Below are positions 1-64,000 of a stretch of DNA of 64,000 bases, piece after piece. The stretch's first letter is position 1. Each line of letters starts with the position of its first letter. A model generated the notes under the pieces. That model saw only the letters and a program-made list of their open reading frames with translations. It had not been told where the DNA came from and did no database searches. The stretch is taken from positions 236,531-300,530 of the forward strand of contig MNCI01000472.1 of assembly GCA_015680685.1 (NCBI GenBank), written 5' to 3'. The stretch is from Gnetum montanum. Lineage: Eukaryota > Plantae > Gnetophyta. Both the position numbers and the translations under genes were made by a program.

Positions 1-1442
1 AAAAATTGAATAGGTGGAAATCTTTAAAACTTCATACTCATCAACTTTGAGTAAAGAATAAATAAAATCAATGGCATCTATAACATTAATCTAATACAAA
101 CTAATAGTTACTTGTAGGAAGATCATGTCTCCACCTGAAGGGGTTATAGTAGGTTGATTGAATTGCTTAGGAGGAGTCATGTCTATTGCCTTCTTTCAAT
201 GTCAATTATTTCTTTTCCTACTTCAATATTTTCTTGTAGCTTCAATGTTGAATGAATTCTTTCACCTTACTGTAATTTATAGGGAAGCTAGTATTCATTA
301 TGTGGGATTTTAGCATAAGATGGATAGTTTATCAGATAATGGTTGTTGCTAGTTAGAAAAAGATGGGACAGTTCAAAAAATAAAAAGTGTAGTTAGATGA
401 TTATTTATTTGTAATTAAATTACATAATATTCTTATCTTTTAGTAAATTTCAAGTTCACAATAGTAAAGTTTACTTGAGTTCAACATGTAGTACTCTCTA
501 AGATGATTCCAATGGTACCAATTTCATCTTGATCCAATGTACAATTTGGGAGATATCATGATTCTCGATAGTCACATCAATTAATTTATCTAAAATTACA
601 TTTAAAAAATAAAATAAAATAAAAAGAAAAAATAAAATTCAAAATTTAGGTCTTAGAGTTGAACTCATAACATTCAAGTCAATAATCCCAAGTCTTAACC
701 CTCGCTCTACTAATCACTAAAAAAAACTTGCTTGTTGTGTTTAATAAGGATGACACACCCAAATTAAATACCATTTTTTATAAAATTTAATTAAAATTTT
801 TTTATAACCCTAAGGGTTATAGTTGTATCATGGCTAGTGGGAAGGTACGAATGCTGGACAAGCCATGCCATTATGGCAAGGCTACATAGCATAGAGACCA
901 TTGCAATCCTTCCTTCCATGAATGATGCTGTCACCCTGCTCCTCACACATGTTGTCCCTAATCTACCTCATCTGCTCCATCATCACTCTACTTGTATGTA
1001 GTGCTATCATTACTTTGCCTCACAAGCTCCACTACTACTCTATCTCATGCACTTAGTCACCTACCCCCATCTTGATTATCACCTCTACCCATTGTCAATC
1101 ATTCCTTTCCTCTTAAAAATTCTACCAGGAATTTTGGTAGTAGGAACTACTAGTTTTAATGGGCACCACAAGCACTGGTGCCTCATACCATTAGGTTTTG
1201 CATTGATAGAAAATACTAGTGTTCACGAATACTATAAGCATCAATTCTCCATACCACAATGTATCATGGCGGTAGGAAGTACCAATGCAAGCAGAGGCCA
1301 TAGACACTAGGGTCCTTGGACAAGAAAATTTGAAATTTTTGTTTAAAAAAATTTAAATTTAAATGTAAATATTCATTCTATGCCAAATTTGACTAACTTG
1401 GTAAAATTGAAACCCTAGTAGATGGTGAGATAAAAATTACAT

Positions 1443-1500
1443 AATTAAGAATACTAGTTCTAAAGTAGAACTAGGATGGGTGACCTTTCAAGAAGTCTTG
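1443..1500 (+). other. 5S rRNA-derived fragment (box A / IE / box C region), not a full 5S gene
   Basis: AATTAAGAATACTAGTTCTAAAGTAGAACTAGGATGGGTGACCTTTCAAGAAGTCTTG aligns to recalled plant 5S AGTTAAGCGTGCTTGGGCGAGAGTAGTACTAGGATGGGTGACCTCCTGGGAAGTCCTCG. The core AGTAGaACTAGGATGGGTGACCT matches 22/23. Confidence 0.75.
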
Positions 1501-1738
1501 AAAATTATGCAACTTTTGGAGGACTTTAAGCAACCTCAAATTTTGATCTTGGAAGCCTTTTTTGATGAATGAAGAGAAATTTTCTATAGATTTCAATAGT
1601 TTAGACACATTGATGATGAGTTGCATTTTCTTGGATCCCATTGATGAGGCCTCGTTGATGTGACCTCATTGACGTGGCCTCATCAACATGGGATTTGATG
1701 CTTTGACATGGCCTTGTTGACATAGTGTCTATTTTACC

Positions 1739-1746
1739 TATAAATA
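1739..1746 (+). promoter_or_regulatory. TATA box of element A LTR
   Basis: CCTATAAATAA, preceded by short (TC)GATGAGGCCTC-type repeats at about 1640-1720. Confidence 0.6.
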
Positions 1747-1887
1747 ATGCTCACCCACCATGTCTATGACATCTTTTGTCATAGTTGTAGCAGAGCTCTT
1801 ACAGTTTTGTCATATAAAAGTTAGAATATTTTTTGAAGTGCCAACAATAGGAGTTAAAGAGTGCACGAATCTTTATTTGAGCACTAT

Positions 1888-2508
1888 TGTACTTAAGCAT
1901 GGCAGTGTGTGCAGGAATAAAGATGAGCTTTCTAATAAACCTTGCAACACTTCAAAATAGATTAATTGTTTATTCATGCATTTAATGTTTTATGCAATTT
2001 CCTTTAATGATTTAAGTAATTAAGATAAATTAATCTAGATTAAATAGTGATTAATTAAGTACATAAGTACAACCACTTTAAGCATACGCTTGACACTTAA
2101 TAATCCTAGTAATGCTTAATGTTTGGTAACCCAGTAGCATTAAACATGCTTAATGCTTAGGATGTGTACAACTAGTGGGAATGGATGCTTATGTTAGGAT
2201 TAGTTAGGTGTAGCTAGTTAGATTAAATTATTAATTTAATTATTTTATTTTATTCATTATTCTTTATCCTTAGGAGAATTAAAACATAAAATGTAAAAAA
2301 AATGATAAAAATCATTTGCCTTAGTTGCACTTAACCATACCTTTGCATTTCACAAGTGTAATTGGGAAGACAATGATTACAACGGTTAGTTTCACTTCAT
2401 AGAGACTAGTGTGCTTAGAAGGCTATAAGTTTGTGGAATTTGATTGGATCATGCATGAACACTTAGTGATTCATATGGTTGGGCATAGGGTCTACTCGCC
2501 ACTCATCA
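1888..2508 (+). repeat. 3' part of element A 5' LTR (segment shared with 35501-36114)
   Basis: Near-collinear match to 35501-36114 from TGTAC(T/C)T.AGCATGG to (C/T)TCATCA. A TATAAATA at 1739-1746 lies upstream, so the LTR extends further left. Confidence 0.85.
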
Positions 2509-2509
2509 T

Positions 2510-2527
2510 TGGCACTATTACCAAGAA
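2510..2527 (+). promoter_or_regulatory. Primer-binding site, tRNA-Asp type (decayed)
   Basis: TGGCACTATTACCAAGAA differs from the Athila PBS TGGCGCCGTTGCCGGGGA only by C>T/G>A changes; 1 nt after the LTR end. Confidence 0.8.
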
Positions 2528-2779
2528 CTTGTAGTTTTATACGTGCACAATCTAGGACTTAGTGAATATTATCTAAGATCTTTGGAGTGAATTCTAAGGT
2601 CACTATCATTCAAAAAATTAATAAGTATAATTATAATTTAAGCATACTAAATTTTTATAATAAAAAATGTCTTCTTATCATAGGCATGATGATTCAAAAC
2701 TATTAATTTTCCAAGAATTTAGAGTAATGTACACTGATCTAGATGAGTTTGTACATGATTTTACCTTCATCTTGCATTA

Positions 2780-5100
2780 GGATGAGTAGCTATGATGGAG
2801 AGATATGGAGGGAAACATTGTGTTGGCTCCTGATCGATCTATTCCTGGGATGCTAATCCAAATGCTTAAGAGGTTGGGCATCTAGGATCTCCATGATGAA
2901 TACATTGTGCAAGACCATGACTATCAAGACTACTATCCCACAAAAACACAATGCAAATGAGATCAGCACCAGGAGAAGCACCATGAAGCTATAAAGGGGA
3001 AATGGTTCACCAACCCCTTGTTCTTGCTAAACCAAAATGAAAATGAGAATCCTTCCTCTAGGGGTTCTCAACATGAAGATTCTCTATCCCTTAACATTGG
3101 TGATGGGGCTTGAACTTGAATTTGCAATCCACTATCAACAATTTAGGTTTAGAAAAAAGTGGGAGCCAAGGCAGGGGCTTGGGAAAAAGTGAGAGTTGAG
3201 ATAGAAAATTTGATGATCATGGTTGTGATAAGTAGAGAGGAGATGGTAGACACTGTGGTGGTGGTAGTGCTTCTCCCTCTTCATCCTCTTCATCTGCATC
3301 TTCTTCCTCCTCTAAATCTAATCAAAATCATATGGGACAAAACCATGATGAAGGTGAACAGTGGGACAATGATTGTATGCCCCGCCATGATTGGACTGGT
3401 AGCAGGGGACATCATAGGCATCATCAAAATTAGGATAATGATGAGCCCTTGTTGATAAATCAAGGCATGCCAAACATCATAGAGGTAGTTAGGATCCCAA
3501 CTAGGCATATGAAATATAGTAGAATCAAGTGGTTGGATATGAATAATGTCCCTAGATTTGATGGAGGATATAACTTAGATTCACAGACCCATCTTCAAGA
3601 CTTTCATGATGCTTGTGCCTTGCAGAACATAGAAAATGATTGGTAGAAACTTAAGCTATTCCCTAAAACTCTCATAAAAGAAGCTGAAAGTTAGTACTAC
3701 TACTTGGAGCCAAAATCAATTTGCAGATGGAGTATGATGCTTAAGATATTCAATGATAAATATTAGACATACTTTAGAGTGTCTAATTTGAGAAAGCAAA
3801 TACAAGGCTAGTGAAAAGAAACACATGAACCCTTGGACATAGCCATGGGCAAGTATTATTTTCTTTTTCAAAGATGACATGACCATGATTATTCTTAATG
3901 GGAGTAGCCTCATCATATCATAAATGAGCTGCAATTAGAAACAAGGAGAACTCTTGGGGTCTACACCCAAGGGAGATTATCAAAACTAAGAGCTCATCAG
4001 ATTCAAAGGTTGATTGAGTAGGTTGAAAAAGAAGAAGATGAGTTGAGAAAATGGGAAAGTGTTGAGGAATATAACCAGAACCCTTCCATTAGAAAAAGGA
4101 AGGTTTGATTCTATGATAGTGAGGAGAAGGCACCACTTGATGAGGTGGTATAGTGAAAAACCTTGCCAATTCAAAAATCTATGTTTAAAATTTTAAATAA
4201 GGTTGAAAAAATGTCAGAATATTTGGATGAAAAATTTCAAACTACTCTAAAAATTGTGGAAGAATCCAAAGAACAAGGTAGTGATCATGACTGCATGAGA
4301 AGGAAAGAAGTTGAACGTGCCTACCAAAGGGGTAAGGGCAAGGTTGTGGCAGCAGAAGAGGTTGTGGAGTTAGAATTAGATGACGATGGTGGGTGTGACA
4401 TATATCAATATGAGCATCCCTAGGGATGTTGCCCTATTGTGTCACACTTATAGGAATCTAGGGTGTATGCTTTGAATCCTAAACTAGCACAAAGGTAAGC
4501 ACCTAGAAGGTTGTCTTATCCTTAGGGCAACCTAAGGTAGTTCCACCAATAACAATAGGCTTATTATCCAAGTAGAGCTCCACCGCAATTGTATGAGCAA
4601 TATTAGCAATGGAAATACCCATAGTTGTGGGGGATGCCACCACCAAGATAGTAGGACCCTTTCAAGTAGCTAAATTCATATGGGTACTATGTTCAGCAAC
4701 CAATGTCTCCATGTGATTCTTCTAGTAACACTTCTTTTTTGCATCACTACTACCCTTTAGAGTATTATAGAATTCATTCTCCATCTACTAGAGGGAAAAA
4801 CCCATATCCCTAACACCCTTCTCATCCTTCAAGACATGCTCCTCTACCCTCAACCAAATTATCCCCTACTCCATCCATGTAGGGAAAAATTCCCATGTAG
4901 TCATAGCAACATAATGTTACCAGGGCGTTGTTAACTTAAAATTGGCTCCTTAGTCGAGTGGTTTAGAACCCAAATCCCATAAAAGATCATTATTCTAAAC
5001 CAATAGCCCTACTAAGCCCTCACCTACTTATGCAGAGTGTTACCCTATATCTCCTTCATCCTCTACATCCATTCCTTTTGAGAGCCCTTGAAACCAAATG
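2780..5100 (+). pseudogene. gag: Element A gag (decayed)
   Basis: VPRFDGG...THLQDFHDAC...KLKLFPKTL...W..MLKIFNDKY is a retrotransposon gag core; followed by a Pro/Gln-rich region. Confidence 0.75.
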
Positions 5101-5179
5101 CCTCCCAAGATCTACATAATTATGTTATCTCATATTGTATGTAATTGGATCAAGGCTAGCAACCTTCCTAGAAAAATAC

Positions 5180-5520
5180 TTGATCTTGAAAGTCCTCTCA
5201 TCTATTTGCAGATTATTTGGAATGAGCCATCCAAGGCTCTTCTTGACTCAGGTTCTAGAGTTAATCTGACTTCTCACGAAATGTATAATACCTAGAACCT
5301 ACCTCCTCTCAAGAAGAGTGACATCCATTTAGAATTAGTAGCTCAGTCCATCACTATTCCTTTGGAACTAGTAAAGGACATTATGTTCATTATCTATGGG
5401 TGATAGTATCTTACTAATTTCCTGGTAATCATAGTTGACAATTTCAAGGGAGGCTTCTCAATCATTATGGAAAGGGCTTGGTTGAGCATTGTTGATGTGC
5501 AAATAGGCTTAGAGATATTT
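5180..5520 (+). pseudogene. Element A aspartic protease
   Basis: KALLDSGSRVNL active site; IIMERAWL corresponds to ILGRPWL. Confidence 0.85.
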
Positions 5521-6049
5521 TCCTAGATATTTCCAAGGAAAATGCATTAAGAAAGATCAAGAAGAAGCAAGTTCCATGCATTGCATACAGTGATGCGGGG
5601 TGCAACTATGTTAAAAAAATTTGATATATTAAAAGCACATCAGTCAAAGTATGTAGATAGTGTGCGAATGAATCTAAAATCAAAAAGTGCCTGTACATAG
5701 TAGCCACAAAATAGGAGGGCACTTAGTGATTGACAAATAATTCTAAGAGTAGCACAGTTTGAATGAAATCTATTGAGAGCTTAACATATGTCTATGTTGA
5801 AGGCATGGATGAAATGGAGCAAGTTCATCACCAACTCTCTGATGATGAACATGATGATACCAATCGAAGGAACTTGGAAATCCTTGATAGTTTTAAACAA
5901 AATCCCTTAGAGTTGAAAACTCTACCTATCGGCATAGAATATGCATTTTTGAAAAATAGCAAGCTGGTGATAATTAATGCCAACCTTCCTCCTGAGAAAA
6001 AAAGGATGCTATTGAAGGTGGTTAATAAATGTCCAACAACCTTTTCTTA

Positions 6050-7153
6050 GTCATATCCTAAACTCACAGGGATTGATCCTAGGATATGCCAACATCACAT
6101 TTATATTGATTTGTCCATAAAGCGAAAGAGGCAACCATAGTTGTGGCTAAACCCCAAATTGAAGTAGATCGTCAAAGAGGAAATTGAACAACTCCTCAAG
6201 GTAGGGTTCATCTATCCAATTGTAGATAGTGAGTGGGTTAGCCCACTTGTAATTATGCTAAAGAAAGATGAAAAATGTTGGGTCTATATTGATTTCAACT
6301 TGTTGAACATGGCAACATTCAAAGATCATTTTTCATTATCATTTGTGGACCAGGTGTTGGACACTATTTTTGGACATAACTATTATAGATTCTTGGATGG
6401 TTATAGTGGCTATAACCAAATTCAGATTGCACCCAAGGATTAGGCCAAAACAACATTCACAAGTTCTTGGGTAACTTTTGCATATTGTAAGATGCCCTTT
6501 AGTTTGTATAATTTTCCTACAACTCTCCAATGCCTTGTCTTGAGTATTTTTCAACAGCAAATTGGTAGCAGGATGGAAGCCTTTATGGATGACTTCTCCA
6601 CCTCTGGTGATACATTTGAGCAAGCCTTGGACCACCTTAAGAAAGTGCTTAAAAGGTGTGTGGAGACTAATCTTTAGGTCAATTGGAAAAGAGCCATCTC
6701 ATGATTTAGGAAAGTAATATGTTGGGGCATAGAATTTCTCAAGTAGGGACTGAGGTGGACCTTAAAAAGATTTAAATCCTATAAAAAATAACCCACAAAC
6801 TAAAAATCAGTAAAGATTTTCAATCATTCCTTGGACACATTGGCTACTGCTGGTGATTCATAGAGAATTTCTCTAAGATCATGAAACCATTAGTCAAACT
6901 TACAAAGAAAGATGCTCCATTCATATGGACTAAGGAATGTGAAAATAAATTCTAACAACTTAAGGAGAAGCTTGTAGAAACTCCAATTCTATGTGCACTT
7001 GATTGGTCTCATCCATTTCACATCATGATGAATGCATCAAACTATGCCTTGGGAGTTATGCTTATGTAGTTGGATGATTAGAAACATCCATATTACATCC
7101 ATTGTGCAAGCTAAAGCATTGTGGGTGCACAACTCAATTGCATCACGAGAGAG
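6050..7153 (+). pseudogene. pol: Element A reverse transcriptase and first half of RNase H
   Basis: WVSPLV, YIDF..LN.AT.KDHF, FLDGYSGYNQI, MPFSL.N, AFMDDF, and RH start FHIMM.ASNYALG..L. Interrupted by element B after ...AQLNCITRE. Confidence 0.95.
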
Positions 7154-9028
7154 TGAAACACCATCAACTTCAGGATCCTGCAATTCAATGGTAGATTTGT
7201 CTAAGTGTCAAAAATTGGGCAAAATTTTTCTAAGTTTGGTGTTGCACTCTGCAGCATAGAAAACATAGCACACCTCAAGTCCTATTTTTTGCAAAATTTT
7301 TCTAAGTCTACTTGTTACACTTCCTAGAATGGCTAGCATAGTAGACACTTCCATGACCAATCTACACAAGTGTCAAGACAGAAGTGGTCAGGGGTTGCTT
7401 AGGATGGACCAAACAGTTTGGCAAATTTTCTATCTCCTGGACTATCAAGCTCGCTAAGCTCTCTAGCATGTCCAACTTGACACATGTCCCAGTTTCCAAT
7501 TCACCGAAGTATCAGGCTAGAGTCTGTTAAAAGTTCTTAGGATGGAAAAAATAGTTTGGAAAATTTTCTCTCTTAGGCTATCATGCTTTTCTATGCTGCA
7601 CAGTGTAGCAAGCTTGATGCAAATTTTAGGGTCCAATTTTGCTTAAGTGTTGGACAAGGATTTATCAAGATATCTCAACATGAAAAATGCATTTGGCACA
7701 TTTTCTAACTTTCAAGGCTACCTATCTTGCTACACCACAAAGTGTGGTTAGCATGTTATGAAGAAACATTTCAAATTTCATCAAAATTAATCAAAGTATT
7801 CATGTTGTGCTCTACTATGCTATTCAATGTAGCCAGTGTGATAGGTATGGCAAGTCAAAATTTGCAAAATTTCACCAAGTGTTCTTACTAAGCTGTGTAG
7901 TATAGCTAGCTTGACATAGAAAGAATGATTTCCATAGCTTCAAAAAGCCTCTAGAACTTAGCATCAACCTTCATCTCATCTTCGATGTCCCTCCAATGAT
8001 CAAGATCAATAGTTTGCATTTGTTTTGCACCCCCCATCAATTCCCAAAATTGTCCCTACACTTGACCCTACTTGGAAGAGGGGAAAGACGTAGTCCTAGA
8101 GCATAGTCTCCAAGTTGCATTGTTTTGAAATTGTTTGTAGATACGTGGAAGTCTCTCAAACTTTGGCACATGTAGTCCAGGTAGTGTTTTCACAGTTCGA
8201 TAGTATTTGGGTACATGTTCTTGTCCTGCAGAGCATAACACTTTGCTACAAAGAGCATAACATGTTAGCATGACTTGTCTATGCTTGCACCATGTGGCAT
8301 TCATGCCACATGGTGTTCTGTTCAATTCACGTTTCACACCAAACCTAGCCCTATAAATACCTTGACGTTTAGCACTTTAGGGGTTGGAAAATCATAAGAT
8401 CACTAAGCATTTGAGCACCTCTGTCACTCCTACACTTGAGTGCTCAAGCTTTACACCTTTCCAAATATCATGATGTAGTCTTCCATTGCACTCGCATAGC
8501 ACAAAGACAACCAACCTAGTAGGTACAACCTCCCTTGTAGGTACTAGCACTACATCCTTGACATCCCAGAGACTGTAAGCACACCACTACGCTACCATTG
8601 TGCTTGTCTAACACCATGTAACAGTTTCATATCTTGTTCAAGCAAACGTTATGCTTCCAGGTTTTGGGGCAGTGCATTTCTCTACTCCTAAACTTTTGTT
8701 CCATTTTCTTTCTCAGCATTTGTTCAAATTTTTAGCATAAATCTTGCATTTCTTTGTTGTCAATATGCATTTGCATGTTTACGTCACTATTTTTGGGCTA
8801 AGACTCTACACTACACTCTTGCTTGTTGTCTTGGTCCCCACGCATAACACTCCATAAAATCCTTTACAAATAGTTATTTTTACATCATGTAAGTCCTTGT
8901 CCAATCAACTAGATCATTCAGGGCACCTCACTTCCATTTCCCTAGCACGACCCTCACATGGATTTGGGTTAGGCTGTATGCTCACGAACCTCTCAATGTT
9001 TTAGCCATCGACATTTTTGAATGTCATA
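7154..9028 (+). repeat. Element B 5' LTR
   Basis: Starts TGAAACACC, ends GTCATA (CA>TA); collinear with 24513-26385; TATAAATA at 8352-8359. Confidence 0.95.
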
Positions 9029-9033
9029 GTTTT

Positions 9034-9050
9034 TGGTGCTAGAAGGAGGG
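9034..9050 (+). promoter_or_regulatory. PBS, tRNA-Asn type
   Basis: TGGTGCTAGAAGGAGGG is complementary to the recalled plant tRNA-Asn 3' end CCCTCCTTCTAGCG-CCA. Confidence 0.8.
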
Positions 9051-9502
9051 CCTCCCATTCCTTCTATGTTCGAAGGGTAGTCCCATGTGCTTTTTGCACC
9101 CTCGTCACTAACAACAAGCTAGCATAGATGTAACACCCCTATGAACCTACCATAGTAGTAGCTGGATCATAGGCTAGTGCAGGAGTTTTCTATGTTCCAG
9201 TTGGTGTAGATTGGTCCTCGTTGATGATTCCCCTAGAATCCTATAGGATAGAAAGGCCAAACTGTGTTTGTCACATTAAGCTCTGAGTGTTCTATTGAGT
9301 GTAACAACCTTGTGAGTGTAACAGTCCCTCAGAGTGTAACAAGCGTAACGCCAGAGATAGCCATTTTTCAATGTTCCCAGACTTAGTCATTTTTAGCATA
9401 TTTTTTACAATTTTCATCCTTAGAAATTTTACTTTAAATTTTTCCACACTTAAACATTTTTTGCAAGCATCTTCTTTTCTCACGTCTTTCCTACATAGAA
9501 AA

Positions 9503-12500
9503 ATGAACCCCGTTAACACCTCAGCTGCTACCTTGAGCTTGGAGGTGGGTCACCCTATTCAACATGTGGGAGATGTTGAGAAACCACCTAGCTCAGTGTG
9601 ACCACAATGGTAGTTTCTCAAACTATGATACCAATCACCTGAATAAAGGGTGCTCAATGATGAAAGGTACAACTTCATGTGTGCAGAGCTTCAAGAAGGC
9701 CTATCATTGGACCACCAAGAAATGGAAGCAAAACATAGTTTCAAGATCATTCACTGAAATGGGAGGGAGTTTGTTTCCACCCCTAACGTGATCATGCCAC
9801 TCACCAAAAACTTCAAGTGGATCTTAGACCAACTCATTAGGGTGAGCAGGACAAGAGAGCAGGATGCGACATCAAACTATGATGAACCCTTGCAAGATGG
9901 GCAAGAGGAGTTTGAATCCTGTTCCAATGGTGGCATCTCATTCTTCATCTCAGTCGAAAAGCTTGTTCCCATTTTCATGTCCCACTAGTCACAGTCCTCT
10001 ACCTTCTTTGAGGTAATCGTGATTCTTTCACAACCCAAGTCTTTGTTGGTGGTAGCTAGCCACCAAGTCTTGACTACACAACAAGGTGTAGGACCTTCTG
10101 CTTCCTTTCCTTTTGTCATTTCTTTGCAGTCTGTTCAGCCTTCACAGTCGGCATCTGTGATGCCAACACTGCTATATGTGCATACCATGCCCATATAATA
10201 GCCATAGACAAGTCACATTCCCATTATCCTAGCCATCTCAATCACACCACCAATAACAGCCCTAGCCTCAACTATGTGGTGAGTTGCAACATTTGTACCA
10301 TTGTACAACTATCACATGTGCTACAATACACATAGAAATAAACTTACCAAGTGTCACATGTGGTGGCATAGCCCACAATAGGGTTGTGGGCTGCTCTGAT
10401 GGAATCACCAACAGCACAGCTGATGCAACCCTTTACAACATCTTCGAGTTTGGACTAAGCATTCCAAGTTATCCAAACCCTCATAGAGGAGGTCAGGTGG
10501 CTTAGAGAGGCCAACTTAGAAATGTCCACATAATGGACTTCTACCAAGATGATCCTATTAGCCTAGTGGTACCTCTAGTAATGTTGCCTCCTCTAATTTC
10601 TCTAATTCAGCAAATACAATGGTAAGGGTAAGCCCAACACTCACTTAGTAACTTTCTGTTTGAGTGCCTACTATTGCAAGCATGGCCACACATGATCCAT
10701 ATTTTTTCCATGTCTTTGACTGGCAAAGCTCTCGACTAGTATCGTGCACTCCCTAGAGCTTCCATCTCAACTCTAGAGGAGCTGCTAAGCCAAGTTGTAA
10801 CTTGCTTCATGTATAACTTGAAGCTTGAGGCCATGCTAGATCAATTGATGAACGTTAAATAAGGAGCACTAGAAACAGTGCAAAAATTCATACAACATTG
10901 GAGCACCTCCGTTAACGAGATTCGTAAGCCTATAGCCAAAACCCACCTATTGGCCATTTTCAAGGGTGCAGTAAATGATTTCATCAAATTGAAGTTGTAC
11001 TATTTAGCCCCGTGTTCTCTTACCCAAGATTTTGCTTAAACAAAGAGCATACATGATGCGGTAGAAGCCAATAGGGACCTGGCTTATGTGGCCTACAAAA
11101 ATGCACATGCAAAGAAAGACAAAGAAAAGGGGAAGGTCACAATAACCATGGAAGCTATGGCTGATGAAGCTAAGCCCAAAAACAACAAGCTAGTGGCCGA
11201 GGCACCTAAAGCCCTAACCAAAAACAATAAAGCATCGGGTTTTGGCAATGAAGGAACCAACCAACCAACATCCTCTACAGCTATAGGGTAAGCTCTCCAA
11301 AGGCCAAACTTCAAGTGTAAGGATCGCTCAAAGTACACCCCTTTGCTAATCAAGTTATTAGAGCTTTTGGATCAATTGCTTGGTGTTGGGTGCATTCAAA
11401 AAAAAATGTTAGAGGATGCATGAAAATGCCATGAGAGATACTGTGAGGTCCTCTAAAAACCTTCTACAGCTATGCTAAATGAGCCTTTGGTACTTAAGAA
11501 CTTTAGTCTGGATCGGTTCTACAACTACCATTAGCTACATGGCCACGACATGGATTATTGCTTAGCGTTGAAGGATGAGATTTAATGCATGATTGATCAA
11601 GGAAAGCTTATCCTTGATGAAAGTAATCTTGTCTAGCTGGAGAACCAGCCCATGAAGGTCTACAAAGACCCACTAAATGCTAGTAGTGCAGGTTACATTA
11701 TTAATGTTATTAGCATTGATGATGATGTAGAGTTGACACATGAACCGTTTATGGTTCATGTGGCCTTTGGTGACATTGGGGCCTCAACATCAACTACACC
11801 ACAGGCCCCCTTTGTCATCAAGGCATCACCTTGGGTGCCCATAACACCCTTTTTGGTTAGGGCCTCATAGCATGTTGTGGTAATGAAACCTAGACATCTT
11901 TTGTCATTAGGATGCCAAAACGTGTGGACCCCCCACCTATTCAGGGTATGGTGGTGGGAACTGTATCGCAACCCACCCACCCAAAGAGACATGATGAGCA
12001 TCTAGCTAACAAGATGATTAGGGAGCACATGGAGCTAGGTTTTCCTAAGCCCACTCTCTTGTCAGCCATACCTATGGCCTCATCGTCTTAGGCCACTAAC
12101 ACCAAAAAAAATAGTAGGCACACAAATGTTGAGGTTTGAAAGCCCACTACCCAACCAAAAACCAAGTCTCCTCCTTGAGAAATCTATTTCCTAGGATGTG
12201 TGGAGGAGGTAAAGACCATCAAATAAGTTAGTAAAAAATATTTTCTAGATGTACCCGCATAGGTCAAACATGCTCTAAAATAGAAAAACACAACATTGAG
12301 CCTATACGACTTGATTATGACCTTTCCTACTCATTGTGAAGCCCTAGTTTGCATGATGGAATCTATTCATATTAAGGAGGACATGTCGGTAGATGAAAAG
12401 GCTATCCATGCAATAATGATCCTACTTGCAATGAAAGAGCCAAGGTCAGTACCCTTGACCTTTCGTGATGAAGCAATCAAAGTTGACCCTGAAAAGGATT
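9503..12500 (+). pseudogene. gag: Element B gag (decayed)
   Basis: Gag core FSMSLTGKALD.YRALP..SIST.EELL near 10700-10800. Tat-type Zn knuckle remnant F(Y)NYH..HGHDMDYC..LKDEI near 11520-11590. Homologous to C gag (MKVYKDPLNA vs MQVHKDLLNA). Confidence 0.8.
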
Positions 12501-13130
12501 AGGTAACCACTATGTTCATAACAATTTGCATGGGTCAATACAAGATTCGTAGGGTGCACGTAGATGACAGGGCAACAACCAATGTTATTCCATTCTCCAT
12601 CGTCAACAAGATTACCTGGTAAATCAAATTAGGCCAACAACAACAATGTGTTTGAAATCCTTTAATGGAGCATGTGTGGTTGTCAATGGGGCAATCACGA
12701 TTAATTCTGTGATAGGGGAGGAATTTCGCACTAATGCTGAGTTCATTGTGATTGAAGAGATGCTTGGATTCGACCTAATCCTAGGGAGGTCCTGGTTAGC
12801 CTAGCTACGAGCCGTTTCTTCACCCATCCACCAAGAGATCCACTTGCCTTACAAAGGTGGGGAGGTGGCGATCTTTGGTGATAACATAGCCCCTCTAACC
12901 ATCAACAACATAGACATCAAACAAGGGTTGGAGGTAGAGATCTCTTGAGACACACCACCCATTTACAATGAAAGTCAATGTTGTTTGGCTGATGTCAAGT
13001 AACCAAGCAAGACGAGTGACCTTCATGAGGAAGCTCTATGGGTAGAATTTCCCTTTTTCATAGCAGATGATGGCCTAGGGGAATACCGTCTACTGCCTTC
13101 TAGGCCTTATGCACCACTTAATCCCCATCA
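12500..13130 (+). pseudogene. Element B protease and short downstream linker
   Basis: IRRVHVDDRATTNVIP; FDLILGRSWL; SPIHQEI. Confidence 0.85.
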
Positions 13131-13304
13131 GATTAGGAAGCATTTGCGCAAGTAGGGCATGTCCCAAATTCGCTTGCCTGTCCAACTTGCTTTTTGTCCC
13201 TTTGCCTGTCTAGTTACAATTTTGCATTATCGTTTGCATCTTGCATTAGTTACAGTTTTGTTTAAATTTCTTTAAAAAATAGAGAAAAAAAGAGGATCAG
13301 AAAG

Positions 13305-13480
13305 CCTTAAACTACCATGTGGCTGAAAAAGACCTTAAACTATCGCATGGCTTGCCAAGGCCTAAAACCAACAACCAACCCCCTTTAAGTAATGGCCTGA
13401 AATGACCTTAAACTAGCAATGGCCTGAAATGACCTTAAAACTAGTGATGGCCCTACTACCATGGCCTTAAACTGGCATGG
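13305..13480 (+). repeat. Cluster of ~25-30-bp GACCTTAAACT(A/G)G repeats
   Basis: About 6 copies, including two near-identical AATGGCCTGAAATGACCTTAAA(A)CTAG. Confidence 0.75.
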
Positions 13481-13679
13481 GGCCCACAAGGGGCCTAATT
13501 ACATCAACTAAATTATAAGTTAAAATATCAATTGAATTACAAGTTAAATGACAAAATGAGAAGTAAATAAATGCCATATCTTCCATTAAATCATCAATAA
13601 AATACATAGTCCAAAATTACATCAAAAACATGAAATATCCCAAAAGACACAAAATTTCCCAATAGTAGGGCTACATCTT

Positions 13680-16600
13680 AAGTATTTCAGTTTGCATTGT
13701 GCGATGAGAAGCTAGGGCTCTTCCCCTTTGTCTTCGTTTACTACTCCACTGGGTCTCGCACCCTCACCTAGTGCTTGCGTCAAAAAAAAAATGAAACAAT
13801 AAAACCATTAATAAATGAGATAACATGAAAAATTAAAATGAAATAGACAATAATAAAGTAAGTTAAACCAACCTGAGATGGGCCCACATCCATGTCTGGG
13901 GGCATCCTATCAAGGTTAGCCTCTAGGCATCGGAGGATTTCATCCTTCAACATGTGTGTCCAATCCTCCTTGCCCAAATTGATGCTTGCGAGGGTTTTCC
14001 ATTTCTCCATGGCTGTCCATATGGGCAGCCTTGGCAAAAATGTTCTAGAAGTTACCTCTCTGGAAGGAACAGTGATCTCTCTCTCTCTGGGGATTCACTA
14101 ATAACTACATGGCTCACAAATAGTTTGTAAGCCTACTTTGCACCGATTGCGTAAAGGAATATCTCTTGACATTAGTGCTCCATAGACTCATCCTTATATT
14201 TCTTGCAATAGGCTTCATGATCTAGCTTGTAGTGATGTTTGTGATTCTTTTCTACTTGTTCCCATTCATACACTTTTGCACTATAATCCTTCCAATCTTG
14301 GTTTTTCCTAGCTAAGAGGTCCATCTAAAACTATTGTTCAATGACCTCATGGGTAGCCTTATTTTTACCCCAAATAGCTAACTAGTACTTTGTGTAATTG
14401 ATCATAGCCATGCGCCAGCTACCATTTGAATTGTTGCACATTGCTAAGAAGTTGTAGCATAATTGTTAATCTTCCAGTCTAGTCACCTGGTTCGCCTTCT
14501 ATTCCCAAAGCTCTTGCACTTACTTCTACAACTCCTCGTTTACATGGCTACACTCCCACAATGCTCGTGCAAAGTGCAGTGCACACTTGCTTGCCTTGTT
14601 GTATACACGATGAGACACTTGCTTTACCATGAGGGGGAACTCAGGTATGATGTTGACTTAAATTGCTCTGTTCAGGTCCCATTTGAGTTGTGAGCCTGTT
14701 ATCCCAACAATAAGTGGCAAAACATTAGCCATAAGATAAACAAGAAAACCAAACAAACAAAATAAAAAAAACCACGAAAAAAAGAGGAAAGAGATTATGA
14801 TAGTAAAATAAACGTACCCATCTCAGGGTCTATCTATTTGAGGTGGTCTATCATATCATCCACCACACCTTGCATAAAGGAAAACTTATCTGGAGTTTCC
14901 ACCCATGGTCATGTGCAAAAGGTTGATGTTGATTTTGGACATTCAACAGAAGCGTTGGCCACTGTATCATAAAGCATTTTATGATCATCAAAACAAAACA
15001 CAAAAAAAAAACACAAAACACAAGAAAAAAAAGAACATAGTGAAGATGGCAGTGCAAAACTCCTACCCAACAAGCCCTTAGGGGTGAGAGTGGGGGATCG
15101 CCCATCTGCATGCCATTAAACAAATGTTCAAACTCACCATCATCAAACTACAACCCCTCTTCTTCAATTTGCCTCAACACTTAGGTAGCTTCTTACTCAT
15201 TCTCATCTACTAGGTTGTCCCTCAAGTTAAGGGACATTGTCCTCTAAGGGGTCCTCTTCCATTTTAGGGGCCCTTTTTCCTATGTTGCACAAATTTAAGT
15301 TAGAATATCCAACAATAAATAAAAAAATAGAATAACATTAAATAATGCATACTTACTAGCTAATTCTGATCACATGTTGTGGAGTTTGAATTGCAGCTTC
15401 TTACCACTCTTCTCCACTTCACGCGTAGGCTCCTTTGTGGGGTGAGGCTTCTTGATTTGCATTTTTGATGACTTCATCATTTCAGCCATGAGTTGTGCCC
15501 CTCTTACTGCATTGCTAGTGTTTGTTGGTGGAGCCTCCTTGGCACTACCACATGCATGGTAGGATTACCCCACATGGCCTTTGGTTGTTACTGAGAACAA
15601 CTCACCAATAGCCTCTAGGGGGTCCTATGATCACATGGTGTGGAACAAGTGGCAGATCCACAACTTGGAGATTTGGATACAATCTTGCACCATCCATTGC
15701 TTATTCTTGTGGACCACTAAGAGTTTTGCAAAATTTTGTAGGCATGCTACGAAGAAGAAAAAATGCATGTGCAATCATGCCTAGAGGTTGTTGTGTAGCT
15801 TGACGATTTCAGCTTGCAGGCCGTTGACAAGGTAGTTTTTCCAATTATACTACATCCCCTCCTCTATCACGCCTCTCATGATTCAATATTGCTGCACCCC
15901 AAGGAACTTTCCTTGGGAAAGCAGCTTAGGAAATGCATGAGCCCAGAAAATGGGATAGAGGTGGTGGGCCATAGGTAATTCCACCATCTTCATGAGTATA
16001 CCCTTACAATCCTTTTTAGTGCCCAACCATTCTTCAGTGTTCCCTCTATGGTCTAGGTCCTTATCAATCTTTTCTACCATTGGTAGACCTTCATAGGGGA
16101 TGCCGAAGAGATCCAGGAAGAGTTCATTCATGATCTCAAAGACCAACTGCACATTATGAACTTGCGTGAGGAAGCGGTCAACACTCTTAGTAAAAGAATC
16201 GAGTAGGGAAATCATCTTGGACACTGAGATGTTTGGGTACATAGCCAAGAAGAGGTTCATGAGCCTAGCCCACTAAAGATTCTAGGCTACCTCTACTGAG
16301 GCCTTGTAGCACAACCAGTGCTATGAGCTCTCGACTTCACCATACTTGAAGAGGAGAGTGGCCTCAGTGCACCTTGAAGTAACCATTGTAACTTCTTTTA
16401 ACTTAGCTACAGTTGTAATAAGAAAAAGTAGAATTAGTAACATGATGAAAATATAAAATTAAAAGTGCATGAAAGTAAATAGGTAATATGACTTACATGG
16501 CACAAATAGTGTGCAGGATGGTGGTAGTGGGACTGAAACCTCATCTACACTTGGTATCCTGGTTGTCTAGTCAACATTTAACTAGTTAAGATTTCGACAC

Positions 16601-18634
16601 CTCTCATAAGATTTGGAATACTTGCTAGGGTATAATATCAAATTTGCCCCAAATTTCCCTATCACTCTAGCACACATATTCTTAGTGGATGAGAATTCTT
16701 GTAGGTTAGTTTTGGTTAAATTTAATATCCCCTCTTCATCATGGATGCCATTTGCATCAATGAAAAACCTAGCAATAGGCAAAAAGTAGTTAGCATCCTA
16801 AATCATGAAATAATAGGTAGTGCAAAAAATCATAACAAGGCTCACCCTTTAGCATAATAAATTGTCCCAGGTGGGTTTTGAAAAATGGTGTGCATGCATC
16901 AAGAAAGAAATACGGTGTTATATTTGTTGTAGAATTGGAACTCAGGCATCCCCTAGATCCTAGACAAAAGTTTGAAGCTTTTCTGGCACTAGCTCGAGCT
17001 CTCCACCTCTTCATCTTCAACAGGCTTATCAGACATAAAATTTAGAATGCCTTAGTTTGCCCCAGGAAAAAATGTCTCAACTATGATACTTGCTGCTTTA
17101 ACTGACAAATGTGACCACATTATTACACTGAAGTGGTGGAGAAAGAATTCTAGGAATTCCTGCACACCTGACCAGAACCAAACTGCTTGGTGTTCCACAT
17201 GCATGTGGTGCAGGAACGTTTGGTACATGATCACTCATACAACATAAAATCCCCACCAGTTTGACCATGATGAGAATAAGCTTTAGCAAGACCCTGCAAT
17301 GCCACAGTAGTAGTAAGATGAAAATGTTACCATAAAAAAGAAATAAAATAAAATAAAAATGCATAACATAAAAATTGAAAATTAATTACATTCAACATAA
17401 TTAACCTTCTACTAGGCCCTATGGGAAAGGAATATTGGCATCCCCATCTAACATGCCTAATTTCCAATAGGACATAACATTAACACTTACATTTTCTCAA
17501 GCATTACAATTTTAAAGAAAATATGAAAAAAATTTCTAACTATCGGTTACGCTCCCCATAGAGCATGACATCTTTAAACTCAATTTTTCTAAGTGCTAGT
17601 TATGATTCCTATGGAGTGTAACATCTAATAATTTTTTTTTAAATTTTTTAAGTGTTAGTTACACTCCCCATGGAGCGTAACATTTGGTAAAAATTTTATA
17701 AATTTTTCTAAGTGTTAGTTACAACACCTATAGAGCATAATAATTGCAAAGCTTCAAAAAATTTTCTAAGTGTTGAATGCAGCAGTTTCAAAAAATTTTC
17801 TAACTTTTTGTTATGTTCTCAAGGACACCCTAGCATGATGAACATGACCCTGGGCCACCATGGTCAAGTCCTATCCTGCGCTGTGGCATGGGATGCTCAG
17901 GAAACCTCTATTTCATGCTATAGTGTGGGATGCCCAAAAAACCTTTATCTCACTCCATGGTGCAGGATGCCTAAGAAACCTTTGTTTCACATTGTGGCAT
18001 GGAACACCAATGAAACCTCGTTTTGTGCCATGGCACGAGACACGTAGAAAACCCTTGTTTTGCATTGTGGTGTGGAATGCTCAAGCCCTTATGATATGCT
18101 ATGCTTGTGGTACACATGCTACGATCATGGTACACTCTACCAAAATCCTTGTTCCATGCTATGCTTGCAAGACGATGCAGTAACCCCTATTCTGCATCGT
18201 TGTGTGAGACACTGTGAAAAAATTATTTTGCACTGCGACACAGAACACCTAGAAACCCCTGTTCCATGCCACAGTGTAGGATGCCTAGGAATCCTTGACA
18301 TGAAAAAGAAAAAGGACAAAAAAAATAAAAAATAAAAAGTAAAAAAAATGTAGTGCATGTACTCCCTTTCTTGGCTATGGCTCAGAGTGGTTGCAATAGT
18401 GACAATGGTCCCTGCCCACAGCAGGCCATCCTCAAAACTCAAAACCCAAAAAATCCAAGATGTGTAGGAAAGTAGGGAAAGAAAAAAATTACAAAGGTAA
18501 AGCGTGGTGGCTTACCTGGCCAATGACGTTTCTTGGCAGTCCCCAATGCTCACCTTGGGAAGGTGCTTCAAGGTACACTCACCTTCATCAACGTTGGTGA
18601 GGTTGGGGTGTTTACATTTGCTATGGCGCATCAT
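13680..18634 (-). pseudogene. Antisense 8-exon accessory gene of element B (FCP1/NIF-like HAD domain, central domain, coiled coil), decayed
   Basis: Predicted exons 18634-18516, 17293-16846, 16768-16497, 16406-15357, 15279-15067, 14961-14818, 14695-13873, ~13773-13680. GT..AG introns with T-rich bodies. The first two junctions are phase-consistent (both phase 2). Protein-level match to the gene in C. Confidence 0.8.
17480..18290. repeat. Two adjacent degenerate tandem arrays in predicted intron 1 of the B accessory gene
   Basis: 17480-17820: ~55-60-bp units TTTTCTAAGTGTTAGTTACRCTCCCCATGGAGCGTAACAT. 17870-18290: ~38-bp units ACCC(T)TGTT..RCRCYRTGGYRTGGGATGCC.A(G/A)GAA. Confidence 0.8.
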
Positions 18635-18753
18635 CTTTGGTTGCTACACTTTAGTTTTCCCTTTGTCACACTCTAGCTTCTCTCTGTCGTTCCTACACTT
18701 AGATGATTGTTGGCTCTAACATTGAAAATGATAGGTTTACCATGGTAAAACCT

Positions 18754-18762
18754 CTATTTATA
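18754..18762 (-). promoter_or_regulatory. Candidate TATA box for the antisense accessory gene of B
   Basis: TATAAATAG on - strand, ~120 nt upstream of the ATG at 18634. Confidence 0.55.
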
Positions 18763-19151
18763 CCCTTTAGGGTTAAGGAACACGTCACCCTCCTAGGATT
18801 TTTTATGTCCCTCATGTAATGCGAAATGTTCCATGTCTCATGCATAACATGGGACGAGTGTAGCACCTAGAGTTAGAAAAATTTTTCAACTTTTTTAGCT
18901 TCCTATACTTAGAAATTTTTTTACATTTTTTCTAATTGCCCAATAAACATTCAGCTCATTCCCACATTTCAAACCTCTTAGGCTTTGTTTAAACCTATGT
19001 GCCATGCATAGTTTATGGTCTTCTATGACCTTAAATTGGCAATTTTATAGCCAATCCAAGCTACAAAAAAATCACTTTACATACTGCACAATTAGTTAAG
19101 TTTTCATAATGCTGTCTTCCTTATTCTATGCATTTCGCTTCATTAAGACAG

Positions 19152-20840
19152 GTGCCACTTGACATTTTTCTAGTTGTTTTGCAAGATCTCCTGAACAAGA
19201 TTGCAAAAATGAATGCATACGAGAGTCTTCATTCATCCTTAGGCTTGATTGGACCTTATGGTGGATCCATGAGATGCATAAACACAAAACTCCTAGACTT
19301 TGAACTGCTTACCTATGACACAAATGTAGCGTCCCTTGAGAATTGCTAGACTAGCCAAAACATCTAGTTAGAGGTCTAAACTTAGAAGTGGGTGACGTAA
19401 CCAAGGATCCTCTCATAGAAGTCCCTATAATAACATCAAAGGTGAGGTGAAAACATTAAAAATTAGTTCCTCATTAGAGCCTCAAATCCAAAAAAACATC
19501 TTTAAAGTCCTTAGTAATAATGTCAAGGCATTTGCATGGTCCTACGAGGACATGCCGAGGTTAGACCCTCATATAATACAACACAACATTATTCTCGATC
19601 CTTGTGTAAAGCTAGTTAAGCAAAAGGTTATAAAGTCAAGCCTGAGGTTGTGTTGGCTGTCTACGATGAGATCACTAAGCTCTACAAGGCTGGTTTCATC
19701 TAGGTAGTTGACTACATCGACTGGGTCTCAAACATTGTAGTTGTCCCCAAGAAAAATGGAAGTATATGCATTTGCATAAACTTCCGGGACCTAAACAAGG
19801 CAACCATTAAAGATGATTTCTCATTGCCTAGTATTGACCAACTCATTGATACTACGGCTGGTCATGCCTTGTTGTCCTTTATGGACAGGTTCTCAGGGCA
19901 CAACCAAATATGAATCAACCTAGAGCACCAACTTAGCACTACTTTCATGACCCCTTGGGGTACATTCTGTTATACAATGATGCCCTTTAGACGAAAGAAC
20001 ATAGGAGCAACATATCAATGCACAATGACATACATCTTTAGCGACTATCTATTAGACTTGCTCAATGGCTACGTTGATGACATAGTAGTTAATTCCAAAG
20101 TAGCTTATGACCATGTAGATGACTTGGACTATGTCCTCAAATGTTGCCTTAGACATGACCTTAGGCTTAATCCCAAAAAGTATGTCTTTGGCATCAAAAT
20201 TAATCACATGTTAGGCTTTGTGGTCTCAGAAGTAGGCATACGCGTAGACCCAATAAGGTTAAGGCTATCACCAACTTAGCACCACCAGCAAACCTTAAGG
20301 AGTTATGTTGGTTATAAGGTAGATTACAATTCATACATAGGTTTATGGCAAGGTTGACTGACGAGTTGCATCCAATGCAACATTTTCTCAAAAAGGGAGT
20401 CCACTTTGAGTGGACAGCTCAATGCCAAGAGGCATTCAACAACCTAAAAAAGGAGCTAGCTCAACTCTTGACAGTCTATCATCCACAAGAAGATAAGCCT
20501 TTCTACATTTACCTTGCAACCTCAAACACGTTCATTGCTTCTCTACTTTTCCAAAAGTGAGACGATGGCTCGAAGGTGCTTGTTTACTACTTAAGCCATG
20601 TGCTAGTAGCCCATGAGGTAAAATATAACGATGTGGAGAAGAACTATCTTACCTTAGTCTTTGCACTCAAAAAGTGGAGACATTACGTTTTCCACAGTCA
20701 AGTTAATGTCATCTGCAAAAGCAATGTACTTAGGGCCATTACAAGGAACATATATGAAAGTAGCCAAATAGCAAGGTGTAAGGTAATAATTGTGGAATTT
20801 TACCTACACTATATAGTGCAAGCATGCACAAAAGGTTAAG
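19152..20840 (+). pseudogene. pol: Element B RT and RNase H
   Basis: FAWSYEDMP.LDP, WVSNIVVVPKKNG, SFMDRFSGHNQI, MMPF, YVDDIVV, YIYLATS, YYLSH.L...E..Y..VEK..L.LVFA.KK.RHY. Candidate splice acceptor ACAG at 19148-19151. Confidence 0.95.
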
Positions 20841-20949
20841 CAATAGTTGCATAACTCATAGCTTCACCTGTAGATGATCAAGAAATACTAGATCTGGAAT
20901 TCTTGGATGAGCATGTTAATAGTATAAGTCAAGTACCTACAAAATTTGA

Positions 20950-21330
20950 GGTTTTCTTACACTTTGATGATGCTTTAACCACACGAGATGGTAGTGCTAT
21001 TTTCATTATCATGTTCCCCTCTGGGGAGATCTAACCCTTCGCATATCACTTCACATTTCCTTGTATAAACAATGTGGTAGAGTATGAAGGTCTTCTTAGA
21101 GGCATCTTAGTAGCCTAAGAGCTAGGAATTCAAAACATAGCAGTCTAAGGTGATTCGCAGCTAGTCATTAACCAAGTCATAGAGGTTTACGCTTATAAGG
21201 CACAACATCTACAACTTTACTGTGATTTGGCAAAACACCTACTCAAACAATTTGCAACTAGAGATGTCCAACATATCCCCTGTAATGAAAATTATATAGC
21301 TAATGCATTAGCTACTTCAGCCTTAAGCAT
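20950..21330 (+). pseudogene. Element B additional (archaeal-type) RNase H, aRH
   Basis: LHFDDA...FPCINNVVEYEGLL.G..VA.ELG......GDSQLVINQV..HIPCNEN..ANALA. Confidence 0.9.
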
Positions 21331-21569
21331 AGCACCAAACATGTTTTCTACTTTGCCCACTTCAATAGTGGATTGTGTTGAACCTATAACTCACACAACA
21401 TGCATTGCATCCATAAGCAAAGCTCATGCCCAAGAGTGGTATGACAATATAAAGGCATACCTCTAATAGGGAGAGCCCTTACAAAATCTAACCTTTGCCC
21501 AAAAAGATGTAGAACGAAAGCGGTCATGGTAGTAGATCCTTGTAGGTGATAGCAGCTTATGTTGCAGAT

Positions 21570-22682
21570 CCTATGATGGAATACTATTAACTTGTGTTAG
21601 TGGCAGTGAAGCACAAAAGATTTTCAACCAAGTTCATGAGAGACTATGTGGGGGTCATATAGCCCCTAGGGTAATGGTGGAAAAAATTAGATATCTAGGC
21701 TATTACTGGCCTTACATGGAGCATGATTGTGTCTCCAAGGTTAGGACATGTGACATGTATAAATGACATGGAAACCTAATACATGTGCCACCCACTAAAC
21801 TGCATACTACATAGATCACGTGGCCATTCCAACGTTGGGGGTTGGATATCATCAGGCCTATAACACCTAAGTCTTCCATAGGACATAGCTTCATCATTAC
21901 TACAATTGAATATTTTACAAAGTGGGTTGAAGCCATTTCCCTTAGGAAGACAACATCACAGCAGGTTTGTAGATTCATCCTAGATAACATAGTGACTCGA
22001 TTTGATCTTCCCATGACTATAGTCATAAACAAAAAGCCATAGTTTAGCAATGCAAAAAAAAAAAAAGCGCCTTTTGCAAAAACCTTGGCATGAAACATTC
22101 CTTATCATCACCATACTACCCATAGGTGAATGGTCAAGCAGAGGCTATAAACAAGGTCATCATCAACCTTCTGAAGAGGATGCTTAACAATAGCAAGCAA
22201 TGATGGCATGAACAACTAGTCTACATGTTATGGGCCTACCATATGACATGCAAAATAGTAATAGGTAAGACACCATATAGTCTTGTGTAAGATTTGAAGC
22301 AATGTTGCCTCTTGAATTGTAGGTCCCATTGCTCCACATGATTCTTTCAAGCTTCATTGATGAGATCCAAAACAACAAGTTAAGGACCATCGACCTTGAC
22401 TCTATAGAGGAGGAGCACATGCAAACACTTGATCGCATTGAGTGGTACCAAGAAAAGCAACGAAAAAAGCACCATCACAATCAACATTAATGACCAATCA
22501 AGAAGGGGGACCTAGTCCTCAAGATCTTCTGCGAGCTTGCAGACAAGTTCTTAGCCAACTAGGAAGGGCCTTGTTTGGTCATAAAGATGTACGACAATGA
22601 AGCCTTCAAGCTCACTGATCTAGATGACAATGAGTTTACCAATCCTATTAATCACTCATACCTGAAGCCGTACTACACCTGA
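21570..22682 (+). pseudogene. Element B integrase
   Basis: HERLCGGH...GYYWP.M..DC...VRTC, WPFQRWGLDII, EYFTKWVEA, YYP.VNGQAEAINK, and a GPY/F-like N.EGPC.V. Confidence 0.95.
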
Positions 22683-22729
22683 TATGCAGTATCATGCTAA
22701 TGATAGAAGTAAGGTAAGTGGACATCCAC

Positions 22730-22940
22730 TATGATGTTAAACTGACATAGATGTTTGCTATGCTGCTAAACTGACACAGAACATCCTTGGGCTATGACAC
22801 TAAACTAGCACCCACAACATGGTAAGTTATGATCTTAAACTAGCCATTTACTATCCGCTACGATGTTAAACAAGCACAGTGGTATGCTAGGACCTTAAAC
22901 TAACACAACATGTAGTCTACCAAGAGCTAAAACTAGGTTT
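22730..22940 (+). repeat. Post-integrase cluster of CTA(T/C)GA...TAAACT.GCA repeats
   Basis: About 7 copies at ~30-bp spacing; same motif as 13305-13480. Confidence 0.75.
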
Positions 22941-24499
22941 TCAGTTCAATAGCTATAGTTCAACACACATAGCTCTATGGACAAGCGAGTGAGAATACTT
23001 CCAATCCTTTGTCACCTGTCCACACCTGTTGGGTAGGATGGGATGGGGTGTTGTAGTTCCAAAATGAAGTTCACATCATCAAGGAAAAATCCTCTGGGAC
23101 ATTTGTAGTTTCACTGTTCCTGGCATCTTGCTGATCTTTTAGAGATGCCTTTTGGCATCTTGCTGACCTTTCGGAGCTACCGCCACCATCACCAATCATC
23201 TTAGTCAGATCTCTTATCATCAGCATTGCTTACTAGAGTACCAATAGTACTATGGCCCAGCCACAACACTACCATTCTTTGATCCTCTAGAAGAGCATTC
23301 GGTAGCATGGATCCTCACCCTATGACTAAGTTTCCTGGCTCCTACCTTTGGTGAGAACTCTTGAGCACCTACATTACCATCATCTCTAGCCACTTGGGTG
23401 CTCACTTTTGGTATGGTTGCTGGAGCTTTCATAGCCTACCACTGGCAATGCCTACACTGGCCTTCCTACTTTGGACATTGCATGTGCCTGCAACTAACAT
23501 AGCACTTGCAACCCTTGCAATGCCCTTGCAAATAGGACTTTGCCCTCATCTCATGTGGTAGTTGTTTTTCTTGTTTTCTTTGTGTTGCATTTGCAAGATG
23601 AATTCTGGGTGGCATCATTCGAAGGTGCGTTTCATCACGGTAGCAAGGTACTGCATTGCTCTGATGTGCTTGCTTTGGCTTGCCTAGATACTTAAGAGTG
23701 CACATCCCTATTGTCCCCTAGCCAACTGACCTCTACCTCTTGATCTTGCAATCTTCCACACCCCTTACAAGCTTCCTCGATGTACATGGGACCTTTCCTA
23801 CAGTTAACTGCTGAACCCATGATGGATGTAATGGAACTCATCCCATGGGAAGCCTTTGTGGACTGGTCAAAGCCTCAAATAGATGTAACACAGCTCATCT
23901 CAGGGAGGAAACACTTGTTTTATAGATGCAATGCGATTTTCTCTAAGCAAATGTTAGTGCGTAGTTTGCCTGACAACACAAAAGGAAGAAAAAGTGGAAA
24001 AAAAGGAAAAGACAAAAAAAAATAAAAAAGAAAGAAAAGAGGGGAAAGAAGAACAAAGGAAAAACAAAAAGAATGAGAGAGAGAGAGAGAAAAAGAGAAA
24101 AATGGGACAAGCCAAGTGCCCAAGTCAAATGGCATAGTTGTTGTCTTGCAACTGGTCCGACCCTGGATCGACGATCTCATAAGAATTTTGACGAGAGGTC
24201 AAAATCCTAAAGGTAGGCCACCTTTGCATGTTTATGCCCTCACAAGCACTCTGACAAGGAACCATGCTTTGGCAACAAGCCAACATAATGTTGCATCCTA
24301 ACAGTGAACATCCTCTTCATCTAGTGCCCCTTGACCCATCTCCCTAACCTCGTCCCTACCATACTTCATTCCCTTGACACTCTCAAGCATAGTGAAGCAT
24401 TATCTAATTGAGCATTGACAAGTGGTTTTGGTGTCATGTTCATCATGATGTCTCATATTCTTTATTAATGTCTCTCGCGTCAATCCTCCAGATGTCAAC

Positions 24500-24512
24500 A
24501 AAGAGGGGCCAA
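24500..24512 (+). promoter_or_regulatory. Polypurine tract of B
   Basis: AAAGAGGGGCCAA immediately before the 3' LTR; C has AAAGAGGGATCAT. Confidence 0.85.
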
Positions 24513-26385
24513 TGAAACACCACTAACTTTGGGCTCCTGCAGTTCAACGGTAGATTTGTCTAAGTGTCAAAACTTAGGCAAAATTTTTCTAATTTTGGTG
24601 TTACACTCTACAATGTAGAAAGTGTAGCACACTTGAAGTCCTATTTTTTACAAAATTTTATTAAGTTTTCTTGTTACACTCCCTGGCATGGCCAACGTAG
24701 TAGACACTTCCATGGCTATTCTACACAAGTGTCAAGCCAGAAGTGGTCAAGGGTTGCTTGGGATGGACCAAACAGTTTGGAAAATTTTCTATCTCATAGA
24801 ATATCAAGCTCGCTACACTCTCTAGCATGCCTAGCTTGACACAAGTCCTAGTTGCCAGTTCACCCAAGTACCAGGCTAGAGTCTATCAAAAGTGCTTAGG
24901 ATGGAAAAAATAGTTTGGTGAATTTTCTCTCTCAAGTTGTCATGCTCTGCTACGCTACACAGCATAGCAAGATTGACACAAATTTCAGGATCCAATTTTG
25001 CCTAAGTGTTGGACAAGGATTTGTCAAGCTATCTTGACATAAAAGATGCATTTGACACATTTTCTACCTTTTGAGGTTTCCTGTCTTGTTACACCCTAGA
25101 GTTTGGTCAGTGTGCCATGAAGAAACATTGAAAATTTCATTAAAATTGATCAAAGTATTTATGCTATGCTATGCTATGTTATGCAATGTAACCAGCATGA
25201 TAGGTGTGGCAAGCCAAAATTTACAAAATTTCACTAAGTGTTCTTGCTACGCTCTGCTACATTATGAAACATAGCTAGCTTGACATACGAAGAATGCTTC
25301 CAATAGCCTCCAAAAGCCTCCAGACCTTAGCATCAACCTTCATCTTAGCTCTGACATCCCTTCGATGACCAAGATCAATAGTTTTCATTTCTTTTGCACC
25401 CCCATTGATCCCCGAAATTGTCCCTATGCTTGATCCTACTCGAAAGAGGGGGAAGATGTAGTCCCAGAGTGTAGTCTCCAAGTTGCATTGTTTTGAAACT
25501 ATTTGTAGGTATGTGGCAGTCTCTCAAACTTTGGCACATGTATTTCAAGTAGTGTTATCATAGTTCAGTAGTCTTTGGGTACTCTTTCTTGTCCTACAGA
25601 GTGTAAGACTTTGCTACAAAGAGCATAACATGTTAGCATGACCCATCTATGCTTGTGCCACGTGGCGTCCAATCCACGTTTCATGCCAAACCTAGCCCAT
25701 AAATACCCTAATGTTTAGCACTTTAGGGGTTGGAAAATCATAAGAGCACTAAGTATTCAAGCATTCCAAGTGCCTCTGTCACTCCTGCACCTAAGCACCC
25801 TAGCTTCACACCTTGGCAAGTACTATGACATAGTCTTCCATTGCACCCACACAGTGTGACAACAACCAACCCAATAGGTTCAGCCTCCCTTATAGCTACT
25901 AGCACAACATCCCCAACATTCTAGAGGCTATGACTGCACTACTACACTACCACTATTCTTGTTCGATGTCACATACCAATTTCATTTCTTGTTCAAGAAA
26001 AAGTTACACTCCCAAGTTCTGGGGTAGTGCATTTCTCTACTCCCAAAATTTTGCTCCATTTTCTTTCTCAACATTTGTTTCAAATTTTTAGCATAGCTCT
26101 TTCATTTCTCTGCTATCAATACACATTTTCACGTTTATGTTACTATGTTTGGACCAAGACTCTCTGCTACGCTCTTGCTTGTTTTCTTAGCCCCAACGCA
26201 TAATGCTCCATAAACTCCTTTACAAATAGTTATTTTTACACAATGTAACTCCTTGTCTAATCGACCAAACTATTTAGGGCACCTCATTTCTATTTTTCTA
26301 GCATGGCCCTTGCATGAATTCAGGATTAGGTTGTACACCCATGGACCTCTCAGTGTTCTAGCCATTGACATTTTTGGACATCACA
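24513..26385 (+). repeat. Element B 3' LTR
   Basis: TGAAACACC...ATCACA; 7 mismatches to the 5' LTR in the first 60 nt, 6 of them transitions. Confidence 0.95.
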
Positions 26386-26390
26386 AGGAG

Positions 26391-27930
26391 AAAGAGCTAA
26401 TGGTCGTGGGGTATACTTTGGAGAAGTTTAGGCACTATGTTCTTGGATCTAAGATGTTTGTGCACATTGAGCACAGTGTCATTCTCTTCTTAATGAATAA
26501 AACAAGGGTAAGCCCTCATATCATATAGTGACTAGTGATCTTGTAAGAGTTTGATCTCACAATTGTAGATCAAAAGGGGACTAAGAATGTGGTCATTAAT
26601 CACTTGTCTCTATTACAATGGGATAAAAAAGAGGATGAGAGCCCATTCTCTGATTAATTTCTTAATGAATTTCTATTTTCTAGTGCAATAAATAAACAAA
26701 TGCTCATTGAACCAAAATGGTACGATGGCATCCTCACTTATCTTCTCATTCAAGAGATGCCAAAAGAGTTAGATCACTAGAAGAAACAACAATTTTTTCA
26801 TCAGGTCAAATGCTTCATGGAGATTAATGGACATCTTTACAAGGTGTGCATTGATGGCCTAGTTCATTGGTGTGTTCCTAATGCTAACCAACTACATGTT
26901 CTCTACGATGCTCATGAGGGTCCTTGTGGGAGCCACTATGTAGGAGGACACATAACTATTAAAATCATGATGGTAGGGTACTATTGGCCAAAAATATTTA
27001 GGAATGTCCACCAATTTGTCTGCTCTGACTGCTTGAATGGAGGAACCTTAGTAGTGGATCTAACCATTGGAACCCTTCGAAATCTAGGGCATAAACTTCA
27101 TGGATCCTATAACACCTATGTCAAATGGAAAGGAATACATAGTAGTCACTGTTGACTATTGTAAAATGGATAGAAGTAATAGCCGTCGTTGACTATACAT
27201 CATCCATTGCTGCATTGTTTGTACAAAAAAATGTTGTAAATAGGTTTGGAGTGCCATATGCATTGATTTATAGTAATGGTACTTATTTTACAACTGCTAC
27301 TTTTTGAAAGCTCATGCAATGCTTGGGGGTTGAACATAAATTAATAACACCCTATCACCCCCAAGCCAATGGTCAAGCAAAGGTTACCAATAGGGAGATC
27401 ACAAAAATCTTAATGAGAATAATTAGCAAATATAGGAGAGACTAGAGCACAAAACTTAATAATGTCCTTTAGGCATATTGCTCAACATGGAAACTCCATA
27501 TAGGCTACTCTCCCTATGTACTGGTGTATGGAAAATTACCAACTCTACCAATTCAATATGAGCTCCGTACACTTTGAATAGCTTATGACCTTGAACATGA
27601 CCTGAGCCTAGCACAAAAAGAGAGATTGATAAACCTTAATGTGCTAGATGAGAATTGATTAGTGGTCCTATTCTTGAATGAAGTTTACAAAGCATTCAAT
27701 AAACAATGCCATGATATTAGAATAAGGAAAGTGAAATTTCAACCTAGAGATAAGGTTCTATACTAGAACCCCACACACATACCTCAACAAATTAATTTCT
27801 AGATGTTGTGGGAAGGGCCTTACCTCATTTATGAAACCTTTCTTTTTCAGGCCATGTTAATTTATAAACTTGAGAACCCATAAAAGAAATAGCTAGTCAA
27901 CATGCAATAAGTCAAATCTTTTAATGAGCC
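26391..27930 (+). pseudogene. pol: Element A second half of RNase H and integrase
   Basis: KELMVVGYTLEKFRHYVLG, HEGPCGSH...GYYWP, RFGVP, TPYHPQANGQAKVTNREI, WEGPY. Confidence 0.95.
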
Positions 27931-29188
27931 CATGTAAGCTAATGCAATCAACACCTCATTGGATGGACAGCCATGCTCAATCTTTCAAATCTTCTTCTTT
28001 CAACTTAGTTGTGGAAGAGATGGCCATCCATGCTAACTATGTGAATGGCTCCTTAATTTTTCTACATTTTTTACACTTTGGTATTTTTCCAAATTTTTGT
28101 TTTACAACATCATTATTATGTTTTATTTTTCTTGAATAATTTTACAATTTCTTATATACTTGATTTTATTTTGGTATGAATTTTTCTTGTTTTTTAATAA
28201 AAATGTTTTATTACCAACAAGACTCAATGATGATGTGGTTGGTTACTAATGGTGGTTTGTACCTAATGTTGTTGATTGCTAATGTCTAGTTTCTATTTTT
28301 GAATTTTGATGACCAATAACTATGACATGTTTCTTTTTCATGGAATAGGTAGTGAGTTCATGTTATCCACCAACCCACCTACTTTATGGTTTTCCTGGTT
28401 TTGAAAATATGAGGTTCTTTTTTCATTAATAAAACTTTAAAAAACTTGTGACCTTGGTAGTTTCCAAACTTGGGAGATATTCAAAGATTTGAAAAGTATG
28501 TGACTTCAAGGGGATTCAATACTATTTATGCCTCTCTACTTGCTTGAGTGCATGTGTGTTTTTGTGGATTTCTTACTGTTCCATGTTGACTAATAACAAG
28601 AAGTTCAATAAGTCTTTGCATGGTGTGGTTCCCATTCAAAAATTAATGAAAAACATAGAATGTTTATAAAAAACATGATGGGAATTCAAAGCACACCCCT
28701 TAGACAAAATAAATATGCTACAAGCATTGGTTATGGATCTAGGAAGAAATGTTACCCATGCCTAAAGGTCCCCTCTAACTAAGGTTCTTTCTCATTTCTT
28801 GCATCTCTTTTCTTCACAAATAAAGAATGGTGATTGTCTGTGATAGCATTCTTGTATCTTGAAGGGATGGACTGATCCTAGAGTGGCTATGTGAAGTCAC
28901 TGAAAGTGGTTGATTTTAGTCTAGACTAAGGTTGGACTTTATCAGGTCATTTAACCATGAAACTCATAAGGTACTTCATGTGACCATAATTAGGACATCC
29001 ATTTCATTCTCTATTTCACCCATCAATGCTCTCCATAACTCACCTCATTGTTGGTTTTTAGGTTTTTGTTTAATGTCTTAGTTTGACATGTTGAAATTCT
29101 TAGGTAGATTCTTTAGGTTTCAGTCCTTAGCTTTTCATAATCATTAATCAACTATGGGGTCCACGGAATCCTTAGCTAAGGTTATGCA

Positions 29189-29223
29189 AGGGCAAAAAGG
29201 GCATAAGCTTGCTATGGGGAGGA
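29189..29223 (+). promoter_or_regulatory. Internal PPT-like tract of Athila-type element
   Basis: AGGGCAAAAAGGGCATAAGCTTGCTATGGGGAGG between integrase and ORF2, where Athila elements carry a second PPT. Confidence 0.45.
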
Positions 29224-30859
29224 CCCACTTGCATAGCTCTTGGTTGGGCTAGTTAAGTCCCTTATCCTTAGAAATTTTTGTAAGCAAATATTTTGTATTT
29301 CCCATTGGTTGCATCTAACTATGTGCTTCTTAAGGCATTCCTCCAATAATTATCCATCTTTTGTAAACTCTAAAATCCTCTTCATATATTTCATTGTGTT
29401 CATGGCTCTTTGGGCTTCCATTTAACTCCAATTTTATTCAAAAAATCCTTATATTTTTTAAATTTGGACTTGGTCAATGATGGTCAATAGCTACATCGAC
29501 TAGCCCAATCAACGTAGTTGACTGCATCAATTGGGCCCTATCGATGAGGCCTAGTCAACATAAGGGAAAATTTCTATAAATAGCATCCATCACTTCAAAA
29601 TTTTTTTCCGTTTTCTTCAAACATAAGGAGAGCTTTTGTAATTTTTCAGAGACTGAAACATTCTAGAGCTCATGACTTTCAAATCGTTTGTCTGATTCAC
29701 TTCGTTCTTTTATCGTGTAGCTTCTAAATATATGCTTTACATCATGGGAGCTACAAACCTTAGGTTTTTGATAGAAATTTTTTTAGAATTTTCCTAACTT
29801 CCCCATGGGTTTAATAAATAAAATAATATTAAATCACCAACCTATAAGAGTTAAACACTTCTAATGCACTTCGGTAACCTATCTAATTAGATAATAATAA
29901 AATAATATTAAAATGTAACTACCCCAAGAGCTAAAGTATTCCAAATGTTTTAAAGTTACACATTAAGTGCTAATATGTCATCATGTTGTGATTACAAATG
30001 GCACCTAGACCGAAATGCCTGTAGGAAGGAGGCCATCTTAGCCAAGTGACAAATGACCAAGAGCTGGAAGGGAGTAGCAAGAACAAGCCCAAGAGTAGGA
30101 AATAGAAATTGATGCAATGGGACCTCTTCGAGAGGAGCCCAAAGTGGAATCTTTCTGACAGATTGCTGAAGAAGTGACCATAATAGAATAATCCCATTGA
30201 GATAAGGTGTTAGGACTAGTGCCAAGACTTGTTGTCACATTAACTCAAGCCTACCTTGATTAGATCAAGCCTTGTGACCAATGTTTAGTTCTCCAAGAAT
30301 TGAACTTTGGACCATTCTTGGAGCATGATCCACTAGAAGTCAAGATGCAGTTGTAGAACTCTCCCATGTGGCCAATCATCACTTCTAGTGGAGAGTAGTG
30401 CATGAAAGAGACATATCTCTTTTGGAATAGTTGGTAGGTGGGAGCCACTATGAAGATCATTGACATTCAGTTATCCTACTTAGTGGAAGTTATTATGTAT
30501 GCCCTAGGGTTACTTGATATTGAAACAAACTTGGAAAAGATATCTACAAAAATAGACCTAGAGACAAAGAAGATGTGGACCCAGTGATGCTATGGAGTGG
30601 ACCACAAGAAGTATGGCACACTCACCCCAGCGGAGCATGTATATTTCAAGATAGTGGTTTATCACCTAAATCCAATGGTCAGGCCCAATAAGATGACTAC
30701 CTTCTCTAACCATGCATGTGCTGCTCTAAGTGGAAAATTCTCTATGAACCTTCCATAATTGATCTATTTAGATATAGAGAAGTGATTTAAGGAAAATAAA
30801 TGTGGAAAAAATGCCCTACCCTTTCCCTACCTCATCAATAAATTATGCAAAAGAAAAGG

Positions 30860-33410
30860 TGTTGGCGACCATTTGGGACGCGACCGCCAACGAGTGTCCT
30901 CGAACAGGATTTAGGTGCTTGCTGGTCTCTGGCAACACCAAGGCCCAGATACCTCCAAATAAACTTAGAAGTTAATGTGAGTATGTGTGTGTGCTGTTGC
31001 GGCGTGCGGTTGTGTGAAATGTAACGATTGCGTTGTGGGTAAACTACAAATGACTTACTTTAAAGAGATTCAGCCAACTTTACCAAGTACTGTGAGTTGT
31101 TGAGAGTTTCTATTTTTTTCAATTGCCTAGTCTACGTGGTCCTTATAATACCTACTTGTAACAAATAAAATTTTGTAAAAACATTTGAGCACAACTCTGC
31201 NNNNNNNNNNNNNNNNNNNNNNNNNNNNNNNNNNNNNNNNNNNNNNNNNNNNNNNNNNNNNNNNNNNNNNNNNNNNNNNNNNNNNNNNNNNNNNNNNNNN
31301 NNNNNNNNNNNNNNNNNNNNNNNNNNNNNNNNNNNNNNNNNNNNNNNNNNNNNNNNNNNNNNNNNNNNNNNNNNNNNNNNNNNNNNNNNNNNNNNNNNNN
31401 NNNNNNNNNNNNNNNNNNNNNNNNNNNNNNNNNNNNNNNNNNNNNNNNNNNNNNNNNNNNNNNNNNNNNNNNNNNNNNNNNNNNNNNNNNNNNNNNNNNN
31501 NNNNNNNNNNNNNNNNNNNNNNNNNNNNNNNNNNNNNNNNNNNNNNNNNNNNNNNNNNNNNNNNNNNNNNNNNNNNNNNNNNNNNNNNNNNNNNNNNNNN
31601 NNNNNNNNNNNNNNNNNNNNNNNNNNNNNNNNNNNNNNNNNNNNNNNNNNNNNNNNNNNNNNNNNNNNNNNNNNNNNNNNNNNNNNNNNNNNNNNNNNNN
31701 NNNNNNNNNNNNNNNNNNNNNNNNNNNNNNNNNNNNNNNNNNNNNNNNNNNNNNNNNNNNNNNNNNNNNNNNNNNNNNNNNNNNNNNNNNNNNNNNNNNN
31801 NNNNNNNNNNNNNNNNNNNNNNNNNNNNNNNNNNNNNNNNNNNNNNNNNNNNNNNNNNNNNNNNNNNNNNNNNNNNNNNNNNNNNNNNNNNNNNNNNNNN
31901 NNNNNNNNNNNNNNNNNNNNNNNNNNNNTAAATATTTTAACATCAATATTGCAAATATTTTATGAGTAGTAACTTATATATATATATAATAATGTTTTAA
32001 AAAAATAATATTTTAAGACTTGGGATCATTAAAGGCAAGTTTTTTAAACTAGGGCTTCACACTATAGGTACTTCATTAATGGTTATTATATCTATATATA
32101 TGTATATATGTTGATTAATTTGTTAGATATTTTAACCACCCGATGCTTTTGTAAAGTTATAAACGAGTGATAGTAATAAGATAATTTTACATACATCTTG
32201 GTGTAAATGTGAGTGAAAGCAGCAGAGTTAATGGCTAAAAATAATTCTTCTTGGTCTTCCCTGGTAAATCGTGTAGATAATCAGCAATAGTTCCAGAACT
32301 GCAGGCGTAATCGGCTGGTTCGTTTTCTCCTTTCTCTTATCTCTGCACAAAACCTGTAAGAACCGACACATGTTCTAACCAAGATCCAAAGTGTTGTTTC
32401 AACCAAAACTGTATGTTTGAACTGCCACCGCACAATAAGGCCCTGCAAAATTGTAACCAACTGACACCGCGGGAGAAGGCTCTACCGCTGCATCTAGCAT
32501 CGTTGTCGTGTGGTGTGGTGTTCAGTTGCTGGAGGAGGACCTTTCTTGAAAAATGATGTGCTAAACATATGGTTCTAAACAGAGGGTTTTTGGTTGCCTC
32601 AGATTTTTGTTTTGCCCCAAATTGGCTTAGGGCTTCCTGCATTTTTTTTTAATTTTTTCTGAATCGTCACCACCATTGTCATTGATTGCAGAACCAGGGG
32701 CGAATGTATTGTGGATTTGCATCCAGTGAAACCGCAGGAACCTTCAGAACCATTGTAGCCCGCACAACTAAAACCGCTACGGCCTGCAAAGCTTAAAATA
32801 AAATCGGGGTTTCAACAAAGCGTGACTCCTTTCTCCGTATATTGTGTGGAAGAGGGTTTTGATTTTTTTTTAAAATATCCCCGTGTTTATGGCAAAGATG
32901 TTTCATGGCCTAGGGACTTGGTTATGCCCATCTTGATGGCAGTTTTCGCAGTGCCCGTCTACGCCAGGATGAATGTCGCGCGGCTGGCGGTTTTGAACAT
33001 TTACTGCGGCATGATTTTCCAGAAACACCGTGATTTTCCTTCGCCTTCGCCTACAACTGCACCTCCACTGATATTATCTTTATTTGTATGGTGTTTGCTT
33101 CCCCACCATTGCTGCGATCAACAAGTATACGGTGTTAGGACGTTGGTCCAACTGTAGTCTCCTTTTCCTCCACTCTCATCACTGTATAATCTTTAGGACG
33201 ACGGAGGCACTACTGATTTTTTGTTTTATTTTTTGATTTGCAAGGAGTTTCAAACGTTGTCTTAAGGCCAAAGGATACAACCGAGCTTAACAATCGGGAT
33301 CTTCAACTTGGGATCTTTCCAAAAATTTTAGAGCACGTTCTTCACCAGTGCTTTTCTCGTAAATAATATAATTCCTTCCTTTCTATAGTACTATCTTCCA
33401 ATCTTTAATA
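30860..33410 (-). mobile_element. D1: LTR-bounded insertion (solo LTR or gap-collapsed element), CpG-rich
   Basis: Begins TGTTGGCGACCATTTGGGAC (shared with 38778), ends TTAATA, AAGG on both flanks, spans the N gap. Strand inferred from D2. Confidence 0.6.
31201..31928. other. Assembly gap (N run)
   Basis: Run of N. Confidence 1.
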
Positions 33411-35500
33411 AAGGAATAATCTAGCACTTTCATTTTGTATCCAGAAGGCTTCAACATCAAATTATTTACTAGTGGATTAATCCTCCAAAAACATCCATCA
33501 ACCCTCAACACTAAAGCTGTAATTTACTTCTAAATTTACAACCATAGATTCTTCCAATTTTTAATAAAATATTCCAACTGTTCCATGGAATGGCCAAATG
33601 TGCCAACAAAAGGAATAGTTTGTTGTGCTAATGATACACTCTGGCATACTCCTTCTACCTCTTGGGCATAAATGATAAAGGACATGATCCTTCCCACAAC
33701 CAAGGAAGAGGAACAACAATCACCACCTCCATCACCCACTCATGAAATAATGTTAGAGTCCCGTGCTACCCTTGAATGAATGCACAAAATCTGAGAGAAA
33801 ATCTTGCATGAGTAGGATCAGCAAGCAAAAACATGTGGTGGTGATCCATCTATGTATCTCCTTGAAATGAGTCACCTCAATGAAGTGGCTTGAATCATCA
33901 ACCAAATGGATGGAGGTGGGTCAATATTTTTAGCACAAAGAATGTAGTTGCCCATGAGATTGAATCCTAGTGCTTGAGAGTTAATGGTGTCTCTCTCATA
34001 ATAACAGCGATTCCCAGACATCTCTAGGAATACCACTACTTTCTTGGTGCATTTCAAGGAGGGTGAGAGAGTAAGTATCTTGATGATGTAGCACCATGGA
34101 TAGGAGATAGTAGCAGAGGTGGTTGCTAATAGAATTGCCAAGGCATTAAACACACCTATGGTGTCTATACTAGACATGTCTACACTCTGATGTGTGTAGA
34201 CATCTATAGGATTAGTTCATAGCTAATTAAGTGTAACCAAACACTAATAGTTGTTAGACTAACTAGTAGGAACTAGGCAACTAATTTTGGAGGTCTTCAA
34301 CCTTTTAGATTCAATCACTACAACATAGTCAAAGCTAATGGAATCAAGGGGGAAATGCATTATCATAAAGGGAAAAATCAAAATAGCCTAGACTCAAAAC
34401 CAATGTCTAGCTACAGAGGTTGCTGAATTAAGAGTCTGCCCTTGTTGTTCCTGCGCTTCTCAGCCCTATGTTGACCCATGATGAAGCTTTTCAACAACTT
34501 TAGGAAAAGCTTAAGAAGGCTGAGGATGTAAAGGAGATGATAATTTTTGATCAATCCTTGGATGATGCTACCATGCACAATATCCAAAAGGCCTTGGATC
34601 AGACTTGCTAGGAGAATGTCGCCCCAACCGTAGAGAATCACCACCTACGAAATGTTGATGTGCAAAAGTAACAAATATAAGATTTCATCCATCAATAGCA
34701 AGACTAGCTAGCTAGAGTGAATACAAAATTGAGGAGATTAATAGCCAAAAATATAAATTTCTACATGAAGTCTAAGCCCTTCACCAGAAATCTAGAATAG
34801 AGGTAGCCACCTAGAAAAATGAGGCTCTCAAATTTAAGTGAGTCAAAAGCCACCACAAAGATTAGGTTCATCTACAGAAAAAAATCAATGAAAAACATAT
34901 TTAGATGGAAAAGGAAAAAGTTAATGAGACCCTATATTAGCTCAAGAAAGGAGGAGATGTCTAGCAACCTATCTTTGATGGGCTCAATGACTACAACAAG
35001 GAAAATATCTGCATGAAAGAGATATAGATTGAAGAGATGATAGAGTACATGGAGCTTGCTAATCTTTGTTATGTGAATCTAGTGATGCTGACTACCAGAT
35101 AGTCATGGTATGAATTAGAGAAATAGGTGATCAATTTGTACTTGTTGTATGAAGCTGACTTCAAGTATCACAAAGACACCAAGCATAATCTTGAGGTAGC
35201 AAATGTAGAACTCGATGTTCTCAGGCAACACTTCACTGATGAATCATCTATAGCTGAGAACTTGGCTAGAAGACTAAGTGACTATTAGAAGTTGTAGAGT
35301 GTAGTAAAGGCATTTGATGTTGAAAAAAAACTTTTCGTTGCTTGGTTTGTCAATGTGAAGGAGCTATTCTTATCAATGCCCTATCGTTGGGATGTTCCCA
35401 CATTGGTCCACATTCATGATGCGTTCTAGATGAGTAAGGAGGAGAAGTTGAAGGCATTGTTGGATGCCTTTTGTCTTCCACTAGAGGTTACAGTAGTTGT

Positions 35501-36114
35501 TGTACCTTGAGCATGGTAGTGTGTGTGTGGCAATAAAGACGAGCTTTCTAATAAACCTTGTAGCACTTTGAAATAGATTAATTGTTTATTTCTGCATTTA
35601 ATGTTTTATGAAAATTCCTTTAATGTTTTAAGTAATTAAGCTAAATTAAGCTATATTAAATAGTGATTAATTAAGCACATAAGTATGACCTCTTTGAGCA
35701 TACACTTGGTGCTTAGTATCCTAGTAATGCTTAATGTTTGGTAACCTGGTAGCGTTAAACGTGTTTAGGATGTGTATGGTGAGTGGGAATAGATGCTTAT
35801 GTTAGGATTAGTTAAGTGTAGCTAGTTAGATTAAATTATCAATTTAATTATTTTATTTTATTCATTATTCTTTATCCTTAGGCAACTTAAAACATAAAAC
35901 ATAAAAAATGATACAAATCATATGCCTCAGTTGCACTTAACCATACCTTTTTATTTTAGAAGTGTAATTGGGAAGGCAATGATTGCAACAATTAGTTTTA
36001 CTTCTGAAAGACTAGTGTGCTTAGAAGGCTATAAGTCCATGGAATTTGATCAAATCACATGTGAATGCTTAGTGATTCGTATGGTTGGGCATAGGGTCTA
36101 CTCGCTATTCATCA
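35501..36114 (+). repeat. Element A 3' LTR, 5'-truncated
   Basis: Matches 1888-2508 only; no PPT or TATA part in front of it. Confidence 0.8.
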
Positions 36115-36459
36115 ATTGGCATAGTTAAAATGACTCCTAGAGATCCCAAAAATTAGCTATGGAATCCATATCGAGCGTTGTTTAAAATACCTTAAAAATT
36201 TAATTTTGGAATAAATATTAAGATTGTATACAAGTCTTAACAACCAACTAGTGGTTTTCACCTAATGTCAACTCTCTAAATCCAATTCCACTAAAGGTTT
36301 TGATTAATTAGGTGGGGGAAACTTGTTTCCAACAATTCTAACTCCTTTAAGAAACTATCTAACCATCTATCATCCTAATAAAAAGGAGTCATAGATGTAG
36401 TTATCTTGCTGTATCTCCTTTTTCTACTCATATTTGGAATCCAAAGAGCACATTGGTGA

Positions 36460-37690
36460 TTCATGGAGGTCCATGTCAATGATCAAATGAATGACTTTGA
36501 GCAACAAATCAAGGAGATCAAGGGCACTTTGCAAAAGGTCTATGATGAAAATCAAAGGTTATAAAAGTATATGCAATATATGTTAGAGGAGATTAATAAT
36601 TTTTTTAATAATTATGAAGGTAAATGATCTAAGATTTAAGAAAATATGGACTCTTTTAAAAATTTCATCAAAAAATTGATAAAACATTTTTCTCAATTCC
36701 ATAGCCAAAACCAACACTAAACCCAAGACCATCATCAAGACCAATCCCCACCAATTAGGCATGAAGTGAATGAGAACCTATTTCAAAGGATAAGATCTAT
36801 ATGAAAGAAAGAAAACTATTGACATTAGCCAATCCTACTTAGAGAATCATTGATCCAAGTCCATGCTAAAAGGATAAAACTAGATTGCTATGATGAAGCC
36901 CCAAGATCCAATGCTAAAGCAAAAAATTGGCTTAATACCATAAGGAACTACATCAATATGTTGAACCTGTTGAGCCAAGAATGCCTAGAAGTTATCCCTT
37001 TGTATTTAAGAGGACTCATTGCAATGTGGTGGAGTGTTCTGAAGGCTTAAGGATTGATCACAAATCGACATAGTTTTTGTTAAGATTTCAAACAAAAATT
37101 TTTACTATATTCCTTTCTTAAGAAGTGTTAGATGTGATTCAATTCATTGAGATTGGGTTGATGATCAGTAAGGAATAATTAAATTGATTTTTGTGACCTA
37201 TCAAGGTATGTAAGCCATCAAGATAAGAACGAGTTAGCCTTTAAATTCATCAATGATCTACTGGCCCAATTACACTTTCAAAAACATGCCCATAATTCAT
37301 AGATGATGGATGAAGCCTAAAAAATTATCAAAGATTATAAATACTCAAACTAGGTGAGAAATGCAACCTTATGACAAGCAACCATAGAAAAGACACCAAC
37401 TAAGAAACTTCAATCTAGTTGTTTCCATTACAATAAAAATCACTTTTAGTGGAACTATTTAAAACAATAAACCACACTTCAAAGAAATCTAATTAGAAAT
37501 TAGAAGTTCAATATCACTATGGCTAAGAAAAAAGACCAACTAGCTACTTAGTTTGTAGTGAAGAAAATTTCAACATCAACCAAGTTAGATTTATAGAAAT
37601 TTCAATTTTCCTTATTTTTGAAGGGGTAATTAAGGGTAAGGAGGCCAAATTTTTAATTGATAGTGTGGAAAATAGTTTGAGATGTTTATC
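36460..37690 (+). pseudogene. gag: G: remnant gag and protease start of another Ty3/Gypsy element
   Basis: IKLDCYDE..RSNAKAKNWLNTIRNY...LYLRG.IAMWW; decayed Zn knuckle CFH.NKNHF..N; GVIKGKEAKFLIDS. Confidence 0.65.
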
Positions 37691-38777
37691 ATATGGAACA
37701 TCAAATAATTTTATATTTAATGTCATGTTTAATTTGGAGTCATGTAATGGATTTTTAGTTTTTAAAAGTTAGGAGTCTTAAGAAGTTATTAGGAGTTAGT
37801 CTTTTAATTTTTACAGTTTGATGTTTATGTTTTATTTCATGTAAGTGCATGTGCACACTTCAATTTTGTAATGGATCATTGATTCCATATGTAATCCTCA
37901 TCCAAGTGAGGCATACCAAAAACATATAAGGAGTCCTCTCCTTCATTGTAAACTTGATGAGAGCACTTTGTTTCAAGTTGAAGATGAATAGAAGAGGAGT
38001 GTGTTGGTAATTCCTTAAGTTTTTTATGTACATTTTTCTTTTTTCTCTCTCTCTCATTCTCTTAGCATTAATATCTCATAATTAACTAAGATTTTCATAA
38101 TTCTCTCATCCAATTTCTCACAATTTCTTATAATCTAATGAAAATTTTCTCATTCTCAAAATTTTATCTCTTACTTTTCAATTTATATTTCTCAGTTTTA
38201 TAAGTATTTTAATTACATATGAAAGATCATGCTTATGTTTGAAGAATCTATGTTTTTGAAGCTCAATTAGAAGTGATTGATGATTTGAGTTAGCAACTCT
38301 AGTAAGGATTTCATTCATTCCTTCTTATTGAAGCTTTGCATTTTGGAGGATCTATTATTTGTTAATTTTTGAAGGTTTTAGAAAGCTCTTTTGGGACTTT
38401 TCATCATCTTCACCTCTTCTCACAAATTTTCAAAAGCATTTGATGTTGGAACCTAAGAGGCATCAATGATTAATTGATTTAGTTTTGTTTCATAGTTTTG
38501 AATATTTGGATTCTAGATCTAATCCCTTAGAGGGTTGATTTGTTATTGTTTTCTCTCTCAAGGTTGTCATTCTTAGAAGTAATTTTGAGGTTCATGTTAT
38601 AAAATCACTTTGCATGGTATATCAAATCTAATTGAATGTATGTTTTTAGAGGCTTATGTTGATCTATGATATATTCTAACATTGTGGTTAAATTTTGAAG
38701 AAGAGTTGATGTTATTTGTTGTTAAATTAAGCTTGTTTCGGGTGTTTAATTTCTAAGTTGTAGGTATTACTGCTAGG

Positions 38778-40078
38778 TGTTGATGACCATTTGGGACAAC
38801 GAACGTTAGTCCTCTTTTTGGTGATGAGGATCATGAGAATGAGGGTTCTTTCAGACTTGAGTTTAGGTGTTTTTTGGTCTTTTGAAAATACTAAGGCCCA
38901 GATACCTCCAAATAAAATTAATGGTAATAGAGCAAACTAATGTATGATTACTATGAAAAAACAATAAAATAGCTAGTATAGTGCACTAAACTATAACTCG
39001 CTATTCTGACAAAAATTTAGCTAACTTGCCTTAAAATGTGAGTAGAAGCTCCTACTATGTCAAAGCTACTTAGTCTATATAGTCTTAATTGTACATTACT
39101 TAATACAAATAGACTTTCACCAAAATGATTAAGCACAATTCTACAAAAATTTATTCCTAGTTTTTTCCAAAGAGAAAATTCCAGAAGAATGATAGAAATA
39201 GAACCTAATTCAATGGGTTTAAGAAAGAGGAAAAAGAAAATTTGTGTAAAATATTAAAAATTTAAGCAAGATAAAGTGAACATGAGAAACACTTTGAAAG
39301 TAAAGATATTTCAAATTAGCCCAAGACATTATAGATTATCAAGATCCTCTAGACTCAAACAAGCAATTTTGTAAAAGAAACTACTTTTAAACTACTCAAA
39401 ATGCTTTTTAAAGAAAAAAATACAAATTGTCATATAGCTAGTTAATAGATGTCAATAATTGCAAAAACTAGGGCTATCAGAGAAATTAGAAAATTCCAAG
39501 ATTGAATGCTAAGCATAGTATTATCTAAACTATTAGCTAAGAAACTAAGACATAATAGAACGAAAATGAACTCACAAGATAAAAACAAAGCAACTAAATT
39601 GTTGCTGAAGTTAGAATGTCATTCTACAAGTAATTCTCTAGAATTCTTTTTCTAAGTTCCCCCTTCTTTTTAATCTACTTAAAGCTCTTTTTATGGTTTC
39701 TTCTTGGTATTTATAGGCATTATGGAAATTTTAAAATTTAGTTATAATCACCATAGAAATTAAAAGCTATAATTGCCAAATGCCCTATTCTCATAGGACA
39801 TTGAAATAGTTACCCTCTAATTTTTCCTTATTTTAAGCTTTCTAACCGATGATTATATCCTTTCAAGAGAGCTTGTTTCATTGCATTTAGTCTTAAAGCT
39901 CTTTTGTTGATAACTACTGAATAACTTTTCACAAAGTGCCATTTATTTCTTCATAACCAATTCAATTATAAAATCTGTTAGATCATCTTAAAACTATTTC
40001 TACATTAGCTTGCATTTCAACTATTTCTCCAGGGACCTTCAATTAGCTTTAGAATTCTTACTCTTCTTTGTGCTTAAA
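38778..40078 (-). mobile_element. D2: solo LTR related to D1
   Basis: TGTTGATGACCATTTGGGAC...AAGGCCCAGATACCTCCAAATAAA shared with D1; - strand CCTATAAATACC near 39705-39716; TAGG on both flanks. Right end tentative. Confidence 0.55.
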
Positions 40079-40519
40079 TAGGTCTTGAACGATGGTGGGC
40101 TAGAGCTCTAAAATAATTTTAAGATATTTTTCTTCCAAATTTTAGCACTTTTGTTGGTGACTCGTGGTGGTGGCTATGAAGCTTTGATGTTATGTTCTAA
40201 CAGAGCACGAGCTATCATAGCAAAGTTTTTTATGACTATACTTTGTTGCATTGCGTTGTTTTAGCATTAACTAGTCTTTAGAATTGATGTGGAAGAGCTT
40301 CATGAATTACATTGAATTTTTTCCTTTTTCCAAAATAACTTTTTATGCTGACATGGCCAATGCTAACACTGTAGATTGAGTTTTTTTAGTTGAAAATTTG
40401 TTTCTTGAATAGGCTCTATGTGATTACATGGAATGTTGACTACCTTCATGAGCCCAATGTGGCTGCACTGCTAAAGTGGTAGAGTGGATTTGTAGAGCTG
40501 AAAAATAACCTTACAATGC

Positions 40520-41648
40520 TACCCAAGTGCTTTACTATGGGAGCTACAAATTCCATGAGTGCAGTGTGGAGCTTGAAAGTCCACAAATCCTAGAGGGGCT
40601 TACAAGGCCACAAGGTCACAAGTTTTCTATGTTAGGTTCAATAGAATACAAGTGTGGAAACTTGTAAAAAATATTGAGTGCTTGAGAATGCCCATGTGTA
40701 GAACTATGAAAAATTTGTATGCAGAAGTGTATGTATGTTAAAAGTTGCTGAACTATATCAAAAAAATTACTTAACCTTTTGAAAATTGTTGAACCTGTAA
40801 ATGGTGTTTGAGGTTGGATTTTATAGGTTTTTTGGCCATGAATGGGGATAAAAAATGGTTGTAATTTTGCTGAAATTTGGCCACACAATGACTGCAAATT
40901 AGCTACAAATTTGTTACAAATTTATACCTTGTTTAGGTGAGATGGGTGCCCAAATTTGAGTGGTTACCATATATAGTAAGTGCCTTTCCCCATGGCCATT
41001 TTGTTTACTATAAATAGTGACTGAGGCATACCTTCCACATTGAAGATGAACTTTCTAGCATGAGCTCTCCACCATGCTTGTTGAAGTGGCTAGTCTTGGA
41101 GTGCATGAAGTGTTAAAATTTGGCTTTTGTGGCTTCCATGCTAGGGGGATGCCATTTCCATGCTAGGTATGGACCCTTGACATTGGGGGGAAACTTCCAT
41201 GCTAAAGGGGAAAATTTTCCAAGTTGAACATGTAGTCTCCATGCTAAGGGAAAAGTTTCTAAGCTGAGGGAAAATCCCCCACTCTCCATGCTAGGGGTAG
41301 GTGAGATTTTCCCCTTGCAACTATTTCCAATGTAGAAAAATGTATACCCACCATAAAACCCATCAAGTTGCCATTTTGGCATTCCAAAAGGCATTTTTGA
41401 CACACCCCCTCCCTCAACACCCCCCGTCCACAAGCCCAAATATAGACATTAGATGACTTTTTTCACTTGGGGAATGAGGCTTTGATCACTTATGAGGCAT
41501 TTTCTCGCCCCAAAAGTATGGAATATGTGAGATTGACCCTTATGGATTACAATCTTCACATTTACAATGAAGTTTTACCTTCAGTTTCATGGGGTGAAAG
41601 CTACATGATGAAAATGGACTATAGCATGAAAATTGTTGTGGTGTTTTA
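40520..41648 (-). repeat. Element C 3' LTR (distal ~490 bp missing)
   Basis: Collinear with ~60835-61912; PPT at 41649-41661. Confidence 0.9.
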
Positions 41649-41898
41649 ATGATCCCTCTTTGTTGGTGTTTGCAGGATTGACCCAAGAGGCACTAACAAA
41701 GAATACAAAACACCACTACATATTATAATGCTACAATGCATATAGGCCACATTAGAATTAGGCTATCCAGATCACCAAAGTTGCTAGTTTAAGGATGTGG
41801 TAGGCCATGGTACCAATATAAGGCCTTGGTAGGCTATGTTGCTAGCTTAAGGTCATAGAAAACCATTGAAAGTAGGATCACTTATTGATGATTGTCAG

Positions 41899-43000
41899 CT
41901 ACATGTAGTATGGATTTAGATAAGAATGGTTGACCAAATTGGCCAGCTCATTCCCATCCATATTGGCTATCCTAAATACTCCATTGCCATAGGCTCTAGT
42001 TACAAGAAAGAGTCATTATCAATTGGTTGAGAATTTATTTGCATGCTCATAGATAGCCTTGAGGACTAGGTCATCCTCCTTGATCTTACGCATGATCAAG
42101 TTATGGTGATGTTATTGCTTCTACCTCTCTTGATAGTAGTCAATGTGAGCAAGAACTTGGATATGTTGCTCCTTCACCAAGCCTAGGACTTCTGTCCATA
42201 ACTCCTTGCTCTACTTCTCTTTGATGTAGACAGTCAAGGCTACTCAGAGTGATGGCACCTACAATTCAAGAGGTAAAACAACTTTAGAACCATAAACCAA
42301 ACTATAAGGGATCATACTAGTTATTATGTAATAGGTTGCTTTGTATGCCCATAGTGCATGGACAAGCCACTCATGCCATTTTCTCTTGTTGTTGTTAAGC
42401 ATCTTCTAGAGCAAGTTGATGATGGCCTTGTTGCTTACTTTTTATTATCCATTGGCTTGGGGGTAATAGGAAGATGAGAAAGAATACTCGATAACTAGGT
42501 TGTGATAGAAATATTTCATTTCGAGGCTACTAAATTATGGTATATTATCTGTAACTATTGTCATGGGTATGACAAAATAAGCTACAATGTTATTTAGGAT
42601 GAATTTGTAGATTTTCTCAAATGTAGTCTTCCTTAGGGGAATATCCTCAACTCACTTTATAAAGTATTCGGTTGCAGTGATGATAAAACTATATCCCGTA
42701 GAAGAATTAGGCATTATGGGTTCAATGATATTCAACTCCCATCATTGAAATAGCCATTTTATCTAATTGGTATGCAACTCAGTTGGTGATACATGTATGA
42801 GGTTGCTATATTGTTATCATTTGTCATAATGCTTAACATTTTGTAGGCAGTTTTTTTTTCATATGGGGCTAGTAATAGCCTAACCATTTAATCTTAGTAG
42901 CCATAACTCTTGGTCCTATATGTCCTCCATAAGCACCCTCATGAACCTCTTCTAGGACTATTTTAGCTTTGGGTTTACCTAAGCACCTTAAGAGTATGTC
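41899..43000 (-). pseudogene. Element C integrase
   Basis: HEGAYGGHIGPRV...GYY.P; W(L)FQ.WG..IIEP; YYPQANG; PFLSKSILH-like end matching B. Confidence 0.9.
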
Positions 43001-43239
43001 ATCATGGGATTGTCGACATAATGTATTATCACCTACGATGACATACTATTTTGATTACTTACGTACAAAGTCCTTTGAGTAGTAGTTAGGTGGGATTCAC
43101 CATGCATAAGGTAAAATTTAATATCATCATGCCATTCTCTGGCAAGAGTAGTATGAATTACGGCCACAAAGGTATCCTTCGTGTTATGTGTGATGGAAGT
43201 AGCATAGTCCATGGTTAAGGTGGGCAACTTACTAAACAC

Positions 43240-43625
43240 ATCTAGCATCACACAAAGGGCTAATGTTGCAATTGCATCAACTATGGTGTTTTTGTTTTGG
43301 GGTATGTGTTGGATATCAACATCTATAAATTGTTGTAACAATTACTTTCCTAGGTTACAATATGGTTGTAAGTGTTTTGCTTTACATGCATAGACTTCGA
43401 ATACTTGGTTAACCATGAGTTGTAAATTACCTTTGATTACTAAGTATCTAATTCCTAGGTCATGAGCTACCATCATCCCTCTGATCAAATGATCATACTC
43501 CATTATGTTGTTACATGGAAACCCAAAATGATAGTCGAAGGATTGGATATCACTAGATGGGAATGTTATGATGGTAGTGGCACTAGCCCCATGGGTAGTT
43601 GAAGCTCTATCAAAGTGCATGACTA
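43240..43625 (-). pseudogene. Element C aRH
   Basis: MHFDRAS...FPCNNIMEYD.LI.G..VAHDLG...KGNLQLMVNQV...HIPQNKN..VDAIA. Confidence 0.9.
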
Positions 43626-43739
43626 CCTCATAATCCTTGGGCACTTGGCTATCTACATTAATATGTTCATCAAGGAATTTAGAATCTATGGTTGCTTGGT
43701 CATCAACAGGTGACGCTATGAGCTATACAGTTTTAGCTT

Positions 43740-45389
43740 AACCTTTTGTTAAGTATTGAGAGATGTAATGAATGTTAAACACTATGGTTATGGCTTTCCA
43801 TCAAGATATATGGATACTTTCATAGATGTTGGTCATTATGGCTTTGATTATGATGTCTTTGCAAGTGACGTTGACTTGGCTTCTAAAGAGGTAGTGTCTT
43901 CACTTCTTTAAAGAGAAGACTAGTGCTAGATAATATTTCTCCACTTTAGTGTATCGAGCCTCGTGAGCAACTAATGCATGGCTAAGGTAGTATATAGGAA
44001 TTTTTACTCCATCATCATATTTTTAACAAAGTAGAGAAGCAAAAAATATGTTGAAGATGGAAAGGTAGATGTATAATGGTTTACCCTCTTGTAGAGAATA
44101 GACTAGCAGTAGTTGTGCTAAATCTTACTTAAGGTTTTCAAAGGCCTATTGGCATTAAGCTATCTACTCATAGTGAATTTTTTTCTTAAGAAACTGTTGC
44201 ATGGATTGTAACTTATCTGTAAGCCTAGCAATAAATCTATGAATAAATTTCAATCTACATTGTAATACCTAAAGATCCTTAAGGTTGGTAGGTGCTGCAA
44301 ATTTAGATATGACCTTAACCTTATTAGGATCGACAAGTATCCCTACTCAGAGACTACAAAGCCAAGCATCTTACCAGTTTTGACATCGAAGACACATTTC
44401 TTAGGATTCAGACTAAGCTTATATTTGAGGCACCATTTAAGTATAAGGTCTAGGTTATTAGCATGGACATTGCCCATCTTGGACTTAACGACTATGTCGT
44501 CTATGTAATAATTAAGCAAACCTAGCATGTAATCACTGAAGATATAGGTCATGGCTCTCTAGCATGTTGCTCCTACATTCTTAAGGCCAAAGGGCATCAT
44601 AGTATAGTAAAAGGTCCCTATTGGTGTGATAAAGGTCATGCTAAGTTTGTGCTCTGGGTTGATCCTGATTTGGTTATATCTCAATAATCCATCCATAAAT
44701 TATAAAAAGGCATGTTTGGCTATAGTATTGATAAGTTAATTAATACTAGGCAAAGGAAAGTCATCCTTAATGATTGCTTTATTCAGGTCTCAAAAGTTAA
44801 TGCAAATACAAATACTCCTATTTTTCTTAGGGACTACCACTATGTTTAATACCAATAGCCCTAATGAAACTAGCTTGATAAAGCTTTGAGATTTCATCAC
44901 GGACTACCAAGGCCAAATCAGGTCTAATTTTGCACACTTTTTTCTTAACTAGTCTAATGGTAGGGTCTAGTATGATGTTGTGCTAGAATAAACATGGTTC
45001 AAGGCCTAACATGTCTTCATATGACAAGGCAAAGACCTTAATGTTACTATGTAGGACCTTGGTGATGTCTTGAGAATATTGAGGTTCTAGAAAGGAACTT
45101 AATTTAAGGGTTTTCTTCTCACCATTGTGCATTGTGATATGAACCTCAACTAAATGGTCTTTAGTTATGTCACCTACTTCTAAGTCAAGGGTTTTGAATA
45201 GGTTTTTAGGCCATTCTAGAGGTTTCTCTATTGAGGCTATGTTGTCTATAAGACTCTTAGGCTTAAGATCCAGGCAAGTAAGGTTAATACATCATTCAAT
45301 ATCACCATGAGGTCCATGTAGATACTGATTTTCTTCTAGGTACTCATACTTTGATCCTTCATATTAACCAAAAGCATATTAAGTGGTAG
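43740..45389 (-). pseudogene. pol: Element C RT and RNase H
   Basis: FALSYEDMLGL, KDDFPLP, MMPFGLKNVGAT, MTYIFSDY...YIDDIVVKS...LNPKKCVF. Confidence 0.95.
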
Positions 45390-46049
45390 TTGGGTAAAAG
45401 TAAATAAATAATGGTAAAATTCTATAAAAATTATGCAAATACATGTGAATCTAATGCAAACAAGGCCATCCAAGGTTGTTGATGAGATAGGGACAATTTG
45501 ACAAAGCACAATAAAGGCCAAACGTAGGTCAAATAAAAGTTAAGAAAGGGGGAGTATAAGAAATAAGGCTACAAGTGATTAACAAAGGCCACAATTTCAC
45601 TAGTTTTAGGCCTTAGCGGGTCACGATGCTAGTTTAGAGTCTTGGCTGACTATGATGCCAATTTAAGGCTGTAGCAGGCCATGATCACATGGTGTTAAAT
45701 GGTGGTTAGGGAAGGTCAAACCCCACTATTTGATACCATTAAAAAGGCCTAAAAAAGGTAAATAAGGCTATAATAAGGCAAATAATAAACATATAAGGTT
45801 GTATAAAGGTCATAGAATGTCAACAATCTCAACAATGGAACACAAGTCCCAAAATAAGCCAAAATACTATGTAATAAGGTAAAAATCAAGTAAAAAAAAC
45901 TAAATATGGTAAAATTTGACTAAAATAGGTCAAAAAATGGTTTACTTTTGCTAGTTTTAGGCCTTAGTAGGCCAAGAATTGAGGCTATAAGGCCATTAAG
46001 TGAGTTTGGGCATTAGTCAAGGCTATTTTTGGGCTATTTGGATCTAGAA

Positions 46050-49000
46050 ATTAAGAGTTTTAAAGCTTTCACAATGAGCTTAGCATGGAAGGAGGGAACC
46101 TTAGCATGGAAACCAAGGAAAATAGGTTTTGGGATGCTTAGATGTTCAAAATTAAGTTTTTGGGACCCTCCCAAGGAAACATAGTGTAAGATCCATAAAA
46201 ATTAGACATTTTGGAGGTTTGTAAAGGCCAAAAAGTAGGTTCTAGATTATTCTTCCCTATTTCCACGCTAGCCAACATGGAATAAAGGGGTCTTAGTGTG
46301 GAAAATCAAAACCGTAGTCAAAATAAATTCAAACAAGGTCAAACAAGTAGCTAGAACCTAGATTTGAAAGTTGTGCATCCTCTAGCTTCATTTTGAGGAA
46401 GTTTGAGTTGATTTTTAGTGTCAAAAAATGTCCAAATGACTTCCCCTCATTTTTCCATGCTATCATAGTATCCCCATCATGGAATAATGGGGGGACACTT
46501 GCTCCATGGATACAAGATGATTTATGAGCATGCTGACTAGGTTTCTAGACCCCTAGGGCTATGAATTATGATTATGTAAGTTTCTGATTGATTCTAGGCA
46601 TGTTTGAAGGTTTTTTAATGGAATTTAGGGTATTCCCCTCTTATTTCCATGCTAGGGGAGTTACTCCAACATGGATGATTAGGAAGAATGGGTTTTGGAG
46701 GTCAAAATGAGGAACAACGAGCAAAATCTTAAGGCTATAAAATCCCAGGCTTCTTCAATGTAGATATTTTGCTTTCAAGAGTGTCATTTTGTCACTATAA
46801 GTGTAAAAGTAGCTTTTCCCCTTTGTTTCCATGCTACCTAGCGTGGAAGGGACCTTCTCCAATGTGGATGAAGTAAGAATCCTAGATCTCAACCAATTTT
46901 AGTCACAACCAACTATGCATGTTAACTTCTAGAATTGCTAGGGCCAAGGACTATGTCTCCATGTTAAAATCTGGTAATTTTGAGTACTCCCAAGTGGTTT
47001 TTGAGCTTCCACTTTTTTTCATGTTGGAGCTTAGGGTTTCAATGTGGAAGATAAGGGGAAACCACTTTTTGACCATCCAGGGTTAGTTTTCTAAGGTTTG
47101 CAGGCTCCATTAACTACTAACAGGGTTCTACAGCACATGTAAGATCATTTGATGTCATTTTGAGGTCTTTACAGGCTTCAAATGCATCTCCCCCTTATTT
47201 TCTACACTAGGAAGCATGGAGGAAAGGATCCCCAGTGTGGAAGAACCATAAATCCTAGATCTAGACTATTTTTAGCCTTAATTGATCATGCATGTATGCC
47301 TCTAGGGTTGTCGGGGTTAAGGATTAGGATTTGAACTCATGTTTGACTACTTTTGAGGTTTCCTAGATTGTTTCTAAGATTCCACTTGTTTTTCATGCTA
47401 GGGATAGTATGTCTAGCATGGAAGATTAGGGTGAAGTAGCTTTTTGATTATTTTTATCATTTCTATCCATGCATGTAGGTTTTTGAGGTTGCTAATGTCG
47501 ATTATGGATGCCTAGTGTCGAAAGTAGTTTTTGCGATATTTCCCTTTTTTCCACACTAGGATTTCCATGCTCAGCATGTAGGTAGTTTTTTGGAAGAAAT
47601 GGCTTTCTAGCTATTCATGGTCAATTTTGATAGGCCTAAGGATCTTAAGATGTGCAAACAAGGTTCTATGACATACACAGGGCTTTCCAATGTTCATTCA
47701 AGGTCTCTAGAGGCTATTTTGTAGTCCTCATAAAGTTTTTCCTTTTCTTCCATTCTAGGTAGCATGGAAGAAGTAATTCGTAGCATGGAGGAACTAGGAA
47801 ACCCTAACTTTTACCATTTTCTATCATTTATGGCTATGCATGCAAGCTTCTAAGGTAGCTAGTGTCGATTGTTGACATCCAATGTTAAAATTTGATCATT
47901 TCAAGGATCATTAGGTAATTTTTAAGCTTCCCCCATTTTTTCCATGCTAGTGCTTCCATGTTCAGTTGGAAGATTATGGGGAAGGTTTGTTTAGCTTTTG
48001 GCTATGCATGTGTCTATAGGGTTGCTGGTGTTGGCTATCAATGTCTAAGTTTGAAATCCAGTCAATTTGAAGCTTGTGAGAGGGATTTTAGGCTTCCACC
48101 ATCCATCCATACTAAGGTAAGAGGCTCATAATGGATAAGATTCCCCTAAGCATGGAGAACTAAAAGGAGTTAGTTTTGATCATTTTAGGTGACTTTTGGA
48201 AGTCTAATGGCTTTCAAAAGGATTAGGTTGCTCATAGAAGTCAAACTGCATCCAAACATCAATAGTTTTATCTTTTCCCCTTTCATCCACACTAAGACTG
48301 GGATGCTCAACGTGGAGAAGGTCCTTCCTAGTGTGGAAGAATCTTAGGAGGTTTATTTTTGCTAATTTTTTGTAGTCTAGCCTCTTCCAAATAGGCTATC
48401 AAGGCCTTGGTGTTAATTATAATGTAATCTTGAGGTTGTTTTCTTATTTTTGGCATCCCCACTAACTTTCCTAGCTACTTCCCCTAGCTTTTCACACTAG
48501 GCAATGTGGAAGAGGTCTTCCTCAACATGGAAGAACCAAGAAAGTTAGATCTAGGCCAATCCGACACTTAATTGACCATGCATGTTAGTCTCCAAGGTTT
48601 CCAGTGTCAATAGTTAATACTTGGTGCCAAGATTTAGAAGTTTGGACGTTCCTAAGTGTCTCATGTAGTTTCCCCCATTTATTCCATGTTGGGCATGAAG
48701 ACCCCAACATAGATGAGAGGAGGATTCTTGTTTTGCTCCATATTTAACCACTTTTTGGGCTTTTAGAAGCTCCAGAGGATTCTAGCATTGTCTAAGGATC
48801 ACTAGGCTTTGAAAAATGGTTACTAGGTAGTTGATTTAGGTCATTTTTGCTTTCTCCCCATCCATCCATGCTAGTAATGATATGCTCAACACAAATGAAG
48901 CCTCCCCTAACATGGAAACACCAAATCTCAAGGTTTCAACTAGTTTTGACCAATTTCAACTAGGTTTGGTGAGGTTTTGAGGTTGTCAGAGATGCTTAGA

Positions 49001-49300
49001 GGAGTTCTTGGTCATGTGGGATTTAATTTAGGGTCAAACTTGGACTAGATGAGTGTTGGGGGTAAGAATGGATGTTACCCCCCTTTGTTCCATGCTGGGT
49101 AGTGTTGCCCTAGCATGGAAACGCAAGTTGTCTAGATCTATCAATGTTCCATCCCTTTTGGAAGCTTGGGGTTGGAAAAGACAAGTCTTGGTTACTCAAA
49201 ATGGAAAAATAGTTATGTTTTAATGTTTTTTCAAAGTGGGAGGCATGTATCCATGCTGGACATGGTATCCTCAATGTAGATGCATGGGAGCTTAAGGCTT
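46050..49300. repeat. Degenerate ~185-bp tandem array with inverted TTCCAYRCT / AGYRTGGAA motif pairs
   Basis: Motif pairs recur near 46081, 46261, 46453, 46645, 46827, 47017, 47199, 47392, 47549, 47748, 47940, 48104, 48285, 48492, 48682, 48864 and 49088. Confidence 0.8.
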
Positions 49301-50504
49301 GGTTATGGTTTAGGTGCTTAAGGAACTAAAAACCCAACGTTGATGCAACTTTGGATAGAAGGGAAGGTGTATGGTGGGGTCCACAACTCAAAAAATTTTA
49401 AAATTTGAAAAGCAAAGCCATTTCCCACATATCTTAGCATTGAAGAAAGTTTTCCTCTTTTACACTTGAATCCACTTAGAGTTATGGTGCACTGAATTAG
49501 CAGTTGGGATTTAGAAATGGATGTTTAGGTTTAGATGTAGTTTTTAATGCCAAATTTGATAATAATTGGTTCAGAGCCCTTCATTTAAGCTTTCTGATGG
49601 CTATTGTCTCATTCTATTTGGAGTAATAACGATGGAGTTATGGCTATTTTCCTAAGGTCATGCAGTTAGGCTTTTAGGTTATTTTTAGATTTTCATGTAT
49701 GTTCATGAATTTTTTCTAAGCAAAAGGTAGAGGTTTGGGCTATTTCTTGGTAATTCTTGGGTGGGCCTTGGCTTCCGCTTTCCAATAGAGGTAGAATCAC
49801 TCAAATTATATTTAAAACAAATTATGTTACAAACTTTTCATGAAGCCTATGTCAAAAAGAGGTTTATGCTATTTTTAGAATTTTCATCCAAATTGACAAA
49901 TTTTTCCTACATAAACGACAAAGGTTTGGAATTTTTTCTAAGCATGGATGCGTAGGGCTTGACTTGAGAATTCAAATGGTGGTAAATCACTATGTTTGAA
50001 GCTCAAACAAAGTTTTGGCAAATTTTTTTACTAACCTTGCATGAAAAGGGTTAATGGTGACGATTATGGTTTTGCTAATTTGTAAAAATGGCTATGTATT
50101 TTTTTTTTACAATGGTTATGGCTACAAAGCTTGTGATTTTAGGATTATTTCCATGGTGGAATCACTAAAATCAAAGCTTGTATAAATTTTTAATAAATTT
50201 TTGGTTATGGCTATGTAAATAAGGCAAAATTACAGTTGTAGCACATTACCCCTTTGGGGATGGAAGTGATTGATATGTGTAGCTTTTCTTGCCAATATGA
50301 AAAAATTATGATTAAATTTTTTTTAATAAAATCAAAATCTTTACTATTTTAGAAGGCTTATGGCTATATGCTTTTTTAAATTTTAATGTTTTTTTCTAAG
50401 TTTAAGCATAGTTTAGACTTAAGCTTAGTTTTGGTTATAATATTTTGATTATGAAGTAAGAGGCTATAAAAGATGGTAATAATGCTTTTACGGAATTTCT
50501 TCAA

Positions 50505-50752
50505 CAAAATTAGATAAGCACCTTCGAACTTTTTATAGAGGCTAATTTCACCTTTGACTAGATGTTTTTTTTCCAAATTTGCTAAGTAATTCCAATTGGT
50601 CATAATGTAAGGTTATGCAAGGTTGTAATAATCTTTTCTTATGGAATTCCTTAAGCTAATTTAGATAAACACATTAGAATTTTTTACAGAGGCTAAGTTC
50701 ACCTTTCACTAGATGTTTTTTCCAAGTTTGCTAAGTAATTCCAATTGGTCAT
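50505..50752 (+). repeat. Local direct duplication (~160-bp period)
   Basis: AGAGGCTAA.TTCACCTTT.ACTAGATGTTTTTTCCAA.TTTGCTAAGTAATTCCAATTGGTCAT occurs twice. Confidence 0.85.
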
Positions 50753-50777
50753 CATGCTTTTGTTTTGTTTCATGTAG

Positions 50778-53700
50778 AGTTTTCTTGAGGCCCTTCCTCA
50801 TCATTATAGAGTTGGTGGCTATTTTTTGCTACATTGGTCATCGAAAGACCAATACCCCACTTCCCGATATGTATTTGGAGAAGACTTCACTATGGTTTTG
50901 TCCTAGGGCAAGGGAATTCCTTGCCTACATTCTACAAAACTTCAGTGTGATGTTCTGGTCACACTTGTCTGCGGATGTGGTTGGGGTTTTAGTGGAGTCT
51001 CTACTACCTTTGACATTTGGTTTGGTTGCCAAGTTCACTACCAACAAGCCACCAATAGGAGGAGTGATAGATGCTACTAGTCCACATTACCTCACAAAGA
51101 TCTTGATGATGCTAGAGTATAGTTAATATAATGTTGACAATACTATGTTGGTGGCGCATAGAGCCCACACGTTATTCCAAAACCTACTTGGAACCATGTA
51201 TCATCTATAAGGGTAAGCATGGTTATTTGTAATTTTTTTATGCTTTTATCTTGACTACCTTTCTAAACTTCATCAATTTTACAAACTTATTGTAGGTAAA
51301 AGATCAATGATCAAGGCTTGATCATCAATGATCAAATCTTGGTAGTGGCTCAAACTACTTTAGACAAATTCACCAAGAGTCCTTAGATTAGAACTATTAT
51401 GTATTAATAGTTTAGAGGATACTTTGATACATACACTTCAAGGTTTAATCTTGTATACAAGAAGTGTAAGGATGATGGGATGATGAACAACTGGTGGGAA
51501 AACTTTGACAACTCCATAGATCAGACCCTTGCAACTGGGACCTCTACTCAAATCACACCAAAGAAGAAGAGGAAAGGTAAACATAAAGGATATGGATTTT
51601 AACATTTTATGGTTATGAACATTTTAATTATTCTATTACTTTGACTAGTTATTAAACTTGCTTATGTTGATGCTAAAATTTAGTTATGGCTTTGCAAGAC
51701 CTTTCACCTCTGTTGATGTCATCATACCACTTTCAAGAGCATGTCATGAGAATACCCTCATCTTAAATTTTGGTGATGTGATACTAGCATAGGAGTGGTT
51801 GAGGGGATAGACACCTAGATACATTCAAGAAAACATCCAATGTGTAGGTTTTGTTGATGTATTTATGATACGTATCCCTTCCATCCCTGTTACAAAGATG
51901 TTGCATGTCATCAACTTCTTCAATGAGAAGACTAATAATTTCAACACCATCATTTATGATGTGAAGGTTAACATGGATATTAATGAGGGCATCTTTTGCG
52001 ACTTGTATGGTGTTCCTATTGATAGGGTAAAGGTCTTAACAAGATTAGTGAAGGGATTGAGTCATCATGATGAAGTTTTGAAGTGGCTTGGTGCCAACAT
52101 GGGCCACTCTAGAATTTCCATGGATGGCTCCATGGACCCTAATGCAAAGGATTCATATCCTTTTTTCAGGTCTCATGCATTTCCTAAACTATTATTACAA
52201 AAGAAGGTTATTGGCATATCGTAGGGGTGGTCCTTTAAGAAGGTCCTAATGGATGATACCAAGTTCAGATGGGAAGCTACATTAGCTATTAGGCTTTAGG
52301 AGGAGATCCTTGGACTCCATGCAAACACTTTAACAATAATCCACATGCATTTTGCATTTTTTTCAAGTTATTTAAAGAGGTTTGTGAAGTTTTTGATGGT
52401 GTACAGGAATGGACGATGGGTTCCCCAAGACCCAAGCCAACTTTCTAAGCCTTGGAGAAAGCACATTTATCCAATGTTGTAGAATTAAAACCCACCATAG
52501 GGGATGGATGATACATTATCCATTATCATTAATGATCTTAATGTCAAGTAGTTTGAGTCCCCTGATAGCACATGTGATGAGGAGCCTCTTACATTTCTAG
52601 CGAGAATCTTGGAGGCCAAACAACTACATAGGAAGGCCGAAGGGGTAGCCAAATAGAAAGTTAAGAGGCCTATGGAGGAAACACTACTCGCATTATATCA
52701 ACATGCCCCAAAGAAGCTTAAGTTTAAACTCAGGCCATCATAGCAAGTAGTCATAGGTATGCTTTGTTTAATTTTGGCTATTTTTTTTAAAGTTTATGGC
52801 TACTTTATGATTTCATGTGTTAACCAAATTTTCTATGTGCTATGGTTGTAGACAAATGTCAAGCTATGGCAGCCCAAGCTACTATAGAGGTAGAACAAAG
52901 GCATGTAGAAGTGGCACTCTTGAAGTAATCTGAGATTGAATGGTTTGCTGATATAGACATAAATGATCTCAATGCCTCGTTTAATGAGATGGTACTAGGT
53001 ACATCCCCCATCATCATCCTAGAGGAGGAAGAGGAGAAGGGATAAAGCATGTTCATGTCTTAATATTTTTGTTATATCTTATAGTTTAATTTTGGTTTCC
53101 ACCCTAACCATTCAATAATTGTTATGCTTATAGTAGTTCCTGAGCCATTAGTGCAAGCACTTGTCCCTAAGTTTTATTTGAAACCATGGGTGGAGACTCT
53201 AAACAAGGTTTTTTCATGCATGGAGGGCTATGGACATCATTGATCGATTACAATAGGTTGCACCCAAGATAGGTATGGACTTTGTTTTATGTGCCTTAGT
53301 TACTTGTTTATGTTATAGGTTATGCTTGCATCATGACTATTTTAGGTTGTACATTATGTTTATGGTTATATTTCATGCTTTGTGTAGTGCTTTCTATGGA
53401 GTGGAATCCCAATAGAGACATGGAGATTGACTCCTTGCTTAAGCTTCCCTCTGATGTATATAGTGTACCCTTGAAGTTGTACAAGACTACTACTAATCTA
53501 GCAATTTCATGCATAAAAACTTCATGGGAGCTAGAGAGCTCTAATGAATCCCTATGGGAGGAAGTTGTGGCCTTAAGGGAGAAGACTCAACAGTAGGATG
53601 AAATCATTAGAGACCTCTAAGATTGTAAGGCCTTTGTGGAGGCTCAAGTAACTAACTTAGGAGAGTTGTAGATTAGGGAGATCACATGGGCCCACTATTG

Positions 53701-54390
53701 GCATGTCATTCAAGACAAAGTAGTAGTCTTATGGGAGATGGTGAAACAACATGTGTAGATGGACATCATCTCCTAGAAGGTTGAGGATTGGAAAGATCAT
53801 TGTGCTTGGGTCCTAGAGTGGAGAAAGAAACAAAAGGCCCACAAGCGATAGTACAAGGCATATTGTGGAGCCTACATTAAGTGGCTTAAGGAGGAGTCAA
53901 TTGAACAACCTAAAAGAGAGCTATTCATCCAGGGGATCTAGGTGGAAAGTGCTTATCAAATTTTTGAAAGTACTCTCACAATGGACAAATCCCCTACTAC
54001 TTAGATTACCACTACTATAGGTGAGACCTCTACGACTACTATTACCTAAGAGCCTCCTACTTAGATTACAATAGATAGGACCAACATCCTCTCTAGTGTT
54101 GATCTTGGGGATGTTGACTAGGTCAACATGATGAAGGACTAGATTCTCCATTGTTTGGAGGAAAGACTTCCACATATACTCCCATAAGTAATAGAGCCAA
54201 AATCTCTATAGGTTTGATATATTTTATGTTTTTGTTTTTGTTTTAAGTCATGATTTTGGCTATGAGTTACTAACTGGCTATATGTTGTTGCATTTCAGGC
54301 CTCATGAGACATTAGCAACCCTAATTAGGAGGGTGGGAATGACTCACCACTTCCTCCTTCAGATGCCACTTAGCAACCTTCATTAGCTTA
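50778..54390 (+). pseudogene. Antisense multi-exon accessory gene of element C (homologue of the B gene), decayed
   Basis: Predicted exons 50778-51212, 51296-51576, ~51699-52756, 52852-~53040, 53134-53272, 53388-54211, 54299-~54390. First exon not located. Confidence 0.8.
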
Positions 54391-54949
54391 GCTTGTTTGC
54401 TATTTTACTTTATTTTGATGTTGATGGCTATGATCAGCCAAGACTATGTTATAGATGATTATTATTTTTTGACATGTTTTCCACATAGTGTGGTCATGGC
54501 TATATATGTTGTATACATTCTAAGTTTAAATTTAAATTTTGGTTTTATTTTTGGCTATATGTATCTATAGTTGTAGTAAACACTATGAACATTGAGAATG
54601 ACTATGTTTATGTTCTGGTTATAATAATAAATAAGATGTTTGGTAGTTTTAGGCCATGTTGTCTAATTGTGGTTACATTACTAGTTTAAGGTCATGGTGG
54701 GCCATGATGCGTGTTTAAGGTCTTAGCAAACTAGTATGGAAAAAGAAATATATATTTAAAAGGATTTTTGATGTTTATAATATGAGTAAAAGTAAAGAAA
54801 GCTAAAATAAATAAGTAAAAATGCAAAGAAAAGTAGAAACTTAAGCTATATGCATAGGCTATGTGCATAAAGAGTAACAAAAAAATGCATAAAAATATAT
54901 AACAAATTGCAAAAGAAAATTTAGGCTATATGGCTATTTGGTTATAAGG

Positions 54950-55620
54950 ATATGGGATGGAAAGGTTACTTCACTTATGCATATTCTCCCTAGTCTTTGC
55001 GAGATTATGGAATGAGTAAGGTTTATTCTACACAAGCTTGTATTCTCTATCACCTTCACTAATGATGCTAAAAGGGATTTCATCCCATAATGCATCCTAT
55101 TGCTTATCCTTGTCATTGTTGGGTTGTTTCTCTCTTTTGGATTGTTGGACTTCATGGTTGGAAGCTTCTTCTTGAAGCTCTACTTCAGACTCTTGCTCTA
55201 TGTTTATGTTGTTAATAGCCAGTGGAATTGCATTATCACCATGAATAATGATTTCCCCTCCCTTGTAAGGAAGGTGAATTTCTTAATGGATGGGTGAGGA
55301 CAAAACTCGTAATTGAGCCAAACAAGGCCTTCCTAGGATAAGGTTGAATTCTAGTATCTCTTCCACCACCAAGAAATTGGCAATTATGGGGAATTGCTCC
55401 CCTACTACAAAATCCAAGGAGATAGATCCCTTAACAGTAACTCTTGATCCATTGAAGGATTTGAGAGCTACAGTATTGGTATGTTATATCTACTCAATTA
55501 ATCCTAAGCATTCAATAATGGTGCATGGGATGACGTTGGTTTTGGCTCCATCATCAACATGCACCTGATGCACTTTAAACTATCCTATGCATATGGTTAT
55601 GAATAGATAGGCTTTATTCA
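54950..55620 (-). pseudogene. Element C protease and linker
   Basis: FKVHQVHVDDGAKTNVIP; FNLILGRPCL; PPIH.EIHLPYKG. Confidence 0.85.
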
Positions 55621-55649
55621 CTTCACCATTTTTGGGATTAACCTTAATT

Positions 55650-58500
55650 TCACTATCGTGAAATGTCAGAGGTGTTGAATTCTCCCCCTTAGCGAGGGAG
55701 GCACCATCACTGTATGGATTGCCTCTTCGTCAATGGGGATGTCCTCACTAATAGGGATAGAAGTCAAGATTTTGGCTAGTGCCTCACAATGTGTGATAGA
55801 AGTCATCATTAGATCATACAAGCTTAAGGTTATATTCCTCTACTTGAGGGATTTTCTGACTTGATCTATCACATTAAGGAATTTTTTATCATTAACTATG
55901 GGCTTGTTGCCTGGGTTGTGCTTTACTTCCTCCATGCACCCCAAAATGTAAACTTTAGCTTTAAGTTGTGGTTGTTGTTGGGGCTTTTCCTTGTTGTTCT
56001 AGTTGTGGGTTTTTTGGTCCTCCTGTGGCTTGCTAGTTGAAGGGGTTGGGGCAAAGGAGGTCATGGGTATAGCCAATATGGAAGTGGACTTCGGTGGGCT
56101 TACTTCCTTTTATGCCTCCATCTACTTTTCATCTTTATTATTGGAACTTTTCTTATGCTTCTTCCTTGAGATCTTCTAGTTATCAATTGTTAATTGTGAA
56201 GAAGAGGCAGTAGCATTGGCCAACATAGGAGGCCCTTGTGTAGTTTGTTGGGCTATAGTTGGTTGTGTTGTGTTAGTCTGGGGTACCCTAATGACAATAG
56301 GATCCCTTAGAGGTACTTTTGATGGTACCCTTTTGAAAAAGGGTGATCTTGAAGAAGCCATTTCATTGTAGAATGGTACTTGAATCATGAATAATTCTCT
56401 TGTAGGTCTCCCATCGTCATCAATGTTGAATGCTAAAATAACATAAGAGTTGTCATTAGCATTCAATAGGTCTTTGTGGACTTGCATCAACAGGTTTTGT
56501 CGTTGAACTGAGTTGGAAGCATCTTAGACCATACCCCCCTTATCTATCATCCTTCAATGTGAGGCAAAAGTTTGTCATGATTCGGCAATTGATGATAATG
56601 ATAAAAATGGTCTAGCATGAAGTACCTAGGTAGTTGGGGATCATCCTTCATTGCCCAAGTAGGGTCTTTGGCTATTATGCATAACCACTTGTGTTTCTTT
56701 CAAGTGGCTTTAGTCATTTGTTTGTGTTTCATGCACCCACTCTTTAATAGTTGGTCTAGTAACTCGGATGCTTTCATAAGTCAGGTAGTGTATTTGGACC
56801 TTTCCTTTCTTTTGAAGTTAGATCTGGTTGTTGTTGATGCAATACTGCCAGAGGTTCATGGTTGATTATTGTGGTCATTAGTGGGGGCCTTGGGTGGTTT
56901 GGTCCTTGGCCCTTGGCTTATGGTCTTTTTTTCCTTGGTCACAGTTGCTATGGTAATATTGTTTTGTTTGTTTCTCTCTTTGTCTCTCCATTTATGTTGA
57001 TTTTTGTATGCTACATAGGCTAGATCATGATTTTCTTTTGTAGCGTCTTCTATATTTTTAGTTTGAGAAAATGCCTAGTTGAAGGATCGTGGATCAAGGT
57101 AATAGAGCTTGAACTTCATGAAGTCATTAACTACTCCCTTAAATATGGCCAATATATGGGCCTTGGTGATGGGTTTTGGTATTTCATTCAACAATGCATT
57201 CCACCATTGAATGAATTTCTACACAGGTTCTAGGGATCCCTAATTGACCTTCATGAGTTGATCAAGCATTATGTTAGGCTTTAAGTTATACTTGAAGTAG
57301 TTGACAAATTGGGCTACTAAGTCCTCTAAAGAGGATATGGATCCTCTAGGTAATATGTGGTATCGATCAAGTGCTTTCCCAATTAAGGACATAGGAAAAG
57401 TCCTCATGATGATATGCGGCCATGACTATAAGAGTAAACATTCAAATTGAAAGGTAATAAGATGAGCATTGGGATCACCTTCTCTATTATATTTTCTAAA
57501 CTAGGGAATAAGGACACCAGGAGGAAGTGTCAATAATGGAACCATAGGACTGATTGGATCATCTTGGTAGAAGTCCATATCTAGACACTTTGAAACATAG
57601 AGGCTTTAAACCTCTTCATCTCCTTTGTTAGGTCTTGGATCATCTAGAAGGCTTGATCTAGGCCTTTTGGTGACCTTGTTGGTTGTGGGATTTGTACATA
57701 GTATTGTGGCATTTTTTATGAGGCTTTTGGTCTTGCTATGGGTTGCAAGATAGAAGGAAGAGGTTGTGTTATGCTTGTAGCTTATGGACTAAACAAGGAA
57801 AAGAATGTTTATGTTGGTATCTAAGGCATAAATGGAATAAATGGGGTGTGTGACCCATGAGTTGCTTGGGGTCCCATGGTGGACCCTGCATAGGTAGCTA
57901 ATGGATTTATGATGGTAAAACCATCATTGATTGTTTCTGTGTAGCGAACAACATAGATGTGTTATAGGTAGTTGGCTATGACATTGATTGATTTTGATGT
58001 GTGTCTATGACCAATGTGGGACCAACCATGGTAGGATAGGAAGGAATGGAAGATGGTGGCACCATGTCCATGGAGAAAATAAAAGCTTTAGAGGAAGATG
58101 CTATGGCCTTGGGAGATGTTTGTTGGAATAATCTTCCTAGGATGTTTTTGGGCTTAGATTTTACCCTAAATTCATCCTTCTCCTATTGTTGTTGTTCTTA
58201 GCTATGCTTATCATCTTTCTTTTCCATTGTGATCAATTAAGCTAGGATGTTGGCATAGACGTCAGTTAGAGATATTTGGTCATATAGGGAAGGGGCATAC
58301 TCTTTTCCATCCCGATGTATGAGTTCAAACTCCCTTTTTACCTATGCTTCCACATGTAGAATCATGAGACTGACCTACATTTTGGCATGAGTGTAGTGAT
58401 AATGGTCTTCATTTATGGAGGTAAAGTTGGGAATTTTCCCTCTAGCCCTCAAAGATTGCATACATTTGATGATGGTAAGGTCTTTAGGATCATAAACTGT
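55650..58500 (-). pseudogene. gag: Element C gag
   Basis: YNREGDPNAHLITFQFECLL...FPMSLIGKALD.YHILP.GSISS; collinear with B gag. Confidence 0.8.
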
Positions 58501-58695
58501 CATGGCTTGTTAGAGGGTGAGGTGCAATTTGGTGGATTGTTGGAAAGACATGGCTATAGTGTTGACAATGTCTTAAAATAGGCTATAAATGATAAAATAG
58601 AAGTAAATTCCAACATATGGGATTCCAAAACTTTTAAAGAAAACAAAAACAACCAATAATGAAGTACTCACAATATTTAGTAAGATTTGGGGGGG

Positions 58696-59427
58696 NNNNN
58701 NNNNNNNNNNNNNNNNNNNNNNNNNNNNNNNNNNNNNNNNNNNNNNNNNNNNNNNNNNNNNNNNNNNNNNNNNNNNNNNNNNNNNNNNNNNNNNNNNNNN
58801 NNNNNNNNNNNNNNNNNNNNNNNNNNNNNNNNNNNNNNNNNNNNNNNNNNNNNNNNNNNNNNNNNNNNNNNNNNNNNNNNNNNNNNNNNNNNNNNNNNNN
58901 NNNNNNNNNNNNNNNNNNNNNNNNNNNNNNNNNNNNNNNNNNNNNNNNNNNNNNNNNNNNNNNNNNNNNNNNNNNNNNNNNNNNNNNNNNNNNNNNNNNN
59001 NNNNNNNNNNNNNNNNNNNNNNNNNNNNNNNNNNNNNNNNNNNNNNNNNNNNNNNNNNNNNNNNNNNNNNNNNNNNNNNNNNNNNNNNNNNNNNNNNNNN
59101 NNNNNNNNNNNNNNNNNNNNNNNNNNNNNNNNNNNNNNNNNNNNNNNNNNNNNNNNNNNNNNNNNNNNNNNNNNNNNNNNNNNNNNNNNNNNNNNNNNNN
59201 NNNNNNNNNNNNNNNNNNNNNNNNNNNNNNNNNNNNNNNNNNNNNNNNNNNNNNNNNNNNNNNNNNNNNNNNNNNNNNNNNNNNNNNNNNNNNNNNNNNN
59301 NNNNNNNNNNNNNNNNNNNNNNNNNNNNNNNNNNNNNNNNNNNNNNNNNNNNNNNNNNNNNNNNNNNNNNNNNNNNNNNNNNNNNNNNNNNNNNNNNNNN
59401 NNNNNNNNNNNNNNNNNNNNNNNNNNN
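58696..59427. other. Assembly gap (N run)
   Basis: Run of N, flanked by G tracts. Confidence 1.
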
Positions 59428-59439
59428 GGGTTGGGGGGG

Positions 59440-59960
59440 AGATAAGGGGATTTACCCATTTATGAAAAATGGAAAGTCAAGAAAGTAGGTCGCAATCCAC
59501 ACCAATGTTAGCCCCTTAATTTCTTCTACACTAGGTGTGACAAAGGGGGAGAGAAAAGGGGATGAGATGATGGGAATCTCACTCATTCTATTCCAACAAT
59601 GATGAGATGGGGGTGGGAGAGGCTAAAAATCATAGATACAAAAAATGACTAAAAACAAGCTATAAACAATAAGAATATAGGTATATCCCAATGGGTGAAA
59701 TTAAACAATGATCAAAGAAAAAAAAAACTACTAAAAATGGAGCACTTACTAAAATTAGTAATTGAGATGGGTAAGGGGGTTTACCCCTTGACTAAAAATG
59801 GAAAACTGAAAATGTTGGTGTTAAGCACCCTCTACGTTGACCTCCTAGCTACCTCTACATTGGGTATGACAAGGGTGGAGGGATAAAGGGGGTGAGATGA
59901 TGGGAATCTCATACCTTCTATTTCAACATTAAAAAGAAGGGGAATGTTTGAAGGCCAAAA
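59440..59960. repeat. ~330-bp-period direct repeat in the C 5' leader
   Basis: GGG.TTTACCC...AAAAATGGAAA and CTACA.T.GGT.TGACAA.GG...TGAGATGATGGGAATCTCA each occur twice, ~330 bp apart. Confidence 0.75.
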
Positions 59961-60320
59961 TGAAAACTTAGCAGTTTCCAAAACATGATTTTGGCAAGCT
60001 ACCAACTTTTACCAAAATGGAGGGAAAAGTAGCTTTGGTTGGTATGGAAACCAATTTTGGTTTTGTAGAAAAAATATGGCAACAAGGAATTAAATGATTG
60101 TTAAGGCTTCCATGCTAGTTTTGTTCTGAAAATTCATAGCAAGTGTTTTGAAATTTTAGCATCCAAACCACTTACAACTTCCACATTGGGGTTTCTTCTA
60201 TAGGGAAATAAGGACGACATTGGATTTCCAAGGTCTTGGCTACAAAAAATGCAAATTTACTACTAGGAAATAACATTGAAAATATGTCTAGAAGATTTTG
60301 GCATAGAAATTAGGTAGAGG

Positions 60321-60337
60321 CTCTCCTTCTAGCACTA
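60321..60337 (-). promoter_or_regulatory. PBS of C, tRNA-Asn type
   Basis: Minus strand TAGTGCTAGAAGGAGAG, a decayed TGGCGCTAGAAGGAGGG. Confidence 0.8.
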
Positions 60338-60344
60338 AGAAAAC

Positions 60345-61912
60345 TATTTCAATCAGAAAAATTGATCACTAGAATAAAGATTGAGAAATCTAGTGCATAG
60401 CAATTCTCAACCCATGAATCCCCAGGGCCTCTAGAAAAAATGGGATCTAGGGCATCTTGGCTAGTCTGGTAGATAAACTAGGGACTTGGAGGGTTTGCAA
60501 AATAGTGTAATGAAATGGAATGCATAAAAAAAAAGAACTAATAAAAGATCCAAATAATGCACAAAATATAAAAAAATATATATATCTTGCACACAAAACC
60601 CAAAACTTAAAACTTTATCAAGAAAAAATAAAGAATAAGTTAGAGAAATGTGTACAAATGATGCTAGCAAGGGGGTTCACTTGGATGGAGGTTTAGGGTC
60701 CATTGAAGTTGATGCAGTCAACTCCATGATTTGGATGTCCTGCCACTCACAATGTTATCAAATCTCTAATGCTACCATCTCATATCTACAATGTTAACTA
60801 TGGTGGAGGTTGAGAAGTGTGAAGAATCCAAGTTGCCCAAGTTCTTTACATTGGAAGTTGGAACTCCCAAGAGTACAACATGGAGCTTGAAAATTCACAA
60901 ATCCCAAAAAGGGTTACAAGGCCACAAGGTCACGAGGTTTCTACACTAGGTTCAAGAGAATACAAGTGTGGAAACTTATAAAAATGCTTGAGTGCTTGAG
61001 AATGCCCAAGTGTAGAACTATGAACAATTTGTGTGCAAAAGTGTATATATGAAAAAAGTTGCAAAATCGTATAAAAAAATTGCTCAACCTTTTGAAAATT
61101 GATGAACCTATAAATGGTGTTTGAGGTTGGCTTTTATAGGTTTTTTGATCATAAATGGAGCTACAAAACGGTTGAAATCTAGTTGCACAATAGTTGCGAA
61201 TTGGCTACCAAAATGTTACAAATTTCTACCTTGTTTAGGTGATATGGGTGCTCAAATTTGGGGGTTTATCATATATAGTAAGTGCCTTCCTTCCATGGTC
61301 ATTCCATTTACTATAAATAGTAACCAAGGCATACCTTCCACGCTAAGCTCTCTACCATGCTTACTAAAGTGGCTGGTCAACATTGGAGTGCATGAAGTGT
61401 TGAAATTTGGCTTTTGTGACTTCCATGCTAGAGGGATGTAATTTCCACATTGGGGGTGGAGCCTCCATGCTAGGGGAAACTTCCATGCTAAAGGGGGAAG
61501 GTTTCCAAGTTGAGCATGTAGTCTCTATGTTGGGGAAAAAGTTTTCAAGCTAAGGAGAAATCTCCCACTCCTCCACATTGGGGATAGGTGAGATCTACCC
61601 CCTGCAAGTGTTTCCAACGTAGAAAAATGTATACCCCCCATAAAACCCATCAAATTTCCATTTTTGGAATTCTAAAAGGCATTTTTGACACCCCCCAAGC
61701 CCAAATATAGATACTAGGTAACTTTTTTCACTTGAGGAATGAGGATTTAACTACTTATGAGCCATTTTTAGCCCCAAAAGTATGGAATATGTGAGATTGA
61801 CCTTTATGGATTACAATATTTACATTTACAATGAATTTTTACCTTGGTTTTCATGGTTTGAAAGCTAAATGATGAAAATGGGCTATAAAATGCAAGTTTT
61901 TGTGGTGTTTTA
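60345..61912 (-). repeat. Element C 5' LTR (~1.57 kb)
   Basis: Bounded by the PBS on the left and GTGGTGTTTTA on the right; matches 40520-41648. Confidence 0.88.
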
Positions 61913-62857
61913 GGCTCCATAAGCTAACGTGGAAGTTTGTTGATGTGTTAAAGTAGGTTCATGAGGCTTAAAATTTGTCTACATAAATAGCCTCTATGAG
62001 TTGACATGGTAGTGTTGGAAATTTAGATGAACTCTAAGCATCTAGATGAGACTTATTCATCTAGATGCAATATTGGAAATTTCATGATGCCAAAACTGAA
62101 AAAAATGAGCTAAGTAATAAAGCTATTAATGGAAGCACTAACCCCATACTAAACCTTTAAACATGTGAGCTCTTCTTATAAGCTTCATGATAGTGATTTG
62201 ACCGAGGTGTAGTTTATATTAGAACTTGAAAAGAGTCCACAATACATCAAAGCAATTCTAAATGCTGATGGGGCATAGGATGATGTGGCAACGTAGATAA
62301 TTAAGATGAGCCAAAATCATCTAGAGGAGTTAATCTCATCTAGATGAAAAAATAATTTACCAACCTTCCCCTCCCCACACCCCTCCCCCAATAAAGCCAA
62401 TCGTTAAGCTACCATTATTTAGCTTTATTTCAATCTCACTCAAATATTTCTTATGAGAGCTTCATCTGTAAGAGTTTGTGGGGGTTGATTTATTTCTGTT
62501 AAGCTTTTCCAGCTAGCCATTATGACCATGAGCTAAGAAAATTGATATTGACTTTTTAGACTCTTTTATTTCATCTTTGATATTTCTACTAAGCTTTCTC
62601 TTAAACTAATTTTACCTTTATGATTTCAAACCCTAATAGTGAGGAGTTGATGTGATAGGATCAAAAGCTACAAGTTTTCCATTGTATGAGACAAACAAAG
62701 CTAAAAGGGCTAGCTTACTAAAGCTCCTTTTTCACAAGTATTCTTGTGGTTAATGAGCTTCCTCTAGTAGTAATCATAAATGTTAGTGTAGTTGGTGTAG
62801 GAACACCTCTTTCGATTCCCTTGTGCTTATCCTACAAGTTGTTTTTGCAAATTTTGT

Positions 62858-64000
62858 GGTTGGAGAAGACCTAGATGCATGTGTTTAGTTTTTGTGTGTG
62901 TTCTTATGTTGAGTTTTTATGATGAATATTCTTGGATGTTTTTGCATATGTGGAGGTTTTTGGATTATTTTGATGAGTTTAGGAGGTTCCAAAGTCTATG
63001 GGCACATGTTGGAAGGCATTTGAAGGATCTTGGCATAAAAATAAGCACTTTTATTTTTAGAACTTGTAGAAGAGACACCTCCCTAGAGATGTCTCCCTTG
63101 AAGTATAGATGTCCCAAGTCCAAAGGAGACATCTACCAAAAATAGTAGACATCTCTCCTTAGAGACAAGCTTTCATAGAAGATGTCTATATGAAACCAAA
63201 GATGTCTATGTTGGTGAGGAAAAAAAGCTTCAACATGACATTTCAATTTGGAAACATCCAAAAGACACTAGATCCTTGGAAAACCATCTAGGAAGGTAAA
63301 TAAAAAGCTTCCTAGGATTTGGAAACTCTATAATTATGTATTCATTCATCCATGAGAACAAGAGAAGAGTTGGTATGCAAAAAGAAAGCTTGTATGTAGC
63401 AAGAGTGAGAGAAGATGCTCTAGAAAGTGGAGAGCTAGGTAAGAGAGACTGGGTGAGCACATTGGATGAGTGCAATAGGTGATTGCAATTCCAAGATTAG
63501 TTTGTGGTGTGTTGATCGACGTATTCTACTCCCTTGTATCTCACTTGTGAGGTGAGATCTCATTCCTGGGTTGTGGGAGAGATTTCTATTAGTTGTCTTA
63601 CATTGAGAACAACCATTGTGTGGTTGTAGAGCCTCATGCTTTACAATATTTTTTAAGTGTGATAGGTTTTTGGATGCTTGTGGGTTTTGTGAACCATGAT
63701 GTAATCTTTTGCTAAATTTAATTGAAGTTAGCTAGTTTTCTTATTTTCTAGCAAATGATTTTGTCTTTTCATAATATCTAGATTTAATGCGTTGAATGTG
63801 ATTTATTTGTGGAGTGAACTTGCTCCAACATTATTGGTATTGGAGCATAGTTTTATTGTTGCTTGGATTTTGGTTGAGGATTTTGTCAATTTTAAATGAC
63901 ACCCAAGAAGAAATAGGTGCAAGATCTGAATCAAAACATGAAGATCATGAAGTGAACCTTCTAGATGATGGTTGCTCTATTGGATGAAATTAGCACAAAG
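62858..64000 (+). mobile_element. E: 5' LTR (62858-63830), tRNA-iMet PBS (63835-63846) and start of gag of another LTR element
   Basis: Inverted termini (G)GTTGGAG...CTCCAACA; TGGTATTGGAGC resembles TGGTATCAGAGC; ATG ACA CCC AAG AAG at 63896. Confidence 0.75.

Follow-up and report, generated by a model that had tools for sequence, protein, structure and literature searches.

A NIF/FCP1-like domain without its catalytic aspartates, encoded antisense in two Tat-type retrotransposons

Two distantly related Tat-type Ty3/gypsy elements, referred to here as B and C, carry in the same place, antisense to gag-pol and between the gag-protease region and the reverse transcriptase (RT), an exon that almost certainly encodes a NIF/FCP1-like HAD domain, and in both copies none of the four catalytic aspartate-type positions of this domain is kept. 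The loss of these residues most likely predates the decay of the two copies, and it is very probable that the domain was already non-catalytic in the active elements. B and C themselves are dead copies; in the elements from which they descend, the domain likely served for binding without catalysis, as one module of an accessory protein that would be spliced, probably nuclear, and of help to the transcription of the element itself.

The host elements and their antisense gene

The window, which is the whole 64-kb stretch of DNA that was analysed, is eukaryotic and AT-rich and is built of nested LTR retrotransposons. The features of element B and of element C, which has the same domain order on the minus strand, are collected in Table 1. 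A Pfam scan of nine window segments gave matches in five of them, the protease segments being without a match. The plus strand of B is matched by Retrotrans_gag (E 0.004), RT_RNaseH_2 (1.2e-24), RVT_3 (1.3e-15) and rve (1e-4), and the additional RNase H of C is matched by RVT_3 (E 6.3e-11). In both elements RVT_3, corresponding to this additional RNase H, sits between RT_RNaseH_2 and rve, and the RT motifs YVDD and YIDD are found upstream of RNase H. B and C are members of the Tat clade because of the additional RNase H, which, when located between RNase H and integrase, marks Ogre and Retand of this clade (PMC6317226).

Protease and RT are separated by a spacer of about 6 kb in element B and of about 10 kb in element C. 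Sense-strand splice sites around this spacer were sought and could not be placed, and the same holds for a target-site duplication of B. Behind the 5' LTR of B there is a PBS-like site (9034-9050), which would fit tRNA-Asn; in C such a site was sought and none was found.

Several other features of the window concern the nesting of the elements. On either side of B (about 5960-7060 and 26850-27530), and in its orientation, there are remnants of the RT and integrase of a further gypsy element, which suggests that B was inserted into the pol gene of this flanking element. An outer repeat pair (1887-2514 and 35500-36121, K2P 0.141) encloses B, whose LTRs differ by a K2P of 0.204. Since nesting would make B the younger of the two, either the outer pair is not a single element or the rates are unequal. 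Assembly gaps, seen as runs of N, occur at 31201-31928 and 58696-59427, both in stretches of very low GC; the second falls within C, where it separates the 5' LTR from gag.

Table 1. Coordinates in the window of the features of elements B and C
Feature	Element	Position	Strand	Remarks
5' LTR	B	7154..9023	+	PBS-like site follows at 9034
gag and protease region	B	10692..13150	+	Retrotrans_gag E 0.004; protease by eye and position
Last shared coding block	B	13897..14687	-	charged, coiled-coil-like by eye
Domain X coding block	B	15589..16371	-	downstream part of the same antisense gene
NIF/FCP1-like HAD domain exon	B	16846..17293	-	one frameshift, 4 stops
RT, RNase H, additional RNase H, integrase	B	19346..22558	+	Pfam and RT motifs
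3' LTR	B	24513..26380	+	K2P 0.204 to 5' LTR
3' LTR, matched part	C	40522..41648	-	K2P 0.181 to 5' LTR
RT, RNase H, additional RNase H, integrase	C	42023..45219	-	
NIF/FCP1-like HAD domain exon	C	50778..51212	+	2 stops
Probable short exon downstream of the NIF exon	C	51296..51576	+	boundaries approximate; ends in basic PKKKRKG
Domain X coding block	C	51742..52524	+	
Last shared coding block	C	53396..54184	+	
gag-protease region	C	55178..57654	-	
5' LTR, matched part	C	60836..61912	-	

The translations that had been given for the two exons in the initial annotation are reproduced. Exon B reads LILIMVKLVGILC, then, after a frameshift near 17200-17210, WFWSGVQEFLEFFLHHFSVIMWS ... YNKYNTVFL ... FQNPPGTIY, with all four in-frame stops in the piece after the frameshift. 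Exon C reads FLIIIELVAIFC ... WFCPRAREFL ... FSVMFWS ... PHYLTKIL ... YNVDNTMLV ... FQNLLGTMY, with its stops at 51124 and 51208. AG and GT flank the exon at corresponding places in B and C, and from the sequence the exon is read as being in phase 2 at either end. The blocks downstream of the NIF exon are on the same strand and in the same order in both elements, with 32% identity over 224 residues for domain X and 37% over 105 residues for the charged block, and the NIF exon is predicted to be spliced to them. The PKKKRKG stretch at 51558 in C would be an NLS-like element. A coding block upstream of the NIF exon that is common to B and C was not found, so that the earlier label "exon 2" lacks this support, and neither the NIF exon nor domain X occurs again elsewhere in the window.

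The short exon that follows the NIF exon had, by eye, been considered as a continuation of the C-terminus of plant NIF proteins; this reading was dropped, the profile giving no significant match. About 149 bases are duplicated in tandem just before the acceptor site of exon C (50461-50756, 82.6% identical), and upstream of the antisense gene of B there are tandem arrays with units of 59 and 37 bases (17582-17990), possibly a regulatory region.

Region B is partly present in 8 of the 20 sequencing runs listed (three studies, four organism labels), with small shares in three of these eight; no RNA run is listed there, which is evidence in neither direction. When considering two DNA runs at 80% likeness, 4181 and 4314 contigs match positions 15500-17500, with all 30 bins covered and with most of the matching contigs less than 90% alike, which indicates that the element family is large, old and high-copy. 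The RT-RNase H-additional RNase H-integrase order (19346-22558 and 42023-45219), described for angiosperm Ogre and Retand, is seen here in a genome whose elements are very old and high-copy. Two RNA runs of about 1.9 billion letters each yielded 30 and 15 reads; none of these is at least 95% alike, and no splice joint is found among the matches listed. Relatives would at most be weakly transcribed. Scans for related loci found no relative with exon C in metagenomes (0 of 77 pattern matches), nor with the RNase H alignment in viral contigs (0 of 76) and in metagenomes (0 of 253).

Identity of the domain and its nearest relatives

The initial annotation had proposed a NIF/FCP1-like HAD fold, and this assignment is borne out by profile comparisons in both directions. 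When the two-copy profile of the exon is compared with 1.84 billion proteins in an unindexed search, seven proteins are found at E <= 0.001, all of them weak matches (E 1.7e-4 to 9e-4), and six of these carry the NIF domain PF03031 above its curated cut-off, the seventh being an unrelated repeat protein. In the reverse test, a profile of 27 NIF proteins, made of database proteins only and with the window sequence and all seed matches left out, was compared with the six-frame translation of the window, and it matches exon C with E 2.6e-5 and exon B with E 2.7e-5, the next match having E 1.1. A profile of 50 NIF proteins gives E 2.6e-11 and 2e-10 for the two exons and 0.91 for the next match, this test being partly circular because the set includes six proteins that were found via the exons themselves. 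Exons B and C are the only places of the six-frame window that are matched by the database-only NIF profiles. A direct Pfam scan matched neither exon and gave nothing useful for the blocks downstream of them. A PDB sequence search with the exon profile gave no match, and a word-index protein search with exon C retained none of five candidates.

The predicted structure is also in agreement with this assignment. An AlphaFold model of exon C, calculated together with 33 NIF proteins, has a Rossmannoid HAD-type fold with a pLDDT of 76.6, as the initial annotation had anticipated; the model is driven by the alignment of NIF proteins and is not independent of it, and it shows fold compatibility. The top Foldseek matches of this model are CTDNEP1, Tim50 and Scp1-3, and the top VIA-align matches are Scp1-3 (Z 11.9-12.4), the best one being Scp3 entry 2hhl (Z 12.4, rmsd 2.4, 126 residues aligned), with a Z of 10.2 for Tim50 entry 3qle. 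In a library of viral structures, CTD-like phosphatases of giant viruses match the model.

One of the profile matches is an FCP1-like protein of Morus notabilis, and its 46 homologues are plant TIM50-like or C1271.03c-like proteins and microbial NIF proteins. The motifs were surveyed in 33 of 51 NIF-related proteins, comprising the profile matches and the homologues of the Morus protein. The motif-I aspartate (D) is present in 32 of the 33 proteins, and the D+2 position is an asparagine in 29 and an aspartate in four; the expectation that the host motif I would be DxD is therefore not correct for the nearest host subfamily, which has DxN. Judged from these sequences, the nearest relatives of the exon would be the DxN-type NIF subfamily rather than proven CTD phosphatases. 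The profile match with DxN-type NIF proteins (plant C1271.03c-like, PF03031) extends over about 140 residues with the same order of motifs, and the exons share with these proteins the WS, NT and N.P positions; the host proteins keep D, N/D and DD, whereas the element copies keep none of these, have about 20% identity to the NIF hosts, are on a long branch and are found inside a retrotransposon. In a quick tree of 46 rows, drawn up without the first piece of exon B, the Morus notabilis protein P0016 and the six shortest or weakest plant rows, B and C pair on a branch of 4.5 changes per column, and the tree does not place the donor. The donor was possibly already weakly active or inactive, since one group of fungal NIF proteins, having the DXNXT motif, is counted among the candidate pseudophosphatases (PMC13216928).

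These relationships bear on the ligand of the domain. The matches of the predicted structure to Scp1-3, together with the occurrence of the domain in a mobile element and the NLS-like stretch downstream of it in C, could be taken to point to a specific decoy for the phosphorylated Pol II CTD, or to a competitor of the host CPL/FCP1 phosphatases, by which the transcription of the element would be shielded. However, the exon and Scp have 9-11% identity, the NIF alignment drives the model, and the nearest relatives are DxN-type NIF proteins without shown CTD activity (PMC13216928). Such a decoy or competitor is considered quite unlikely, and the Pol II CTD as the ligand is unlikely.

An association of a NIF domain with a plant mobile domain (PMD, PF10536) is observed elsewhere, and two Morus notabilis proteins are relevant here. 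P0016 has a PMD half (E 1.8e-11) and a partial NIF domain, and a PDB sequence search with this protein gave no matches. In P0011 the NIF domain is whole, with DxN and DD intact, and the N-terminal part resembles that of P0016, without a PMD call by Pfam. P0016 and P0011 may represent an independent, transposon-linked PMD-NIF fusion. For domain X of the elements there is neither a Pfam match nor a match to the partial PMD of P0016, and a word-index search with domain X against longer proteins retained none of 3155. Its fold model has a pLDDT of 31 and is unusable, and atlas look-ups with two of its open frames gave sub-threshold leads alone. By eye only, domain X resembles PMD/Transposase_32 motifs.

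Loss of the catalytic residues and constraint on the exon

The absence of the catalytic aspartates, reported in the initial annotation, is confirmed for both copies. Motif I reads K-L-V in B and E-L-V in C, and the aspartate pair of motif IV, whose first residue is conserved in 33 and whose second residue in 32 of the 33 surveyed NIF proteins, is absent in B and replaced by A-H in C, such that none of the four catalytic positions is kept and neither copy has the DxDx(T/V) signature of active enzymes. The motif-II serine is retained in both copies, and the motif-III lysine is aligned in the profile alignment of B and C and is one column off in the MAFFT alignment. The conserved arginine of the RP motif and the lysine after motif IV are altered in B and C. 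The two copies also have derived residues in common, being a valine at D+2, encoded by GTG in both, and a histidine after the motif-II serine, and in both of them HT(I/L)FQN replaces YKA..N.

It might be argued that the active elements encoded a working phosphatase and that the missing aspartates reflect the decay of two dead copies. B and C are indeed old (LTR K2P 0.204 and 0.181) and interrupted by stops, the motif codons were read from two copies only, both decayed, and in a looser test, in which the loss can occur by any change and the transition rate is tripled, the loss of all four positions has a P of 0.027 for B and 0.016 for C. However, the observed codons require, from host-type codons, seven transversions in B and six in C within 12 bases, far in excess of the 0.23 and 0.29 that are expected from half the LTR-to-LTR rate (P 6.5e-10 and 1.8e-7), and the same GTG codon is found at D+2 in both copies. 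Decay of a working enzyme is therefore considered very unlikely. The excess of transversions most likely places the loss before the decay that followed insertion, and the shared GTG codon and the other shared derived residues suggest that it occurred before B and C split.

The constraint on the exon is seen when comparing the two copies over 136 codons. The identities at the three codon positions are 0.58, 0.73 and 0.33, and pS is 0.77 and pN 0.36, corresponding to a pN/pS of 0.47 (bootstrap 0.37-0.59). In the other five frames pN/pS is 0.61-1.26 with 12-22 stops, versus five stops in the coding frame. The pN/pS is 0.58 for domain X and 0.54 for the charged block, and it is 0.31-0.38, with a pS of 0.64-0.73, for gag, protease, RT/RNase H and integrase; these values are uncorrected, and the segments were taken from tblastx matches, which favours conserved stretches. 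The antisense blocks have diverged in step with gag-pol under protein-level constraint, and the domain has been kept under purifying selection, because its synonymous sites are saturated and pN/pS is nevertheless 0.47. The initial annotation had likewise described the domain as captured and kept, and the Tat-type domain set is found around the exon. If the loss of catalysis is shared by B and C, the constraint acted on a non-catalytic domain. The accompanying proposal that the domain is kept as a pseudo-enzyme is supported for B and C, where the aspartates were lost before decay and purifying selection is observed, these being two copies only.

It is highly improbable that the antisense region is a passenger, that is, a fragment of a host gene or a nested transposon that was copied along without serving the element. 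The pN/pS values of the antisense blocks (0.47-0.58) are higher than those of gag and pol, and the evidence for expression is thin (the 30 and 15 RNA reads), as would be expected for a passenger; but the place, orientation, block order and splice sites are the same in two families with saturated synonymous sites, and the pS of the antisense blocks matches that of gag and pol while their pN is far below pS.

Proposed role and comparison with known systems

The events that would account for these observations start with the capture, by an ancestor of the element lineage, of a DxN-type NIF gene, which would have been placed in reverse orientation in the protease-RT spacer. The introns of such a gene are opposite in strand to the genomic RNA, and they would therefore escape its splicing and survive reverse transcription. 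The nucleophile, the acid/base residue and the Mg-binding residues would have been lost before B and C split, and the motif-II serine and probably the motif-III lysine would have been retained. In HAD enzymes this serine and this lysine contact the phosphate, and the pocket could therefore hold a phospho-ligand without cleaving it. The NIF exon would be spliced to domain X and to the charged tail, with the NLS-like stretch in C, and the product would be an accessory factor linked to chromatin or transcription, like those encoded by other antisense accessory genes of the Tat clade. Whether the module binds a phospho-ligand or a protein, a binding role of either kind in a nuclear accessory protein appears evenly poised between true and false.

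The fold could also have been kept as a structural scaffold or protein-interaction module without a phospho-ligand, serving for instance in dimerisation or in the placement of domain X. Core residues (EFL, F.V..WS, NT and N) make up most of the conserved positions, the arginine of RP and the lysine after motif IV are altered in both copies, and the branch of B and C is very long, all of which would fit such a scaffold, but the serine of motif II is retained in both copies, and so is the lysine of motif III in the profile alignment; this possibility is regarded as fairly unlikely. A more specific and rather unlikely version of the binding module is that the antisense, intron-containing gene, carried in the protease-RT spacer by a large lineage of plant retrotransposons, encodes a phospho-ligand-trapping pseudo-phosphatase joined to a PMD-like domain, and that this product counters silencing by serving as a decoy in the phospho-signalling of Pol II or of chromatin. 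If true, the decoy gene would be the transposon-side mirror of the host PMD-PP7L module, in which PP7L is inactive as a phosphatase.

The binding module that is proposed here is of interest for the antisense accessory genes of the Tat clade as a whole, whose origin and function are described as open questions, mainly since what they encode has no known counterpart (PMC7264820, PMC4408406). In B and C one exon can be assigned to the fold of a host enzyme, and it has undergone a definite change, catalysis having been lost and selection having continued, which provides a handle for binding assays. It suggests that an enzyme captured by a retrotransposon can become a pseudo-enzyme there, and the antisense strand within the protease-RT spacer is a place for such cargo. 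Screens of open reading frames that use at least 250 open codons or single domains could miss cargo of this kind, because the gene is split into exons.

The order of the domains of B and C is like that of Ogre when considering the additional RNase H between RNase H and integrase and the separation of gag-protease from RT-RNase H-integrase. In Ogre, however, the GAG-PROT and RT reading frames are separated by an intron with a mean length of 274 bp (PMC6317226), whereas the spacers of B and C, of about 6 and 10 kb, contain an antisense multi-exon coding region, and the PBS of Ogre is complementary to tRNA-Arg (PMC9289625), versus the putative tRNA-Asn for the PBS-like site of B.

Antisense extra reading frames of Tat elements are usually found 3' of pol and encode a PMD or Transposase_28 (PMC4408406), and in Grande the accessory protein that is encoded antisense has a nuclear location (PMC7264820). 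The reading frames of Retand, Grande, RIRE2 and the gymnosperm Tat lineage III (PMD, Transposase_28, coiled coil) are antisense and conserved and have a charged tail, as is the case here (PMC4408406, PMC7264820). They are located between pol and the 3' LTR, whereas the gene of B and C is located between protease and RT and has introns; the antisense region shared by B and C is not at the place, between pol and the 3' LTR, where Retand has its extra reading frame. In the available text of these two sources no phosphatase domain is named for these reading frames (PMC4408406, PMC7264820).

The initial annotation had described the cargo as unfamiliar from LTR retrotransposons, and a literature search, with subscription journals largely outside its coverage, likewise found no report of NIF, FCP1 or CTD-phosphatase cargo in retrotransposons. 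In a published screen that covered 121 angiosperm genomes, the non-canonical domains numbered 15, and the nine of these that are named in the available part of the source do not include NIF (PMC9289625). The supplementary text of PMC6317226, which may not cover the full domain table, has no entry for NIF, FCP1, HAD or phosphatase. Antisense accessory genes of Tat elements are known, and NIF-domain cargo in the protease-RT spacer is apparently unreported.

The capture of host enzyme domains has a counterpart in orchid Ty3/gypsy elements with an AlkB-like demethylase, in which a host enzyme domain is also fixed in a Tat-clade element; the AlkB-like domain keeps its cofactor-binding residues, whereas the NIF exon has lost its catalytic residues (PMC9289625). 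In the host plants, MAIN/MAIL1-PP7L and MAIL3 associate a transposon-derived PMD with a PPP-family phosphatase domain in transcription control (PMC7156037). These proteins differ from the antisense gene of B and C in being host-encoded and in having a different phosphatase fold, and the resemblance of domain X to PMD is by eye only. The predicted fold of exon C matches those of the Scp1/FCP1 phosphatases and of fungal Tim50, although the exons have 9-12% identity to these proteins and no DxDx(T/V) motif, and in fungal Tim50 an inactive NIF domain serves as a peptide receptor (PMC8346121).
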